Below are positions 1-64,000 of a stretch of DNA of 64,000 nt, piece by piece. Both the position numbers and the translations under genes were made by a program. Each line of letters opens with the position of its first letter. The stretch's first letter is position 1. This DNA comes from Oligoflexia bacterium (GTDB taxonomy: Bacteria > Bdellovibrionota > Bdellovibrionia > JABDDW01), in NCBI GenBank assembly GCA_043732305.1, contig JAYTHU010000031.1, forward strand, positions 1-64,000, given 5' to 3'. The notes under the pieces are model-generated. The model searched no databases, was not told the DNA's origin, and saw nothing but the letters and a program-made list of their open reading frames with translations.

Positions 1-81
1 TTGTGGGATCATGGCCCACCAAAGCGTCAACTCAAGTTTTTGACACCATTGAGCCATTTCTGAGCTCGATTTCGGTAACAT
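1..81 (-). CDS. Partial hypothetical phage protein (MLPKSSSEMAQWCQKLELTLWWAMIPQ...), runs off the window
   Basis: ATG at 81 immediately follows the TAG of the upstream small ORF; frame is open to the edge; not in the ORF track. Confidence 0.35.
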   Translation of the reverse strand, partial: MLPKSSSEMAQWCQKLELTLWWAMIPQ

Positions 82-189
82 CTATCGTGATTCAATTCGC
101 GCTCCTTTGGCCCAAAAGAAAGCCATGGTTGTTGTTATAAAAAGTGAAATGAAAAGAATCCCGAACCATCCGTTAATCTCAGCCCACAT
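82..189 (-). CDS. 35-aa single-TM peptide (MWAEINGWFGILFISLFITTTMAFFWAKGARIESR)
   Basis: Read manually; start overlaps the VRR-NUC 3' end, stop abuts the next ATG; hydrophobic core. Confidence 0.45.
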   Translation of the reverse strand: MWAEINGWFGILFISLFITTTMAFFWAKGARIESR

Positions 190-520
190 TGAGAGCCTCC
201 GCGACTTCGTCGATGGACCTTGCGACAATGGCAATGCCACCGGCCTGTTTGAAATTTTCCAGAAATTGTTTTTGAACTTCGGACACGCGGCCGGTTTTTG
301 ATTTCACTTCAATGGCCACAGGACGCCCAAGGTGGACTCCGAGGATGTCGGACACGCCGTTGACATGGTGCCTTGATTGCTTTCGCCTGAAGACCCCTTT
401 GCGGACGTCGTAGACACCTGTCGAATCGTTTGGCCAAGCGAAAATGTTATGAAGTCGCAACCAATCCAAAATACTGTTCTTTATTTGCTGCTCTGGGCCA
501 AGTTTTTTCTGTCTGGTCAT
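179..520 (-). CDS. VRR-NUC domain nuclease (phage type)
   Basis: EQQIK...GVSDILG...AIEVKSKTGRVSEVQKQF...GGIAIVARSIDE matches the PD-(D/E)xK VRR-NUC pattern. Confidence 0.85.
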   Translation of the reverse strand: MTRQKKLGPEQQIKNSILDWLRLHNIFAWPNDSTGVYDVRKGVFRRKQSRHHVNGVSDILGVHLGRPVAIEVKSKTGRVSEVQKQFLENFKQAGGIAIVARSIDEVAEALNVG

Positions 521-1209
521 GTGACTTTGCTCATTTTGACAATTTTTGGAATGAATATTTTGTTTTTCTCAAAATCAGTCAAAGAGTTTATAATTGTGGC
601 AGCACAACCTGCTGGATCTTTCCAAATATCTGAACCTGTAAATCGGTAAACCCTATAGCCGAGTTCTTGAAGATAAATATCTCTTTTCTTATCTCTACTA
701 GCTTGCTCTTTGGTTTTTTCATGGAAGTCATGCCCGTCACACTCAACAATAAGCTCCCTGATTTCAAGGGTGTTTCCGGAAATGTTTTCTTCATCAGGTA
801 TATGACAAGAATATCTTATTAAAAAATCGACTTTATATTTTCCAATTGGCTTTTGCGTCTCGATAGTTAGTCTGTCGTAAGATTCTGTCCAATCCCCATA
901 ATGTAAAACTTTTCCCTCACCAAAATTCACAATATAGTGTTGCTGCTGAACATGAAGCCTGGCCATGGTAACTATCGAAACAAAGAGTGCTTTTTCAATC
1001 GGAGATTCAATTTTTTTTAAAACCCCCTCCATGCACCATAGAAACTGACTCAAGACCTCTTGCATCGAAAGCATAAGAGCAATATCAATAAACTCGTCGT
1101 GCAGGTCCAGAATGCGTTGAGTGTCGGTGCCTATGTGGCTCTCGGAGAACAATTCGTCGCGTTTGAATGATTTTTCAATTTGTGATTTCCAGTTACTTTC
1201 TTTAGTCAT
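517..1209 (-). CDS. DUF559/Vsr-like endonuclease domain protein
   Basis: ESPIE...YKVDF...IVECDGHDFH...RDKKRD..LQELGYRVYRFTGSDI. Confidence 0.8.
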   Translation of the reverse strand: MTKESNWKSQIEKSFKRDELFSESHIGTDTQRILDLHDEFIDIALMLSMQEVLSQFLWCMEGVLKKIESPIEKALFVSIVTMARLHVQQQHYIVNFGEGKVLHYGDWTESYDRLTIETQKPIGKYKVDFLIRYSCHIPDEENISGNTLEIRELIVECDGHDFHEKTKEQASRDKKRDIYLQELGYRVYRFTGSDIWKDPAGCAATIINSLTDFEKNKIFIPKIVKMSKVT

Positions 1210-2320
1210 GCCGCACCCGGCCCTTGCTCATTACTGTCGACGGGTTTGGCCACACTTCTGATCAGGCTCCGCAATTCTTGGGGGTCCATAGTTCTAACTT
1301 CTTTGTCTGGCTGTTTTGGCGTCGACAGATAAATAGGTTTTGATTTGGGTAGAGTTAAGGTCCCGGCGTCTTCGTCTTGCCAGGTTGAAATGTTGTTCAT
1401 GAATGTTGAAAACAGAAGGATGAACTTCTTCTCCCTTCTCTCTTTAATTATGAATTGAATGTATCGATCGATAGCCCCCGACACGTTTTGATATTCTTCC
1501 TCGGTCTTAACCGTGGCCCTAAGCGTTGCTAAGCCTTTGTCTTTTCCTTCCTTGCGAGGATATTTTTTGTACAAAGCTGCAAAATCAAATTTGGAAGATT
1601 TATCTTTATCTTTCTCTTTATCTTTATCTTCTTCTTTATCTTAGCTCCTTGTAAGAGCTTAAAGGCCCCATTTAAGGTTCTTAAATGGTCTATTTTGTCT
1701 CTTAATGAGATTGATATCTTTTCATGTAGGGAGTGTTTGGTAAGAAATGTTTCCACATGCTTGTCTGTCTTCCTCCCGTTGCACGAGACGCAAGCGGTTG
1801 TTAGGTTGTGGTCATCGTTTTGACCTCCGTTGTTTCTTGGCACTATGTGATCAACAACCAGTGAATGCTCGTCTCCAGGCTGCCCACAATAAGTGCATTT
1901 GAAGTAATCTAGAGCTAAGATTTCTAGTTTCTTCTTCTGGGAAAGACGAGCCATCACCGCGCTTGGTTCGTCACTTAGCCCTGACTGAGGAACAATATGA
2001 ATGTCTAATTTTTTTAACTTACTTAAAACGGAAGCGTGAACAGAGTTATTGTCCCTCAATTTGCCGTATTGGAATTCTACAAAGCTCGGTATTATTGCCT
2101 TATTTTCACGGACAAGAATCTTCTCTTTAAACGAATCTTCAATTTCTTTTAATGTAACGACCTCTCCTATCTGGAACCCAAGAAGTTTGACGTTGATATC
2201 CCAAACCCCCGCATAGTCGCAGTTGTCGCAAAGGTAGATCCACACCAGTTTCATTTTTATTGAAAGTTCCGAAAAACTTCCCTTTGCCCACTTGCCTGTG
2301 TCTGTAAACCTTTTGGCCAT
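1206..2320 (-). pseudogene. Phage replication-initiator-like protein with internal HNH domain, split by a 1-nt frameshift at ~1642 (ORFs 1529..2320 and 1206..1574)
   Basis: N-term MAKRFTDTGKW...WIYLCDNCDYAGVW; HNH CTYCG..DHIVP..GG...NLTTACVSCNGRK; adding one A at GCT-AA-GAT restores a KDKEEDKDKEKDKDK linker in frame with FAALYKKYPRKEGK. Confidence 0.65.
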
Positions 2321-2546
2321 TATTCCCCCGGTTGTTTTGATGATGTTTTTTGTTTTAAGATTAAAAGGGGCGCGGGAAAACACGAGCCGAAGGCAAAGAA
2401 GCGGAAGAAGTGAATGTACCGGATTTGTACCAAACCCATTGTCTGGAAGTGCCCTATATTGTCCATTAGAGTCCACCAGAGGGTATGAAAAAGGAAGAAG
2501 CGAGTTTAGATTTTTATTAGTAGTTTCGGTAGGTTGGGTGTGAAGT

Positions 2547-2623
<77 letters not shown>

Positions 2624-2687
2624 ACAGATGTTGCTTGGTCTTGAAACACATAATTAGACCATGGGGATCCGGGCGTCAATAATATAA

Positions 2688-4355
2688 TTAGTAACTTGCT
2701 GCCCCGCCCTCGCCACGATAATCAAAAGCCCCTTCGAGCACATGAGTTTTTTCATTAAGCCTGATCATGTAAAGTCGGGCTGTCGCTCCTGCCTCAAGCT
2801 CAAAACCTTTTGAAATCAGGCCCTCAGAAATCGTGGGACTCAGAGTCTTATCATGAGTGATTTTGTCTGGATTCCATTGATGATGCACACGCGGCGCTTG
2901 CATGATTTCCTCTAGTGTAAAGTCGGTTTCAAGCGCGTGATACAGTCCCTGATATACCGCATTGATAATTCGTGGACCACCGGGCGCACCCAGCGCCATA
3001 TAAAGTTGCGAATTTTTTTCGACAATCGTTGGAGTCATGCTGCTTAACGGAGTTTTTCCAGGAGCAACCGTATTGAGTTCCGACTGAACAAGCCCAAAAA
3101 CATTTGCCTTGCCAGGGTTAGTCGTAAAATCATCCATTTGATTATTGAGATTGATCCCAAATTTATCCGTGAAAATTCCAGAACCAAATTCAGTATTCAC
3201 GGTGACCGTGGCAGTCACCGCATTTCCGTCTGAATCACTCACGTCAAAATGGGTGGTGTTCTCACCTTCGTGAATTTCGAATTCTGCTTTTTTGATTTCA
3301 GATTTCTTTTTTCGATCAATAGACTTTGACCACTTTGCGACCCGCTCATCGGAAAAAATTTGCTCGATATTGAGTTTTGAAAACCCGGGATCAGCAATAT
3401 ACTGACGATCGAAAAAAGCTCGACGCATGATTTCCGCCATCAAGAAATATTCCTGAGTGCTGTAAGCCGGAGTTTTCTGCAATTCAATTTTCTCAGATTG
3501 TTTCAATTCAGAAAGGAGCAACGCTCCCCCACTACTTGGTGGAGGCATTGTGAAAACATCAACCCCTAAGACGTGAGATTTGAGCGGTTCAAGCCAACGA
3601 GCTTGGTAATTTTTTAGATCAGCCAACGTCAAAATGCCTTTTTGTTTATCGGTAGAATCAACAATGTCTTTTGCGATTTCTCCTTCGTAAAAACCCTTGG
3701 CTCCCCGAGCTTGAATGATCTTTAGTGCGGCGGCAACCTTATGTTGCACAATTTTATCGCCGATTTTTAAAGTCGCAGGAAAGATAGATTTTCCACTTCC
3801 AGATATTATTTTTTGATTTTCATTCACAAATCGGACAAATTCTTCAGTCAGCACAAAGCCCTTTTGTGCAAGTTTTAGTGCTGGCTCCAAATCTTCTCGC
3901 CAGGTTTTCTTTCCATATTTTTTATGAAGTTCATAAAAACCCATGACGTTTCCGGGAATTCCAACAGCAAGTCCACCTACCGTAGAAGCATCTGCAGCAG
4001 CATTTAAAAACATTTCGCGAGAAGATTTTGCAGCAGCTTTTTCGCGAAAATCGAGAGCCGTGACTTTTCCATTGAGTCTCAAAAGCAGAAATCCGCCGCC
4101 GCCAAGGCTTGCGTAATAAGGTCTGGTAACCGCCAAAACAAATTCAGTGGCAACAGCAGCATCCACAACATTTCCGCCACTCTTCATTATTTCAATACCT
4201 GCTTGAGACGCTAAGTCTGAAGCACTCACAATGACGGCATGTCTTCCGAATGTTGGCCTCGCTTGACCAGTACTTGTAATGATGAGGCTTAGGCAAAATA
4301 AGCCAAACCAAACACTGATTAAGACATTTCCGGGATCACGCATTTGCAGATTCAT
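2688..4355 (-). CDS. ggt: Gamma-glutamyltransferase with signal peptide
   Basis: GGNVVDAAVA, SLGGGGF, DFREKA, autoprocessing NTTHF, NNQMDDF, PLSSMTP, GAPGG. Confidence 0.95.
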   Translation of the reverse strand: MNLQMRDPGNVLISVWFGLFCLSLIITSTGQARPTFGRHAVIVSASDLASQAGIEIMKSGGNVVDAAVATEFVLAVTRPYYASLGGGGFLLLRLNGKVTALDFREKAAAKSSREMFLNAAADASTVGGLAVGIPGNVMGFYELHKKYGKKTWREDLEPALKLAQKGFVLTEEFVRFVNENQKIISGSGKSIFPATLKIGDKIVQHKVAAALKIIQARGAKGFYEGEIAKDIVDSTDKQKGILTLADLKNYQARWLEPLKSHVLGVDVFTMPPPSSGGALLLSELKQSEKIELQKTPAYSTQEYFLMAEIMRRAFFDRQYIADPGFSKLNIEQIFSDERVAKWSKSIDRKKKSEIKKAEFEIHEGENTTHFDVSDSDGNAVTATVTVNTEFGSGIFTDKFGINLNNQMDDFTTNPGKANVFGLVQSELNTVAPGKTPLSSMTPTIVEKNSQLYMALGAPGGPRIINAVYQGLYHALETDFTLEEIMQAPRVHHQWNPDKITHDKTLSPTISEGLISKGFELEAGATARLYMIRLNEKTHVLEGAFDYRGEGGAASY

Positions 4356-5605
4356 TTTAAAACCTCGTTTAATTTTTTATGATCCAAATCCTTTTCCCAC
4401 TTCGAAATGAGGACGGTAGCCACGCCGTTACCAATCATGTTGGTGATAGCTCGAGCTTCAGACATAAATCGATCTACACCCAAGATCAATGCGAGGCCCG
4501 CCACGGGAACTTCAGGAACAACCGTGAGAGTAGCAGCCAAAGTTATAAATCCTGCCCCAGTGACTCCGGAGGCACCCTTACTCGTGAGTACAGCCACAAG
4601 TAGAATACTGAGTTGTTGTTTGAGACTGAGATCGATGTTGAGCGCTTGAGTAATGAACAATGCGGCCATCGTGAGATAAATGTTTGTGCCATCTAAATTG
4701 AATGAGTAACCAGACGGAATCACGAGACCAACAATGGATTTTGAACAACCGGCTTTTTCCATTTTTTGCATCAGTGGGACGAGTGCACTTTCTGATGATG
4801 ATGTCCCAAGAACCAAAAGAATTTCTTCTTTGATATAGAATAAAAATTTAAAAATATTAAATCGACAGTAAACTCCCACGAGTCCTAGAAATGCAAAAAC
4901 GAAAATCACACAGGTTAGGTAAAAACATCCCATCAAAGATGCTAGTGGCGCAAGCGCGTGAAGCCCGTATTTTCCAATGGTGAAAGCCATGGCCCCGCCG
5001 GCACCAAGTGGCGCAAGCATCATGACGGTTTTCATCATCGCAAATAAAACTGCAGAAAGTTTTTCGATCAGATCGTGAACTGTTTTTCCGGACTCACCAA
5101 TCTTATTCATCGCATAACCAAAGAGAACGGCAAGAAGCAAAACTTGTAAAAGATCGCCTGATCCGGTGAACGCTTCAACAAAAGTTTTTGGAACTATGTG
5201 AGCAACAATACCGACAAGACTATTTCCATATCCACCGGCCACATTCGCTTTTTGAGTGTACTGAGAAACAGCGGTTGCATCGAGGGTCAGTGGATTCACA
5301 TTGAAGCCTTTGCCTGGCTTCAACACGTTTGCAATCAAGAGCCCAAGCGCAAGAGCGATTGTCGAGAGCACTTCAAAATACAGAAGTGTTTTCAGACCAA
5401 CTCGACCAACTTTTTTCATGTCGCCCGCGCCAGAAATTCCCAAAACCACGGTACAGAAGATGAGTGGAGCAATCAGCATTTTGATCAGAGAGATAAAAGT
5501 ATCTCCCAAAACTTTCAGCTGCACACCCACGTCTGGTGCAAAAAACCCAATGAGCGCGCCGGTTGCAATGCCAATGAGTACCCATAAATAAAGATGTTTA
5601 GTCAT
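4352..5605 (-). CDS. dctA: C4-dicarboxylate:cation symporter
   Basis: FISLIKMLIAP, GTSSSESAL, GYSFNLDGT, SKGASGVTGAGF, DRFMSEAR; start taken at MTKHLY. Confidence 0.93.
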   Translation of the reverse strand: MTKHLYLWVLIGIATGALIGFFAPDVGVQLKVLGDTFISLIKMLIAPLIFCTVVLGISGAGDMKKVGRVGLKTLLYFEVLSTIALALGLLIANVLKPGKGFNVNPLTLDATAVSQYTQKANVAGGYGNSLVGIVAHIVPKTFVEAFTGSGDLLQVLLLAVLFGYAMNKIGESGKTVHDLIEKLSAVLFAMMKTVMMLAPLGAGGAMAFTIGKYGLHALAPLASLMGCFYLTCVIFVFAFLGLVGVYCRFNIFKFLFYIKEEILLVLGTSSSESALVPLMQKMEKAGCSKSIVGLVIPSGYSFNLDGTNIYLTMAALFITQALNIDLSLKQQLSILLVAVLTSKGASGVTGAGFITLAATLTVVPEVPVAGLALILGVDRFMSEARAITNMIGNGVATVLISKWEKDLDHKKLNEVLK

Positions 5606-6434
5606 TTGATTTTTGACTGCGACCACAAACTTGAGGAGCCCGGAAAAATCTTTTTTGTGATTTCACTGTGAGGCAAAGATCATCTTGAGCACAACCGGCC
5701 ACCGGCAATGATTCAGTGGGAATCAGACGCGGCGGTTGTTTACCTTTTGGAATCGGAACAATAGACCAAGTCCCTTTGGTGGTGACCTTGAGCCACACAC
5801 CTTCAATATCTAAACTTTTAAATATGTCATTGCCCGAAATAAACCAAGGGCCATCATCCATGGGCAGCGCCCAGGATTTAAATGGTACACCTTTTTTATT
5901 TACTTCATTCAGAGTGAGAACTTCTAGCCCCGAGTGATGAAGCTTAAATTTCTTGAGCTTGCCATTGGTGGTCAAAATAGAAATACTTTTTCCACCCTCT
6001 ATTTGTGAGGCAAACACCTGATGAATTCGTCCCTGACACGTGGATTTACAATTATTGTAAACAATTTGATTTTGGTCTGCAAAACTTGGATCGATCATAA
6101 GCGAAAGTGGAAGACCGTTCTTTTTTCTCCACTCTTGAACTGTGAGAGCAAATTGCTTACGGTTACCCTGACGCAACAAATGATCATTTACAGTTGTGCC
6201 AAGATCTTTTCTGAACGTCATGTATTCTTTTTGAGGCTGACAAGTTTTTGGGATCACGGGATCAGGAGAAGGCGCCACCACGACGGCGGGTTGCGTGGGC
6301 GGGACAGCAACAACCACTACCGAAGGAGCGGGCGTAGCTGTCAATTCTTTTTTCATTTTTTTTGCGTAAAATGCGGACATAACGAGTAGCGCCACAAGTA
6401 AGATCAAAGAAACTAGCGAGGCATTGCGCTTCAT
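5598..6434 (-). CDS. Hypothetical N-terminally anchored/exported protein with Pro/Val linker and Cys pairs
   Basis: 278-aa ORF overlapping scpB stop and dctA start; N-terminal hydrophobic helix. Confidence 0.7.
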   Translation of the reverse strand: MKRNASLVSLILLVALLVMSAFYAKKMKKELTATPAPSVVVVAVPPTQPAVVVAPSPDPVIPKTCQPQKEYMTFRKDLGTTVNDHLLRQGNRKQFALTVQEWRKKNGLPLSLMIDPSFADQNQIVYNNCKSTCQGRIHQVFASQIEGGKSISILTTNGKLKKFKLHHSGLEVLTLNEVNKKGVPFKSWALPMDDGPWFISGNDIFKSLDIEGVWLKVTTKGTWSIVPIPKGKQPPRLIPTESLPVAGCAQDDLCLTVKSQKRFFRAPQVCGRSQKSND

Positions 6435-7474
6435 TCTATACGCGCGGCCATGCGAGCGTCAAACTTAGTGAGCCATCTGTCTTCTTCGGCGGGAATAGTT
6501 TCGCCCACAATTTTTCTTTCACGCAAATCCTGAGCACGCTCAGCTTCTTTGCGTTCACGTTCGCGAATTTTTTCTTTTTCGAAAAATTCCGTTGTGGTAG
6601 TGATTGTTCCCAGTTCTTCAGTGATGGAGAGGAGTTCATTTTCGCTATCGGAATATGATTTTCCAGACGGAAGACCAATCTTATCACTCAATGTTCCAAG
6701 AGTTTCTGATTCTAAACCCGTGACATCACTGTTTTCTCCGATGCCTTCAGGAATGAGCTCGTCAATTTCACTAAGTGTAGGAAGTTCGCGAATATTTCTG
6801 AGACCAAAAAGTTCCAAAAATTTTCGACTGGTTCCGTAGAGCATGGGCTTTCCAGGCAAATCTGATTTTCCAGTAAATTTAATGAGATCTTTTTCCATCA
6901 GAGCGCGAACCAAATGTCCAGATTCAACTCCGCGAATTTGATCAACTTCAGCTTTCACAACGGGTTGCTTGTAAGCAACGACGCTCAAAACCTCAAGCGC
7001 AGGGCCTGATAGTTTAAACGGACGAGCCTTCACCATGCGTTTGATCCAAGGAGAATTATCCATCTTTGTTCTCAGCTGAAATCCACCGGCCACTTCTTCT
7101 AAAGTGATCCCACGATTTCCCCCTGCATATTCGGTTTGCAAAAGATCGAGAACATTTTTAACTCGGTCAGTGTCTACGTTTGTTCCGTAAAAAAGTGCCG
7201 CAATAGTTTTCACACTCATAGGATGCGGAGAAGAAAACAACACGCTTTCCACAATAGATTGAGTTTCTATCGTGGTAAGTTCAGAAGGTAAAATTTCTTC
7301 CACTAATTCAAGAGCAGGATTGCTTAAATTTGCAGTTCTCGTCTCTTCGCTGACTTCAACAAGTTCAGCGCTTTCTTCCGGAATATCCATAGCCATTTCC
7401 AGATCCATCTCTTCTGTTAGACCTAAACCGATTTCTTGATTTTCAGTATTTTCTAAATTTTCCATTTCGCTCAT
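6431..7474 (-). CDS. scpB: SMC-Scp complex subunit ScpB with acidic extensions
   Basis: EVAGGFQLRT, LSGPALEVLSVVAYKQP, IRGVES, GKPMLYGTS..FLELFGL. Confidence 0.93.
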   Translation of the reverse strand: MSEMENLENTENQEIGLGLTEEMDLEMAMDIPEESAELVEVSEETRTANLSNPALELVEEILPSELTTIETQSIVESVLFSSPHPMSVKTIAALFYGTNVDTDRVKNVLDLLQTEYAGGNRGITLEEVAGGFQLRTKMDNSPWIKRMVKARPFKLSGPALEVLSVVAYKQPVVKAEVDQIRGVESGHLVRALMEKDLIKFTGKSDLPGKPMLYGTSRKFLELFGLRNIRELPTLSEIDELIPEGIGENSDVTGLESETLGTLSDKIGLPSGKSYSDSENELLSITEELGTITTTTEFFEKEKIRERERKEAERAQDLRERKIVGETIPAEEDRWLTKFDARMAARIE

Positions 7475-8523
7475 TCTATTTCTCCTGATTCAACGGCCAA
7501 AACTTCAGCGTCATTTTCTAAAGAAGCTAAATCCAATTGAGATTCCACTGACTCTTGAATACTTTCAGTTTCTAAATCTGCTTTTGCTTCCACCATAATT
7601 TTGTTGGCGGTGATCTCAGCATCCAAATTGTCGAATTCCTGAACGCGTCTGACAATGTCATCCGTGCTCACAAGCTTAACAGTATCGATGTAAATGGGCG
7701 CAAGTGGTTCGGTCTGAAATATTCTCGTATAACCTAAGCGCGAAAGTTCAAGCAAACTCAAAAACGTGATCATGAGTTCGGTTCTAGTGAACTCTGCGTT
7801 TAGTAAATCTCTGAACTCAATTCTCTGACCAACAACCAATCTGTCTTTAATCTCCAGAAGTCTCGCAGCAATACTAAGACCTTTGTTATTGACCGTGTGA
7901 ACAGTCGCAACCACTTCTTTTTGCAATTGGCGGAAAGCAGAAATAAGTCCAAAGAGACCTTTGTCGTCCACAATAATTTCATCATCACCACTGGCAACAA
8001 TGTTTTCACGAGATCCTCTGAGCCAAATGTCCCGGCCCAGCAAAGGACGTTTATAAAGTTGTCTCCCCGCTTCTTGATATTTTTGATACTCAAGAAGTTT
8101 TTGAACGAGTTCCTTGCGAGGATCCACAGCAATCTCTTCGCCGTTTTCTCCGTAGCTCGGAACCAACATGCGACTCTTGATGTAGATGAGAGTTGCGGCC
8201 ATGGCCACAAATTCGCCAGCCACTTCCAGATTCAATTCCTTCATGATCTGGATATATTCGAGATATTGCTTGGTGATGGTGTGAACCGGAATATCGTAAA
8301 TGTCTAATTCGTCTTTTTTGATGAGATATAAAAGTAGAGAAAGCGGTCCTTCAAAAGTATCAAGTTGGACATTCAGCGGCATGATTGAAGCAAAGCCCGC
8401 GAGTACTGGCGAAGTTTCAGCCGTGGTGAGAGCTGTGGCCAATTGATTGCTTGTGTGTCCAAGCTGAGTGAGTCCCGCCGAAACGGAGCCCATTCCCCTT
8501 GTAGGTGTGGCGACTGAATCCAA
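7471..8523 (-). CDS. scpA: Segregation/condensation protein ScpA (start may be the internal MPLNV)
   Basis: FEGPLSLLLYLI...DIYDIP, AATLIYIKSRML, DPRKELV, FLSLLEL. Confidence 0.93.
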   Translation of the reverse strand: MDSVATPTRGMGSVSAGLTQLGHTSNQLATALTTAETSPVLAGFASIMPLNVQLDTFEGPLSLLLYLIKKDELDIYDIPVHTITKQYLEYIQIMKELNLEVAGEFVAMAATLIYIKSRMLVPSYGENGEEIAVDPRKELVQKLLEYQKYQEAGRQLYKRPLLGRDIWLRGSRENIVASGDDEIIVDDKGLFGLISAFRQLQKEVVATVHTVNNKGLSIAARLLEIKDRLVVGQRIEFRDLLNAEFTRTELMITFLSLLELSRLGYTRIFQTEPLAPIYIDTVKLVSTDDIVRRVQEFDNLDAEITANKIMVEAKADLETESIQESVESQLDLASLENDAEVLAVESGEIE

Positions 8524-9573
8524 TTACTTTCCCCTTGTGTTACTGATTCCCATGGAGCCTTTGACCATCTTCATAGTCTCTGCGGCTTCCGCTTTTGCCC
8601 GAGAGCATCCATCGCCAATGATTTCATCAAGCTCTACTGGATTATTCAAGAGACTTTTTTTCTTTTCGAGAGGTTCTTTCATAAATTGATTGATATTGGC
8701 CGCTAATTTCAACTTGCAATCGCCGCAACCAATGGCCGCAATCCGGCAATCTCGGTCGATCTCGGCTCGTTCTTGATCATTGGAAAATAGTTTGTGAAAC
8801 GAAAAAACGGGACAAACATCAGGGTTTCCGGGATCGTCACGTCTGACGCGCGCAGGGTCGGTCACCATCTTTTTAGTGATGGTAAAGACTTCTGCAGGCT
8901 CTGCAAGCAGCGGCATAGTGTTGTTATAGCTCTTGCTCATCTTTCGGCCGTCGAGACCAGGCAGCACCGGTGTTGAGGTCAACATGGCTTCAGGCTCAGG
9001 AAGTTTTCCTTTGTAGAGAAAATTAAATCTTCTTACAATTTCGCGGGCAAGCTCCAAATGCGGAACTTGATCTTGCCCCACCGGAACTTTATTTCCTCTG
9101 AAAAGTGCAATATCCGCCGTTTGCAGCACTGGATAGGAATATCTTCCAAGATTGTGTGCGTCTTTGAGCTTCATCTCCTCTATGGAATCTTTCCAGGTCG
9201 TGACACGGTCGAGCCAACCGAGCGGTGTCAGCAGATTGAAAATCTGATTGAGTTCGAGAAGTTCAGGGATTTCACTCTGGATGAAAATCACGGATTTCCG
9301 AGGATCGACACCAAAAGCTATCCACTCGGCAATAATGACGCGATTGAATTTATAAAAATAATCCGGAGTCTTGTAATGATCAGTTAATGCGTGCCAATTC
9401 ATGGCGCCAAAAAAACACTGATAGTTTTTCTGCAGCTCGACCCAATTTTTCAGCGCGCCAAAGTAATTTCCAATATGAAGCTGATTGGTCGTGCGCATTC
9501 CGCTAAGCACTCTTTGCGGTGACTTGATGGGTTTGCCATCGGTTAGGTTTTTAATTTCAGGAGAGGCCGACAT
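8524..9573 (-). CDS. trpS: Tryptophan--tRNA ligase
   Basis: HIGN and KMSKS motifs, YPVLQTADI, VPVGQDQ, Cys-rich C-terminal segment. Confidence 0.96.
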   Translation of the reverse strand: MSASPEIKNLTDGKPIKSPQRVLSGMRTTNQLHIGNYFGALKNWVELQKNYQCFFGAMNWHALTDHYKTPDYFYKFNRVIIAEWIAFGVDPRKSVIFIQSEIPELLELNQIFNLLTPLGWLDRVTTWKDSIEEMKLKDAHNLGRYSYPVLQTADIALFRGNKVPVGQDQVPHLELAREIVRRFNFLYKGKLPEPEAMLTSTPVLPGLDGRKMSKSYNNTMPLLAEPAEVFTITKKMVTDPARVRRDDPGNPDVCPVFSFHKLFSNDQERAEIDRDCRIAAIGCGDCKLKLAANINQFMKEPLEKKKSLLNNPVELDEIIGDGCSRAKAEAAETMKMVKGSMGISNTRGK

Positions 9574-10239
9574 TTACATGACTCCAAAAAGAGTCAGACT
9601 ACTTGAGAGCATGAATTCAGCTGTTTTAATCACAGGAGTAAAAATAATTTTACCGAATCCACCAAAAATAAATAGCGCAATCAGCACGATGCTAAAAACT
9701 GGTTGGAGCTCTTCTAACTTTCGATTCATTTTTTCTGTCAAAAAGATGGCAATAATTTTTCCACCATCGAGTGGATGAATGGGGATTAAATTAAAAAATG
9801 CCAATGACAAATTTATCATGATGAAAGTTTTTGCAAATTCGACAATCGCATGAGAGAAGGTGGCATTCTCAAAAAATCTCAAAGTTCCTGCAAAAATTAG
9901 AGTGCCAATGATCGCCATGATCACGTTTGATGCCGGCCCAGCACTCGCAACCAGCGCCATTCCCGCGCGACGATTTTTGAAGTTTCGATCATTCACCGGC
10001 ACAGGCTTTGCCCATCCAAAAAAAGGCGCACCAGTTGTGATAGCAATAATCGGCAGAATAAATGTTCCTAAAATATCCGCATGTGCGAAAGGATTTATTG
10101 TGAGGCGCCCCATAAGTTTGGCGGTGTTGTCACCAAGCCTCGCTGCGACAAATCCATGAGCGTACTCATGCACTGAAAGGGCAAACAAAAACGGGATGAG
10201 AAACATCCCAACTCTAACGGCGGTATCGGCTATATCCAT
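9574..10239 (-). CDS. Site-2 protease (M50) family membrane protein
   Basis: HEYAH, GWAKPVP, AGPASN, NLIPIHPLDG. Confidence 0.93.
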   Translation of the reverse strand: MDIADTAVRVGMFLIPFLFALSVHEYAHGFVAARLGDNTAKLMGRLTINPFAHADILGTFILPIIAITTGAPFFGWAKPVPVNDRNFKNRRAGMALVASAGPASNVIMAIIGTLIFAGTLRFFENATFSHAIVEFAKTFIMINLSLAFFNLIPIHPLDGGKIIAIFLTEKMNRKLEELQPVFSIVLIALFIFGGFGKIIFTPVIKTAEFMLSSSLTLFGVM

Positions 10240-10388
10240 AGGCTAGAAAATAACACCGGACGTCTGGATTTTGCAATTGTAGATAGTTAATAATTTGGCA
10301 AAATCTTGAGCCGAGCACAGATATAAACAGTGCCGGGCCAGCCCTAGAGCCCGTAATTTTCAGGTTAAAGCTCCTGCTACGCTGAACT

Positions 10389-10973
10389 CTACCCAAGCTT
10401 ATCGAGAATCATCCGAGCTTCGGGCCGGGAGTTGCCAAGCCCTTCAAGTTTATTGATATCCAGGTAATCTTGCATCCTAAGTTTGGCGGCAAATCCAATA
10501 ACAATTCTAGTGTATGGCCTGAAATCCCAAAACTTATCTTCAGGCCGGCGCGGCCCCTTGTTTTTATTCCATTTCGTGAGATGCAGACTGATAGCACCCG
10601 TCACTCCGCAAATAAATTTTTCATAGGTGAACCGATTTTTTAATTTGATCATGAGATGCAGATGATTCCCAACGTTGGCGCAATTGAGAATCTCGACGCC
10701 CCACTTCTTAGATATTTTTTTTAAAATATATTGAATGAATCTGGCGTTTTCTTTTTTCCAAAACGACTTGCCTTCCTTAGCCTGGGAAGATCTCAACACG
10801 AGATGAATCGGATATTTTGTCGAAAGCGGCCGAGCCGTCCGATGCGCCCTCTCCGTGGTCAGCAATCCCCCAAAAAAATGCTGAATATTAAAAGTTTTCC
10901 CGCCAAAGCTCTGCTGCGCATTTCTCTGCCTGCGTTTTGCTTTTTTCCTGGGTCGCCCTTTTGCTTTGCTCAC
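10389..10973 (-). mobile_element. Y1/HUH transposase of IS200-like/RAYT type
   Basis: HLVLRS, HUH motif GNHLHL, FWDFRPYTR and a candidate catalytic Tyr in QDYLDINK; no TnpB or flanking TIRs seen. Confidence 0.7.
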
Positions 10974-11226
10974 GATCGTCTAATCCTCACTTCTAAATCT
11001 AATACTGTCTGAATCCAAATCTGAGCTATAAGCTCTAGCTCTAAGCTACTAAATTCAATCCACCTTCAACAGAAAAACCAGCTTAAAAGTTTTATCCTAT
11101 TTTCAATCATAACTTTCAATAAAATAATGTGAGCGCAGGTATATTTATGATCAAAATATTGAGTGAAGACATGTTCAACCTGCACTCGAATATCTAAAGA
11201 CGCCGTCTAAATAAGTTCAAAAAAAA

Positions 11227-12252
11227 CTAGATTAAAAATTTGGCGACGGAGATGAGATCGGATTTTTGGAAATAGCTGGATACGTACGGGCATTTAGTTG
11301 TTAGCAAACACATCACGGGTTTGGCCAATTGTTTTTGATGATCAGAGAAGAGATAAAAATTTGCTTGGCCTTTGCTGATGATCAAATCGCATTTCTGAAG
11401 GGCTTCTTCTAATTCGGGAGATTTTTCTTCCCATGAGATTCCGAGGGTGTCCGGACCGGCGCAAATAATCATGTCGGCATAATCTTGCATCTTCACATAG
11501 AGTCCATCTTCCAATGTCGCATCACTGGTGATGGGGCCGCCGCGCAGAGCACTCATCACAAACCAACCGCGAGCGCGTAAATCTGCAATCAGATAACGAT
11601 CAAACGCAATCTCGCCAACATTGTCATGAATAAAAAGGGCATGAGGTTTTGCAAAATTATTATGATGAGGCGCCGATCTTGCGCCAGGATTTTGAGGGCT
11701 CGACGTTCCGCCCAATCCCATAGTACCGCCTATTCCACCGTCAGAAACGGCAGCATTCATAGCCCATGTTTTTGGAACTTCGTTTACAAATTTATAAAAA
11801 ACGGGAAGGTCATTCACTTGAAGGGGTTCACGCACTTTAGTCAAAACATGTTCTTCGATCTTAGCGATCGGCACTTCATAACCGGTGCCAACGGTTCTGA
11901 AATCAAGATGATTGGACGCAATCACCCATTTCACCAAAGTTTCAAAACGTTCCAACGTGTCTGGCATTGAAGCTAGTTTCAATGCGAGCTTATCAGATAG
12001 CGCGAGCCCAACATCGTTGCAGTTTTTTCGAAGCTGTTCGAAAGGAAGTCTTTGGCCCGTGACTTTTTTAGCTATGCGGTGAACTTCTGTGATGTAAACG
12101 CTAGGCAAAGTGTCGAAATTGAAATTTTCGCTGAGATATTTCATCGCCTGGTTCATAACCGTGAGCTGAGTGGCATTGTCCACACCCATGAGTTTCACCG
12201 CGCCTGAGATATCGTCTATAATGCAACCGGCACAACCTTGCTCAGCTTTCAA
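11227..12252 (-). CDS. DUF89/ARMT1-like damage-control phosphatase
   Basis: N-terminal CxxC, SNHLDF, DNVGEI, PITSDAT, ISKGQAN, TKC. Confidence 0.85.
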   Translation of the reverse strand: MKAEQGCAGCIIDDISGAVKLMGVDNATQLTVMNQAMKYLSENFNFDTLPSVYITEVHRIAKKVTGQRLPFEQLRKNCNDVGLALSDKLALKLASMPDTLERFETLVKWVIASNHLDFRTVGTGYEVPIAKIEEHVLTKVREPLQVNDLPVFYKFVNEVPKTWAMNAAVSDGGIGGTMGLGGTSSPQNPGARSAPHHNNFAKPHALFIHDNVGEIAFDRYLIADLRARGWFVMSALRGGPITSDATLEDGLYVKMQDYADMIICAGPDTLGISWEEKSPELEEALQKCDLIISKGQANFYLFSDHQKQLAKPVMCLLTTKCPYVSSYFQKSDLISVAKFLI

Positions 12253-12261
12253 AATTCAACC

Positions 12262-12720
12262 TCATGCTTGCGCCACAAAATCGTTGATCGTTTGCAGCGA
12301 AGTTCCGGGAGTAAAAATTCCGGTGACGCCCATTTTTTTGAGTTTTGGAATATCGTCCTCTGGAATAATCCCCCCGACAAAAACGCGAATATGCAAAAGT
12401 TTTGCGGCTTTCATCAATCGCATGATTTCTCGCACCAGGTGAATATGCGCACCGGAAAGAATACTCAAGCCCACAAGATCAACGTCTTCTTGAAGCGCCG
12501 CCGCCACAACCATTTGCGGTGTTTGATGGAGCCCTGTATAAATGACTTCGTGGCCTGCATCGCGTAAAGATCTAGCGATCACTTTCGCGCCCCGATCATG
12601 CCCGTCAAGCCCCGGCTTCCCAATGAGCACCCGCTTGGGCCCAGTCGCCTTCGCAGGCTTTGCGGCTTTGGATTGAGTTTTTAACACAGGTTTTTTCGCT
12701 TTTGTTTTTTGTCTTGCCAT
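12262..12720 (-). CDS. Stand-alone cobalamin-binding subunit of an acyl-CoA mutase
   Basis: [38 protein letters not shown]. Confidence 0.92.
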
Positions 12721-12784
12721 GGTGCCAATATCCTATAAAAATGACGGGAATTAAGAAAGAAAAATATTGTTCAAGGAGATCCCC

Positions 12785-13918
12785 ATGTCTTTCCTATCCG
12801 AAGATGAAACCGCATTCCGTATGGCCGTCCGTGAATTTGCTGAAGGTCAAATCAAGCCTTTGGTTAGTAAAATGGATCATGAAGCGCAGATGGATGCCGG
12901 CTTAGTAAAGCAATTTTTCGAAATGGGACTCATGGCTATCGAATCACCAGAAAAATACGGCGGCACTGAATCTAGTTTCTTTAATGCCTGCTTGGCAGTC
13001 GAAGAAGTTTCCCGCGTCGATGGATCATGCGGTGTTTTAGTGGACGTTCAAAACACTCTCGTCACGAACGCATTTTTAAAATGGGGCAATGAATCTCAAA
13101 AAGAAAAATATCTCAGCAAAATGTCACGCGAATGGGTTGGCGCATACGGCCTATCTGAAAGTTCCAGCGGATCAGATGCATTCGCTCTTCAATGTCGAGC
13201 CGAGAAAAAAGGCGAAAAGTGGATTTTGAACGGCCACAAACTTTGGATCACCAATGCAAAAGAAGCTGAATTATTTTTAGTTTTTGCAACCGTTGATAAA
13301 ACTCTTGGCTACAAAGGGATTACCGCTTTCATAGTTGAAAAGTCTTTTCCCGGATTCACTATCGGAAAAAAAGAAGACAAGATGGGCATCAGAGCGTCTT
13401 CCACATGCGAATTGACTTTTGAAAACTGTGAAGTTCCTCTCGAAAACGTCATGGGCGATGTTGGCAAAGGTTACAAAGTGGCTATCGAAACTTTGAACGA
13501 AGGCCGCATCGGAATTGGTGCGCAAATGGTTGGAGTCGCTCAAGGTGCATTCGACATGACATTGAATTACATCAAGGGCCGACAACAATTTGGGAAATCT
13601 ATTTCTGAATTCCAAGGCGTGCAATTTCAGTTGGCCGAAATGGCCATCAGCTTAGAGAGCGCGCGATTGATGGTTTATCACGCCGCTCGATTGAAAGACG
13701 CAAAACAGCCGTTCTTACGAGAAGCCGCGATGGCCAAATATCATTCAAGCAAAGTCGCTGAAAAAGTAGCCTCGATGGCCGTTGATCTTTTGGGTGGAAA
13801 TGGATTCACCAAAGAATATCCTGCCGAGAAATTCTACCGCGACGCCAAGATTGGCCAGATTTACGAAGGCACGAGCAACATGCAGCTCCAAACCGTCGCA
13901 AAATCATTCCTCGGGTAG
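12785..13918 (+). CDS. Short/branched-chain acyl-CoA dehydrogenase
   Basis: LSESSSGSDA, KLWITNA, KMGIRASST, LNEGRIGI, RQQFGK, IYEGTSNMQ; AAGGAG RBS. Confidence 0.93.
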   Translation: MSFLSEDETAFRMAVREFAEGQIKPLVSKMDHEAQMDAGLVKQFFEMGLMAIESPEKYGGTESSFFNACLAVEEVSRVDGSCGVLVDVQNTLVTNAFLKWGNESQKEKYLSKMSREWVGAYGLSESSSGSDAFALQCRAEKKGEKWILNGHKLWITNAKEAELFLVFATVDKTLGYKGITAFIVEKSFPGFTIGKKEDKMGIRASSTCELTFENCEVPLENVMGDVGKGYKVAIETLNEGRIGIGAQMVGVAQGAFDMTLNYIKGRQQFGKSISEFQGVQFQLAEMAISLESARLMVYHAARLKDAKQPFLREAAMAKYHSSKVAEKVASMAVDLLGGNGFTKEYPAEKFYRDAKIGQIYEGTSNMQLQTVAKSFLG

Positions 13919-13997
13919 GCCGGTACGCCGTACCATATCCGGAGTTGTAATCGATTTAAAAACAAATGTAGTTCCGGATATGGTACGGCGTACCGGC
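13919..13997. repeat. Perfect 25-bp inverted repeat with 29-bp spacer, each arm internally palindromic (REP-doublet/REPIN-like)
   Basis: GCCGGTACGCCGTACCATATCCGGA (13919-13943) and its exact reverse complement (13973-13997). Confidence 0.85.
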
Positions 13998-14009
13998 TTA
14001 AACTTTGCA
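13994..14009 (+). promoter_or_regulatory. Putative sigma54 -24/-12 promoter
   Basis: CGGCTTA-AACT-TTGCA (GG-N10-GC) just upstream of the exported protein gene. Confidence 0.5.
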
Positions 14010-14022
14010 ATTAATGGGATCA

Positions 14023-15135
14023 ATGAAGTACAAAATCGATCAAAATAACTCGAGGCTTGCCATATTGATTTTGGCGACATTCACGATGACAGCCTTTGTC
14101 ATTGCGATGCCTGTTTTTGCTCATGCCGGCGACGTCATCAACTGCACGTTTAAATTAAACAAAATCCGTTCGACAGAAGCCATTGATACCGTCGGAAAAA
14201 CCGATATTGCCAATGGTGGCGAGATTATGATGGAGAAGCCCTTCGCACTAAAATCGTGGAGAAACGCGAACCTTTGGAAACAATTCAAAGCGTTCCCTGA
14301 ACTATCTGTGCTGAGAGGAAATCAAGCCGTCGAAAGCCAACGTCAGTCGGAAAAAGGATTTTCACCCCCATTCCACACAGCTTCGGGTGCTCGAATTTTA
14401 TTGAGAAGAGCAATCCTCACCGAACTTGCCTATTTTCATCCCGATCAAGTGTCAGAGCACTTCTTCACTTCAAAACTCCTTAGCCCTGAAGCCAAGGGAA
14501 TATATCTAAAGCAAATTGAACTCAAACAACTGCTCAGTGAATTAAAAAGACATCCTGCGCTTGGTGCACACAACATTGAACTGCTAATGAGAACACAAGA
14601 CACGTTAATGATTGTTGCTGGCTACTGGAGAAGTTTCGTGATTCGTAGACCCGTGGACCTTCGCGGCGAATATGAAGCGGCGAAACTCGCTAACAGTGAG
14701 CTTGAAAAAGAGACCTCAAAAATATTTGGCATTCTCTATGGTTATTTAAATCATGCCGCCGAAGCTGCAGCTACGTTCGAAAGACAAAACCGAACGTATT
14801 ATTATTCTAAGGTTTTGGAATATCTTACTCAGCTCAAACCAAGCGCATTCGCCCAAATAGCTTACGAGCGGTACAGTAAATTTAGATTAGATTCCAAAAC
14901 TGAGACGCTAGCGCAGCCACCTCACCTCAGCGATCTCCATGACATGGCAGTTAGAACACAAACGGAAATTGAAAATCGTCGTGGCGAAGATTTGGCGAAA
15001 CGCGAAAAAGTCAGAATGAATATGATATTGATTCAAAACCCACAAGCTGTGACCTCAGGAAATAAGGCGACCCTCACGGCCGTTTCTAGAGAGACCGGCG
15101 ATACTCCCCGCCCACTTCAAAAAGACAGTGAGTGA
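14023..15135 (+). CDS. Hypothetical exported helical protein; single Cys in C-x3-L just after the signal peptide
   Basis: Long ORF, h-region ending [15 protein letters not shown]; exact start uncertain. Confidence 0.7.
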
Positions 15136-18100
15136 TTTGCCCAAGAGAGCAAACTCGCGAAGCATCCATCAGTTCGATAAAAACATTTCCGCCATCTAAA
15201 ACAGTTTGACGCAATTTAGCGAGCGCCGGCGGAGCTTCATGCGCGTGACGTTTTTGAAACTCTGCGAGTGATTTAATTTGCGCTTGTTTTTCCTCAACGG
15301 TCGATCGTCTCAATTCAATTTTTGGATGCTTGAATCCATGCTCCAAAGTTTTTGGGTCAATGAAAGTATTCACACCAATAATTGGAAGCTTTCCACTGTG
15401 CTTGAGAGTTTCGTAATAGAGACTCTCTTCCTGAATTTTCCCGCGCTGATATTGAGTTTCCATCGCGCCCAAAACTCCACCACGTTCTGCCAAACGATGG
15501 AATTCAGCGAGCACCGCTTCTTCCACTAAATCCGTCAGCTCACTCATAAAGTAACTGCCCTGCAGTGGATTCTCATTTCGAGTTGTGCCAAGTTCCTGAT
15601 TGATGATCATCTGAATGGCCATAGCACGTCTCACACTAGCTTCAGTGGGCGTGGTGATCGCTTCATCATAGGCGTTGGTGTGCAGACTATTGCAGTTGTC
15701 GTAGATGGCAAAGAGCGCCTGAAGAGTAGTTCTGATATCGTTAAAGTCTATCTCTTGGGCATGCAGAGATCTGCCGCTGGTTTGAATATGATATTTTAAT
15801 TTTTGCGAGCGATCGTTCGCCTTATATTTATCTCGGAGTGTGACAGCCCAAATTCTTCGCGCAACACGTCCAATGACAGAGTATTCCGGATCTAAACCAT
15901 TGCTGAAGAAAAAGCTTAAATTTCCAGCGAAGTCATCAATCTGCATTCCTCGGCTCAGATAATATTCCACGTAAGTGAAACCATTGGCCAAAGTGAATGC
16001 GAGTTGACTGATGGGATTAGCGCCCGCTTCTGCGATGTGGTAACCACTGATGCTGACAGAATAATAATTCTTCACACCGTTATCGGAAAAGTATTGCTGA
16101 ATATCTCCCATAACTTTTAAGGAAAATTCAGTCGAAAAAATACACGTGTTCTGTGCTTGATCTTCTTTAAGGATGTCAGCCTGAACAGTTCCGCGAACAA
16201 GCTTCAGCGTTTCCGCTTTGACAGCCTCACGATTCTGTTCTGTCTTAGCGCAGTCTTTAGTTTCCAATCTTTGATCAATGGCTGCGTTCAAGTAAAAAGC
16301 TAGAATTGTTGGAGCAGGACCGTTGATGGTCATACTCACGCTGGTCTTTGGATCACATAGATCAAAACCCGCATAAAGTTTTTTAATGTCCTCAATAGTG
16401 CAAATGCTCACGCCGCTCTCACCCACTTTTCCATAAATGTCGGGACGTTCGTGAGGATCTTCTCCGTAAAGAGTGACACTGTCAAAAGCAGTAGAAAGTC
16501 TTTTTGAATCTTCGTTTTGCGTGAGGTAATGGAAACGTGCATTGGTTTTTTCTGGAGGTCCTTCGCCGGCAAATTGCCTTCGAGGTTCTTCAGTGTCACG
16601 CTTGAGTGGAAAAACACCCGCAGTGTAAGGAAAAAATCCAGGGACGTTTTCTTTTCTCAAAAACCTGAGGCGATCTCCCCAATCATTTAATTTTGGGACA
16701 GAAACTTTCCTAATTTTGTTATGGGACAAACTGGTAGAAAAAAGCGCCATTTTAATTTCGCGGTCGCGCACATGATAAGTAAGGGCATCTTGAGAATATT
16801 TTTCTATCAAATGATCCCACGAATTGATTTCAGAAAGGGTTTCAAGTCCCACTTCTTTTTCTATTTTCTCTTGGCGATTTTCCAGAGCGGCCAATCCCGA
16901 ATCTAAAGATTCTCCAGAAGATTTAGAATTTTTAAAGATAGGCAGACATTTTTCAATGGCACCAAGTTCAGAAACCAAGACCGCATCTTTTTCGGTTTTG
17001 AGAATGTAACTTTTAATGGTCTTTACAATCTCCGCCATGTAGCTTTGATTTTCAACCGGGAGTATGACCTGCCGCTTGGTGGTCAAAACCTTATGTTGCA
17101 CTTTTTTAGTGAAACCTTTTTTAGCAAGTTCTGTGATCAATTTCGCAAACAAGGTATTCACACCCTGATCGTTAAATTGGGAAGATATGGTCCCGTAAAT
17201 AGGCAATTCGGAATCTTGTGGCTCGTGAAAAAGTTTTCGGGATCTTCGATACTGTCGCCTGACATCTCGGAGCGCATCTTCGGCGCCACGACGATCAAAT
17301 TTATTTATTGCAATGACATCCGCAAAATCGATCATGTCAATCTTCTCTAATTGCGAAGGTGCACCGTACTCACTTGTCATGACGTAGAGAGAAAAATCCA
17401 CGCTATCTGTGATAGCGGTATCACCTTGACCTATGCCAATAGTCTCTACAAAAATCAAATCGAAATCAGAATTTTGACATAAATTAATAGCTTCTTTAAG
17501 TGAGTCAGAAACTTCCCGCCCGCTTCCACGAGTCGCAAGCGAGCGCATGAAAATTCCGCCGCGTGAGAGCGAATTCATACGGATGCGATCCCCCAAGAGA
17601 GCACCGCCCGTTTTCTTCTTGGTGGGATCAACTGACAAAACGGCAATTCTAATTCCGTCAATGTGATTCAAAAATCTTTGAAGTATTTCATCGGTCAGAG
17701 AACTTTTTCCAGCTCCGCCGGTACCGGTTACCCCAACCACCAATGCAGTTTTTTTGACAGGAAGATTTACCAGCTGAACATCAGCGTTCTTAGATTTCTT
17801 TTCTAGCGACAGTAAGTTTTCATTGATGGTTATTGCGCGCGCCAGTTGCTGCGGCCATTCTAATTTTGTCTGGTAGCCTCCCGGAGATTTAAATTCTGGG
17901 AGTTTTCGCTTTGACACCGCCATCAAATCATAATCAGATTTATTTAAAACATCCTGGATCATTCCCTCAAGACCGAGCCTTCGCCCGTCATCAGGATGAT
18001 AGATCGCAGTGATTCCGTATTTTTCTAACGCTTCCTTTTCATCATGGACAATAACTCCGCCGCCACCACCAAATATTTTGATGTGACCGGCGTCGTTTTC

Positions 18101-18346
18101 TCTCAGCAAATCAAGAGTGTATTTGAAAAACTCCATATGCCCGCCCTGATATGAGCTGATAGCAATGGCGTGAGCGTCCTCTTGAATGGCTGCGGTCACA
18201 ATATCTTTAACAGAGCGGTTATGCCCTAAGTGAATGACTTCCGCACCACCAGCTTGAAGCAGGCGTCTCATGATGTTGATGCTGGCGTCATGCCCGTCAA
18301 AGAGACTCGTTGCGGTGATAATTCTCACATGATTCTTGAGCGCCAA
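15086..18346 (-). CDS. icmF: Fused isobutyryl-CoA mutase/MeaB-like GTPase
   Basis: B12 domain FDGHDAS, GTPase GTGGAGKSS, mutase RQFAGEG (Phe, not Tyr), [27 protein letters not shown] start after GGGGA. Confidence 0.95.
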
Positions 18347-18347
18347 T

Positions 18348-19124
18348 TTATTCCCCTTGGAAAGCTGCCGGGCGTTTTTCGATAAAAGCTTTTGTGCCTT
18401 CGCGCATGTCTTCAGTTTCAAATAAATCGCTGAAAAGATCCGCTTCAAATCCAAGTCCTTTATCGATTGGAACGTCAAAGCCGTCGCTGATGGCTTCTTT
18501 GCTAGCGGCTACTGCAAGAGGAGCAAGTTTTGCTATTTCCTCCGCGGTTTTCATAGCTTCAGCCATGAGTTCATCTGGACTACAAAGTTTATTTACTAAA
18601 CCGAGTCTGAAACCTTCTTCAGCAGAAATTTGTCGTCCAGAATAAATAAGTTCACGAGCCATTGGCAATCCAACAAATCGAGCCAAACGCTGAGTGCCAC
18701 CAAATCCGGGCATCAGTCCAAGCATGACTTCAGGTTGACCAAACTTTGCTTTGGTAGACGCGTAAATAAAATCACAGCTACAGGCAATTTCCGTTCCGCC
18801 ACCAAGTGCAAATCCGTTGACTGCTGCAATAACTGGAATTTTCAAAATTTCTAAACGTCTCAAAACAGCTTGGCCTTTTTTAGAAAACTTTCTACCATCT
18901 TCGCCAACCATGGTGGACATCTCTAAAATGTCCGCACCGGCGACAAAAGCTTTGTCTCCGCCACCAGTGATAATCAAAACACGAATGTCTCGATCGGAAT
19001 CAATGATGTCGATTAAAGCGTCTAATTCGGTGAGCATTTCAAGATTGATTGCGTTCAGCGCTTTAGGCCGATTGAATTTTAGAACGCCAATATTTTTAAC
19101 TTTTTCGTAAACCAGGGTTTCCAT
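18348..19124 (-). CDS. crt: Enoyl-CoA hydratase (crotonase)
   Basis: [39 protein letters not shown]. Confidence 0.9.
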
Positions 19125-19132
19125 GATTCTCC

Positions 19133-19978
19133 TTAATATTTATAAAATCCGTGACCGGTTTTTCTACCGAGCCATCCCGCTTCAACATATTTTACTAACA
19201 GCGGGCAAGGGCGATACTTCGTATCACCGAGCTCGTTATGCAATACCTTCATTATTGAAAGACAAGTGTCTAACCCAATTAAATCAGCCAACGCAAGTGG
19301 CCCCATGGGTTGATTGGTTCCAAGTTTCATCGCCTCATCAATGGCTTCCGGCTTAGCAATGCCTTCAAGCAAAACATAAACAGCTTCGTTGATCATGGGC
19401 ATAAGAATGCGGTTAACTACAAATCCGGGAAAATCTTTTGACTCAACAAAAGTCTTTCCCATTTTTTCCGCAAGCTCGCGAGTGAATTTAAATGTTTCAT
19501 TACTAGTAGCCAAGCCCTTAATGCCTTCGACCAACTTCATGACCGGAACTGGATTCATGAAATGCATGCCCACAACTTCATCGGGACGTTTAGTGACGGC
19601 CGCAATTTTAGTGATGCTAATGGAACTTGTGTTGCTGGCAAGAATAGCTTCCGGCGCAAGCACAGCGTCCAGCTGTCTGAAGATCTCGAGTTTTAAAACT
19701 TCGTTTTCCGTCACGGCCTCAATAGCCATGTTTACGGAAGTGAGATCAGTAAATTTCGAGGTGGTTTTGATTCGTTTAAGAACATCTTCTTTTTGAGCAG
19801 CGGTGATAATTTCTTTTTTAATCAGGCGGTCTAAACTTCCTGAGATAGTGCTACTTGCTTTAGCCAAAGCTTCATTTTTCAAATCATAAAGCACAACATC
19901 TATTCCTTGTTGGGCGGCCACTTGAGCGATGCCACTTCCCATTTGGCCAGCGCCCAATACACCTATGGTTTTAATCAT
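19133..19978 (-). CDS. hbd: 3-hydroxybutyryl-CoA dehydrogenase
   Basis: [35 protein letters not shown]. Confidence 0.93.
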
Positions 19979-20233
19979 ATGAATTGTCCTTTTTTTAGAG
20001 ATAGTTTTTACTCCTAGTTTTTACTCTTTAGGCCTGCCGGCTGCAAGTCTAAAACATGAGGCACAAAACATAAGGCTGAGGCAAGAATTTCCTCGATCGG
20101 AATTTCGTCCAGGTAAAAGCGAGTCACAAGCCCTTCGCAGAGGCGCGCGAGTGAGACCAGCTTGCTTTACACCACAACTTTAGAAGCTTTGTGCAAGGAA
20201 GCTTGGGCCTTGTTTGTGCATTACTTAAAACTA

Positions 20234-21697
20234 ATGCTCAGCCTCCATTACTCACGCATTTTAATGATCCAAGTTTGCCTGTTGGTTGGTTCCGGCTTTT
20301 TTGCGTCCACGGGTAGTCTGGCCTCTCAAATTTACCGTGACCCCGATTCCTCATTTTCATCCGGCGATGAACCTATTACTCAGCTTAAAATGGATGGAAC
20401 GGCGATAAACCGGACTTGGATTAAAATGCCAAACGGAAAATGGATTTCACGAAAAGAAATTTTAACAATCATAGATTTCAGTGACAAAGTGATCGCTCGG
20501 AATAATACACTCTTGCTTTCTGACAGTCATGACCAAGCAAGACCGGTAGCCACCGTCAAAGTTGGTGAAACTCTAAAAATTATTAAAATTGAAAATTCCT
20601 GGGTGAAAGTGTCGCGGGAGATAAAATCGGGACTGAAAATGGGATGGATCCAAGAAAAGCAAATTGGTCCGGATCCTGGCGCGTTCGGTTTTATTTACAC
20701 AAAAAGTCCAATCATCATGCGCATCAAACCAAATTTTACCTCTCACAAAGTGCGGGATCTCCCAGAACTATATAAAATCAAACCTCTCAAACTTCAAGGA
20801 CCCTGGCTTTTTGTGAAAGACGCTGGCTACCAGGGATGGATTCATATATCTGACGTTTATTCAAAGTTAGATTTCGCCGAAGCGGTGCTTCCACAAAAAG
20901 AAAATGAGTATCGCAAAGTGAAGTTTCATCAGGGGTCGTGGATCGAAACAAAGGAAGCTCACTTTTATACCTTGCAAAAAATCGCAAAAATCAAAACAAG
21001 CGAACGAATTTTTCTAGTAAAGAAAAGCAAAGTTATGGGGAAAATAATGAACACTCAGACAGTCACGTGGCAGAGAGCCTACTCCAGACATTCAGGCACA
21101 GTTTGGTTCGCGGAAAACAATATTTTTCAGAAAAAAGAAAATACAGAAATTTATCTTTCTAACGATGATTTTTTCCAAAGAAAAATATTTGATATGGCCG
21201 AGCACCCTCTTCTCCCCGATTTTAAATTGGCGTCAAGCCGAGGCATATTTAAAACTACGGATAGTATGACTTGGGAAAAAATAGAACGTTTTGGAGAAGA
21301 AAATTACCCTGTCTGTATCACCCAAAGCGGAACAATGTTTGTGGGACCATACGTCAGTCACAATGCAGGAAATAGTTTCCAATCGTACTTGCGATTCGAC
21401 AAGCTTCTAAACGCTTTTTATAAAGCAGGAAAAAAACTTCCATCTCAGTTACTAATGACAGCTATTGATTACAATGAAACCGGAAGTGCTTTGCATGTGA
21501 CTTTTAATAGTACTCTTACGCTTGAGTCGGCAGACGCAGGGAAGAATTGGCTTCTTCTTGAAGGCCAACATAAGCCTCAAGAATCTGTTTTCTCACGGCG
21601 TTTCGCAATTCAAATCGATCGGCCATGGTCATCCCCTTCGTCTCTATCGGGGGCAAAATCTGAACATAAACGTCTTGCCACAATTGTGTCCTATTAG
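20234..21697 (+). CDS. Exported protein with SH3b-like repeats and a C-terminal BNR/beta-propeller-like region
   Basis: WVKV..GWI and WLFV..GWI repeats; KTTDSMTW, SHNAGNSF, SADAGKNW Asp-box-like motifs; GG-N10-GC at 20206-20219 upstream; start uncertain. Confidence 0.65.
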   Translation: MLSLHYSRILMIQVCLLVGSGFFASTGSLASQIYRDPDSSFSSGDEPITQLKMDGTAINRTWIKMPNGKWISRKEILTIIDFSDKVIARNNTLLLSDSHDQARPVATVKVGETLKIIKIENSWVKVSREIKSGLKMGWIQEKQIGPDPGAFGFIYTKSPIIMRIKPNFTSHKVRDLPELYKIKPLKLQGPWLFVKDAGYQGWIHISDVYSKLDFAEAVLPQKENEYRKVKFHQGSWIETKEAHFYTLQKIAKIKTSERIFLVKKSKVMGKIMNTQTVTWQRAYSRHSGTVWFAENNIFQKKENTEIYLSNDDFFQRKIFDMAEHPLLPDFKLASSRGIFKTTDSMTWEKIERFGEENYPVCITQSGTMFVGPYVSHNAGNSFQSYLRFDKLLNAFYKAGKKLPSQLLMTAIDYNETGSALHVTFNSTLTLESADAGKNWLLLEGQHKPQESVFSRRFAIQIDRPWSSPSSLSGAKSEHKRLATIVSY

Positions 21698-22289
21698 CCA
21701 TCAGGTCGCCTTTAGGCAAAACCTTGTGCGTGCCATAAATGCAAATGGGCACGATGGGTTCACCGGTTTTTAATGCCAAGTGAAAAGCTCCGCTTTTAAA
21801 ATCTCCAACACCTTCGCCCTTGAATCTAGTTCCTTCTGGCGCCATCCAAAAGCTTTCACCGTTGGTGAATTTTCGCTTCATACGATCCAAAGTTTTCTGA
21901 GACGCATCGACCCGCTTTCTATCGAGCGGCATGAAGCCCGCTTTCCATAAAACCTGACCAAATATAGGAATAAGAAACAATTCCTTTTTAGCAGCCATTC
22001 TGAAGGATTGCGGCACGGACCAAAATAAAACGGGAATGTCATAATGACTTTGATGATTGCTTAAAAAAAGTGCGGAACTGATTCCTTTAAGATTCTCAAC
22101 ACCTTCGCAGTGCACGCGAACGCCAGAAAGTTCACACAAAAGCTTCGACCAAACAAAGATCACCCGGTCCATAGTCTTGCGACTTGAAAACGGGATGAAA
22201 TAGATCACACAGGCGATACTAAATAGAAAAGTTATCGAAGGGAGAAGAAAAAATAATACACCAGCTCTTATTGAAAGCATCAGTTTCAT
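21516..22289 (-). CDS. plsC: 1-acyl-sn-glycerol-3-phosphate acyltransferase
   Basis: NHQSHYD, AKKEL, APEGTR, FKSGAF. Confidence 0.9.
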   Translation of the reverse strand: MKLMLSIRAGVLFFLLPSITFLFSIACVIYFIPFSSRKTMDRVIFVWSKLLCELSGVRVHCEGVENLKGISSALFLSNHQSHYDIPVLFWSVPQSFRMAAKKELFLIPIFGQVLWKAGFMPLDRKRVDASQKTLDRMKRKFTNGESFWMAPEGTRFKGEGVGDFKSGAFHLALKTGEPIVPICIYGTHKVLPKGDLMANRTQLWQDVYVQILPPIETKGMTMADRFELRNAVRKQILEAYVGLQEEANSSLRLPTQA

Positions 22290-22292
22290 GAT

Positions 22293-23396
22293 TTAAATCT
22301 TATGGGGCGCAAAGTATATTTCTCCCAGGACTCGGTCATGAGCAGCTTTTCTTTGTCTCAACTTATATTCTCCGTGCGCGGAAGTACCAGAAAGATTTTG
22401 AACGTAGGTTTGATAATCCATGATTTGAATTTCGTAGGGATAGAAAAACCGAATCACGCCGTTGCTAGTTTTAACTTTGACCAAACTTCGGGAAATAAAT
22501 TTAATCGCTTTGTAATGAATGTCGGAGAATGGATTATACTTTTCTTTATATTCCGCCCGTTTAGAATCCTGGTTTAATGCTTCCAACATGATTTTATCGA
22601 TCTCGTCGGAATCTAAATTCTTTTTCTCGGCGCCTAATTTCTCAATCACTTCCATAAAAATATTTGTCGGGAATAAAGTATTTTTTGATTGGTGAGGAAC
22701 CACATTGGCAAAGCTGACTAGGTTTTCTCTCCGTAAAAAACGTATCACGCGAAAAGCATCAAAAACAGTGGCGGTGATAAATCTCACTCCCATTTTATCA
22801 AAAATATCCATGGCCACACTTTCAGGCTTGCTGAGAGTTTTAATCACCATGCTGTGCATTTCTTTAAATGCTTTGACTTCGAATTTCATCAATGGAATTT
22901 GCTCAGAACTTTGCTCGGTCCCCAAGAATAACTTCCCGTTGTCATCACCGGAGACTTTAGATTGAATGGGACTAAAAATCTGATTTTGAATCTCGCTGGT
23001 GTAATTAAAAAAAAGATCATTCTCAACGTGAGCCACACAGTGCATGACTCGAAGAATCGCACAGCTCCAAAGCTGCATTGGATTCTTGTCATGATCCCGG
23101 GTACTGGCGTATAAAAAAAGCCGCCGAATGTCTTTTACCGCAGCGCGAGTTGCCAAAACTTCCGGAACTCGCTCATGAGAATCTAAAATATACTTATGCA
23201 ATATATGGATAGCCTGTTCATACATTTGCCAAACAGTTTCATCTTCTTCTTTGATAGAGATATCATAACCGTAGGTTTTTAAAAATTCGCCGCCTTCTTC
23301 CAGAGACCTGAAGTCAAGCCTCGGCACGTCGATGGTGGAATAACCACCAATGATTGTTTTGATCATTTGGCTTGGAAAATCGAAATTACTGATCAT
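22293..23396 (-). CDS. TIGR04552-like protein (RelA/SpoT-synthetase-like nucleotidyltransferase motifs)
   Basis: WSCAILRVMH, DIFDKMGVRFIT, YKAIKFI, FFYPYEIQI, HGEYK. Confidence 0.7.
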   Translation of the reverse strand: MISNFDFPSQMIKTIIGGYSTIDVPRLDFRSLEEGGEFLKTYGYDISIKEEDETVWQMYEQAIHILHKYILDSHERVPEVLATRAAVKDIRRLFLYASTRDHDKNPMQLWSCAILRVMHCVAHVENDLFFNYTSEIQNQIFSPIQSKVSGDDNGKLFLGTEQSSEQIPLMKFEVKAFKEMHSMVIKTLSKPESVAMDIFDKMGVRFITATVFDAFRVIRFLRRENLVSFANVVPHQSKNTLFPTNIFMEVIEKLGAEKKNLDSDEIDKIMLEALNQDSKRAEYKEKYNPFSDIHYKAIKFISRSLVKVKTSNGVIRFFYPYEIQIMDYQTYVQNLSGTSAHGEYKLRQRKAAHDRVLGEIYFAPHKI

Positions 23397-23418
23397 GATG
23401 ATTTTAACTTAGCGAATA

Positions 23419-23457
23419 AAAAGACCTTTGCCAAATTTTATTTGGTAAAGGTCTTTT
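23419..23457 (-). terminator. Rho-independent terminator after the lipoprotein gene
   Basis: AAAAGACCTTTGCCAAAT / ATTTGGTAAAGGTCTTTT stem with one mismatch and T-runs on both strands. Confidence 0.75.
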
Positions 23458-23477
23458 AGATAAAGCTTAATATTTCT

Positions 23478-24308
23478 TTATTGACATCTAAAAAATGCGC
23501 AGGCGTTTCCGCTAAATTGTCCAAGAGTTCCTGAAGCCACACTGGTTTGACCATTGATGGTGTTGACAGAAGTTTGATTGGTAAACCCAATGGTTCCGCT
23601 CAAAGTGTAGTTCACTCCGGATCCTGATAAAGTTCCTATGACGGTGATTGTTCCTTCGCCATCGCTGAACACTAAATTAACTTTATTTCCCTGCACATAA
23701 GAACCTTGAGTCTGCAATCCAACATTGACAGGAATTGCAGGAACCACACCACCGCTAGGATCAGCAGTTCCGGTCAATGAATCCCAGAAGCCCATAGTAA
23801 TACCACCGCTTGAAGGAGCCACTTGCTGATTAGACGCGACAACAGCAGAGAGTGTCTGATTGCTAGTGAAAACCATTGGCGCAGAGCTAGATCCACTAGG
23901 ATTTGTGCCCATGGTCATTCCCACAACGCAATTTGAACCGTTGCAAGGAATCTGAGTGTAGCTTGCGGGTGTTCCAAAAATTGCAGAATTCCAATTGGTG
24001 TCCGTCGTTGTTGATGTGGCGCCAATAGCACCCCACGCCCAGTCAGTGCTCAAGAAATAGCGGGAGACGTCGTTGCTGTTCATACTTAAGCCAGGAGCCA
24101 TGCCAGAGGTGACCTGACCCGAACTGGTGTTCACTTGCGCCCATATAGAACTGCTCACTCCACTGGGAGCGGCTGGGACACTGACGCCACCACGGATGTT
24201 ATTACCGTTGGTGCGACTGGTTGAATTTTTGTCTTTATTGTTGCTACCGCAGGCCGTGAATAGGAGCGTTGCTGCAACCGATAATGCTACTAATAAATTG
24301 TTTCTCAT
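23478..24308 (-). CDS. Ser/Thr/Gly-rich lipoprotein ending CAFFRCQ
   Basis: Lipobox LFTA-C after MRNNLL..; GGAG RBS. Confidence 0.8.
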   Translation of the reverse strand: MRNNLLVALSVAATLLFTACGSNNKDKNSTSRTNGNNIRGGVSVPAAPSGVSSSIWAQVNTSSGQVTSGMAPGLSMNSNDVSRYFLSTDWAWGAIGATSTTTDTNWNSAIFGTPASYTQIPCNGSNCVVGMTMGTNPSGSSSAPMVFTSNQTLSAVVASNQQVAPSSGGITMGFWDSLTGTADPSGGVVPAIPVNVGLQTQGSYVQGNKVNLVFSDGEGTITVIGTLSGSGVNYTLSGTIGFTNQTSVNTINGQTSVASGTLGQFSGNACAFFRCQ

Positions 24309-24487
24309 AAATCTCCACTTTGAAAATAGGTCCATCCGTATTCTCTCAAGTTTATGTATTACAAGGGTTGGGCCATGGTTTTGGTCCTAGGGAATGACAG
24401 GTTGACTATAGGATTGATTGTCAGGAGTGCAGTTCGAATAGGCCTTGAGTCGTCAGACAACTGTCTAATTTTTAGCCAAGTCGGTTT

Positions 24488-26329
24488 TTACCGAGGTGCC
24501 AGTAATGACTCGATCCTATTCACGGTGAATTTCTCCAGCCCCGGTTTGTCTTGCCATTTCTTGTCTGCAAGAATCTCGATGATTATCTCTCGTGCTTGGT
24601 TCTTAGTGAGATTTGGTCCACTCCCAAACGACACTTGTGTCAGCATTTTAAACAGAATAATTTGAGCTAAAGAAAACTTCAAATTCTTTGAAGAATCATG
24701 GGGTGCAAAAAATACGGTTGGAGCAGCGTGAATTTGAAAAGAATAATTCTCTTTTTGAACCACCAACGTTAGCTCATCCAAATAAGATATCATCTCCCTC
24801 AACACCGCGACGGGAATCCTCTTATTTTCAAGGTAACTATCTAATAGTTCAAGTCTGGCAGCTGGACTGACCGGTAATTTCAAAACCTCCATCATTCTAT
24901 CGAAATGAATTTGTTCTTCCGAACCCATTTTAAATCGAGGACGAGGTCTCTTATTGGAAACCTGTTGTAGGATTTTCTCAACGGCGAACATTTCTAACTT
25001 AGGAACATTCGACCATTTTTTAGTGTTAAAAAGTTTGCGGGCTATTTCCTGGGCCTCTTCCTTTGACAACGCTCCGTGCGCTCCGGGGATCAAACGCTTC
25101 AGCATCTTAAACAAAATCACATCACTATACCCAAATTTAGAATTGGAACGGGAATGGGGACTTTTGATTGAATAGAATATTGATTCTGGAAACGCAATAG
25201 ACTGCATAGCTTCATTATCCTTGGCAATTGAGTCTTTATTCAAAACAGGAATCATTTTCATAAACACCATGACCGGCACGCTCGTAGATTCGACATAACT
25301 TTCCAAAACCCCGAGAACACTTTCTAGACTTGCGGGGGATTCCAAAAGAAAAAGCATGTGATCATAAATTTTTTGGTCCTCGGGGTCCAATTGAGACGAG
25401 CGTGGTCCATCTATGCCATTCTCACTGTCCATCAAAAAATCGAGATCGATACCTTGTCGAGACGCCGAGATAACCGATTTCATAATTTCAATATCGCTGA
25501 CTCCGTCGGCCAGTTCCTTGACCTCACTGACTTTCCCGATAATTGGCGAAAGAGCGTCGATCATCATCACGACCTGCATTTGGAGAGCTTTTAGTTTCTG
25601 TATCTCTTTAGTGAAAGTCGCGACAAAAACATTTTCGCCCATTGAATTTTGAGTTGCTACCTCCAGAACGCTTTTTCGTTCGGCAATCGTGCTCTGTGTG
25701 ACCCGAAGCAAAATGTATTCTTCATTCAATTGGCGAGATATTTCCGGAAATTCAATTTTACACAGGGCAATACTTTGCTTGCAGCCTTTAATTTTATTAG
25801 CAATCTCGGTAACGGAAACTTTATAATTCTTGCTCAGCCCAAGAAAATGGCTCACCGAAGATGGCTTACCGACTGTTAGTTTTTTCTGAAGCTCCGTAGT
25901 CAAAGCGGAAACATTCTGCATCCCAAAAAATACGGTACGAACCTTCTCCAAGCTTTCTTTATTTCGGTTCAAGGACAGGCCCGTCTGCTGCTTTGAAACT
26001 TCCAAAACCAAATCAAAAATCGGCTGATCCCAATCTTGCATAAATTCATTAGCCAGATACTGAGGATGAGAAAATCGAGAAGATTCGAGTTTGGACCTAA
26101 GACCTTCCACCAAAAAATGTGCAGCTTTCTGGATTTCAGAGTCATCCAGACTTTTTATCGTATGTTCGAACTCTGGCAAAGACGAACCGGACTTCAGAGT
26201 TTCAAGGATGGATGCGCACCTGTCCCCGAGAGACATTTCTTTTGGCGGCTGGGCACGGTGCCCTTCAATCTCAGAAGCCTCAACAAGGCCGGGGATTAAA
26301 AAGATAAAAACTAACATAAGAAACTTCAT
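24488..26329 (-). CDS. Exported paralogue 1: shared coiled-coil (TelA-like) N-domain plus two tandem C-terminal modules
   Basis: Signal peptide, RCASIL, FSHPQY, GCKQSIALC, LNEEY, QGIDLDFL; internal duplication aa ~314-458 / 468-613. Confidence 0.8.
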   Translation of the reverse strand: MKFLMLVFIFLIPGLVEASEIEGHRAQPPKEMSLGDRCASILETLKSGSSLPEFEHTIKSLDDSEIQKAAHFLVEGLRSKLESSRFSHPQYLANEFMQDWDQPIFDLVLEVSKQQTGLSLNRNKESLEKVRTVFFGMQNVSALTTELQKKLTVGKPSSVSHFLGLSKNYKVSVTEIANKIKGCKQSIALCKIEFPEISRQLNEEYILLRVTQSTIAERKSVLEVATQNSMGENVFVATFTKEIQKLKALQMQVVMMIDALSPIIGKVSEVKELADGVSDIEIMKSVISASRQGIDLDFLMDSENGIDGPRSSQLDPEDQKIYDHMLFLLESPASLESVLGVLESYVESTSVPVMVFMKMIPVLNKDSIAKDNEAMQSIAFPESIFYSIKSPHSRSNSKFGYSDVILFKMLKRLIPGAHGALSKEEAQEIARKLFNTKKWSNVPKLEMFAVEKILQQVSNKRPRPRFKMGSEEQIHFDRMMEVLKLPVSPAARLELLDSYLENKRIPVAVLREMISYLDELTLVVQKENYSFQIHAAPTVFFAPHDSSKNLKFSLAQIILFKMLTQVSFGSGPNLTKNQAREIIIEILADKKWQDKPGLEKFTVNRIESLLAPR

Positions 26330-26335
26330 TTTTCC

Positions 26336-27727
26336 TTACTCCGAAACCAAAGTGTGCAAATGACTGATCACGTATTTTTCCAGACCACCGTAATAAGACC
26401 ACGTTGAATCGGTCAAAATTTCCCCGGCAATGACATGAGCATCCTCTTTAGATATTTTTCTCAAGTCGCTTTGAGTGACACGGCTTAATATTTTTGTAAT
26501 GACAATGATTTTAAGCGGAAACTTCGAATTGACATTCATGAAATTATGGGGAAGGAACTCGGTCGCCGGGTAAACTATTTTTTGGATAAACTGATCATCT
26601 CTCCAACTCGAATCATCAAATTTATAGATAATAGGTACAATCTCTCTCAGCACATCAATAGAGATAGGAGTGCTATTTGCATAATCCTCGAGAATATTCA
26701 GAGCAATCCTGGAAGACGTCGGTGAGCTAAGAAGGTAAATCATATGATCGAGGATTTGTCTATCACCGAGGCTGATTTTTACCAGACTTAAAGAAGGATT
26801 TAATTTAGAATCTCCTTCCACGAGAAAATCCAGATCCAACCCTTGCGAAGAGGCACTGATCACTGATTTTACAATTTCACTCTCGTTCACGGCATCCGCC
26901 CGCTCTTTAATTTCCCGAACTTTTCCTAAGATCTGAGAAAGTCCACCAGTCATAGCGGAAACTTGCAACTGTTGAATCCCCAGCTTTTCTAGCTCTCGTT
27001 TGAAAGACTCAACTAAGATTTTCTCACTCGTCTGTTCCATAGCCTCCCTTAAAATTCGTTCTCGCTCGACCATTAAACTGGAGGTAGCTTGCAGCAAAAT
27101 ATATTCTTCATTCAAATCTTGAACAATGGCGGAAAATTTAATTTTGCAAAGACCAATGGTTTTCCGGCACCCGCTAATTTTCTTAGCGAGTACCAAAACC
27201 TTAAGTTTATAGTCCGGTGATAACCAACGGCTGAGCTTGAAAACCGACGGCTTTCCCTCAGCTAAAATATTCTGTAACTTTCCCACAAGCAATCCGATGC
27301 TTTGGGTTCCATAAAGGGCGGCGTTGGCTCTCGCCATACTTTCTTTATACCGAGAAACATCAAGACCGATTTTCTGCTTTGAAATCGCCAGTACAAGATC
27401 AAAAACTGACTGATTCCAGTTCGCGAGGACTTCACTGGCTAAATGCTGCGGATGAGAGAAACGTGAAGTGGAGATTTTTTCTTTTACTGCCATCACCAAT
27501 TTTGAAGCTTCTTCCCGAAGAGTGGCTTCTCCTAAATCACCCAATTTAGTTTCAAGTTCCAAAACTGTGGATCTATTTTCAAGCGCCTCTAGGACGCTGA
27601 CGCAGCGAGTATGCAGATCAGAAGACTCCTGTGTTTTTTCTTCAGATAAAGATCCATGGAGTTCGGATGCCCTAGCGAAATTAGTCATACAAAAAATAAA
27701 AACTATAATAAATAATAAATATTTCAT
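26336..27727 (-). CDS. Exported paralogue 2: shared N-domain plus one C-terminal module
   Basis: Signal peptide, RCVSVL, FSHPQH, GCRKTIGLC, LNEEY, QGLDLDFL. Confidence 0.8.
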   Translation of the reverse strand: MKYLLFIIVFIFCMTNFARASELHGSLSEEKTQESSDLHTRCVSVLEALENRSTVLELETKLGDLGEATLREEASKLVMAVKEKISTSRFSHPQHLASEVLANWNQSVFDLVLAISKQKIGLDVSRYKESMARANAALYGTQSIGLLVGKLQNILAEGKPSVFKLSRWLSPDYKLKVLVLAKKISGCRKTIGLCKIKFSAIVQDLNEEYILLQATSSLMVERERILREAMEQTSEKILVESFKRELEKLGIQQLQVSAMTGGLSQILGKVREIKERADAVNESEIVKSVISASSQGLDLDFLVEGDSKLNPSLSLVKISLGDRQILDHMIYLLSSPTSSRIALNILEDYANSTPISIDVLREIVPIIYKFDDSSWRDDQFIQKIVYPATEFLPHNFMNVNSKFPLKIIVITKILSRVTQSDLRKISKEDAHVIAGEILTDSTWSYYGGLEKYVISHLHTLVSE

Positions 27728-29133
27728 TTTATAACTCCACGCACAGAGGCAATTCCCGAGTTCTGAAGAGCAACTTTTCGGAGGCCACAGCCAGACTTCA
27801 AGGCAAAAAACTCCCCGTTCGAATACAACTGGGTCTCAAGCTTTTTATAAAGCTCCAGATGCCCGTCTGAAGTGAGACTCATTTTTTTCGCCATCTGGCT
27901 GAGAGTTTTTGCGGAGAGCGTTTCACCTTGAAACAAAATCAATTTTTTTGATGCCATGTAAGGAATGACAAATTTCAAATAATACTTATAGTTTTGGGAA
28001 CCGTCGAAAACTCTTCTCACCTTATAAATTTCTTGTTGTGGGGCGGATTTTGCATAGATAAATATTGATCCCGTGAAAGGTTTAACCGCTTTGAGAAGAA
28101 ACAAAAGGCTTTCGAGAGAAATGAATTTCATTACTTCAATCTCTGCGAGAATCATGTCTCCTATTTCATCGTTAGAAAGTTCCGAATGAATAGCGCGCGC
28201 CACCTTCAATTTGAACTGCTCCTGTTGATCCAAATCCGTGTCTGTACGACTCGGAGACAAAGTCACGTCGTTTTCACCGATTAAAAATCCTAAATCAAAA
28301 CCTTGAGATGCCGCTTCCATCACCGTTTTATGAGTAGATCCTGTTTGAAAAATATCAGCCTGAGACATGACGTGGGAGATCTTGTCGATGGTCTCAGCCA
28401 GCTTTTCAGTTTTAATTTGCAATAAAGTTTTCTGCATGCCAAGCCTTTCGAGCTCAGTCTCAAGAATCCTTAAAAGCCCTGGGTGAGAAGTTATTTTCTT
28501 GGCCGCGACAAGAATCTTCATCTCATCAGAAAATGTCATTTTTACGGCGTTGAGAAAAATCAGATCGGAATTGATTTGCTTTGATATGGAAGGCAAATCC
28601 AGTTGGCATTGGGCGAGAGATTTTTTACACAGGGCCGCTTTGCGGGCTAGGTCTTTGATTTTATTTGAATGGGTGCTTTTCAACATCAAAAATCTCCGCC
28701 CGCGGGAAATGGCCTTCTGAAGTTCATCAAGAACTATGGTCACATTCCTTGATCCGTAAAGGAGATTTTTCGCATTGGTCAGAGCCGGAGCTTCAAGCAG
28801 TTGCCCCGCCCCAAGATAACGTTTAGAAATAGAATTCAGAAGTTCATTCAAGTCCGAGTGATTTTCGGCCATACCCTCGCGCAAGACGTGCACTGGCTGG
28901 GAAAGGGAATGATCCGTCAGACTTTTTTCTAAGTGAGAAATGAGATCTCGACTCTCCGCTCCAATCTTCTCGTCGCTCAACGGATGAAATTCTTTTTCCA
29001 AATCGTGATTTCTATTTTGGCTCAGATTTTCAAGTAAGAGTCCACAGCGAAGAGAAAGATCACCGGCATTTAAAAACGGAGAGAATAGAAAGACTAGTTC
29101 TAGAAAAAGTAGACCTATAATTTTCGATCTCAT
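27724..29133 (-). CDS. Exported paralogue 3
   Basis: Signal peptide, RCGLLL, LSQPVH, LCKKSLAQC, QGFDLGFL; ATGA overlaps on both sides. Confidence 0.8.
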   Translation of the reverse strand: MRSKIIGLLFLELVFLFSPFLNAGDLSLRCGLLLENLSQNRNHDLEKEFHPLSDEKIGAESRDLISHLEKSLTDHSLSQPVHVLREGMAENHSDLNELLNSISKRYLGAGQLLEAPALTNAKNLLYGSRNVTIVLDELQKAISRGRRFLMLKSTHSNKIKDLARKAALCKKSLAQCQLDLPSISKQINSDLIFLNAVKMTFSDEMKILVAAKKITSHPGLLRILETELERLGMQKTLLQIKTEKLAETIDKISHVMSQADIFQTGSTHKTVMEAASQGFDLGFLIGENDVTLSPSRTDTDLDQQEQFKLKVARAIHSELSNDEIGDMILAEIEVMKFISLESLLFLLKAVKPFTGSIFIYAKSAPQQEIYKVRRVFDGSQNYKYYLKFVIPYMASKKLILFQGETLSAKTLSQMAKKMSLTSDGHLELYKKLETQLYSNGEFFALKSGCGLRKVALQNSGIASVRGVIK

Positions 29134-30986
29134 TCCGTCCTCAAAATGGCTTCGCTTACAAGCTGATCCACAACTTCACTTATCTTTGCGTCTCGCTCTG
29201 GATCAAGATGAACCCCTCTAGAAAGAGCTGTTCTTTCTATCACTTTCTTAAGATTTTCCCTCGCTGTAGTTTCAAATTCAGAAATGTTATCTTGCCCAAG
29301 GATTTGAACATGGCGCAAACCCACTACCGCAAAAAATATACTCGCATTGAATGCCTGTTTTTCGTGACTCATTCCTATCGCATTATAAATACTGTCAGGA
29401 ATTTGCGCGTATGTGTCCACCCAATTCACAGATTGGTTCTTGCGAGAAAAAAGAAGCGTCGACAGAGAAAGGTACTGCGCAATGGTGATGCGACGATTTT
29501 CCTTGAACAAATGAGTCCAAATTCTCGAGGCAATACGGCTTGCAGAAATCTGACTCAGATAGGTTGTTTCCATTTCTTTTTTAATTCCCACGAGATAATC
29601 AGAAACACCTAAATCAACCAAAGGCTCAAGCAGTCCTCGAAGTGACTGATTCAATGCGAGGCCCAATTTGTCATTTTTATGATGGGACAAAACATAACCG
29701 ATGAACTTTGGAATTTTCGATGCGAAAACAGGATCTTCAAAAAGAAGGTTGAATCCCTGAAAGAGAACTCTTTGATCCGTGTTTTCGAGAAGATTAGTGG
29801 CCATTGTGCCGAATAAATGACTAGCCAAAAGTTCATCATCTTCACTGTTGGCAGCAAACTTTTCCACTCTAAGCATGGTTTCAGCAACCAAACGTGTATC
29901 TAACCACTTCACAGAAAGAAGAGCAGTGAGTTGTAAAAAATCTGCATTTTCCTGGAGCTTTTCCACTGCATGACCATAAGCTGCAGATGTGAGGGGCAAT
30001 GATTTTAAAAGATTCCATGACTCTTCTTTTATACCCCAAATACTTACACTTTTTTGTTCGCGCCTATGCCACTCCATTTTCCATTCGATAGGCTCCACGT
30101 CATCTTCTCGCGGCACTAGAAGAGGCTGGAGATCCACGGGCACTTTCAGTGATTGGGCTTTGATAATCAAACGGTGGCTAAACTCAACCCTGGATTCCCG
30201 AGCGTTACTGCCCACTTGATCGGCGGTAATAATTATTTTTTCTAAAGTCTCACTCATAATCAAAAAATAGGACTCAAGCTTAGCTATCTCTAGCCTTTTG
30301 TTATTTAGCGCCGTTATCACGGAACTTTGAGGGAAAGTAGATGGCAACCAGTCAGATAGATTTTCCAAAAGGAGATCTAAAATTTTAACTTGATCTTGCA
30401 GTAACGACTCCACATTTTTGACCGTCGCGAACTCCTGATTGAGATTTTCAATAATTGTTTTAAGCTCTTTTGAACAATGGTTGATCGATACCCGACACTC
30501 TCTCACTCGAGCGACTTGTTTGAGAAGTTCCTGCTTTTTTTTCTCGATGTTGAATCGAGCGCGACCGTATTGATCGATCCTTACATCTAAACTATTCAAA
30601 AGTTTCTGTTCGCTGTCCACACCAAAGAGAAGCGTTTCTAATTCTTCTAACTTTTTAGGCTTAGAGTTTGTGTTTTGAGAAACTTGTCTTTGGCTCACTG
30701 CTCGTACCATTTCTAAAAGAGGTTCAAAATGATCTTGAAGCCGAGTTTGAATTTGAAAATACGGACTAGAGAATTTTTCTTTTTCTAATGCAAAAACTAA
30801 ATCCTTCACTAATTTTTCATAGACTTGTTTCTGGTCCACAGGTTGGGATGCCTTGAATTCCAAAACTTTTTCAAGCTCAAGGATACATGGTTGTGCATTG
30901 ATAAAGGTGGGAGAAGAAGTAACTGCTGAAAAAGCGTTGCCACCTAGAAAAAAAACGGGAAACACTAAAGATAAAAACACTTTCAT
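29130..30986 (-). CDS. Exported paralogue 4
   Basis: Signal peptide (NAFSA), PCILEL, FSSPYF, KPKKLEELETLLFG, ECRVSINHC, LNQEF. Confidence 0.8.
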   Translation of the reverse strand: MKVFLSLVFPVFFLGGNAFSAVTSSPTFINAQPCILELEKVLEFKASQPVDQKQVYEKLVKDLVFALEKEKFSSPYFQIQTRLQDHFEPLLEMVRAVSQRQVSQNTNSKPKKLEELETLLFGVDSEQKLLNSLDVRIDQYGRARFNIEKKKQELLKQVARVRECRVSINHCSKELKTIIENLNQEFATVKNVESLLQDQVKILDLLLENLSDWLPSTFPQSSVITALNNKRLEIAKLESYFLIMSETLEKIIITADQVGSNARESRVEFSHRLIIKAQSLKVPVDLQPLLVPREDDVEPIEWKMEWHRREQKSVSIWGIKEESWNLLKSLPLTSAAYGHAVEKLQENADFLQLTALLSVKWLDTRLVAETMLRVEKFAANSEDDELLASHLFGTMATNLLENTDQRVLFQGFNLLFEDPVFASKIPKFIGYVLSHHKNDKLGLALNQSLRGLLEPLVDLGVSDYLVGIKKEMETTYLSQISASRIASRIWTHLFKENRRITIAQYLSLSTLLFSRKNQSVNWVDTYAQIPDSIYNAIGMSHEKQAFNASIFFAVVGLRHVQILGQDNISEFETTARENLKKVIERTALSRGVHLDPERDAKISEVVDQLVSEAILRTE

Positions 30987-32899
30987 TAATTTAACTGCCC
31001 CACCGTTCTATTCAGGAGATTGTCTATGTATTTTTCGACTCCCAGCTGATAGGATTGACTGGATCTCTTGTGACCGGGCATATGCTGAAGCACGATTCTC
31101 AACAGACGAGCATGCGCACGCTTTCTAAAATTAGGAATATTATCCATGCTCAGAATTTGAATCTTACTCAGTGCTTTTACGGCAAAAAATATTATTGGAT
31201 TGAGCCTGACGTAACCATCCCCTTGGAATGGCCCATAAAATTCTTTGGGTAGAACTTTAAGTTCATCGTTGCTCCAACCTCCCGGACAGAGATCCCAGAC
31301 AGAGGTTGCTCCGTGATTTACCGATACTTCTAAAAGTTTGAAATAATCTTCTGCAACCAAACGAGTCTTAGGATCGTTCAAATAATCCCACATCAGCTTG
31401 ACTTCAAGATCTCGCGAGTCAGTGCCTTCTCCCGCAAGCTCGCCCATCCTCTGCATAAAATTAAAATCAACCATCACCGTGGGTCCCAGCATGAGGGCTT
31501 GTGTGATAATCAGGCGGGCTCGATCCGCGGTGCCCACTGGGTGCAGTTCACCCAGGAAAAGTGGAATCTGCCCGAGGACATCTCCCTGGAAAAGCCCACT
31601 GAACCGGCTGTGAATCCAATCATTCTCCATACGGTGATTGAGACGTGACATAAGAAAGTCCACGGCAAGTTTTCCTCGAGCCTTAAATATCACGTCTTTG
31701 GATTTGAGAAAGCCTTCGATTGCACGAACAATCTGCAGAAGGTCAGGTGCTCCGCCAATGTTTAAGGAAAATAATTCTATTTTCCTCATGAGACTTTCCG
31801 TCTGACCTAATTCATCAGCCAATATTTTAAATTGCCGGCTGTTTAAGGGAAGCTTCAATAAAACCTGCCACGAAGGGTATTTATCATCCCAAACAGCACT
31901 CTCCATGTTGTCTTCGCTAGCGGCTATGTTCGCTGGCTTGTCGGGTCCCGGTAAAAACTGGTCTAAATTTATATTTATATCCCAATAAGTTGATTTCAGT
32001 TCATCCCGCTCTTTCAAGATAAAATTGAGATCAATGGCCGGTGACTCCGAACCAGCGCGGATGATAGCCCTTTGAATCCCTTCTATTTGGGTTGAGCCTG
32101 CGTGGCTTGCGGACTGATCTGCTCCGATCATGATTTTTTCAATGGCGTCAGCCATCAATGTGAAATAACTCACCGATTGACCGAGCTCTTGAATCTTATT
32201 TGAAATAGCTTTCTTGACAGAATCACTTCCCGATTTCACAGGCAACCAGTCATTGGTATTCGAGAGGACAAGTTCGAGAATTTTCGTTTCATCTTCCAAA
32301 ACACTGAGCACGGTTTTTACAATTTTATATTCGGCGTTCATTTCTGAAAGCAGAACGGTCACATCAGTAGTGCATTTCTTAATGGCAGCACGGCATGCTT
32401 TCAATTTGTTCCCGGCATCTACAACCGCTCTTACCCTATCGGCTATTTTCTCGCCCGTTGTTTTGAATGAAATCAGCCCCCCCTTCCGCTTAGCACTGAG
32501 GGTATTATTTAATTGCTCGAGTAATTTCAACTCCGTGTTTGTTCCAAAAAGAAGGGTTTCCAATTCTTCCAGAGCCTTGGGCTTTGTCGTCGAACTATTA
32601 GAAATTTGTCGGAGACTCACTTCCAGCGCAAGTTCAATGATGGGTTTTAGATATTCGCTCAAACTATTTTGAATGACAAAATAACTACTGGAAAAAAAAT
32701 CACTTTTGAGAGCCGCTTCGAGCTGCTTTTGTAAAATAGAATATCTAATCTCGATCGACTCACCATTGTTTTTGACGATGCTTTCAAGAGACGCTTTGCA
32801 TGGGGGCCGGCTGAGCTCGGCACTTTTAGCGCAGGAAATCCAAAGGCACCCTGCCAGAAATGCCATTGCCAAAATAAAAGGCTTTTTGTCCCCGCTCAA
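30986..32899 (-). CDS. Exported paralogue 5 (possible lipobox LAGC)
   Basis: PCKASL, FSSSYF, KPKALEELETLLFG, ACRAAIKKC, MNAEY; TAATG overlap with the next gene. Confidence 0.8.
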   Translation of the reverse strand: MSGDKKPFILAMAFLAGCLWISCAKSAELSRPPCKASLESIVKNNGESIEIRYSILQKQLEAALKSDFFSSSYFVIQNSLSEYLKPIIELALEVSLRQISNSSTTKPKALEELETLLFGTNTELKLLEQLNNTLSAKRKGGLISFKTTGEKIADRVRAVVDAGNKLKACRAAIKKCTTDVTVLLSEMNAEYKIVKTVLSVLEDETKILELVLSNTNDWLPVKSGSDSVKKAISNKIQELGQSVSYFTLMADAIEKIMIGADQSASHAGSTQIEGIQRAIIRAGSESPAIDLNFILKERDELKSTYWDININLDQFLPGPDKPANIAASEDNMESAVWDDKYPSWQVLLKLPLNSRQFKILADELGQTESLMRKIELFSLNIGGAPDLLQIVRAIEGFLKSKDVIFKARGKLAVDFLMSRLNHRMENDWIHSRFSGLFQGDVLGQIPLFLGELHPVGTADRARLIITQALMLGPTVMVDFNFMQRMGELAGEGTDSRDLEVKLMWDYLNDPKTRLVAEDYFKLLEVSVNHGATSVWDLCPGGWSNDELKVLPKEFYGPFQGDGYVRLNPIIFFAVKALSKIQILSMDNIPNFRKRAHARLLRIVLQHMPGHKRSSQSYQLGVEKYIDNLLNRTVGQLN

Positions 32900-32916
32900 T
32901 TCTTCCCACCCTGATC

Positions 32917-34812
32917 TTATAATTTAGTTTTTGCTATATTTTCGAGCTCTGAAGTGCAGTCCGCTCCATCCATGGTTCCGCCCACACTACGACTCACTAA
33001 ATTTTGAGCTTCAATGGCCGCAGAATTGAGACGGCCCATCGCGATAAAACTCTTACTTGCTTCTATTTCCATGCGGGCTTTTTCAGAGATAATAAAGTCG
33101 GCCGTTTCCTTGATTGTCTCGGCGCTGAAGTATGCCGTGGTATTGATCTCAATGATCATGTCATTGGCGCGCGCGACTTCAACTCGCAATTGTTTCAAAC
33201 CTGCCTCTTGAGTGGCTCGCACCGCTTTGTTTGTACCTACGGCCATTTCTAAAGTGGAGTTGGTGTTTTTGATCATTTCCAAGGTGGTAAAAATAGGCAT
33301 GCCATTTCTCACGTTAGCGATGTCTTCTCTTACAAAATAAATAGTGTCTAGCTGTTTGGCCATAGCTTCACCTATGAGTTCCATAGCTGAGGCCTGACTC
33401 AAACCCGCATTGAGACGGTTTCTGAGCTTCTGGCCCACATATGAAATCACGGCTTTCTCATCTTCAAAACGTCCATTGAGATGAAATTCTTCAACGACTC
33501 TGGCGATTTCATCGTCGACGAGTTTCCCGAGAGCTACTTTCATTTTCAAATCTTGGAGGTATCCAGACATCTCATGAAGAGTCGTGATGATTTGCACGCC
33601 ACTTTCCTTCAATGTTTTAGAGTTGCTCAGCAATACATTGTCGACACTCGTGATGCCTTGGCGGTGACTCAACAGTGCCAAACGATCTTTCTTAGGTTTA
33701 ACGGCGGAAGTCAATTTTCGTTTCACGTAGCCTGGATTAGGAGCTGCCGAAAGTTTTCCATGCCATCGTTCACGTATCGTGGATTTCCCCACTTCATGCC
33801 CCATGCTCTGAAGAAGGTAAGACAAGTCCTTGATGTTTTGAAGAGATTTTAATTGGGTGTCGTTGATAGCAATATATTGTTTCGAGTTGCGATCTAAAAT
33901 CTTATTGTTATTCAAGAAGCGTGTGGCCTGCTCGGAAGAAGCACTCAACTCACTTTCTAACGTTTGCATATTTTCTTGGCGGATTTGCGTTCGCCCCTCG
34001 GGAGATAATGTTTTTTCAATAAGTTCTAGAGCCAGCTCCTTAGCTTTTTTAGTGAGAGCGTCTGCGGAAACTCTGCTCATACGAACTTCAAGAGGCTTGG
34101 TTTCGCCCTCACCATTTTTATAATCACCAAGCAAGATTGTTCGAGTTTGATTTCGAGCGTAGAAAATTTCATCCACGCCATCACGTCTGCGAGAAGCGGC
34201 GTCTATCTCCTCGATTTCAAAAAGAATGCCGTCTCCGTTGGACAAAATATCTTTCGCATACTTCAAGAGACTAGCAGCAGGAATTTGCTGAGTGAGTCCT
34301 TGCCGAAGCACATCAAAATACATTTTTAAATTTACTAGAGAATCCGCATTTAATTTTCCCGGAGCAGTGGTCGTCACTAAAGTCACGAGATCTCTTAAAC
34401 TGGGATCAGATGTCAATTGAGAGATATCAAAGGAACCAAGAGTCGCCAGAATCTCAAGTCTGATTTGGTTGACGTCAATGACTTTTGAATCTTTGGTTTC
34501 TTGAGCCACAATTGTTTGCAGGGCGGTGCTTACTGCAGGAAGTTTGTCACCAATCACGGCGATGGAAGATATCGCTTCGGGACTAAGTTTGTATTGAGTT
34601 TTTCCACTCTTAAATCTTTCTTGCAGCCGTCGAGTGATTTCCGCAATCATGCTAGTTTGCACTACCTCAGTTTGCATTGCCTCCAATTGCCCGTGTTTAT
34701 AGCTTGGCAGCTGAGTTGTAGTCACCTGACCGCCGGCAAAAGCAAGACTGCTCACCAATAAAAGGCTCAATGATTTTCCAAGAAGTTTGAGAAAAAAATT
34801 ATTCTTTTGCAT
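32917..34812 (-). CDS. Exported protein with a C-terminal TelA/toxic-anion-resistance-like coiled-coil domain
   Basis: Signal peptide (SLAFA-GG); C-half collinear by eye with the TelA pattern; only Cys in terminal DCTSEL. Confidence 0.65.
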   Translation of the reverse strand: MQKNNFFLKLLGKSLSLLLVSSLAFAGGQVTTTQLPSYKHGQLEAMQTEVVQTSMIAEITRRLQERFKSGKTQYKLSPEAISSIAVIGDKLPAVSTALQTIVAQETKDSKVIDVNQIRLEILATLGSFDISQLTSDPSLRDLVTLVTTTAPGKLNADSLVNLKMYFDVLRQGLTQQIPAASLLKYAKDILSNGDGILFEIEEIDAASRRRDGVDEIFYARNQTRTILLGDYKNGEGETKPLEVRMSRVSADALTKKAKELALELIEKTLSPEGRTQIRQENMQTLESELSASSEQATRFLNNNKILDRNSKQYIAINDTQLKSLQNIKDLSYLLQSMGHEVGKSTIRERWHGKLSAAPNPGYVKRKLTSAVKPKKDRLALLSHRQGITSVDNVLLSNSKTLKESGVQIITTLHEMSGYLQDLKMKVALGKLVDDEIARVVEEFHLNGRFEDEKAVISYVGQKLRNRLNAGLSQASAMELIGEAMAKQLDTIYFVREDIANVRNGMPIFTTLEMIKNTNSTLEMAVGTNKAVRATQEAGLKQLRVEVARANDMIIEINTTAYFSAETIKETADFIISEKARMEIEASKSFIAMGRLNSAAIEAQNLVSRSVGGTMDGADCTSELENIAKTKL

Positions 34813-34897
34813 ACTAGAAATCCCCTCCATAAAAGTACTTCATCCATCTTAACGCAATGCGTAAATAAATTTAAATTGTTTCTGCTAACCGCCACAC

Positions 34898-34913
34898 TGC
34901 AATTTCTAAGCCC
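34898..34913 (-). promoter_or_regulatory. Putative sigma54 -24/-12 promoter for the leftward six-gene operon
   Basis: Minus strand GGGCTTA-GAAA-TTGCA (GG-N10-GC). Confidence 0.5.
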
Positions 34914-34914
34914 A

Positions 34915-34930
34915 CGGAACGCAACTTGCA
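34915..34930 (+). promoter_or_regulatory. Putative sigma54 -24/-12 promoter for the rightward two-gene operon
   Basis: CGGAACG-CAAC-TTGCA (GG-N10-GC). Confidence 0.55.
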
Positions 34931-34942
34931 GTTGTTAATTTT

Positions 34943-36844
34943 ATGACCTTATTTTTTTTAAACACAGGCGGGTTCAATGATCATCGCCGTGGAAAAAGAA
35001 CTCGACCCTACCCGAAAAGCGGGAATTTTTTTCAGGAGAAAAAAAGCGGAGCCATTCTATTCGTTTTACTAACTTCGCTATGTTCGTTTCTCGTAACTGG
35101 TGCAAGTCAGGCTCAAGAAGTCACCTCATTAACCATCAGTGATGCCTGTCAGGCTATCTTGAAAACCCTAAAGGCAACGTCCAACCCGCATGAAAAAGAC
35201 TCCGTCAATTACACTCCTATCAATGATCAGCAAATCGTGGATGGAGGAAAATCAATATCCAGCGTGCTTGCTGCCGCCCTGAGGGAAGATTTTCTCTCAA
35301 GTCCCAAATACATCATGCACGAACATCTCACAGAATTTTTGGAACCTGCCATGGATTTGGCTAGAGAAGTGAGCGCAAGGCAATTGGTCGGCCAAACCAG
35401 AGAAAAACCAAAAAGCATTCTAGAGATAGAAACTCATCTTTATGGAAATAAAAGTTTAACGGCGAAGATTGAGGAAGCTGAACTGGCTCTCGACAAGCTT
35501 CAGAAAAAAAGTATTTTTCGCAAAAAAGCGACAGAGGAGGTATTTAAAATTGCGAATGAAATTTTATCCTGTCGCACTGCCATTCAATCTTGCAAGCTTG
35601 ATATCAAAGGGACTCTCATTCAACTGAACCACGAGTACCGCCTGTCCCATGCTGTTGAACTTATTTTGACCGATCACTTAAAAATCCTCGAGAATCTTCA
35701 AGGACGTCACACCGAAACATCAATTCAGACAGTGATAGAAATTAAAAAAGCGGAGTTGAATAGACTGCTGGCGATTTTCAAAGCGGTTTCTACGCAGATT
35801 GAATCAGTCATTGAAGTCGGACATACCGTGGTGAAAGATGCGGACCAGCTTTCATCCGATAGAATTTCGCAACTCGTGATCAATGCCGCCAAGCAAAGTC
35901 CTTCCTTAGATTTGACGTATCTAAATCCGGAGACTGAAGAAGAAGTACAAGAAAAACTTGATCCCGGAGTGATCTTCAAAGATCCCGCGACGGCGGCTCT
36001 GCAAAAACTGATTGACCTCACAACTTCCGATATAGGCATACGCGAAACCCTATTGAATAAAATTTATCCTCAGATCTACACACCCTCTGGATACTCTTGG
36101 ATGGTGAGGTACAAAACCCGGAAAGCCCTTGATCGAATAAAAAATCAAATTAACATTGGCGGTAAAATCAACATCTACCTTCTTCCATCAGTGATGGAGA
36201 TTCTTGTGGAATCTTTGGAAACTCTTGATGAGCCAGCACTTTTTGCGATCTTGTTAGACCCGGACATTGACCTGCCTGGGTCTCTGCCACAGCTTTTTTC
36301 AGCAATCACTCAGCACCCTAAGGCAAAGAAAATACAAAACATTTTGCCCAGTTTTTTAGCCGGCAAAACCAGTTGGACAAGGAGCCGTGATTTTAGTGAT
36401 CAGGTGACGGAGATTTCGAATTACTCCATCGGAGATCGGTCAAAACTTGATTCACTGGAGATTCTCATACGTAAATCGACGACCATATCACAAGACGAGT
36501 TTCTGCTTTTGGCAGCGAAAACTCCTTCTAACGTTCCCTGGGGCCTCCCAACCGATGTTTACCTTAAAGGAAAACTCACCGCCTATGGTTTCGCGAAGCG
36601 AGATCTGATGGCAATACACATCAAGATAGAATTTAATATCATTTTTGATGCTCTCGAAAAAGTCTCAATCAGAGATATTGAGTCAAAACAAAATTGGGAA
36701 AGGAAGGTCATTGGAATACTCACCACCCGGTTAAGGGCAGCCTATCCAGATGACAATTTTCCTAAAGAGGTGACGTTGGTTACGGCTTTGGACAATTTGC
36801 TCTTGAGAGCCATGCAATATTCCAGCAAAAGGTGTTACGAGTGA
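34943..36844 (+). CDS. Exported paralogue 6 (divergently transcribed)
   Basis: h-region ending ASQA, ACQAIL, FLSSPKY, EVSARQ, KPKSILEIETHLYG, SCRTAIQSC, LNHEY, SPSLDLTYL. Confidence 0.8.
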   Translation: MTLFFLNTGGFNDHRRGKRTRPYPKSGNFFQEKKSGAILFVLLTSLCSFLVTGASQAQEVTSLTISDACQAILKTLKATSNPHEKDSVNYTPINDQQIVDGGKSISSVLAAALREDFLSSPKYIMHEHLTEFLEPAMDLAREVSARQLVGQTREKPKSILEIETHLYGNKSLTAKIEEAELALDKLQKKSIFRKKATEEVFKIANEILSCRTAIQSCKLDIKGTLIQLNHEYRLSHAVELILTDHLKILENLQGRHTETSIQTVIEIKKAELNRLLAIFKAVSTQIESVIEVGHTVVKDADQLSSDRISQLVINAAKQSPSLDLTYLNPETEEEVQEKLDPGVIFKDPATAALQKLIDLTTSDIGIRETLLNKIYPQIYTPSGYSWMVRYKTRKALDRIKNQINIGGKINIYLLPSVMEILVESLETLDEPALFAILLDPDIDLPGSLPQLFSAITQHPKAKKIQNILPSFLAGKTSWTRSRDFSDQVTEISNYSIGDRSKLDSLEILIRKSTTISQDEFLLLAAKTPSNVPWGLPTDVYLKGKLTAYGFAKRDLMAIHIKIEFNIIFDALEKVSIRDIESKQNWERKVIGILTTRLRAAYPDDNFPKEVTLVTALDNLLLRAMQYSSKRCYE

Positions 36845-39783
36845 AACCGAAATTTTCTGCTTCCACATTTCTAATTTTCGATTTTTTAATCTTCGCAACT
36901 CTTTTAAGCTTCGGCTTATGTTCAAGCTTAGGCTTTGGCGCCGAGCTTTTACGTTTCCCTTTCCAAGACGGAAGAAAAATTCTGGTGACTCAGGGTGATT
37001 CGGGCGTTCACGTTTCTTATGTCAGAAAAATAGATTCTTCGAATACAATCAGCAGCGCAGGCAAAGAAGTGGAAATAGAATTTCTCACTTTGCCAGAGCT
37101 AACGGGTTTTTCAGTCTTTAATAATTCCGACGTTTCAAATCACATTCCGAAAGAAATCAAAGCTTATAAAGTTGTTCAATCCAAAAAGTCGAACTTTGAG
37201 TTTAAAAACTGGTTGATCCTATCGGATAAAACCCATGGCTATTTTATACGGCAACATAGTTTTTCTGGAAATAGCAAAATCCCTCTGGTGGTTTTTAAAT
37301 TCAAAATGCCAAGCGACGTCAAAATGATTTCATCAAGTTATGGGATGGGACCGGAAGGATCGCGATTTCTATATTTTATTTCTGTCGATGGAAAAACAGC
37401 CAAAACTATGGTTTTTAGTCCAGAAGAGGGAGACCAACCACTCAAATTAATTCCTCAATTTGTAGATCTTGGAAATATTCAGGAGCCGGTTTTCCAAATT
37501 GTTGGCGATGAAATCGTTTGGAAAGAACGATATCTGAAAAAATATAATTTCGACCTTCCTGAAATCAAAGACATTAAAACAGGGAATTCAAAAAACAATC
37601 CCATGGGTGATATTGAGAATTCTCAGGCGAATTTGCAAAACACCGCCCGCATGGCTCATGAAGCTGCCACGGAATTATCCAAACCTGCGAACCAAAGAAT
37701 GAAATCCGCAGAACGGACCCAGAATTTCAATCATTCTCTTGCCACACCTGATGCTGATGTTGAATACAAAGGCCTTCATTACAAAATTGAAGAGTCACTT
37801 GAAGGAGTCGAAATTGTCAGGCTCAAAGATCTTAAAAGCCTCACTGTAAGCAAAGGAAGCTATAACTCAACTCATATTTTAGATGGCGGAATACTGAAAT
37901 TTTCGGATATCTCTCGAGAAATATCTCTAGATCACTTTGATGCCGAATGTGCCTTCATGCCCACTGGAAACAATCCCCAAGAAGTAAAGTTCATGGAAGG
38001 AACTTATGAAAACTTTAGAAAGACCGGATCAATAAATCTCGTTCTTCCTGATTCGCGAAAAGAACTGGTCAGACAGGCGGTAAAACGCATGCTCGGTGAA
38101 AAGAAAAACAGCCTGCTTCTGACTGAAGGTTTTGGAGATCGAAAGTTCATTGTTCAAAATATAGTTCAGGCCTTGCCACCCACCTGGCGCGTGCTTACGC
38201 TTTCACCGGGACCACTCTCTAAAGACATCAACTACTCGGGAAAAATTCAGGAAAACGTTTCCCATATTTTGGAAGCGGCAAAGACGACGCCTCTGGTTTT
38301 GGTGGCCGAAGACTTTCATATCTACAAAGGTTTGGGATCTACTGGTGGCAATCAAACTGATGTGCTTGAACTGATCCGTGATGCGGTCTTGAGTGGCCAA
38401 CTGCGGTTGATTGCACTCTCCGGAGAGGAATTTAACGAGCGTGTTCATGATCCTGCTTGGGACCGAGCCCTTTTTAAAATTCCCCTTACTGATTTGAGTC
38501 AGGTAGAAGTTTTTGAATTCTTAAAAAATCTTTGGGCGGTAGATGGAAAAGGACTTCCACTTCCGAGCGCCAAAACTCTAAATAAAATAATCGATGTTGC
38601 GGGGAAATTCAATGTGACTGAAGAAGACCCCGCCCGCTCCGCCGATTTCATGGCTGCATACATTTCAGAATTGAGCGAGACAACGTCTCCATCCATCGAC
38701 GTGAACGATGAAGTTTCTCTTTTGAAATCAGCTAAAGATTTCTATCGACTAGATCCTTCACTGATTGATCCAAAAATTTTATTCTCTAAAGTTCAGAACT
38801 TTATTCCTAAGGTTCGCGATTACGGTCTCATGGGGCATGATCATGTGATTGCAGCGGCAAAAAAAATGATTGCAAACTCCCTTTCTGGCGCATCACTTGA
38901 TCCCGGGCCTGGATTTATTATGTACGTGGATGGTCCACCCGGCGTTGGAAAAACCGAAATGGCTAAGAGTTTTGCTTCGGCCATGGATTGGAACATCAAA
39001 AGAATTGTCATGCACCAGGCAATGACCTCAGACACTCTGCTTGAAAATCTTTATCGCGCACTGAAAAAAAATCCACACTCTCTGATTTTTCTCGACGAGA
39101 TAGAAAAAGCATCTCCCGACACTCTCAAGGGACTTCTTCAAACCATGGACAATGAGTACTTCAACGTGGATATGGAGATTGGCGACAAACAAAAACGCAC
39201 GGTGCGCGCGTCTACTAAACATGCGAAGTTTATGCTCGCTGGAAATGTACTGGGCGAAGCAATCTCCCATTGGTGGCATGATCATCCGGAATATATTAAC
39301 TCTCTCACACCACCTCATATGCAATTCATAAAGGACATGGGCGGCGAAGAACGTTTGCGGCAACTATTGATTCAAGAAGGTCTTCCGTCCCCGCTCATTG
39401 ATAGGGCCTACGTGACTTATGCTTTTCCGCCGACACGAGAACAGATAAAAGGTTTCCTCACTTTTAAGATCAACCTGATGATAAAAATATTTGAAAAAAA
39501 CAATGATCGAAAATTAGTCTTCACTGGTCTTGAAAAATACATTGAAGATGTGACTGATTTTGCTATTCGGGAAAAGCTTGGACCAAGATCCATTTTGCGC
39601 GCCACCACGGGCTCTAATGGAGATTTCGCAAGCATTCTGGCAAACCTTGCAAGCACGTACGCTGCGGCACCGGGGAGTCATGACGGGCCGGTGAAGCTTC
39701 GATTCGATGAAAAAAGAACGGATCCCACCCACGACTGCCAAAATATTTTGGCAGAAATGGAAAATGAGATCCGAGAAAACTAA
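36841..39783 (+). CDS. ClpA/ClpV-like two-ring AAA+ ATPase with N-terminal signal sequence, degenerate D1 and intact D2
   Basis: D2 GPPGVGKTE (from 38932) and IFLDEIEKA; D1 remnants KNSLLLTEGFGDRK, AEDFH, DPAWDR; GTGA overlap with paralogue 6; terminal DCQNIL. Confidence 0.8.
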   Translation: MKPKFSASTFLIFDFLIFATLLSFGLCSSLGFGAELLRFPFQDGRKILVTQGDSGVHVSYVRKIDSSNTISSAGKEVEIEFLTLPELTGFSVFNNSDVSNHIPKEIKAYKVVQSKKSNFEFKNWLILSDKTHGYFIRQHSFSGNSKIPLVVFKFKMPSDVKMISSSYGMGPEGSRFLYFISVDGKTAKTMVFSPEEGDQPLKLIPQFVDLGNIQEPVFQIVGDEIVWKERYLKKYNFDLPEIKDIKTGNSKNNPMGDIENSQANLQNTARMAHEAATELSKPANQRMKSAERTQNFNHSLATPDADVEYKGLHYKIEESLEGVEIVRLKDLKSLTVSKGSYNSTHILDGGILKFSDISREISLDHFDAECAFMPTGNNPQEVKFMEGTYENFRKTGSINLVLPDSRKELVRQAVKRMLGEKKNSLLLTEGFGDRKFIVQNIVQALPPTWRVLTLSPGPLSKDINYSGKIQENVSHILEAAKTTPLVLVAEDFHIYKGLGSTGGNQTDVLELIRDAVLSGQLRLIALSGEEFNERVHDPAWDRALFKIPLTDLSQVEVFEFLKNLWAVDGKGLPLPSAKTLNKIIDVAGKFNVTEEDPARSADFMAAYISELSETTSPSIDVNDEVSLLKSAKDFYRLDPSLIDPKILFSKVQNFIPKVRDYGLMGHDHVIAAAKKMIANSLSGASLDPGPGFIMYVDGPPGVGKTEMAKSFASAMDWNIKRIVMHQAMTSDTLLENLYRALKKNPHSLIFLDEIEKASPDTLKGLLQTMDNEYFNVDMEIGDKQKRTVRASTKHAKFMLAGNVLGEAISHWWHDHPEYINSLTPPHMQFIKDMGGEERLRQLLIQEGLPSPLIDRAYVTYAFPPTREQIKGFLTFKINLMIKIFEKNNDRKLVFTGLEKYIEDVTDFAIREKLGPRSILRATTGSNGDFASILANLASTYAAAPGSHDGPVKLRFDEKRTDPTHDCQNILAEMENEIREN

Positions 39784-39791
39784 ACCTTAAA

Positions 39792-41927
39792 TTATATCTT
39801 ATAGAACTTCTGGCCACCACGAGCCATCTGCAAGAGTGCTTCAGACGGTTTGAATCTCGGAGCCTTATTCTTAACAGACAATTCTTCGAGCTCATCCACA
39901 ATGGCGTTTACACCAAGGCTATCGGCCCATTTAAGTAGTCCACCTCTGAAGGGCGGAAAACCTGTGCCCATTATCATGCCCAAGTCGACATCGTCAGGGC
40001 GTTCGACGATTTTTTCCTGCATACACATGGCGGCTTCATTGATCATGGGAAACAAAACACGTTTCACCATTTCATCTGGATTGAACTTTCCGGGCGTTTT
40101 GGTAACTCCGGTGATTTCATAAATTTTAGGATCCACGTGCAACATTTTTCCAGTCGCATCGTAAAGATAAAATCCTGAACCATTTTTCTTGCCGAATTTT
40201 TTTGCATCGACAACTTTGTGCATAACAGGTGAAGGCTCCGCGCGAACTCCGAAAGCTTTAAATAAAATTTTCGCCACTTTTTCCGCAACATCGATCCCCA
40301 CTTCGTCGATCAAATGCATTGGACCCATGGGCATTCCAAAATTCAATAAAGCTTTATCAATATTTTCAATGCTCTCGCCTTCACTGAATACGTAACAAGC
40401 TTCGTTCAAATAGGGCATGAGCAAACGATTGACTAAAAATCCGGGACATTCCTTAACCACTATGGGAGTTTTTCCCATGCGTTTGGAAAGTGCAAAAATA
40501 GTTGCAGCTGCTTTGTCGCTGGTTTTTTCTCCTCTGATCACTTCGATCAAAGGCATTTTTGCGACGGGATTGAAAAAATGCATACCCACAAAATTTTCTG
40601 GCTTCGGCAAAGCGGATGAAATTTCATTGATGCTCAAACTCGAAGTGTTACTGGCAATAATGACATCGTCTTTGCATTGACCTGCGACTTCGGCTAAAAC
40701 TTTTTTCTTCACATTTATATCTTCAACGATCGCTTCAATCACTACGTCCAAAGTTTTGAACCCAGCAAAGTCTACTCCACCGGAAATGTGATCCATCTTT
40801 CTTTGATATTCAAACTTGTTGATTTTCTTTCGTTTGACATCTTTTGAAAATAAATCCGCCGCGGTTTTTATTCCTTTGGCGATAGCATCAAGATTCACAT
40901 CTTTCACTCGGACCATCATGTTTTTGTCCGCAGCGAGTTGTGCAATCCCGCCCCCCATTGTGCCCGCTCCAAGAACGCCGACGTGTTCAATGGGAGAAAG
41001 ATCAATTTTTTTATTTCCCGGGAGACCAGTTTGTTTTTTCACAGCCTCAGTCATGAAATAAAGAGAGATTAAATTTTTACTGACAACAGTTGCCGCCATT
41101 TCACCGAATCCATCGGACTCGATTTTCATTCCTTTGACGAAATTTCCGCCGTAGGTTTTTTTAATGACTTCAAGTGCTTTCAAAGGCGACGGATAATGTC
41201 CACCCGTTTTAGCCATGAGAGCTTGTTTAGCTTTTGAGAAAATCACAGCTTTCGCAGGACCTTCTAAAATAACATTTACCAAACCCTTGGGTTTGAAAAA
41301 CTTTCGGCGCTTGCCTTTTACAACAGCGTCTTTGGTGAATTTCACCACCTGCTCATGCAGAAGTTCTTTAGGCACGCACAGATCTATAAGGCCGATTTTA
41401 TATGCTTTGCTTCCATTCACAGATTTACCGGCAAGAATGATATCTAAACTTTGCTGAAGTCCAATCAAACGGGGCAACCTCTGAGTTCCACCGAACCCTG
41501 GAAAAACTCCCAAATTAACTTCTGGTAAACCAATTTTGGTTGATGGGTCATCGGTCGCGATCCTATAATCACAAGCTAATATCAGTTCGCATCCGCCCCC
41601 CATGCACGCTCCGTGAACGGCCGCAATGGTAGGCATGGGAAGAGCTTCAAGCAAAGTAAAAATACTTTGGCCAAAGGCTGCCGCTTCGGCGCCTTCCTCT
41701 TTTGTTTTAAGTGCTTTAATTTCTTCTATGTCAGCACCGGCAATAAAAATATTTGGCTTTTTAGAAATGAAAACAACAGCTCTATATTTTGATTGCGCAA
41801 GTTCTTCGATCACCTGCAACAGGCGTAAAAGAACACCACCGGTAAGTTTATTTATTTTTTCACCGGGAAGATCAAATTCAACCCATGCGGTATCACCATC
41901 AGCCTTGATAGTGATCGCCTCATTCAT
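39792..41927 (-). CDS. fadJ: Fatty-acid oxidation complex alpha subunit
   Basis: FIAGADI, GLPEVNLG, GAGTMGGGIA, GMHFFNP, GTGFPPFRGG; start taken at MNEAIT. Confidence 0.9.
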   Translation of the reverse strand: MNEAITIKADGDTAWVEFDLPGEKINKLTGGVLLRLLQVIEELAQSKYRAVVFISKKPNIFIAGADIEEIKALKTKEEGAEAAAFGQSIFTLLEALPMPTIAAVHGACMGGGCELILACDYRIATDDPSTKIGLPEVNLGVFPGFGGTQRLPRLIGLQQSLDIILAGKSVNGSKAYKIGLIDLCVPKELLHEQVVKFTKDAVVKGKRRKFFKPKGLVNVILEGPAKAVIFSKAKQALMAKTGGHYPSPLKALEVIKKTYGGNFVKGMKIESDGFGEMAATVVSKNLISLYFMTEAVKKQTGLPGNKKIDLSPIEHVGVLGAGTMGGGIAQLAADKNMMVRVKDVNLDAIAKGIKTAADLFSKDVKRKKINKFEYQRKMDHISGGVDFAGFKTLDVVIEAIVEDINVKKKVLAEVAGQCKDDVIIASNTSSLSINEISSALPKPENFVGMHFFNPVAKMPLIEVIRGEKTSDKAAATIFALSKRMGKTPIVVKECPGFLVNRLLMPYLNEACYVFSEGESIENIDKALLNFGMPMGPMHLIDEVGIDVAEKVAKILFKAFGVRAEPSPVMHKVVDAKKFGKKNGSGFYLYDATGKMLHVDPKIYEITGVTKTPGKFNPDEMVKRVLFPMINEAAMCMQEKIVERPDDVDLGMIMGTGFPPFRGGLLKWADSLGVNAIVDELEELSVKNKAPRFKPSEALLQMARGGQKFYKI

Positions 41928-41952
41928 AGGCTTGATCGTGGTTTTAAATTTA

Positions 41953-43296
41953 TTAATTTTCTCGTTCGACAATGACAGCTCCACCTTGTCCTCCTCCGAT
42001 GCATAATGTTGCGAGTCCAAATTGGACTGATCTTCTCTGCATTTCTTTTAATAGTGTCAAAATCAATCGAGAGCCGGTCGCTCCGACTGGATGACCAAGC
42101 GCAATCGCTCCGCCATTCACGTTCAAAATAGAATCGTCGAATTCTCCGAGCGCTTCATTCACACCCATGCGTTGCTCATAAAATTTAGCCGACGCCATAG
42201 CTCTGCGACACGCAATGACTTGCGCAGCGAAAGCTTCGTTGAGTTCAATGAGACCAATATCTTTCAATTTTAATCCAGCACGTTTCAATGCGAGTGGAGT
42301 CGCGAGTGCGGGACCAAGTCCCATGCGCTCGGGTTCCAAACCAGCAAAACCGTAAGAACGCATAACGCCCAGTGGTTTGTAGCCCATGCTCTCAGCTTTT
42401 GCTCGAGACATCATGAGCATCATGACGGCTCCGTCAGTGATGGGACAAGAGTTTCCAACAGTGATTGTTCCAAACTTTTTATCAAAAAAAGGTTTTAGTT
42501 TTGCGAGTTTTTCCATGCTGATATCTTTGCGTGGACCGACATCTTCTTTAAGATATTTGTCAAACTTAGGAGGCAAGAAAACAGCAGTCATCTCTTCTTG
42601 AAGTCTAGCTGCTGCAGCGAGCGCTTTTTTATGCGAATTAAAAGCGTACTCATCTTGCTCTGTGCGAGAGATCTCAAATTCTTTGGCTAAAATTTCTGCG
42701 GTCTGGCCCATGTTGATTCCACAAACAGGATCAGTCAGGCCTTGCACAAGAGCAATATTTGGTTTGTTGGGAGTTTCTGCCATTGGACCGGTAGTCATGA
42801 TGTCTTTGATCTGTGCAAAATCAGATTTGATCAAATTCATTAATGCGCCGATTCTCTGACCGCCACTCTTGGCAGAACCCAAAGCTTCAAGCGCTCTGAC
42901 TTGAGTCTGACTCATCATGATGGGCATTTGTGACATGCTCTCAGTGCCGCCTGCAATAACGGTATCAACCATCCCGCTTCGAATTTTATCAAACGCTTGA
43001 GAGACTGACTCCATGGCGGAGGCACAATTGCGATGCACACTGTAAGCAGAAACTTCTTTGGGAATTCCTGCATTGAGCGCAATCACGCGAGAAATATTCA
43101 CGGCATCTGCTGGGCTGCCAGTATTTCCGATGATCACTTCTTGAATCGTTTTCACATCAAGATTAGTTTTATTTATTAATTCTTTTAAAGCCTGACGACC
43201 AAGCTCCACAGGATGCACATTCTTAAAGTTTGCTCCCGCTTTGACAAATGGCGTTCGTACGCCTTCAACAATGACAACATCATTCGGTGATTTCAT
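41953..43296 (-). CDS. fadI: 3-ketoacyl-CoA thiolase
   Basis: RNCASAM, NEAFAAQ, GHPVGATG, LCIGGGQG. Confidence 0.9.
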   Translation of the reverse strand: MKSPNDVVIVEGVRTPFVKAGANFKNVHPVELGRQALKELINKTNLDVKTIQEVIIGNTGSPADAVNISRVIALNAGIPKEVSAYSVHRNCASAMESVSQAFDKIRSGMVDTVIAGGTESMSQMPIMMSQTQVRALEALGSAKSGGQRIGALMNLIKSDFAQIKDIMTTGPMAETPNKPNIALVQGLTDPVCGINMGQTAEILAKEFEISRTEQDEYAFNSHKKALAAAARLQEEMTAVFLPPKFDKYLKEDVGPRKDISMEKLAKLKPFFDKKFGTITVGNSCPITDGAVMMLMMSRAKAESMGYKPLGVMRSYGFAGLEPERMGLGPALATPLALKRAGLKLKDIGLIELNEAFAAQVIACRRAMASAKFYEQRMGVNEALGEFDDSILNVNGGAIALGHPVGATGSRLILTLLKEMQRRSVQFGLATLCIGGGQGGAVIVEREN

Positions 43297-43335
43297 CTGG
43301 GTCCTCTCAGGTAAAGGTGCAACTCAAAAGTAGCA

Positions 43336-43393
43336 TTGACACCCCGACCCCCACAAGTCTAATCTCTGCCTAATCTCTGGCCTAATCTTTGGT
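43336..43393 (+). promoter_or_regulatory. Sigma70-like promoter of maeB with a triplicated 11-12-bp unit
   Basis: TTGACA-N18-TAATCT; CTAATCTCTGC / CTAATCTCTGGC / CTAATCTTTGGT in tandem. Confidence 0.5.
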
Positions 43394-43413
43394 CACTATA
43401 AACAGGAGAATCC

Positions 43414-45693
43414 ATGCCCTTTGAAAAAGACGCGCTTGAGTATCATAGTTCTGGTCGCAAGGGAAAAATCGAAGTCGTTTCCACCAAGCCCTGCTTCACT
43501 TCGCGAGATCTTTCGCTCGCTTATACACCTGGCGTTGCTGAGCCGTGTAAAGCCATCGCTAAGGACGAAGAAAAAGTTTACGAATACACAACCAAAGGTA
43601 ATTTGGTCGCAGTCATTTCGAACGGAACAGCCGTTTTAGGTCTAGGCAATATTGGCCCCTATGCCGGGAAACCCGTCATGGAAGGTAAAGGTATTTTATT
43701 TAAACGATTCGCGGATATCGATGTTTTCGATATTGAGTTAGACACTCAAGACCCCGTTAAATTTGTCGAGGCAGTTAGACTTCTTCAACCCACCTTTGGT
43801 GGAATCAATCTTGAAGACATCAAAGCTCCTGAATGTTTTTACATCGAAGAAGAACTCAAGAAAATCATGAAGATCCCCGTTTTTCATGATGATCAACATG
43901 GAACAGCCATTATCAGTGGCGCCGCATTCATCAATGCGCTAGAAATCACCGGAAAAAAAGCTGACGAAGTCAAAGTTGTTTTCAATGGTGGCGGTGCCGC
44001 AGCTATTGCGTGCGCTAAACTTTTTGTAAGTCTTGGCGTTCAGTACAAAAATCTTTTGATGTGTGACACCAAAGGAGTGATTTACAAGGGCCGCACTGAA
44101 GGCATGAACAAATATAAAGAAATCTTTGCCGCGGAAACAGCCAGACGCACTCTGACTGACGCGCTCATTGGTGCAGACGTTTTTGTAGGTGTCAGTGTCA
44201 AAGGCGCTGTCACCAAAGACATGCTCATGGGCATGGCAAAAGGTCCTATTGTTTTTGCAATGGCCAATCCCGACCCCGAAATCTCGTACGAAGACGCTAT
44301 TGCTGCTAGACCCGATGTTTTGATGGCTACTGGCCGCAGTGATTATCCTAATCAAGTGAATAACGTTTTGGGTTTCCCGTTTATTTTCCGCGGGGCACTC
44401 GATGTCCGCGCGACTACCATAAATGAGGAAATGAAAATTGCAGCAGTGCACGCACTTGCTCAATTGGCGCGCGAAGATGTTCCCGATTCCGTTTCACGCG
44501 CCTACGGCGGGAAGAAATTTAAATTTGGTCCTGAATATATTATTCCGAAACCTTTTGATCCCCGTGTTTTACTCTGGGTTGCTCCCGCAGTCGCAGAAGC
44601 TGCCGGTAAATCCGGAGTCGCCAAAAACCCCATCAAAAATATGGCGGAATATAAAGAACAGCTCGAAAAGCTTTTAGGGACATCTCGCGGAATCATTCGA
44701 AACGTCATCAACAAAGTCAAACACACCTCTAGCAACTCTTCATTGCCTTCGATTGTTTTCCCCGAAGGCTACAACGATAAAGTTTTAAGAGCATGCAACG
44801 CTATTTTAGAAGAAGGAATGGCACGCCCCATTATATTGGGCAATGAAACCAACGTCCGCAATCGAATCAAAGAACTAGATTTAAAAATACTCAATAATGT
44901 TCCGATCATTCAGCCCATCAAATCGCCAAAGTTTGCAGTTTATGCTCGAAAATTTCATGACATGCGAAAACGCAAAGGTCTCACACTCGCTGAAAGCGAA
45001 CGTTTGATCTATGACCCAAATTATTTTGGCGCCATGATGGTTCACATGGGCGATGCCGATGGATTCATCAATGGAGTCACGCAAAGTTATCCTGAAGGTG
45101 TCAGACCCATTCTGCGTGTGCTTGGTGTGAACCCCGGCGAAGTCGCATCTGGCCTTTACATGATGGTCATGAAAAATCGCCTGCTCTTTTTTGCCGACAC
45201 CACAGTAAACATTGATCCGACAGCAGAAGAATTAGCCATCATTGCTATTCACAGTGCAGACACTGCTCGTTTTTTTGACGTCGAGCCTCGCATTGCCATG
45301 CTGAGCTTTTCTAACTTCGGCAGCATGAAAGCAGCAACGACTGTAAAAATGCAAAGGGCTGCAGAAATCGTCAGACAGAAACGTCCAGATCTTATTGTCG
45401 ATGGAGAAATGCAGGCCGATGCGGCCGTTGATCCAAGAATAATTAAAGAGCAATTTCCTTTCTGCGAAATCAAAGATGGCGCGAACGTTTTGATTTTCCC
45501 CGATTTAAATTCTGGGAACATTTCATACAAACTCATGCAGCGCTTAGGCGGAGCGGAAGCTATCGGTCCCATTTTGATGGGCGTGACCAAACCTGCCAAC
45601 ACCATGCAACGTGCAGTAGATGTGAATGACATAGTAAATATGGCAGCCATCACGGCCATTCAATGTCAAAGTTTGAGAAATCCAAACGCATGA
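43414..45693 (+). CDS. maeB: NADP-dependent malic enzyme with phosphotransacetylase-like domain
   Basis: [43 protein letters not shown]. Confidence 0.96.
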
Positions 45694-46949
45694 TTGATTT
45701 AGGTACTCAGCAAGAAAAAGTAATTCTGTGCGGAGTCGGATTAAGATCCGATCCTACGGGGCAAATCCAAGACAACTTGAATGAACTGGCTCTTCTTTGC
45801 GAAACCGCGGGCGGACTTGTTGTCGGAATCACGTCTCAAAAACTAGAAAGAATTGTCTCATCCACATTTATTGGCAAAGGCAAGGTAGAAGAACTCGCTA
45901 AACTCCGTGAGGAAACTGGCGCTAACTTAGTGATTATAGATGCTAAACTTTCTGGCGCTCAGCAAAGAAATCTGCATGAAATTATCAAGTGCCGAGTCAT
46001 TGATCGATCACAGCTTATCATAGATATTTTTGCTCAACGTGCACGCACTCGAGAGGGTCAGCTTCAAGTTGAACTGGCACAATTGAAAGATCAATTGCCT
46101 CGTTTGATCGGGGAAGCCATCGCAGGTTTATCCAAACTCGCCGGCGGAATTGGAACCAGAGGTCCTGGTGAAACTAAACTTGAAATGGATAGGCGAAAGG
46201 TCAAAGAAAAAATCGAACACGTGACCAAAGAATTGGAACATGTTCGAAAATCTCGAGCACTGCATCGGTCACGAAGAAAATCTTCGCACATTTCTACTTT
46301 GGCTCTGGTTGGTTACACCAACTCCGGAAAATCAACGCTTTTGAATGTGATGACAAATGCTAACGTGGTCGCCGAAAATAAATTATTTGTAACCCTCGAT
46401 CCCACCACTCGAAAATTATTTTTACCAAGTGGACGCCAAGCCGTCATAACGGACACCGTCGGTTTTATCAATAAACTTCCCACGCATTTGATTGAAGCTT
46501 TCAAAGCGACATTTGAAGAAATCAAAGAAGCTGACATGGTTTTGCATGTTCACGATTCTTGTCACCCACTTTATGCTCAGCATGCTCAAACGGTGATTGG
46601 TTTGCTTGCCGAATTAGAAGTGGATCCGAAAAAAATCTTCAACGTTTACAATAAAATGGATTTGATTGGGACTGCACTCGACAAGCAGATTGCACGTATT
46701 TCTCCATTCGTGAATGTGTCAGCCTTGACTGGTACCGGGCTCAAAGAACTTGTCACTGCTATTGAAGAGTCATTCGAGTCTCAAGTTTTCCCTGTGGATC
46801 TTTACCTGCCAACCAGTGACCCCCGACTTATTTTCAAACTTGCTCGTGATGGTAAGATTCTCTCACAGGAATCCGGACCCAACATCACTCACTGCAAGGT
46901 GGAACTGAGCGAAGAAGCTCTGCAACGATGGTCAGAGTACCTGGGTTAA
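45690..46949 (+). CDS. hflX: Ribosome-splitting GTPase HflX
   Basis: [42 protein letters not shown] overlap with maeB. Confidence 0.95.
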
Positions 46950-47078
46950 AGAAAGTTACTGTGCTTTTGGAGGAGCCCAAGGGCTCGAGAAATCGTAATT
47001 TAGTTTTTCTCGACCAGTGATTTCAATTTTTGCTTTGCTGAAACTTTCCATTCCAGACTTTTTGCCCTTCATAGACGA

Positions 47079-47279
47079 TCAAAATCCACTGACCATTTCA
47101 ATTGGTAGATGATGAATACCTTGGGCTTCTAGTCTTCTAAAAAGAACAACTGCGCCAATTTTAGCAAAAAGAATTCCACCAACAGAAACGCCAGCAGGAT
47201 CTTTCACACGAATTGTAAACCCTTCGCCAACCCGAAACTGGCGCATTTTCTCTTCAAGATATTTCGTGTCTCTGTTCAT
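47079..47279 (-). CDS. Small hypothetical protein
   Basis: 66-aa ORF co-oriented with the upstream operon; no recognisable motif. Confidence 0.35.
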   Translation of the reverse strand: MNRDTKYLEEKMRQFRVGEGFTIRVKDPAGVSVGGILFAKIGAVVLFRRLEAQGIHHLPIEMVSGF

Positions 47280-47368
47280 TGAAGAATTTTAAGCGAAGGA
47301 TCTTTAAAAGAATTCGGAGTATCCGAAATAAATCCTCGAGAGCCTTTGGCACTCCGAATTACGGTATT

Positions 47369-48610
47369 TTAGGAGCGAAAGCTATCGAGAGGATCTGTGT
47401 TTGCGACCTTGATAGCAGGGCCGATGGCGCTGAGAAAAGTCAGAATAGCCCCAAGCAAGACAATTCCAGCTATGACTAAAAATTCAATTTTTACCGGAAA
47501 GTGAGTGTCTAAAAAAACATCGGGCAGATGAATAATAGGGAAAGTTTTTATGACCCAACAAATCAAAAGTCCGAGGAGAGTTCCACTTCCAATCCCCAAA
47601 GCTCCAAGAATCAAACCAATGTAAATAAAAATAGCCATGATCTGTTTCTTCTTGGCGCCTAGAGCTTTTAAAATTCCTACGTCCTTTTCTTTTTCTGTCA
47701 CCAGTAGAAACAAAACGGACATGATAGAAAAACTGCTAATTAAAATAGTTAGACCCAGAAACATGCTCATGAGCCGTTTTTCCATTTTGAGCGAATAAAA
47801 AAGAGCTGAATTGAGATCCTGCCAAGTCTTCACACCGGTCACTCCCTCAGCAATTAATCGCTCTTTGACCTGCAGAGCGTAGTCGGGACTAGGAAGCATA
47901 ATTTCAAAACCGCTTTCAAGAGAAGCTGTGTCACGAAATTTCCGCAGACCATTGACTTGGGAATCCTGGCGAAAATAAATGTATTTCGAATCATAATCAG
48001 AGAAATCTGCTCGCAAAAGTGCACGCACTTTTACTTTTTGGTAAGTCGGAGTTTCTCCAGGAACAAGTAAACTCTCGGGTGAAATAACGGTCACTTCATC
48101 CCCTTCAAAAACTCCAAGACTTCGAGCTAGATCAACACCAATGGCAATTTCATCTTTTCCTAAAAGTAACTTTTCATCAGAAGACTTTGTCTTGCCGGTG
48201 GAATAAGTGCCGTTTGCATCTTCAATAATTTCAACCGAATGACCAACTCTTTTACCCATCTGATTGATACGTGAAAGTTCGGCGCCGTAAGCTTCGGCAC
48301 CAGTAAAAAGACCATCCACTGTTCGCACGATCACGTCTTGACGACTAAAAGATGTCATGGACTGCGTAGAGATATCTTTTTTGAGTGTTATTTCCTGCGC
48401 AGGTGTCAGACCGGTAATAGTGAGGTGTGGCTGAGAGTGCAAAAGTCTTTTCTCAATCGCTTCGTCGAAGCCGCTCATCACCGATAAAACCACAATCATT
48501 GTCAAAACACCAAGTGAAATGCCCGAGATTGAAATCCACGCAAGGACACGGACGACGGATGAATGCGACGACGTCAGCAGGTAACGTTTTAAGAAAAGCT
48601 TCTCTAACAT
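47369..48610 (-). CDS. LolC/E-type (FtsX-like) ABC permease
   Basis: VVLSVMSGF, WQDLNSALF..LKMEK, EKEKDVGILKALGA. Confidence 0.88.
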   Translation of the reverse strand: MLEKLFLKRYLLTSSHSSVVRVLAWISISGISLGVLTMIVVLSVMSGFDEAIEKRLLHSQPHLTITGLTPAQEITLKKDISTQSMTSFSRQDVIVRTVDGLFTGAEAYGAELSRINQMGKRVGHSVEIIEDANGTYSTGKTKSSDEKLLLGKDEIAIGVDLARSLGVFEGDEVTVISPESLLVPGETPTYQKVKVRALLRADFSDYDSKYIYFRQDSQVNGLRKFRDTASLESGFEIMLPSPDYALQVKERLIAEGVTGVKTWQDLNSALFYSLKMEKRLMSMFLGLTILISSFSIMSVLFLLVTEKEKDVGILKALGAKKKQIMAIFIYIGLILGALGIGSGTLLGLLICWVIKTFPIIHLPDVFLDTHFPVKIEFLVIAGIVLLGAILTFLSAIGPAIKVANTDPLDSFRS

Positions 48611-48614
48611 TTTC

Positions 48615-49067
48615 CTATTTGATTATACTTTTTCGAATTTTTCCAAGGAAATCAAACAAACGATGAATAGGTTGACCAAGCGCCGCTTTTAATTGCAATG
48701 AAGACTTGGCGCTTTTCTTAAAATTAGAGATCATTTGCTTTCGCAAAATCTCCTCTAAGCTCTCTTTCTCCAAAATATTCAATGCCATTTTCACGGCCTC
48801 GAAATTTGGAGATGAATCAAATCGAACAGCTTGAGTGACATTGCCCTCTTTACCTGACTCGACAACTAAGCCTGTCTTGATCCCCTCGACACAATTCCAC
48901 TCTGTCAGTTGACCATGAAACATGAGCTGTTGTTTGATGACCTGTTTTGCGCCGTTGATCCATGTGACAAGATCCGCATTGCCTTCACTGCGATACCAAA
49001 AGCTCACAACCTCTTGAGGTTTGCCCTTGGTTGGAACCTGAATGACGTTCATGGCCATCATTTTCAT
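48615..49067 (-). CDS. Hypothetical protein
   Basis: 150-aa ORF with ATGA overlap to the MlaD gene. Confidence 0.7.
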   Translation of the reverse strand: MKMMAMNVIQVPTKGKPQEVVSFWYRSEGNADLVTWINGAKQVIKQQLMFHGQLTEWNCVEGIKTGLVVESGKEGNVTQAVRFDSSPNFEAVKMALNILEKESLEEILRKQMISNFKKSAKSSLQLKAALGQPIHRLFDFLGKIRKSIIK

Positions 49068-50017
49068 TGGCTTGCAGGAATTCTTTGTTGTTTCTTGAGA
49101 AGCTCAGCTGCGACGGCAGCGGCTTCTTCTTCTTTTACTTCTTTAACCGAACTCTTCAGTAAAAAAGAGCGCTGCATGGCTTTTAGAACCACCACGGCTT
49201 CACGAATAGCTTGCACACTCTGTGCGCTCACCTCAGGAATTTGGGGCGCAACCTGCGCGATTACGGGGAGAATTTTATTTAGTTCTTCCGTCGTCTTTTT
49301 AAGTTCAGACATGACGGCCATGCTATCAGCGCCAAGCCTTGGAAGATTTTTGGAAAACTCTTTTACCTGAGGTAAAAGTTCTGCAGTTTCTTGCAAAGTT
49401 TTAGCAAGATTTTTTCGACGAGTCATCTGCTCCGCCATTTCGTTTAAATTCCGCATGGTAGGAAGTGCTTGATCGAATATTCCAATAAATTCTTCAGAAC
49501 GCTTAGGATCGGAAAAAGCCTGAGCCACAAATTGTAAGTTCTTAAGTAGCGAATCAAGAGTTTTAAGATACGGTCCCAAGTGGCCGCCACCAAGCAAATC
49601 CATAAGATCTATGGTCTCCTCGCTTGCAATCCACTCGCCAGATTTTGTAATATCGCCTGAGCTGCCGGCTGTTATCTCAAGTGATTTATCACCAATGATA
49701 AAAGGTCTGATCACTCGCGCAATAGAATCTTTTTTTATTTTCTTAGCAAAATCAGAACGTACACTGAGGGTGACTTCAATCTGATTGTCTTCGGTGATGT
49801 TTACTTTTTCTACAGATCCAGCTCTCAGACCTAGCATTTGCACGGCAGTGCCAGCATGCAACCCATCTCCCTGAACGAGCTTTGTTTTAAAGGTAGATCG
49901 ACTTGCAAACCAACCTTGTTTCATAGCAATGAAAATTGTAAACACAGCAAAACCCACGAAGCTTATCGCAACAAATAATCCGGCGGTTTTCTCTATTTTA
50001 CTAAACTGCTCGCGCAT
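49064..50017 (-). CDS. MlaD/MCE family protein
   Basis: TM anchor, GDGLHAGTAVQMLGLRAGSV, IIGDKSLEITAG, helical tail. Confidence 0.88.
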   Translation of the reverse strand: MREQFSKIEKTAGLFVAISFVGFAVFTIFIAMKQGWFASRSTFKTKLVQGDGLHAGTAVQMLGLRAGSVEKVNITEDNQIEVTLSVRSDFAKKIKKDSIARVIRPFIIGDKSLEITAGSSGDITKSGEWIASEETIDLMDLLGGGHLGPYLKTLDSLLKNLQFVAQAFSDPKRSEEFIGIFDQALPTMRNLNEMAEQMTRRKNLAKTLQETAELLPQVKEFSKNLPRLGADSMAVMSELKKTTEELNKILPVIAQVAPQIPEVSAQSVQAIREAVVVLKAMQRSFLLKSSVKEVKEEEAAAVAAELLKKQQRIPASQ

Positions 50018-50702
50018 CGAGCTTGCCTTCCTTCAACGTCCATTGTTTTGCACCAATGCTCTCAACAAATTTAGCATCTTGAGTGCTGAAGAGCAGAAGA
50101 CTGTCCTTCACACTTACTTCTCGGAATTTTTTAATCCATTTCTTAAGTGATTCTACCGCTTCTTCACCAATGCCTAGACTAGGCTCGTCCAGAAAAATAA
50201 TTTGCGGGTTCACAAGAAAACAACGCACGATCCCCGTCACCTTACGCACGCTTGGAGAAACTTCGTCTGGCTTTAAGTCCAGGAATTTCGCGAGTTTAAA
50301 ATCGGAAACCAAAGCGTCGTACAGGTCCTGACTTCGCTGAGATCTCCACTGATTGTGATAATTGAGTGAAAGTTTTAAGTTTTCGTCGATAGTTTTATTC
50401 ATCATCACACCGCCATTTTCAAAACAAAAAGCCGTGCTGAGTTTGAGAGGAATCAATTCTTCGAAAGGAAGAACATTCACATTTTTGTTATTGTATAGCA
50501 CTTGTCCACTGGTAGGCCGACTAAGCCCCGCGATAATTTTTAGCAGCAAGGATTTACCTGAAGAATCTCCACCGTATATCGCAATGCATTCGCCGAGCGG
50601 AATCTCAACGTTGATCGAGTCCAAAATTTCTTCCCGAGTTTCAAATTTGAGTGAAATATTTTCCAATATAATTTTTATGACGCGCTCTCGGGGTTTAATC
50701 AC
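50001..50702 (-). CDS. MlaF-like ABC ATPase with degenerate signature
   Basis: GGDSSGKS, IIFLDEP; signature reads VSPSVRK and H-loop reads STQD. Confidence 0.8.
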   Translation of the reverse strand: MIKPRERVIKIILENISLKFETREEILDSINVEIPLGECIAIYGGDSSGKSLLLKIIAGLSRPTSGQVLYNNKNVNVLPFEELIPLKLSTAFCFENGGVMMNKTIDENLKLSLNYHNQWRSQRSQDLYDALVSDFKLAKFLDLKPDEVSPSVRKVTGIVRCFLVNPQIIFLDEPSLGIGEEAVESLKKWIKKFREVSVKDSLLLFSTQDAKFVESIGAKQWTLKEGKLDARAV

Positions 50703-51520
50703 AATATCCCCAATTGCTTTAAGCTTTGAAGGTAAACGCCTAACGAGACTAGGCTATTGAATGAGACCGTGTAAAGGATGCTGTTCATAACCGCACTCGT
50801 TGTCATTCTTGGAACCTCGGTGAATGAACTCTTCACACTCATGCCCTGATAGCAAGAAACACTGAAAATAATCAGGCCGCTAAAAATATTTTTAAGAAGA
50901 AAGAGCAAGACATCAGTTCCAGAGATCGCATTGGCAATGCTCTCAGAGAAAAAATCGAAAGAAATGGGATGAATGATATTTACTAAAAAATAACCACCAA
51001 AGAGAGCCACCATGCTGAAGAAAAATCCCAAGCAAACCACACTGACCACGCCTGCCACAATTCGGGGAAAGACAATATAACTCAATGGATTTATTCCCAC
51101 GCTTTCAAGCAGGGTGATCTCGCTATTCACACGCATATTGCCAATCTCACTAGCCACGGCGGTTCCTGAACGCGCAATCACCACCAATGCCACAATGAGA
51201 GGGCCAAGTTCCCTCACAATTAAAACCACCAGTAGATTTCCGAGCATTTCTCCGCCACCCAGTTTAGACAACTGGGAAACACTCTGCAATATGGCGAATG
51301 ATCCAGTGATGAGAGCAAGCAATCCAATCAAAGGCATGGCTTGAAAACCTGTGAAATAAATCTGTGCCAAAATGACTTTTAGAATTTCAATAAAACTTTG
51401 CTCGCGCATTCTTGTGATGGAAGTCTTCGTGGTGAAATAAACCATCTTGCAGATTTCGAAGGAAAATAAGAAAAAATTGAGAATTTTGAGTCCAAGACGA
51501 TTGGCTAGTTTTATAATCAC
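50699..51520 (-). CDS. MlaE family ABC permease
   Basis: VRELGPL..ALVVIARSGTAVASEIGNMRVNSEI, PRI. Confidence 0.9.
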   Translation of the reverse strand: MIIKLANRLGLKILNFFLFSFEICKMVYFTTKTSITRMREQSFIEILKVILAQIYFTGFQAMPLIGLLALITGSFAILQSVSQLSKLGGGEMLGNLLVVLIVRELGPLIVALVVIARSGTAVASEIGNMRVNSEITLLESVGINPLSYIVFPRIVAGVVSVVCLGFFFSMVALFGGYFLVNIIHPISFDFFSESIANAISGTDVLLFLLKNIFSGLIIFSVSCYQGMSVKSSFTEVPRMTTSAVMNSILYTVSFNSLVSLGVYLQSLKQLGIL

Positions 51521-51540
51521 TGTCTTTACCTCCCATTTAA

Positions 51541-51568
51541 CTGTCGGCCAGGCAAAGGAAGGGCTTTA
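51541..51568 (-). promoter_or_regulatory. Putative sigma28 (FliA) promoter of the mla/lol operon
   Basis: Minus strand TAAA-N16-GCCGACAG. Confidence 0.45.
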
Positions 51569-51598
51569 GAATATATTGGCGCTAACCGAAAAATATTT

Positions 51599-52579
51599 AT
51601 GGACCAAAACTCTTATTGTGTCATGGCTATCGATGTCTTTATGAAAATGCAGGGACATATCCCGTTTGACGTTTACGTTAAACGCGCGGATAAAACCTTC
51701 ACAAAAGTCTTTCAAAAGGGCGACATGATTGATCTTAAACGCTTCGAAATTTATGTCACCAAAGGTGTTGATTCGATTTTCATTCTTAAAAAAGATCGTC
51801 GGCAATACATCAATTCCACTGACAAGATGATCACAAAGATGTTGGGCGTGCAAAAGGTGAAATTGGCCGATGCCTCATTTGCAGTTCAAGAACTTACCGA
51901 ACAAATTTTGTTTGAGATCTATGAAGACAATGTTTTTGATGAAGAAACGTTGAACATCGCGCAACGCTATACAAAATCATTTGTGCAACTGATGAGACAA
52001 GACGTTTCGGTACTGACCGCATTTCTGAAAATGTCTCACAATGAAACTTTCATGGTGAGACATTCCCTTTCGACCGCCATTTTTGGATTGCTTCTCGCAA
52101 AATCTGATGGAATCTCGAGCGATAAAATGCTGGAAATCATTTGTCTTGGAGGACTACTTCACGATATTGGAATGTCGACGCTATCAAATGATCTTAACGT
52201 TTATGAAAAACCACTCAGCCGCTCGGAAGCAGTGCAAGTGAAAGCTCATACTGAGAATGGCACCAAACTCATAGACAAGATTCCGGATTTCCCCGAGGAA
52301 GTAAAACTCGTGATTCAACAACATCACGAGTCTTTCAACGGCCAAGGATATCCGAACGGTCTATTTGGTGACAGTATTTTTTATCCCGCACGCGTGATCA
52401 ACATTGCAGACGCATTCTCCGCCCTGACCACCCGTCATGCCGGTCGCCAAATCTATACGCCCAGTCAAGCTATGGATTTGATGATTAGAGAAAAAGCTAA
52501 GTTTGATCCAAAGCTTTTAAAGAAATTCGAAGCGCTATTTCAGCCACCGCGCACTCCTACAAAAAAAACAGCAGCATAA
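51599..52579 (+). CDS. HD-GYP domain c-di-GMP phosphodiesterase-like protein
   Basis: RHS, LLHDIG, QHHESFNGQGYP, IADAFSALT, FDP. Confidence 0.9.
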   Translation: MDQNSYCVMAIDVFMKMQGHIPFDVYVKRADKTFTKVFQKGDMIDLKRFEIYVTKGVDSIFILKKDRRQYINSTDKMITKMLGVQKVKLADASFAVQELTEQILFEIYEDNVFDEETLNIAQRYTKSFVQLMRQDVSVLTAFLKMSHNETFMVRHSLSTAIFGLLLAKSDGISSDKMLEIICLGGLLHDIGMSTLSNDLNVYEKPLSRSEAVQVKAHTENGTKLIDKIPDFPEEVKLVIQQHHESFNGQGYPNGLFGDSIFYPARVINIADAFSALTTRHAGRQIYTPSQAMDLMIREKAKFDPKLLKKFEALFQPPRTPTKKTAA

Positions 52580-52598
52580 AATCACAGACTGAAATCGC

Positions 52599-53180
52599 TT
52601 AAAAAATAAATACACGGTAAAAAACATATTTGTAGAATTCGTCAAACGTGGTCACCCAAAGTTTTAAACCTTGAGTGCGGTCACTCGGCACCACGTACGG
52701 AATGATTGTCACAACCGGTGGAAACACATGCTCAAAAGTCTGCAGCGCACGATTCATATGATAATCAGACGTGATCAAGAGAATACTCTTACAACTCAAA
52801 GCTTCCACCAAAGCTAAACTCTGTTGGGCGTTTCCGGCAGTAGAATTAGAACGTCGTTCTAAAATAACTTTTTCCAAATCTATTTCCGGAGAAAAAACTA
52901 CTTCAGGAATCATATCCATCAGTGTCGAGTGTTGATGAACGCCAGAAATAATAAGTCTTTTGATTTGTCTGCGGCTCATTAGCGCGAGTCCTTCACGGAT
53001 CCGCCCTGGCCCCCCAGTAAGAACGACACCACAATCAGCGCGACTATTGTAAGAACGCGGGAGAGTGCCTCTAATGATCTCTGAGTACTCGTTCATTCCA
53101 AAAATCGGAATAACAATCCACAAAAAGATCAATAGATAGATGAGATATTTAAATAGCCGCGATAATTTCGATTTCAACAT
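52599..53180 (-). CDS. YdcF/ElyC (DUF218) family protein
   Basis: VVLTGG..RI, LIISG, SNSTAGNA, LITSDYHMNRA. Confidence 0.88.
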   Translation of the reverse strand: MLKSKLSRLFKYLIYLLIFLWIVIPIFGMNEYSEIIRGTLPRSYNSRADCGVVLTGGPGRIREGLALMSRRQIKRLIISGVHQHSTLMDMIPEVVFSPEIDLEKVILERRSNSTAGNAQQSLALVEALSCKSILLITSDYHMNRALQTFEHVFPPVVTIIPYVVPSDRTQGLKLWVTTFDEFYKYVFYRVFIF

Positions 53181-53532
53181 CAACCCCTTTAGGGAGAGCC
53201 GAAACTTCAACTGTGCTTCGCGCTGGTGGATTTTCTGTAAAATACCCACCGTAAACTTCATTGACCGCAGCAAAGTCACTCATGTTTTTTAGAAATATCG
53301 TGGTCTTGACGACATTTTTAAAATCGCCTCCAGCCTCAGTCAAAACGGCTTTAATATTTTTCATGACTAGTATGGCTTGTTCTGTGACAGTGCCTTTCAG
53401 CACTTCGTTGGTTGCAGGATCAATCGCGATTTGACCGCTACAAAATAGTAATCCATTAGAAAGCACGGCCTGACTGTAGGGGCCGACAGGAGCGGGAGCA
53501 TGAGCGGTACGAATTATTTTTTTTCCGGACAT
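53149..53532 (-). CDS. ridA: RidA family enamine/imine deaminase
   Basis: APVGPYSQA, SGQI, NEVY, PARS, VEIE; GGAGG RBS. Confidence 0.93.
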   Translation of the reverse strand: MSGKKIIRTAHAPAPVGPYSQAVLSNGLLFCSGQIAIDPATNEVLKGTVTEQAILVMKNIKAVLTEAGGDFKNVVKTTIFLKNMSDFAAVNEVYGGYFTENPPARSTVEVSALPKGVDVEIEIIAAI

Positions 53533-53596
53533 TTGAAAACCTCCAAGGTTTGAGATTACCATTTTGCCGGTTTAATAGAGCAAATGCCAATGAGAA

Positions 53597-54070
53597 TTAA
53601 ACGATGCGGGTCTTTTTCTTTCCACTGCGCTTGTGCTCTTTAAGTGCTTGCCTGATCATAGGAGCCATATCTGCGATGTATTGAAAAATAGGATTTTTAA
53701 ATTCAAACTCCATTGTTTCCACACCCATCAAAACGAGATTAACCCAAAAAGTAGGGTCAGAAATCGTATTTTCATCTTTCCCATCAATCTTTTGTGATTC
53801 AATCCATAGTGCAACCCACCGGCTAACTGTCTGTTGAGTTTTAGTTTGAAGATCACGGACAGAGTTTTCCATTCGTTTAATAAAAAATAAAGGCAAACCA
53901 ATTCCAAAAATGAGAACCCCTAAGCCAATGAACATCATGGCTTCAGGTTGAACCATTCCAGTTTTAAAAAAATAAAACGCAGCCACTATTCCCGTGAACA
54001 ATAAAAAGAAATTGATCAAGAGTAACGCTTGAAGATATTTTTTTAACATTCGATATTTCGCTAAACTCAT
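53597..54070 (-). CDS. Hypothetical two-TM membrane protein
   Basis: Two hydrophobic helices then a helical tail; FliA-like TTAG-N15-CCCGATAG at 54078-54104. Confidence 0.7.
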   Translation of the reverse strand: MSLAKYRMLKKYLQALLLINFFLLFTGIVAAFYFFKTGMVQPEAMMFIGLGVLIFGIGLPLFFIKRMENSVRDLQTKTQQTVSRWVALWIESQKIDGKDENTISDPTFWVNLVLMGVETMEFEFKNPIFQYIADMAPMIRQALKEHKRSGKKKTRIV

Positions 54071-54247
54071 ATGCTTCCTATCGGGTTGAAATCATCAGAC
54101 CTAACCTAGACTCTGGTCCAAATATACTCAGCGTTGCTGACTCGAACACTCATCTGGGTTTGGCGGAATCGATACCGACAGGGTACACGTATATTTTCTA
54201 ATTCCCTTGACGGCACATTTTTTATCTTCGATCATGTTTATAACATA

Positions 54248-54457
54248 ATGACGACACCAAAAAAAAACGACAAGCCTCAAAAAATTATTTTGCAATCCAC
54301 TCTGATCGAACTTCAAAAAGCTTTCGATGATTGGGATAAAGTCGTTGTGCCCGAACCAGTGAAACCGGAAGTAGAAGGCGCAGAAACGGAAATTAGGAAA
54401 AAAACTCAAGAAATTTTACAGAAGCTCAATGAGCAAATTAAAGAGTTCGACCTTTAA
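54248..54457 (+). CDS. Small hypothetical coiled-coil protein
   Basis: MTTPKK...LQKAFDDWD...LQKLNEQIKEFDL. Confidence 0.6.
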   Translation: MTTPKKNDKPQKIILQSTLIELQKAFDDWDKVVVPEPVKPEVEGAETEIRKKTQEILQKLNEQIKEFDL

Positions 54458-54493
54458 CTTCCCGCTCTAGTAAGTTTCAAATTTTATAATTTT

Positions 54494-55177
54494 CTAAAAA
54501 TGATAAATTCCCAAGAAAACCAGTCCACCGAGTAGCGCAAATGCTGCTCCCCGTTTGCCAGCTGCAGAAATAGGCAGAAGCTGTGAAAACGTGATGTACA
54601 CAAGAATCCCGCCTGAAATGGGCAAGAGATACTCCTGCCATTGCGAGAAAATCGAAGGAGCAAGCAATCCCAAACCTAATGCAGATAGCACGATTCCTAA
54701 AGACATGAGAGCTCGCCAAACTGTGGCTCCAGCGGCTAATGCGACCCCGAAAACAATCAATGATTCAGGGATGAGATGGAAAATTTGCCCAATTAAAACT
54801 TTTTGTCCCAAACCTGTGCTCGATAGAAAAGTAGTTCGAATGGCCACTCCGTCAAACAGCGCACAGAAAGTAAGACAACCAACCGTCGAACAGGCCGCAG
54901 CGACATCCAGCAAAGGCGCATGCGAATGCCCATGACCGTGGTCATGCGAATGATCATGATGAGAACAAGAATCTACACTGGTATTTAAAAAATTGAGATG
55001 AGGGGAAACAAATCGATCGAAGATAAATACTAAAACAACGCCCGCCAGGATCCACGGCGAGCGATTTTTTACTGTAGGAATGAGATCGATGAAAATCAGC
55101 GCGGATAAGTAGCCCGTGCCGAATGCCATCATGGACCTTAATATTTTATTTGATGCTAGGCTTTTTTCGCTTTTCAA
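54494..55177 (-). CDS. ZIP family metal transporter
   Basis: His-rich loop HHDHSHDHGHGHSH, ALFDG, FHLIPE, multiple TMs. Confidence 0.8.
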   Translation of the reverse strand: MKSEKSLASNKILRSMMAFGTGYLSALIFIDLIPTVKNRSPWILAGVVLVFIFDRFVSPHLNFLNTSVDSCSHHDHSHDHGHGHSHAPLLDVAAACSTVGCLTFCALFDGVAIRTTFLSSTGLGQKVLIGQIFHLIPESLIVFGVALAAGATVWRALMSLGIVLSALGLGLLAPSIFSQWQEYLLPISGGILVYITFSQLLPISAAGKRGAAFALLGGLVFLGIYHF

Positions 55178-55439
55178 GACTTCTCTTTATTTTCACCAAG
55201 CGCGCGGAGAGATTTTCTTCACGAGCTTTGAAAATGGCATTGGCAATTCCGCCCTGCTTTTGAATTGTCTTGATTCCGTTAGCAGAAATCTTCAAAGTGA
55301 TCGAACGCCCGATCTCTTCAATGATATATCTCTTGTGAGTGATATTTGGCAGCCAACGCGTTCTATTTTTATTGTTCGCGTGACTGACCAAGTTTCCTGA
55401 TCTGGGACCGATACCGGTAAGTTCACAAAATTGAGACAT
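55146..55439 (-). CDS. rpmB: 50S ribosomal protein L28
   Basis: CELTG...GNLVSHANNKNRTRWLPNI, LKISANGIKTI. Confidence 0.95.
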   Translation of the reverse strand: MSQFCELTGIGPRSGNLVSHANNKNRTRWLPNITHKRYIIEEIGRSITLKISANGIKTIQKQGGIANAIFKAREENLSARLVKIKRSLEKRKKPSIK

Positions 55440-55993
55440 TATTCAGCTCCTCGTTGATGACCACCACCGAAACCACCACCGCCGTGTCCACCACGGTCTC
55501 CACGATCGCCTCTATCATGCCCGCCGCCAAATCCACCGCCGCCGCCACGATCAAAACCGCCGCCACCGCCGCGATCTCCACCGTCACGGCCGCCGCCGAA
55601 ACCGCCGCGACTTCCGCGATCACGATAGCTGCTTTGTTGTTCTTCGTAGTTGATATATTTTGTTCCAACAGGAAGAAGTGCAAGTGTGCGAGCACGTTTA
55701 ATGTGCACTTTTAATGATCTTTGTTGTTTAGCACTCAGTCGGCTCACACGAGCAGGAATAATTTTTCCATGTTCGGTAACAAACGGTCTGAGACTTTCAG
55801 GATCTTTGTAATCGAAAACCAAATCGACTGCGGGACGTGGTCGTCCTCGGCGTCCTCCGCCTCGGAATCCTCCGCCTTTTTCATCGCCACCGTCACGGCC
55901 GCCACCATCGCGTCCGCCACCGTCACGACCACCAGCACTTCGGTCAGAACCGTGTGCGCCTCTTGAATCTCTAGTTTCTCTTTGTTCTCTCAT
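55439..55993 (-). CDS. rpsR: 30S ribosomal protein S18 with long N- and C-terminal RGG/FGG-rich tails
   Basis: Core [38 protein letters not shown]. Confidence 0.93.
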
Positions 55994-56004
55994 TTAAAAA
56001 ATCC

Positions 56005-56172
56005 TCACTTAATTTCTTTGTGCAAAGTATGTCTTCGCAGGAACGGATTGAACTTCATTTTCTGAAGGCGATCCGGTGTCTTAGTTTTGTTTTTTGATGT
56101 GGAGTAACGAGAGGGCGGTTTGCCTTCTTTACGTGCTTCTGTGCATTCCAATGTGATTAGAACTCGTGCCAT
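56005..56172 (-). CDS. rpmG: 50S ribosomal protein L33 (55 aa; absent from the ORF track)
   Basis: Manual translation [63 protein letters not shown]. Confidence 0.95.
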
Positions 56173-56271
56173 AAAATAAACCTTTCTTGATCTTTATCTG
56201 AGCGCTTGAAATTACCCCTACTCCCCGCTATTTTGCAACTGTAAATATTTAAATAATAAGGGAGCGGTTCA

Positions 56272-57603
56272 TTGACTCAATCATCACACACACCAAACGC
56301 ATCAAAACTTCTGATTAAAAACTGTGATCTTTGGACAACGTCAGAGGTGAAAGTCGCTCAAGACATCATCGTTCACGATGGAAAAATCGTCGATATTTAT
56401 CCATCTTCGATCTCAAACGGTGAAAATTTTCATGATCACGTCGTGTATGAACCCAAGGACGCATTGATTCACCCACTTGGCGTTGACCCTCAAGCCCACT
56501 TGCGTGTTCCAGGTCAGAGTCAGAAGGAAACAGCCGAGACCGGTATCAAAGCAGCGCTTCGCGGGGGTTACGGGGCTCTTCTCACCATGCCAAACACTCA
56601 GCCTGTAATTGATACTCCGGAAATTTGTGACATCGCCATGAAAGAACTTAAACCCTGGATGGACAAACTCGGGGTGAATGTCTATTTGTCTGCCGCCATG
56701 ACAGTGGGGCAAAACGGAAAAATGCCAGTCGAAGGACTCTCGCTTAAAAAATGGGGCGTGAAAGCACTGACTGATGACGGGAAAGGCCTGGCCTCTGACG
56801 AACTCATGGAAAAACTTTTTCAAATTTCAGAGCAGACAGGTCTTCCTTTGCTTCAGCACGCAGAATTTCCTGGTCACGGAGGTGTTCTTGCTCCGGGGAG
56901 CGTGCAAAAGAAACTTGGCGTGAAGCCCTATTTTGCTGATCCTGAAGTTGAAATGGTAAAAAGAGACATCGCGCTATTGAGAAAACATCCAAAAGCGCAT
57001 TATCACGTGCTTCACGTCTCAAGCGCGCAGACAATTGAACTTGTAGCCCAGGCTAAAAAAGAAGGATTGCCCATCACTTGTGAAGTTTGCCCTCACCATC
57101 TTTTATTCACCACAGAAGACATCCGTGAAAACGATAGCTCGTTTAAGATGAATCCACCTCTGAGATCAGCCAACGACCGCAAAGTTTTACAGCAGGGTTT
57201 AGATGAAGGAATTATTGATTTTGTTTCGACTGATCATGCTCCGCACGAGGCATCATTAAAAACTCGCGAATTCACTTCTGCGGCCTTCGGAACAACGGGA
57301 CTGGAAACTGCGCTGAGGGCATTGCTGTTTTTAGAAAGCGAAAATCTACTCTCGAAGAAAAGAGTGGTTGAAACGTTCTCTCACCGCCCGGCCATGTTTT
57401 TGAAAATTGAGAATGAGATCAGTCAACTTTCTAAGGGAGATTTTTTTCATGCAGTGATTGTCGAAAATAAATCCAAGGCCACTAAAATAGAAAAAGCTGA
57501 TCTAGCCAGCCTTTCTTCGAACAATTGTTTCCTAGAATTTGCAATGCCCGGGAAAATCACTAGGGTCTACAATAGAAAAGGCCAATTTGATTTCTCAAAT
57601 TGA
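56272..57603 (+). CDS. pyrC: Dihydroorotase (type I, amidohydrolase)
   Basis: DPQAHLRVPG, MPNTQP, TDDG, HVS, EVCPHH, KMNPPLR, TDHAPH. Confidence 0.88.
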   Translation: MTQSSHTPNASKLLIKNCDLWTTSEVKVAQDIIVHDGKIVDIYPSSISNGENFHDHVVYEPKDALIHPLGVDPQAHLRVPGQSQKETAETGIKAALRGGYGALLTMPNTQPVIDTPEICDIAMKELKPWMDKLGVNVYLSAAMTVGQNGKMPVEGLSLKKWGVKALTDDGKGLASDELMEKLFQISEQTGLPLLQHAEFPGHGGVLAPGSVQKKLGVKPYFADPEVEMVKRDIALLRKHPKAHYHVLHVSSAQTIELVAQAKKEGLPITCEVCPHHLLFTTEDIRENDSSFKMNPPLRSANDRKVLQQGLDEGIIDFVSTDHAPHEASLKTREFTSAAFGTTGLETALRALLFLESENLLSKKRVVETFSHRPAMFLKIENEISQLSKGDFFHAVIVENKSKATKIEKADLASLSSNNCFLEFAMPGKITRVYNRKGQFDFSN

Positions 57604-57637
57604 CCTTCTAATTTCCCTCTTAGACTGAGAGGATGAA

Positions 57638-57943
57638 CTACCAGCTGGCTTTTGTTACGCCAGGCAAGAGACCTTTGAGGGCCATCTGTCTGAACGTCAA
57701 GCGAGACAATTCAAATTTCTTGTAAACCGCACGTGGGCGGCCAGTCACTCGGCAACGATTACGAATTCTGTTTTCACAGGAATTTCGTGGCAGAGCTTCG
57801 AGTTTACGTCGAGCTTCAGATCGGTCTTCAGGAGACAATTTGATACTCTTAGCAAGAGCACGCAGTTCCTGTCGGACTTCACGATACTGTTCAGTCACTC
57901 GTTTTTTTCGGTCATTGTTCGCAATTTTTGATAATTTAGCCAT
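57638..57943 (-). CDS. rpsN: 30S ribosomal protein S14 (101-aa long, Zn-independent type)
   Basis: LPRNS...[13 protein letters not shown]...[19 protein letters not shown]. Confidence 0.96.
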
Positions 57944-58019
57944 CGAGTTAAAACTCCATTTGTTTTTAAATTCGCTCCAAACTACTTCAGGACGAATTCT
58001 TTTTCAATACATTTGTTTT

Positions 58020-58035
58020 TGGCCCTGCTATTGCA
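58020..58035 (+). promoter_or_regulatory. Putative sigma54 -24/-12 promoter
   Basis: TGGCCCT-GCTA-TTGCA, close to the TGGCACG-N4-TTGC consensus. Confidence 0.6.
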
Positions 58036-58089
58036 TTAGAAAGCTAACAAAACACAACAACATGCTCTCCAAAGGATTAAGGGATAGGA

Positions 58090-58752
58090 ATGAAGCCATT
58101 CGTAATAGTATTTAGTCTGCTACTGGCTGGTTTCACATCAACGGCGCTCTCAAAAGTAACGGAAACTGACTATGCTTCGGCTTTCGATGCATTGAAGACA
58201 TTTAGTGAAAGACCCGGCCGCGGGCCCTATGAATCTTGGGAAAAGCTTGAGGCCAACCTGGCAAAATCATTTGTTGTCATCAAAGAGCCAGAAACAGACA
58301 TTCAACCGTATAATTTTGTTGTCTACTCGCCCTTTGATCTTCCAACTAAGTTCGGTGCAGCCGCTCACACTTTTGTATTAAGGCGCACCAAAGCTTCTCG
58401 CTTTCAGGTTCTCGTTTCAAGGAATGAAGACCTGACTCTCTCAAGTTCGCTTGTTCCCACATTGTTTGAAGAGAATGAAAAATCAAATCCGATAGTGCGA
58501 GACGTTGTCATTTCACGTTTTAAGTTTGAAAACGAAACTTCGCTTCAAGAATTCTTAAACAAATGGAAAAATGCTCGCTCTGCTTACGTCGGAGATGGGT
58601 CAGTTCGCTACCCCCAACAAGCCAGAGCAATTAGATCAATATTTACCGAAGCTTTTCCGTATATCTGGCTGAAAGAAAAATTTGCCTCTGGGAAATCATG
58701 TTTGAATCGACTCAAAAATGTGACTGACGGAAATCAGCCTCTGAGGAAGTGA
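58090..58752 (+). CDS. Hypothetical exported protein; only Cys in C-terminal SCLNRL
   Basis: Signal peptide MKPFVIVFSLLLAGFTSTALS. Confidence 0.75.
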   Translation: MKPFVIVFSLLLAGFTSTALSKVTETDYASAFDALKTFSERPGRGPYESWEKLEANLAKSFVVIKEPETDIQPYNFVVYSPFDLPTKFGAAAHTFVLRRTKASRFQVLVSRNEDLTLSSSLVPTLFEENEKSNPIVRDVVISRFKFENETSLQEFLNKWKNARSAYVGDGSVRYPQQARAIRSIFTEAFPYIWLKEKFASGKSCLNRLKNVTDGNQPLRK

Positions 58753-59222
58753 CAAGTGTAACCACCAGGATTTTTCTGCAGGTAATCCTGGTGATAGGTT
58801 TCGGCAGAATAAAACTGTTCGGCGGGAATAATTTCAGTCACAATCGGCCTTGACCAGCGTCCGGAATCTTGAACTTCTTTCTTTTTATTTTCGGCGACGG
58901 TTTTCTGATCTTCGTTTTGGTAAAAAATTATTGAACGATATTGTGAGCCCATGTCATTGCCCTGTTGATTCTTGGTAGTGGGGTCATGCATGCGGAAGAA
59001 AAAATCTAAGATTGCTTCAAATTTAGTTTGCGTGGGATCAAACTCTATTTCAATAGATTCGGCGTGACCGGTTTTCCCAGTCTTGACTTCTTCATAGCGG
59101 GGATACTTTGTGGTTCCGCCGCAATAGCCAACCTCAGTTTCAATCACTCCAGGGATTTTTCGAATGATATCTTCCATCCCCCAGAAGCATCCACCGGCTA
59201 AAACAGCAACTTCAGTTTTCAT
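58734..59222 (-). CDS. msrA: Peptide-methionine (S)-S-oxide reductase
   Basis: GGCFWG, GHAE, HDPT, QGNDMGSQYRS, AETYHQDY. Confidence 0.96.
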   Translation of the reverse strand: MKTEVAVLAGGCFWGMEDIIRKIPGVIETEVGYCGGTTKYPRYEEVKTGKTGHAESIEIEFDPTQTKFEAILDFFFRMHDPTTKNQQGNDMGSQYRSIIFYQNEDQKTVAENKKKEVQDSGRWSRPIVTEIIPAEQFYSAETYHQDYLQKNPGGYTCHFLRG

Positions 59223-60174
59223 TTTTTCTGCTCTCCAAAAATCTTTTTCTACAGGGACTGATGAAACTCAAAACTGATTCTTGAGAATTCATATGACCCA
59301 AAAGTTCTCTCAGAGAATGTGGCGGATGAAAATAAAAGTCAAAATGATTCCATAAAGCTTTGAGAACAGGCTGCATTTCGTGAGCTACTGGGCGGTAATC
59401 GACGGACTTTCCTTTTACAAACACAAAGCTATTGGTGATTTCTGACTCTAGAGGAATGTCCAAATTCAGACCGTAAGAATAAGCTAAAAAATTTCTTGGA
59501 CTCTCATTGTATAGGCGAGTGTAGAAACGTTCACTGTCCACGCATGAGTTTCGTCCAAAATCAAACATGTTCTGGATCAAAATGTTTTTGACGTTTTCTA
59601 AAAGAGTTCCAAAAACTTCTTCGTGATAATAGGCAAAGATCTCAGACATCAACACTCGGAGATCGCTCGATGACAACTCCGGGGCGATTCTTTTTGAAAT
59701 GACATATGCTGTTTTAAAAAGTGCGTTGTAGAGTTCAAAATCCACAGGATTGCGCTGCTTCTTCACAAACATTTCAAATTCAGCGTGCGCCATCTCGTGA
59801 AAAACCAACCCTTGGGCAACCATCGCACTTATATCGTGCTGATCGCGAGCTTCGCCTAAAGTTTTTAATCTCATTCCGCTAGATTCGTGAACCAAACTAT
59901 TTTCTCTGATCTTGAGGACGTTTGTCCAATCGTTGTAAGTCGCAGCTCCATCTGGAGTCAAAAATTGATCGATCACACCGAGTGCACTGAGATGGACGTG
60001 GCTAGCTACCAAATCAAAGTGATCCATGTTTAATCCAAGGTATTTGGAAATGTCGGCAGAATATTTGGTGGTGCTGCTTGCTTGCACTCGACAGGGAAAA
60101 AATCCAAGAGAAATGAAAACGACTAAAATCAACATGCCTACAGAATGTAGGCGCCCCTTTAAGAACGATCGCAT
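59212..60174 (-). CDS. Exported protein with HExxH motif (possible zincin)
   Basis: Signal peptide ending VQA; VFHEMAHAE and downstream MSEIFA. Confidence 0.65.
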   Translation of the reverse strand: MRSFLKGRLHSVGMLILVVFISLGFFPCRVQASSTTKYSADISKYLGLNMDHFDLVASHVHLSALGVIDQFLTPDGAATYNDWTNVLKIRENSLVHESSGMRLKTLGEARDQHDISAMVAQGLVFHEMAHAEFEMFVKKQRNPVDFELYNALFKTAYVISKRIAPELSSSDLRVLMSEIFAYYHEEVFGTLLENVKNILIQNMFDFGRNSCVDSERFYTRLYNESPRNFLAYSYGLNLDIPLESEITNSFVFVKGKSVDYRPVAHEMQPVLKALWNHFDFYFHPPHSLRELLGHMNSQESVLSFISPCRKRFLESRKNEN

Positions 60175-60211
60175 AATATTACCCCCCGGTAAATGTCAGG
60201 CAGAGCCTATG

Positions 60212-61546
60212 TCAGGGGGTCTTTTGCACGCAAGCGAGAAATGATTTCTTATGAGAATCTTCATTCATTTGGCACAGGCTTATGACTTGACCTTTTTGAT
60301 CATGGATACGCACTTTCCATTCTCCTTGGGTCACGAGGTCAATAGTCAAATAACCAAAACTGTCAAAGCTGACAAAATCAGGATCTTCTTTTGGAAATTT
60401 ATCCAGAGCCGTGCCGCTCGCACCAACTATAAATTCAAGGGGACGATTGTCGTTGAATCTATTTAAACTCAAAATGTGGATGTGGCCGGCAATGACAACT
60501 CCGACATCCATGTTTTTTGGTATTTTAGTTTTAATTTTATTTTTTATTAATTTGGTTTCAGTTAAAAACGGTCGATGAGTTAAAATCCATAGTTTTTGAT
60601 TTTCTAAAGTTTTATTTTTAGAAAGAATATCTAAACTTCTTTGAATGTTTGTTTCATCAGTGGCATCGATCACGGCTAAAACCACAGAGCCCATGGGGAT
60701 CAAGTAAGGATCAATATTGTTCACACAGTTTGCAGTGTAAGGATGGGGATCTAAGAATCTCATCCAACCTTCTTTTGAGCGATTGCAATCCTCATGATTG
60801 CCACGTACAAAAATAAAGGGAGCCGTCTTTAACAAAGGATCAGCGGGCAAAATAAAATCTTCCATCCAACTGTTAGCCACATCACCTGAAGTGATGCCTT
60901 GGCATTCGGGATGTCCTACAGGACAAGCCGATTCTCGGTAATGATAATCCCCCACATGAATCACAAGCTCAGGATTCTCTTGCGCCATTGAGTTCGCTAA
61001 GCTTGCAAAGGGCCAAGAATTCTTATCTCCACAACCTTGAATCGCGGCACCTTTTTCATTCACCTTCACTCGACAGCCAGTGTCACCCATAACGGCGATT
61101 CTTGTGATTCGAGACTTTGGTAAAGGGATCTTATCAAAATCCAATATGTAACTTGGTACCTCACTTATAGGAACAGTGGCTTCATTTGGATTTTTTTCCG
61201 TCGTCCAAACACCTGATGGCTTTCTCTTGAGGCCCAGTTCACAAATTTGACTTGGGAAAGTCTTGGTAATAGCGGCTCGTCCATAAAGGGGAATAGAGCT
61301 AGACCCAACTTTTAGTGCAGGGCAGGTTCCACCGCCCTCGCTTATGGTCCTTAAAATTGCATTTCCCCTGATTCCTTCTTCAACCCAATAATAAGGCGCG
61401 CCTTCATTGTAAACGAGGCCACTCTTCTTTTTGACAGCCGGATTTGCGAATGGTGCCTTTGCAACTTCAGCGGATTGACATGCCGTGAGAAAGACGGCAG
61501 AAAAAATAATTGAAACAAAATTTAGTTTGGAAAGTTTGATTTTCAT
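60212..61546 (-). CDS. Calcineurin-like metallophosphoesterase lipoprotein
   Basis: Lipobox LTAC; GDTG, HVGDY, RGNHE, THRP, AGHIH. Confidence 0.88.
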   Translation of the reverse strand: MKIKLSKLNFVSIIFSAVFLTACQSAEVAKAPFANPAVKKKSGLVYNEGAPYYWVEEGIRGNAILRTISEGGGTCPALKVGSSSIPLYGRAAITKTFPSQICELGLKRKPSGVWTTEKNPNEATVPISEVPSYILDFDKIPLPKSRITRIAVMGDTGCRVKVNEKGAAIQGCGDKNSWPFASLANSMAQENPELVIHVGDYHYRESACPVGHPECQGITSGDVANSWMEDFILPADPLLKTAPFIFVRGNHEDCNRSKEGWMRFLDPHPYTANCVNNIDPYLIPMGSVVLAVIDATDETNIQRSLDILSKNKTLENQKLWILTHRPFLTETKLIKNKIKTKIPKNMDVGVVIAGHIHILSLNRFNDNRPLEFIVGASGTALDKFPKEDPDFVSFDSFGYLTIDLVTQGEWKVRIHDQKGQVISLCQMNEDSHKKSFLACVQKTP

Positions 61547-61576
61547 ATGAAATGATAAAACCATAAAGGGGGCTTC

Positions 61577-61954
61577 ATGAATAGAAAAATTTTAGTTGCT
61601 AGTCCAATCGCTGCGATTGCATTTTTGAATCTATTTTCAATTTTTATTTGCGGTTTTATTTCCTCCAACTCTAGTGCGTCAACACTGAGTTGCACGAGTG
61701 TTTCCCAAGGGAAACTTGGTGGTCAGGACGTAGAAGTTAAAACTGGATTTGCTCAAGTCGAGTTCACCGATAAAGGTGTAAAATTTAAAGCCGACGTTGC
61801 AGAGGGCCACATTAATACGGTGTCGATTGAAAACCTAGCCACAAGCGTCAGCACTCTCGCTTATTCAAGTGATGGCGAAGCTAAAACGCTTTCAACACAA
61901 ATGCGCGTCCATGACAGCCTATTTGCGGGACTCGATTGCGACCTCGTCAATTAA
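61577..61954 (+). CDS. Small exported beta-rich hypothetical protein
   Basis: N-terminal hydrophobic segment; terminal Cys pair (LSCT...LDCD). Confidence 0.65.
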   Translation: MNRKILVASPIAAIAFLNLFSIFICGFISSNSSASTLSCTSVSQGKLGGQDVEVKTGFAQVEFTDKGVKFKADVAEGHINTVSIENLATSVSTLAYSSDGEAKTLSTQMRVHDSLFAGLDCDLVN

Positions 61955-62009
61955 ATTACCAGGAGACTCTAAATATTCATAAGCTGGTCCTAAGTCTCAT
62001 TAATTTCAG

Positions 62010-62037
62010 TAAAACTTCGCGTTTGCAAAGCCGATAT
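62010..62037 (+). promoter_or_regulatory. Putative sigma28 (FliA) promoter
   Basis: TAAA-N16-GCCGATAT, 6 nt before the ATG. Confidence 0.55.
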
Positions 62038-62043
62038 AAACTC

Positions 62044-63747
62044 ATGCCATTAAAAAGTCACGAGCTAGCAAAAGTCCGAGTCCGCATGCTCTATCAGCAA
62101 AATACGATAACGGAATTCAGTGCACTCTTCGTTGCAGCAGTGTACTTCTCCGCCTATCGCACGGTCGTCCCAAAAACGTTACTCATTGCTTGGTCTATGG
62201 AATTTGTAGCGCTGTCTATCATTAGGGTTGTTATTTCCCTTAGATTTTTGAGAAAAATAATTCACGAAGGAAAGGATTTCGATCCGGTTTATTGGGAAAG
62301 ACTTTTTTGTGTTGGAGTTTTTCTTTCAGGCTTATCCTGGGGAATTGCTGGCTCTGTTTTACTTCCGGAATCATTTACTCATCAGGTCATGATGGGCTGT
62401 ATGCTTTCAGGAATTACCGCAGCCGCCTCCATTGCATTTTGCTCATCTTCAATGGCGGCACAAATATTCCTTTTCACTTGTCTTACTCCTTACATTCTAA
62501 CTCTCTTTTTTTCAAAATTTACCATGGGACATGAATTAGTTGCGGTGGCCCTAAGCTACCTCGTGATCTTTAGTATTTTATCTTTAAGGGTAAACAAGTT
62601 CGCTCTGTCGACATTTTCGCTCGGCTATGAAAAAGATCGATTGATTGAGGAAATTAAAAGCAGTAAGGAAGCTTTAGATCTAGCACAAGCCATTGCCCAT
62701 GTAGGCAACGCAGTCATTAAACCCAAAACAGACACAATCACGTGGTCTGATGAAATATTTCGCATACTTGAACTAGATCCCAAAATCGATAAACCAAGTT
62801 CAGAACTTTACTATTCCCTTGTGCATCCCGACGATGTTCATGACGCAAGAAGCAGCATCGCAGATTCCATAAAAACAAAAACTTCCCGCGCAAAGGACAG
62901 AAGAATCATAACGAGATCCGGAAACCTCAAGCATATCTCAACAAAAATAGCGATTAGTACGAATGTCGCCGGCGAAGTCACCACCATCAATATTGTTGTG
63001 CACGACATCACAGACAGAAAAAAAGCGGAGATAGTTCTAGCGCAAAATTATAAAATGTCCGCACTTGGTGAAATGGCGGGAGGCATAGCGCATGAGATCA
63101 ACACTCCCCTCGCAATTGTTGCTGGTAAGATCGATCAGCTCAAAGATATGCTCATGAGGCCTTCCCTGGATTTAGAAAAAGCTATTCAGTGGTCAGATAA
63201 AATCAAAACAACTATCACGCGGATGGCAAAAATCACTCAAAGCTTAAAAACATTCTCAAAAGATGCTGATGAAGATTCGTTTGAAAACACCAAACTAACT
63301 GATGTTGTCACCGAAAGCACAAACCTTTATTTGAATAAACTAAAAGAAAACGGCATAAAATTCTCGATTGAAATTCCAGTAAATATGGAATTAGAATGTC
63401 GATCTATTCAACTGTGTCAGGTTATATTTAGCTTGATCTTGAATTCCATTGACGCCATTCGAGAACTTCCGATCAAGTGGATTAAAATTACGGCGCAAGA
63501 CATTGGCTCTGAAATTAGATTTTCCGTCATTGATAGCGGAACTGGGATTAAAGAAGAGCTCAGAAATAAAATCATGCAGCCATTTTTTACTACCAAGGAA
63601 ATTGGTAAAGGCATGGGATTGGGCTTAAGCGTTTCCAGAGGAATGATTGAAAGTCATTGCGGTCGTATTGAAATCGATCCAACCAATCATCACACCTGCT
63701 TCACAATCACACTTCCAAAAAAGCAAAATAGAAAACTCGCCGCCTGA
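62044..63747 (+). CDS. Membrane-bound PAS-domain sensor histidine kinase
   Basis: Multiple TMs, PAS (VHPDD), H-box AHEINTPL, N-box LILNSIDA, DSGTGI, FFTTK..GKGMGLGL. Confidence 0.92.
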   Translation: MPLKSHELAKVRVRMLYQQNTITEFSALFVAAVYFSAYRTVVPKTLLIAWSMEFVALSIIRVVISLRFLRKIIHEGKDFDPVYWERLFCVGVFLSGLSWGIAGSVLLPESFTHQVMMGCMLSGITAAASIAFCSSSMAAQIFLFTCLTPYILTLFFSKFTMGHELVAVALSYLVIFSILSLRVNKFALSTFSLGYEKDRLIEEIKSSKEALDLAQAIAHVGNAVIKPKTDTITWSDEIFRILELDPKIDKPSSELYYSLVHPDDVHDARSSIADSIKTKTSRAKDRRIITRSGNLKHISTKIAISTNVAGEVTTINIVVHDITDRKKAEIVLAQNYKMSALGEMAGGIAHEINTPLAIVAGKIDQLKDMLMRPSLDLEKAIQWSDKIKTTITRMAKITQSLKTFSKDADEDSFENTKLTDVVTESTNLYLNKLKENGIKFSIEIPVNMELECRSIQLCQVIFSLILNSIDAIRELPIKWIKITAQDIGSEIRFSVIDSGTGIKEELRNKIMQPFFTTKEIGKGMGLGLSVSRGMIESHCGRIEIDPTNHHTCFTITLPKKQNRKLAA

Positions 63748-63781
63748 GAATTAGTAATACAAAGCGTGGAGGAATTTTCTT

Positions 63782-64000
63782 CTACTTAAACTCAGAGGAT
63801 TTGGCAGCAGCCTTCTTTTTCTGATGGAATAAGTAAGGCAAAATAAATGCCAGGCCAACGTAGGTGTGCAGGCCCGTGACCAAATTTTTGAAATTTTCGT
63901 CAACTGCGTAAAGAATAAAAGGTACCGTCAAAGTTAGAAATCCCAGTATGGCGAGATTAAACAATCCTCCGCGTTTCCTCTCAACTCCTTTTAATCCCGG
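63782..64000 (-). CDS. Partial membrane protein (5' end off window)
   Basis: Frame open from the window edge; two TMs with His residues (LHTYVG, LFHQ). Confidence 0.55.
   Translation of the reverse strand, partial: PGLKGVERKRGGLFNLAILGFLTLTVPFILYAVDENFKNLVTGLHTYVGLAFILPYLFHQKKKAAAKSSEFK

Follow-up and report, generated by a model that had tools for sequence, protein, structure and literature searches.

The locus examined here consists of a pair of genes encoding a TelA-like protein (g6) and a Clp-type ATPase (g8), accompanied by tagged proteins that change from genome to genome, and not of seven TelA subunits served by an ATPase. As judged from comparisons across genomes, the conserved core is this TelA-Clp pair rather than the whole array. 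The locus lies in a window of 64,000 nucleotides, the whole stretch of Oligoflexia bacterium DNA that was analysed, and comprises eight open reading frames, with g1-g6 running leftward and g7-g8 rightward from a single gap of 130 nt (Table 1). Neighboring genes are joined by gaps of 6 and 17 nt, two ATGA overlaps, one TAATG and one GTGA, and these coordinates and junctions bear out the packed, divergent layout described in the first-pass annotation. Two contig sets from sediment runs, possibly the source of the same DNA, agree with the stretch without indels. A promoter scan of the divergent intergenic region gave hits at chance level only. Downstream of g1, a gene at window positions 23478-24335 encodes a Ser/Thr/Gly-rich, lipoprotein-like product without the tag.

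Table 1. Features of the locus in window coordinates. The starts of g6 (34812, 631 aa) and g8 (36841, 980 aa) are those given by gene callers.
Feature	Position	Strand	Length and content
g1	24488-26329	-	613 aa; leader, tag C38, H domain 25415-26242 with C-x6-C; C-terminal part with two copies of a ~135-aa unit
g2	26336-27727	-	463 aa; leader, tag C42, H domain 26798-27628, single g1-type C unit
g3	27724-29133	-	469 aa; leader, tag C30, H domain 28258-29070, unrelated C domain
g4	29130-30986	-	618 aa; leader, tag C34, H domain 30102-30911, C domain common to g5
g5	30986-32899	-	637 aa, TTG start; leader, tag C34, H domain 31994-32824, C domain common to g4
g6	32917-34812	-	631 aa; leader, ~200-aa helical N-domain about 34066-34668, TelA-like domain about 32986-34083, C-terminal Cys tag 32935-32958
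Divergent intergenic region	34813-34942		130 nt, AT-rich; promoters presumed
g7	34943-36844	+	633 aa; long n-region leader, tag C69, H domain 35123-35938, unrelated C domain
g8	36841-39783	+	980 aa (983 from GTG at 36832); leader, ~350-aa N-domain, degenerate D1 about 38000-38750, D2 about 38810-39680, C-terminal tag 39736-39759

All eight products had been described as bearing N-terminal export signals, and each indeed has a single hydrophobic stretch near its N-terminus, with 15-mer hydropathies of 1.8-2.6, whereas past the leader no 19-mer exceeds a hydropathy of 1.6 in any of them. The leaders were called from hydropathy and pattern. In most, a positive n-region is followed by a short h-region, and Ala occupies the predicted cleavage sites; those of g7 (n-region of 36 residues, single ordinary start codon) and g8 are atypical, and that of g5 also bears a lipobox-like match. 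Leaders with a positive n-region adopt an N-in, C-out topology, and a Sec leader by itself leads to the periplasm. Were the leaders uncleaved anchors that hold the proteins at the cytoplasmic face of the predator membrane, the puzzle of the ATP supply would vanish and the unusual leaders of g7 and g8 would be accommodated; the charge of the n-regions, the short h-regions and the Ala residues at most cleavage sites nevertheless speak for N-in, C-out, the conserved C-x6-C pair of the H proteins points to an oxidising compartment, and we regard such anchoring as very improbable. The host genome contains three secretin genes, which are possible exits and proof of nothing. Genomes holding homologues of the ATPase fall in the class of the window, and the host, a member of an uncultured family, is presumably predatory, a habit assigned from its class only.

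The six clear paralogues recognized at first are g1-g5 and g7, which are mutually related with pairwise E values from 1e-99 to 2e-3, leaving g6 outside. Their relationship spans an N-terminal domain of ~280 aa, here called the H domain, in which C-x6-C is kept in 16/17 H proteins. For g7 this domain is modelled as a three-helix bundle, and a structure search with the model returned generic bundle matches. Sequence comparison places the six in one family that has no name, in which the three-helix N-domain is conserved and the C-domains vary. An H profile finds matches in 2/390 class genomes only, the host and G196, and no H array was found in the stretches examined around the TelA-ATPase pair of G195, G199, and G267. 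The ATPase does co-occur with the paralogue family in G196, the kind of association on which the first-pass annotation had staked its proposal, but the array as one conserved machine is not supported. That seven helical subunits co-polymerise into a sheath- or ESCRT-like assembly, which the dedicated ATPase dismantles, seems unlikely, since the H proteins lack likeness to TelA, their C-domains vary freely (8-34% identity), and the array is found in only two of the six genomes with the pair, which therefore does not need it.

The earlier designation of seven proteins as TelA-like stands for g6 and is not supported by sequence for the six paralogues, each of which gives an E value of at least 15 against the TelA profile (hhalign 0.1%). 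None of the eight proteins has a direct match to Pfam TelA (PF05816; no hit at E≤1 for g6), and a genome-wide search of the host with Pfam TelA yields 0 ordinary TelA matches. A TelA-type profile built without g6 detects g6 with an E value of 9.9e-8, and the reversed-profile control was blank. A class-wide TelA search brings up leader-bearing proteins near the Pfam cut-off, among them one that hits g6 with an E value of 4e-9, and two profile steps from g6 lead to leader-bearing proteins above the Pfam TelA cut-off. In hhalign comparisons the g6 family reaches 60-76% against TelA, but a mere 2% with the three most divergent members. By this transitive profile search, residues ~250-615 of g6 are remotely homologous to TelA; the quality of the structural model of g6 (pLDDT 55) is too low for the fold to be decided, and no solved TelA structure was found in the structure search. 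Ordinary TelA loci of the same class do have XpaC- or SPFH-like neighbors, whereas among the neighbors of g6 the probability of XpaC likeness is below 1% and none is SPFH-like. A homologue of the g6 N-domain is a stand-alone protein of 224 aa in G277 (E 2e-10), encoded behind a large partner gene, and because the N-domain stands alone there, g6 looks like a fusion of this domain with TelA.

The Clp-type AAA+ ATPase announced for the set is present in g8, a tandem D1+D2 protein of the Clp clade from which the middle domain is absent, and its best solved relatives are ClpA (PDB 6uqe, 1ksf; E 2e-47). Against TIGR02639 it scores 66 bits (E 1.6e-18) with a cut-off of 993, and its N-domain of ~350 aa matches no family. 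In D1, the GKT and DE motifs are lost, with EGFGDRKF and VAEDFH in their place, and in D2 the GPPGVGKT Walker A, the Walker B DE, sensor-1, the Arg finger, and sensor-2 are all kept. Residues K707, D755, E756, N805, R858, and R919 of D2 are invariant in 6/6 aligned homologues, at 22-24% identity. The GYVG pore loop of D2 is deleted in 13/13 double-ring homologues, while the host's own ClpB keeps it, and this deletion weakens the analogy to the T6SS sheath and ClpV that had been proposed. The pre-sensor-1 hairpin of g8 is longer than that of ClpA, and no IGF/L motif was seen in it. A Cys tag ends all 13 double-ring homologues and leaders are present in all 11 with complete 5' ends, which indicates that exported-type Clp ATPases form a wider family. 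A second leader-bearing, tagged Clp ATPase is encoded in the host beside valS (G000:C62:32457-35108, L126), with intact D1 motifs and without the D2 pore loop, and G001 has one such ATPase in a context similar to that of the valS-adjacent copy.

The long form of g6 occurs in 6/390 class genomes and is absent from other classes among the 371 genomes of the phylum sampled. All six also encode an ATPase of one clade (support 93/91), which is not firm because g8 sits on a long branch; the link between ATPase and TelA-like protein is thus retained from the first-pass annotation. In five genomes the two genes are separated by 27, 27, 2020, 3078, and 3889 nt (<4 kb), and in G198 the pair is split over two short contigs with a gene order matching that of G199. 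The modules of G198 and G199 share 56-69% identity with that of G267, which belongs to another family, versus 20-26% with those of congeners, and this closeness suggests that the module may have been transferred between lineages. Apart from the host, the H array accompanies the pair in one genome only, G196. In G267 and G199 a different array of leader-bearing paralogues of ~300 aa flanks the module (L041:8105-11804, L082:10552-11370), and in G196 and G195 a tagged, leader-bearing ABC1 kinase adjoins it (L009:2763-5057, L085:6766-9138). A partner of ~960-1016 aa with hydrophobic helices adjoins the TelA-like gene in 5/5 other genomes and was not found in the host genome (G000). Members of this large partner family (1097-1861 aa) also occur without a TelA-like gene (L252:9324-13928; L250:274-6695; L249:11454-14747).

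One might take the locus for an island of independent effectors, in which g8 would be a general unfoldase or an ATP drain acting on prey and its link to g6 would reflect block transfer only. Of the other genomes examined, 7 do encode related leader-bearing Clp ATPases with no accompanying TelA, as does the host at C62:32457, and shorter leader-bearing TelA proteins exist without the g8-type ATPase clade. However, the pair persists at about 20% identity despite changed neighbors and gene orders, and loss of GKT in D1 coincides with the long TelA form in 5/5 aligned cases, whereas 8/8 stand-alone ATPases keep the G-K core of D1; we give independence a low probability. A further combination is found in G376 (L044:3289-12407), where a short leader-bearing TelA protein is encoded with a tagged single-ring ClpB-D2 ATPase that keeps the pore loop and with a DUF7932 protein.

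The motif C-x3-L, noted earlier as terminal in all eight products, is present in 8/8; in g1-g5 and g7 it follows the leader, and in g6 and g8 it lies at the C-terminal end. It is, however, genome-wide and serves neither as a marker of the locus nor as a sign of one machine. Among 585 leader-bearing proteins, the extended form, C-x3-L-x2-[LIVMF], occurs in 8.9% of terminal windows versus 0.5% of internal ones, and it is carried by 56/752 leader-bearing versus 20/1177 cytoplasmic-class proteins as separated by a crude leader classifier. The tag is thus above chance and not confined to the locus; more leader-bearing ORFs with the C-x3-L pattern lie at window positions 14005-15135, 52599-53279, and 58090-58752. 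No other cysteine is present in 30/61 tagged proteins. At the locus of G196 the motif reads C-x2-F-Y on 9/12 ORFs, comprising kinase, ATPase, and H proteins, and this version occurs on 1/752 in the host, so the wording of the tag appears to differ between lineages. One wording on unrelated proteins of one lineage would be expected of a signal read by a single receptor.

Pfam families of cytosol type were found above cut-off in 9/42 tagged versus 0/19 untagged proteins (p 0.046), namely DnaJ, ABC1 kinase, adenosine deaminase, AAA, PrkA, DUF444/SpoVR, SelO, Clp, and ATP-grasp; with matches below cut-off included the counts are 11/42 versus 1/19 (p 0.083). The enrichment of cytosol-type cargo is weak, the sample being small, with 42 scanned proteins hand-picked from 61 and three of them from one operon. 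Families of periplasmic type (penicillin-binding protein, WG repeat, PLD) are also tagged, as is a weak match to Leu/Phe-transferase. At G000:C50:1270-12292 (L124), three tagged leader-bearing genes encode a PrkA-type AAA protein, a Walker A protein of 1804 aa, and a SpoVR-DUF444-VWA fusion, a trio that by its sequences would be the exported counterpart of a stress module of the cytoplasm. Other tagged, leader-bearing proteins of the host are an AAA ATPase (G000:C31:77479-78639, L121), a SelO AMPylase (C51:27474-29279, L125), an adenosine deaminase (C25:36649-37782, L120), and a DnaJ-domain protein (C120:9116-10048, L098).

These proteins bear on where the machinery works. The predator's own periplasm or envelope is where a Sec leader alone would lead, TelA family members are linked to envelope stress, and C-x6-C in 16/17 H proteins is as expected for a disulfide; the ATPase would then draw on a local ATP supply or act as a nucleotide-binding scaffold. 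Against this location stand the invariant catalytic residues of D2, the presence of the tag on SelO, adenosine deaminase, DnaJ, PrkA, and the weak Leu/Phe-transferase, whose substrates are cytoplasmic, and a patchy, fast-diverging distribution that is more typical of conflict genes, and we consider it rather improbable.

Tentatively, and with somewhat less than even confidence, we favor a model in which all eight proteins enter prey as cargo; there, the TelA-like protein would assemble on a membrane and the ATPase would remodel this assembly with prey ATP. The likely site is the prey cytoplasm, where ATP for the motor would be found. However, no route to that compartment is known for Sec-exported Bdellovibrio proteins. 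ATP-driven remodellers are not known to act beyond the bacterial inner membrane. From the observed leaders, tag, TelA-like domain, ATPase motifs, and conserved pairing we infer the following steps. Sec export would bring the proteins to the periplasm, an oxidising compartment in which the C-x6-C pair of the H domain could close and the lone cysteine of the tag would stay free. A factor for export or delivery, specific to the lineage, would read the Cys-bearing amphipathic helix. At the inner membrane of the prey, g6 might oligomerise without the usual XpaC partner, disturbing or reshaping the membrane. A g8 hexamer would be powered by D2 alone and, its threading loop being gone, would assemble or strip g6 rather than unfold bulk protein. 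The six H proteins would be accessory cargo, with a conserved helical carrier and exchangeable C-terminal domains, and not TelA subunits. The model leaves unexplained that the five other TelA-like orthologues lack a terminal tag. A wider and more doubtful proposal is that the terminal Cys-helix is an address of the Bdellovibrionia, reworded in each lineage, that sends ATP-driven machines into the prey cytoplasm, with TelA-Clp as an injected membrane-remodelling polymer and its motor and the H family as a polymorphic carrier.

Compared with known systems, g8 resembles ClpA and other class I Hsp100 proteins in its D1+D2 layout without a middle domain; unlike ClpA, it has a leader, a new N-domain, degenerate Walker motifs in D1, no GYVG in D2, and a C-terminal Cys tag. 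Similarly, g6 is related over its TelA-like region by remote homology to TelA/KlaB/YaaN (PF05816), which act with XpaC, from which it differs by a leader, an extra N-domain, the tag, the lack of a neighboring xpaC, and a likeness below Pfam detection. The T6SS, with ClpV/TssH and TssB-TssC, also links a Clp-type ATPase genetically to what is presumed to be a polymer. ClpV, however, is cytoplasmic and keeps both rings, g8 scores 33 bits against TIGR03345 (TssH) with a cut-off of 885, and none of the eight proteins matches T6SS families, the sheath included. Likewise, PspA/ESCRT-III proteins are accompanied by Vps4 or a double AAA+ protein, and one report places a helical membrane-stress protein beside an AAA+ protein with a dead first ring (PMC11237479); in its working, the g6-g8 pair would come closest to this arrangement or to ClpV and its sheath. 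Pfam gave no match to a PspA/Snf7 family or MIT domain among the eight, and the known PspA-AAA+ and ClpV-sheath pairs are cytoplasmic, unlike the leader-bearing g6-g8.

A parasite Clp-type ATPase that works outside its own cytoplasm with helical partners is known from the Plasmodium translocon PTEX (HSP101, PTEX150, EXP2; PMC7355975). By this analogy, the ATPase would push Cys-tagged cargo through a pore at the predator-prey interface, with the TelA-like protein as one component and either the large hydrophobic partner or the H proteins as the other. HSP101 has two active rings and uses its NBD2 pore loops (PMC7355975), and precisely these loops are lost in g8; no sequence link of the locus proteins to EXP2 or PTEX150 was seen, and a translocon of this kind appears improbable. 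In a literature seen partly and mostly without subscription papers, no description was found of an exported TelA, of exported Clp ATPases in these bacteria, or of the tag. Secretion in Bdellovibrio has been called largely unexplored (PMC12622784), and other secreted effectors of Bdellovibrionota have been reported (PMC12419801). The closest biological parallel to delivery into prey is Bdellovibrio bacteriovorus, which likewise has signal-bearing predator proteins that are found in killed prey; the secreted predatory proteins named in the accessible text are hydrolases, and it mentions no ATPase, TelA, or Cys tag (PMC11003981). Loss of xpaC with telA intact makes phospholipid domains move, according to a conference abstract (PMC6811118). 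What TelA family members do could be approached through the TelA-Clp pair. A conserved, putatively exported pair, together with a short mutable tag on dozens of cytosol-type proteins, also makes two further questions testable, namely whether ATP-driven remodellers can work beyond the bacterial inner membrane and how predators of the Bdellovibrio type reach the prey cytoplasm.
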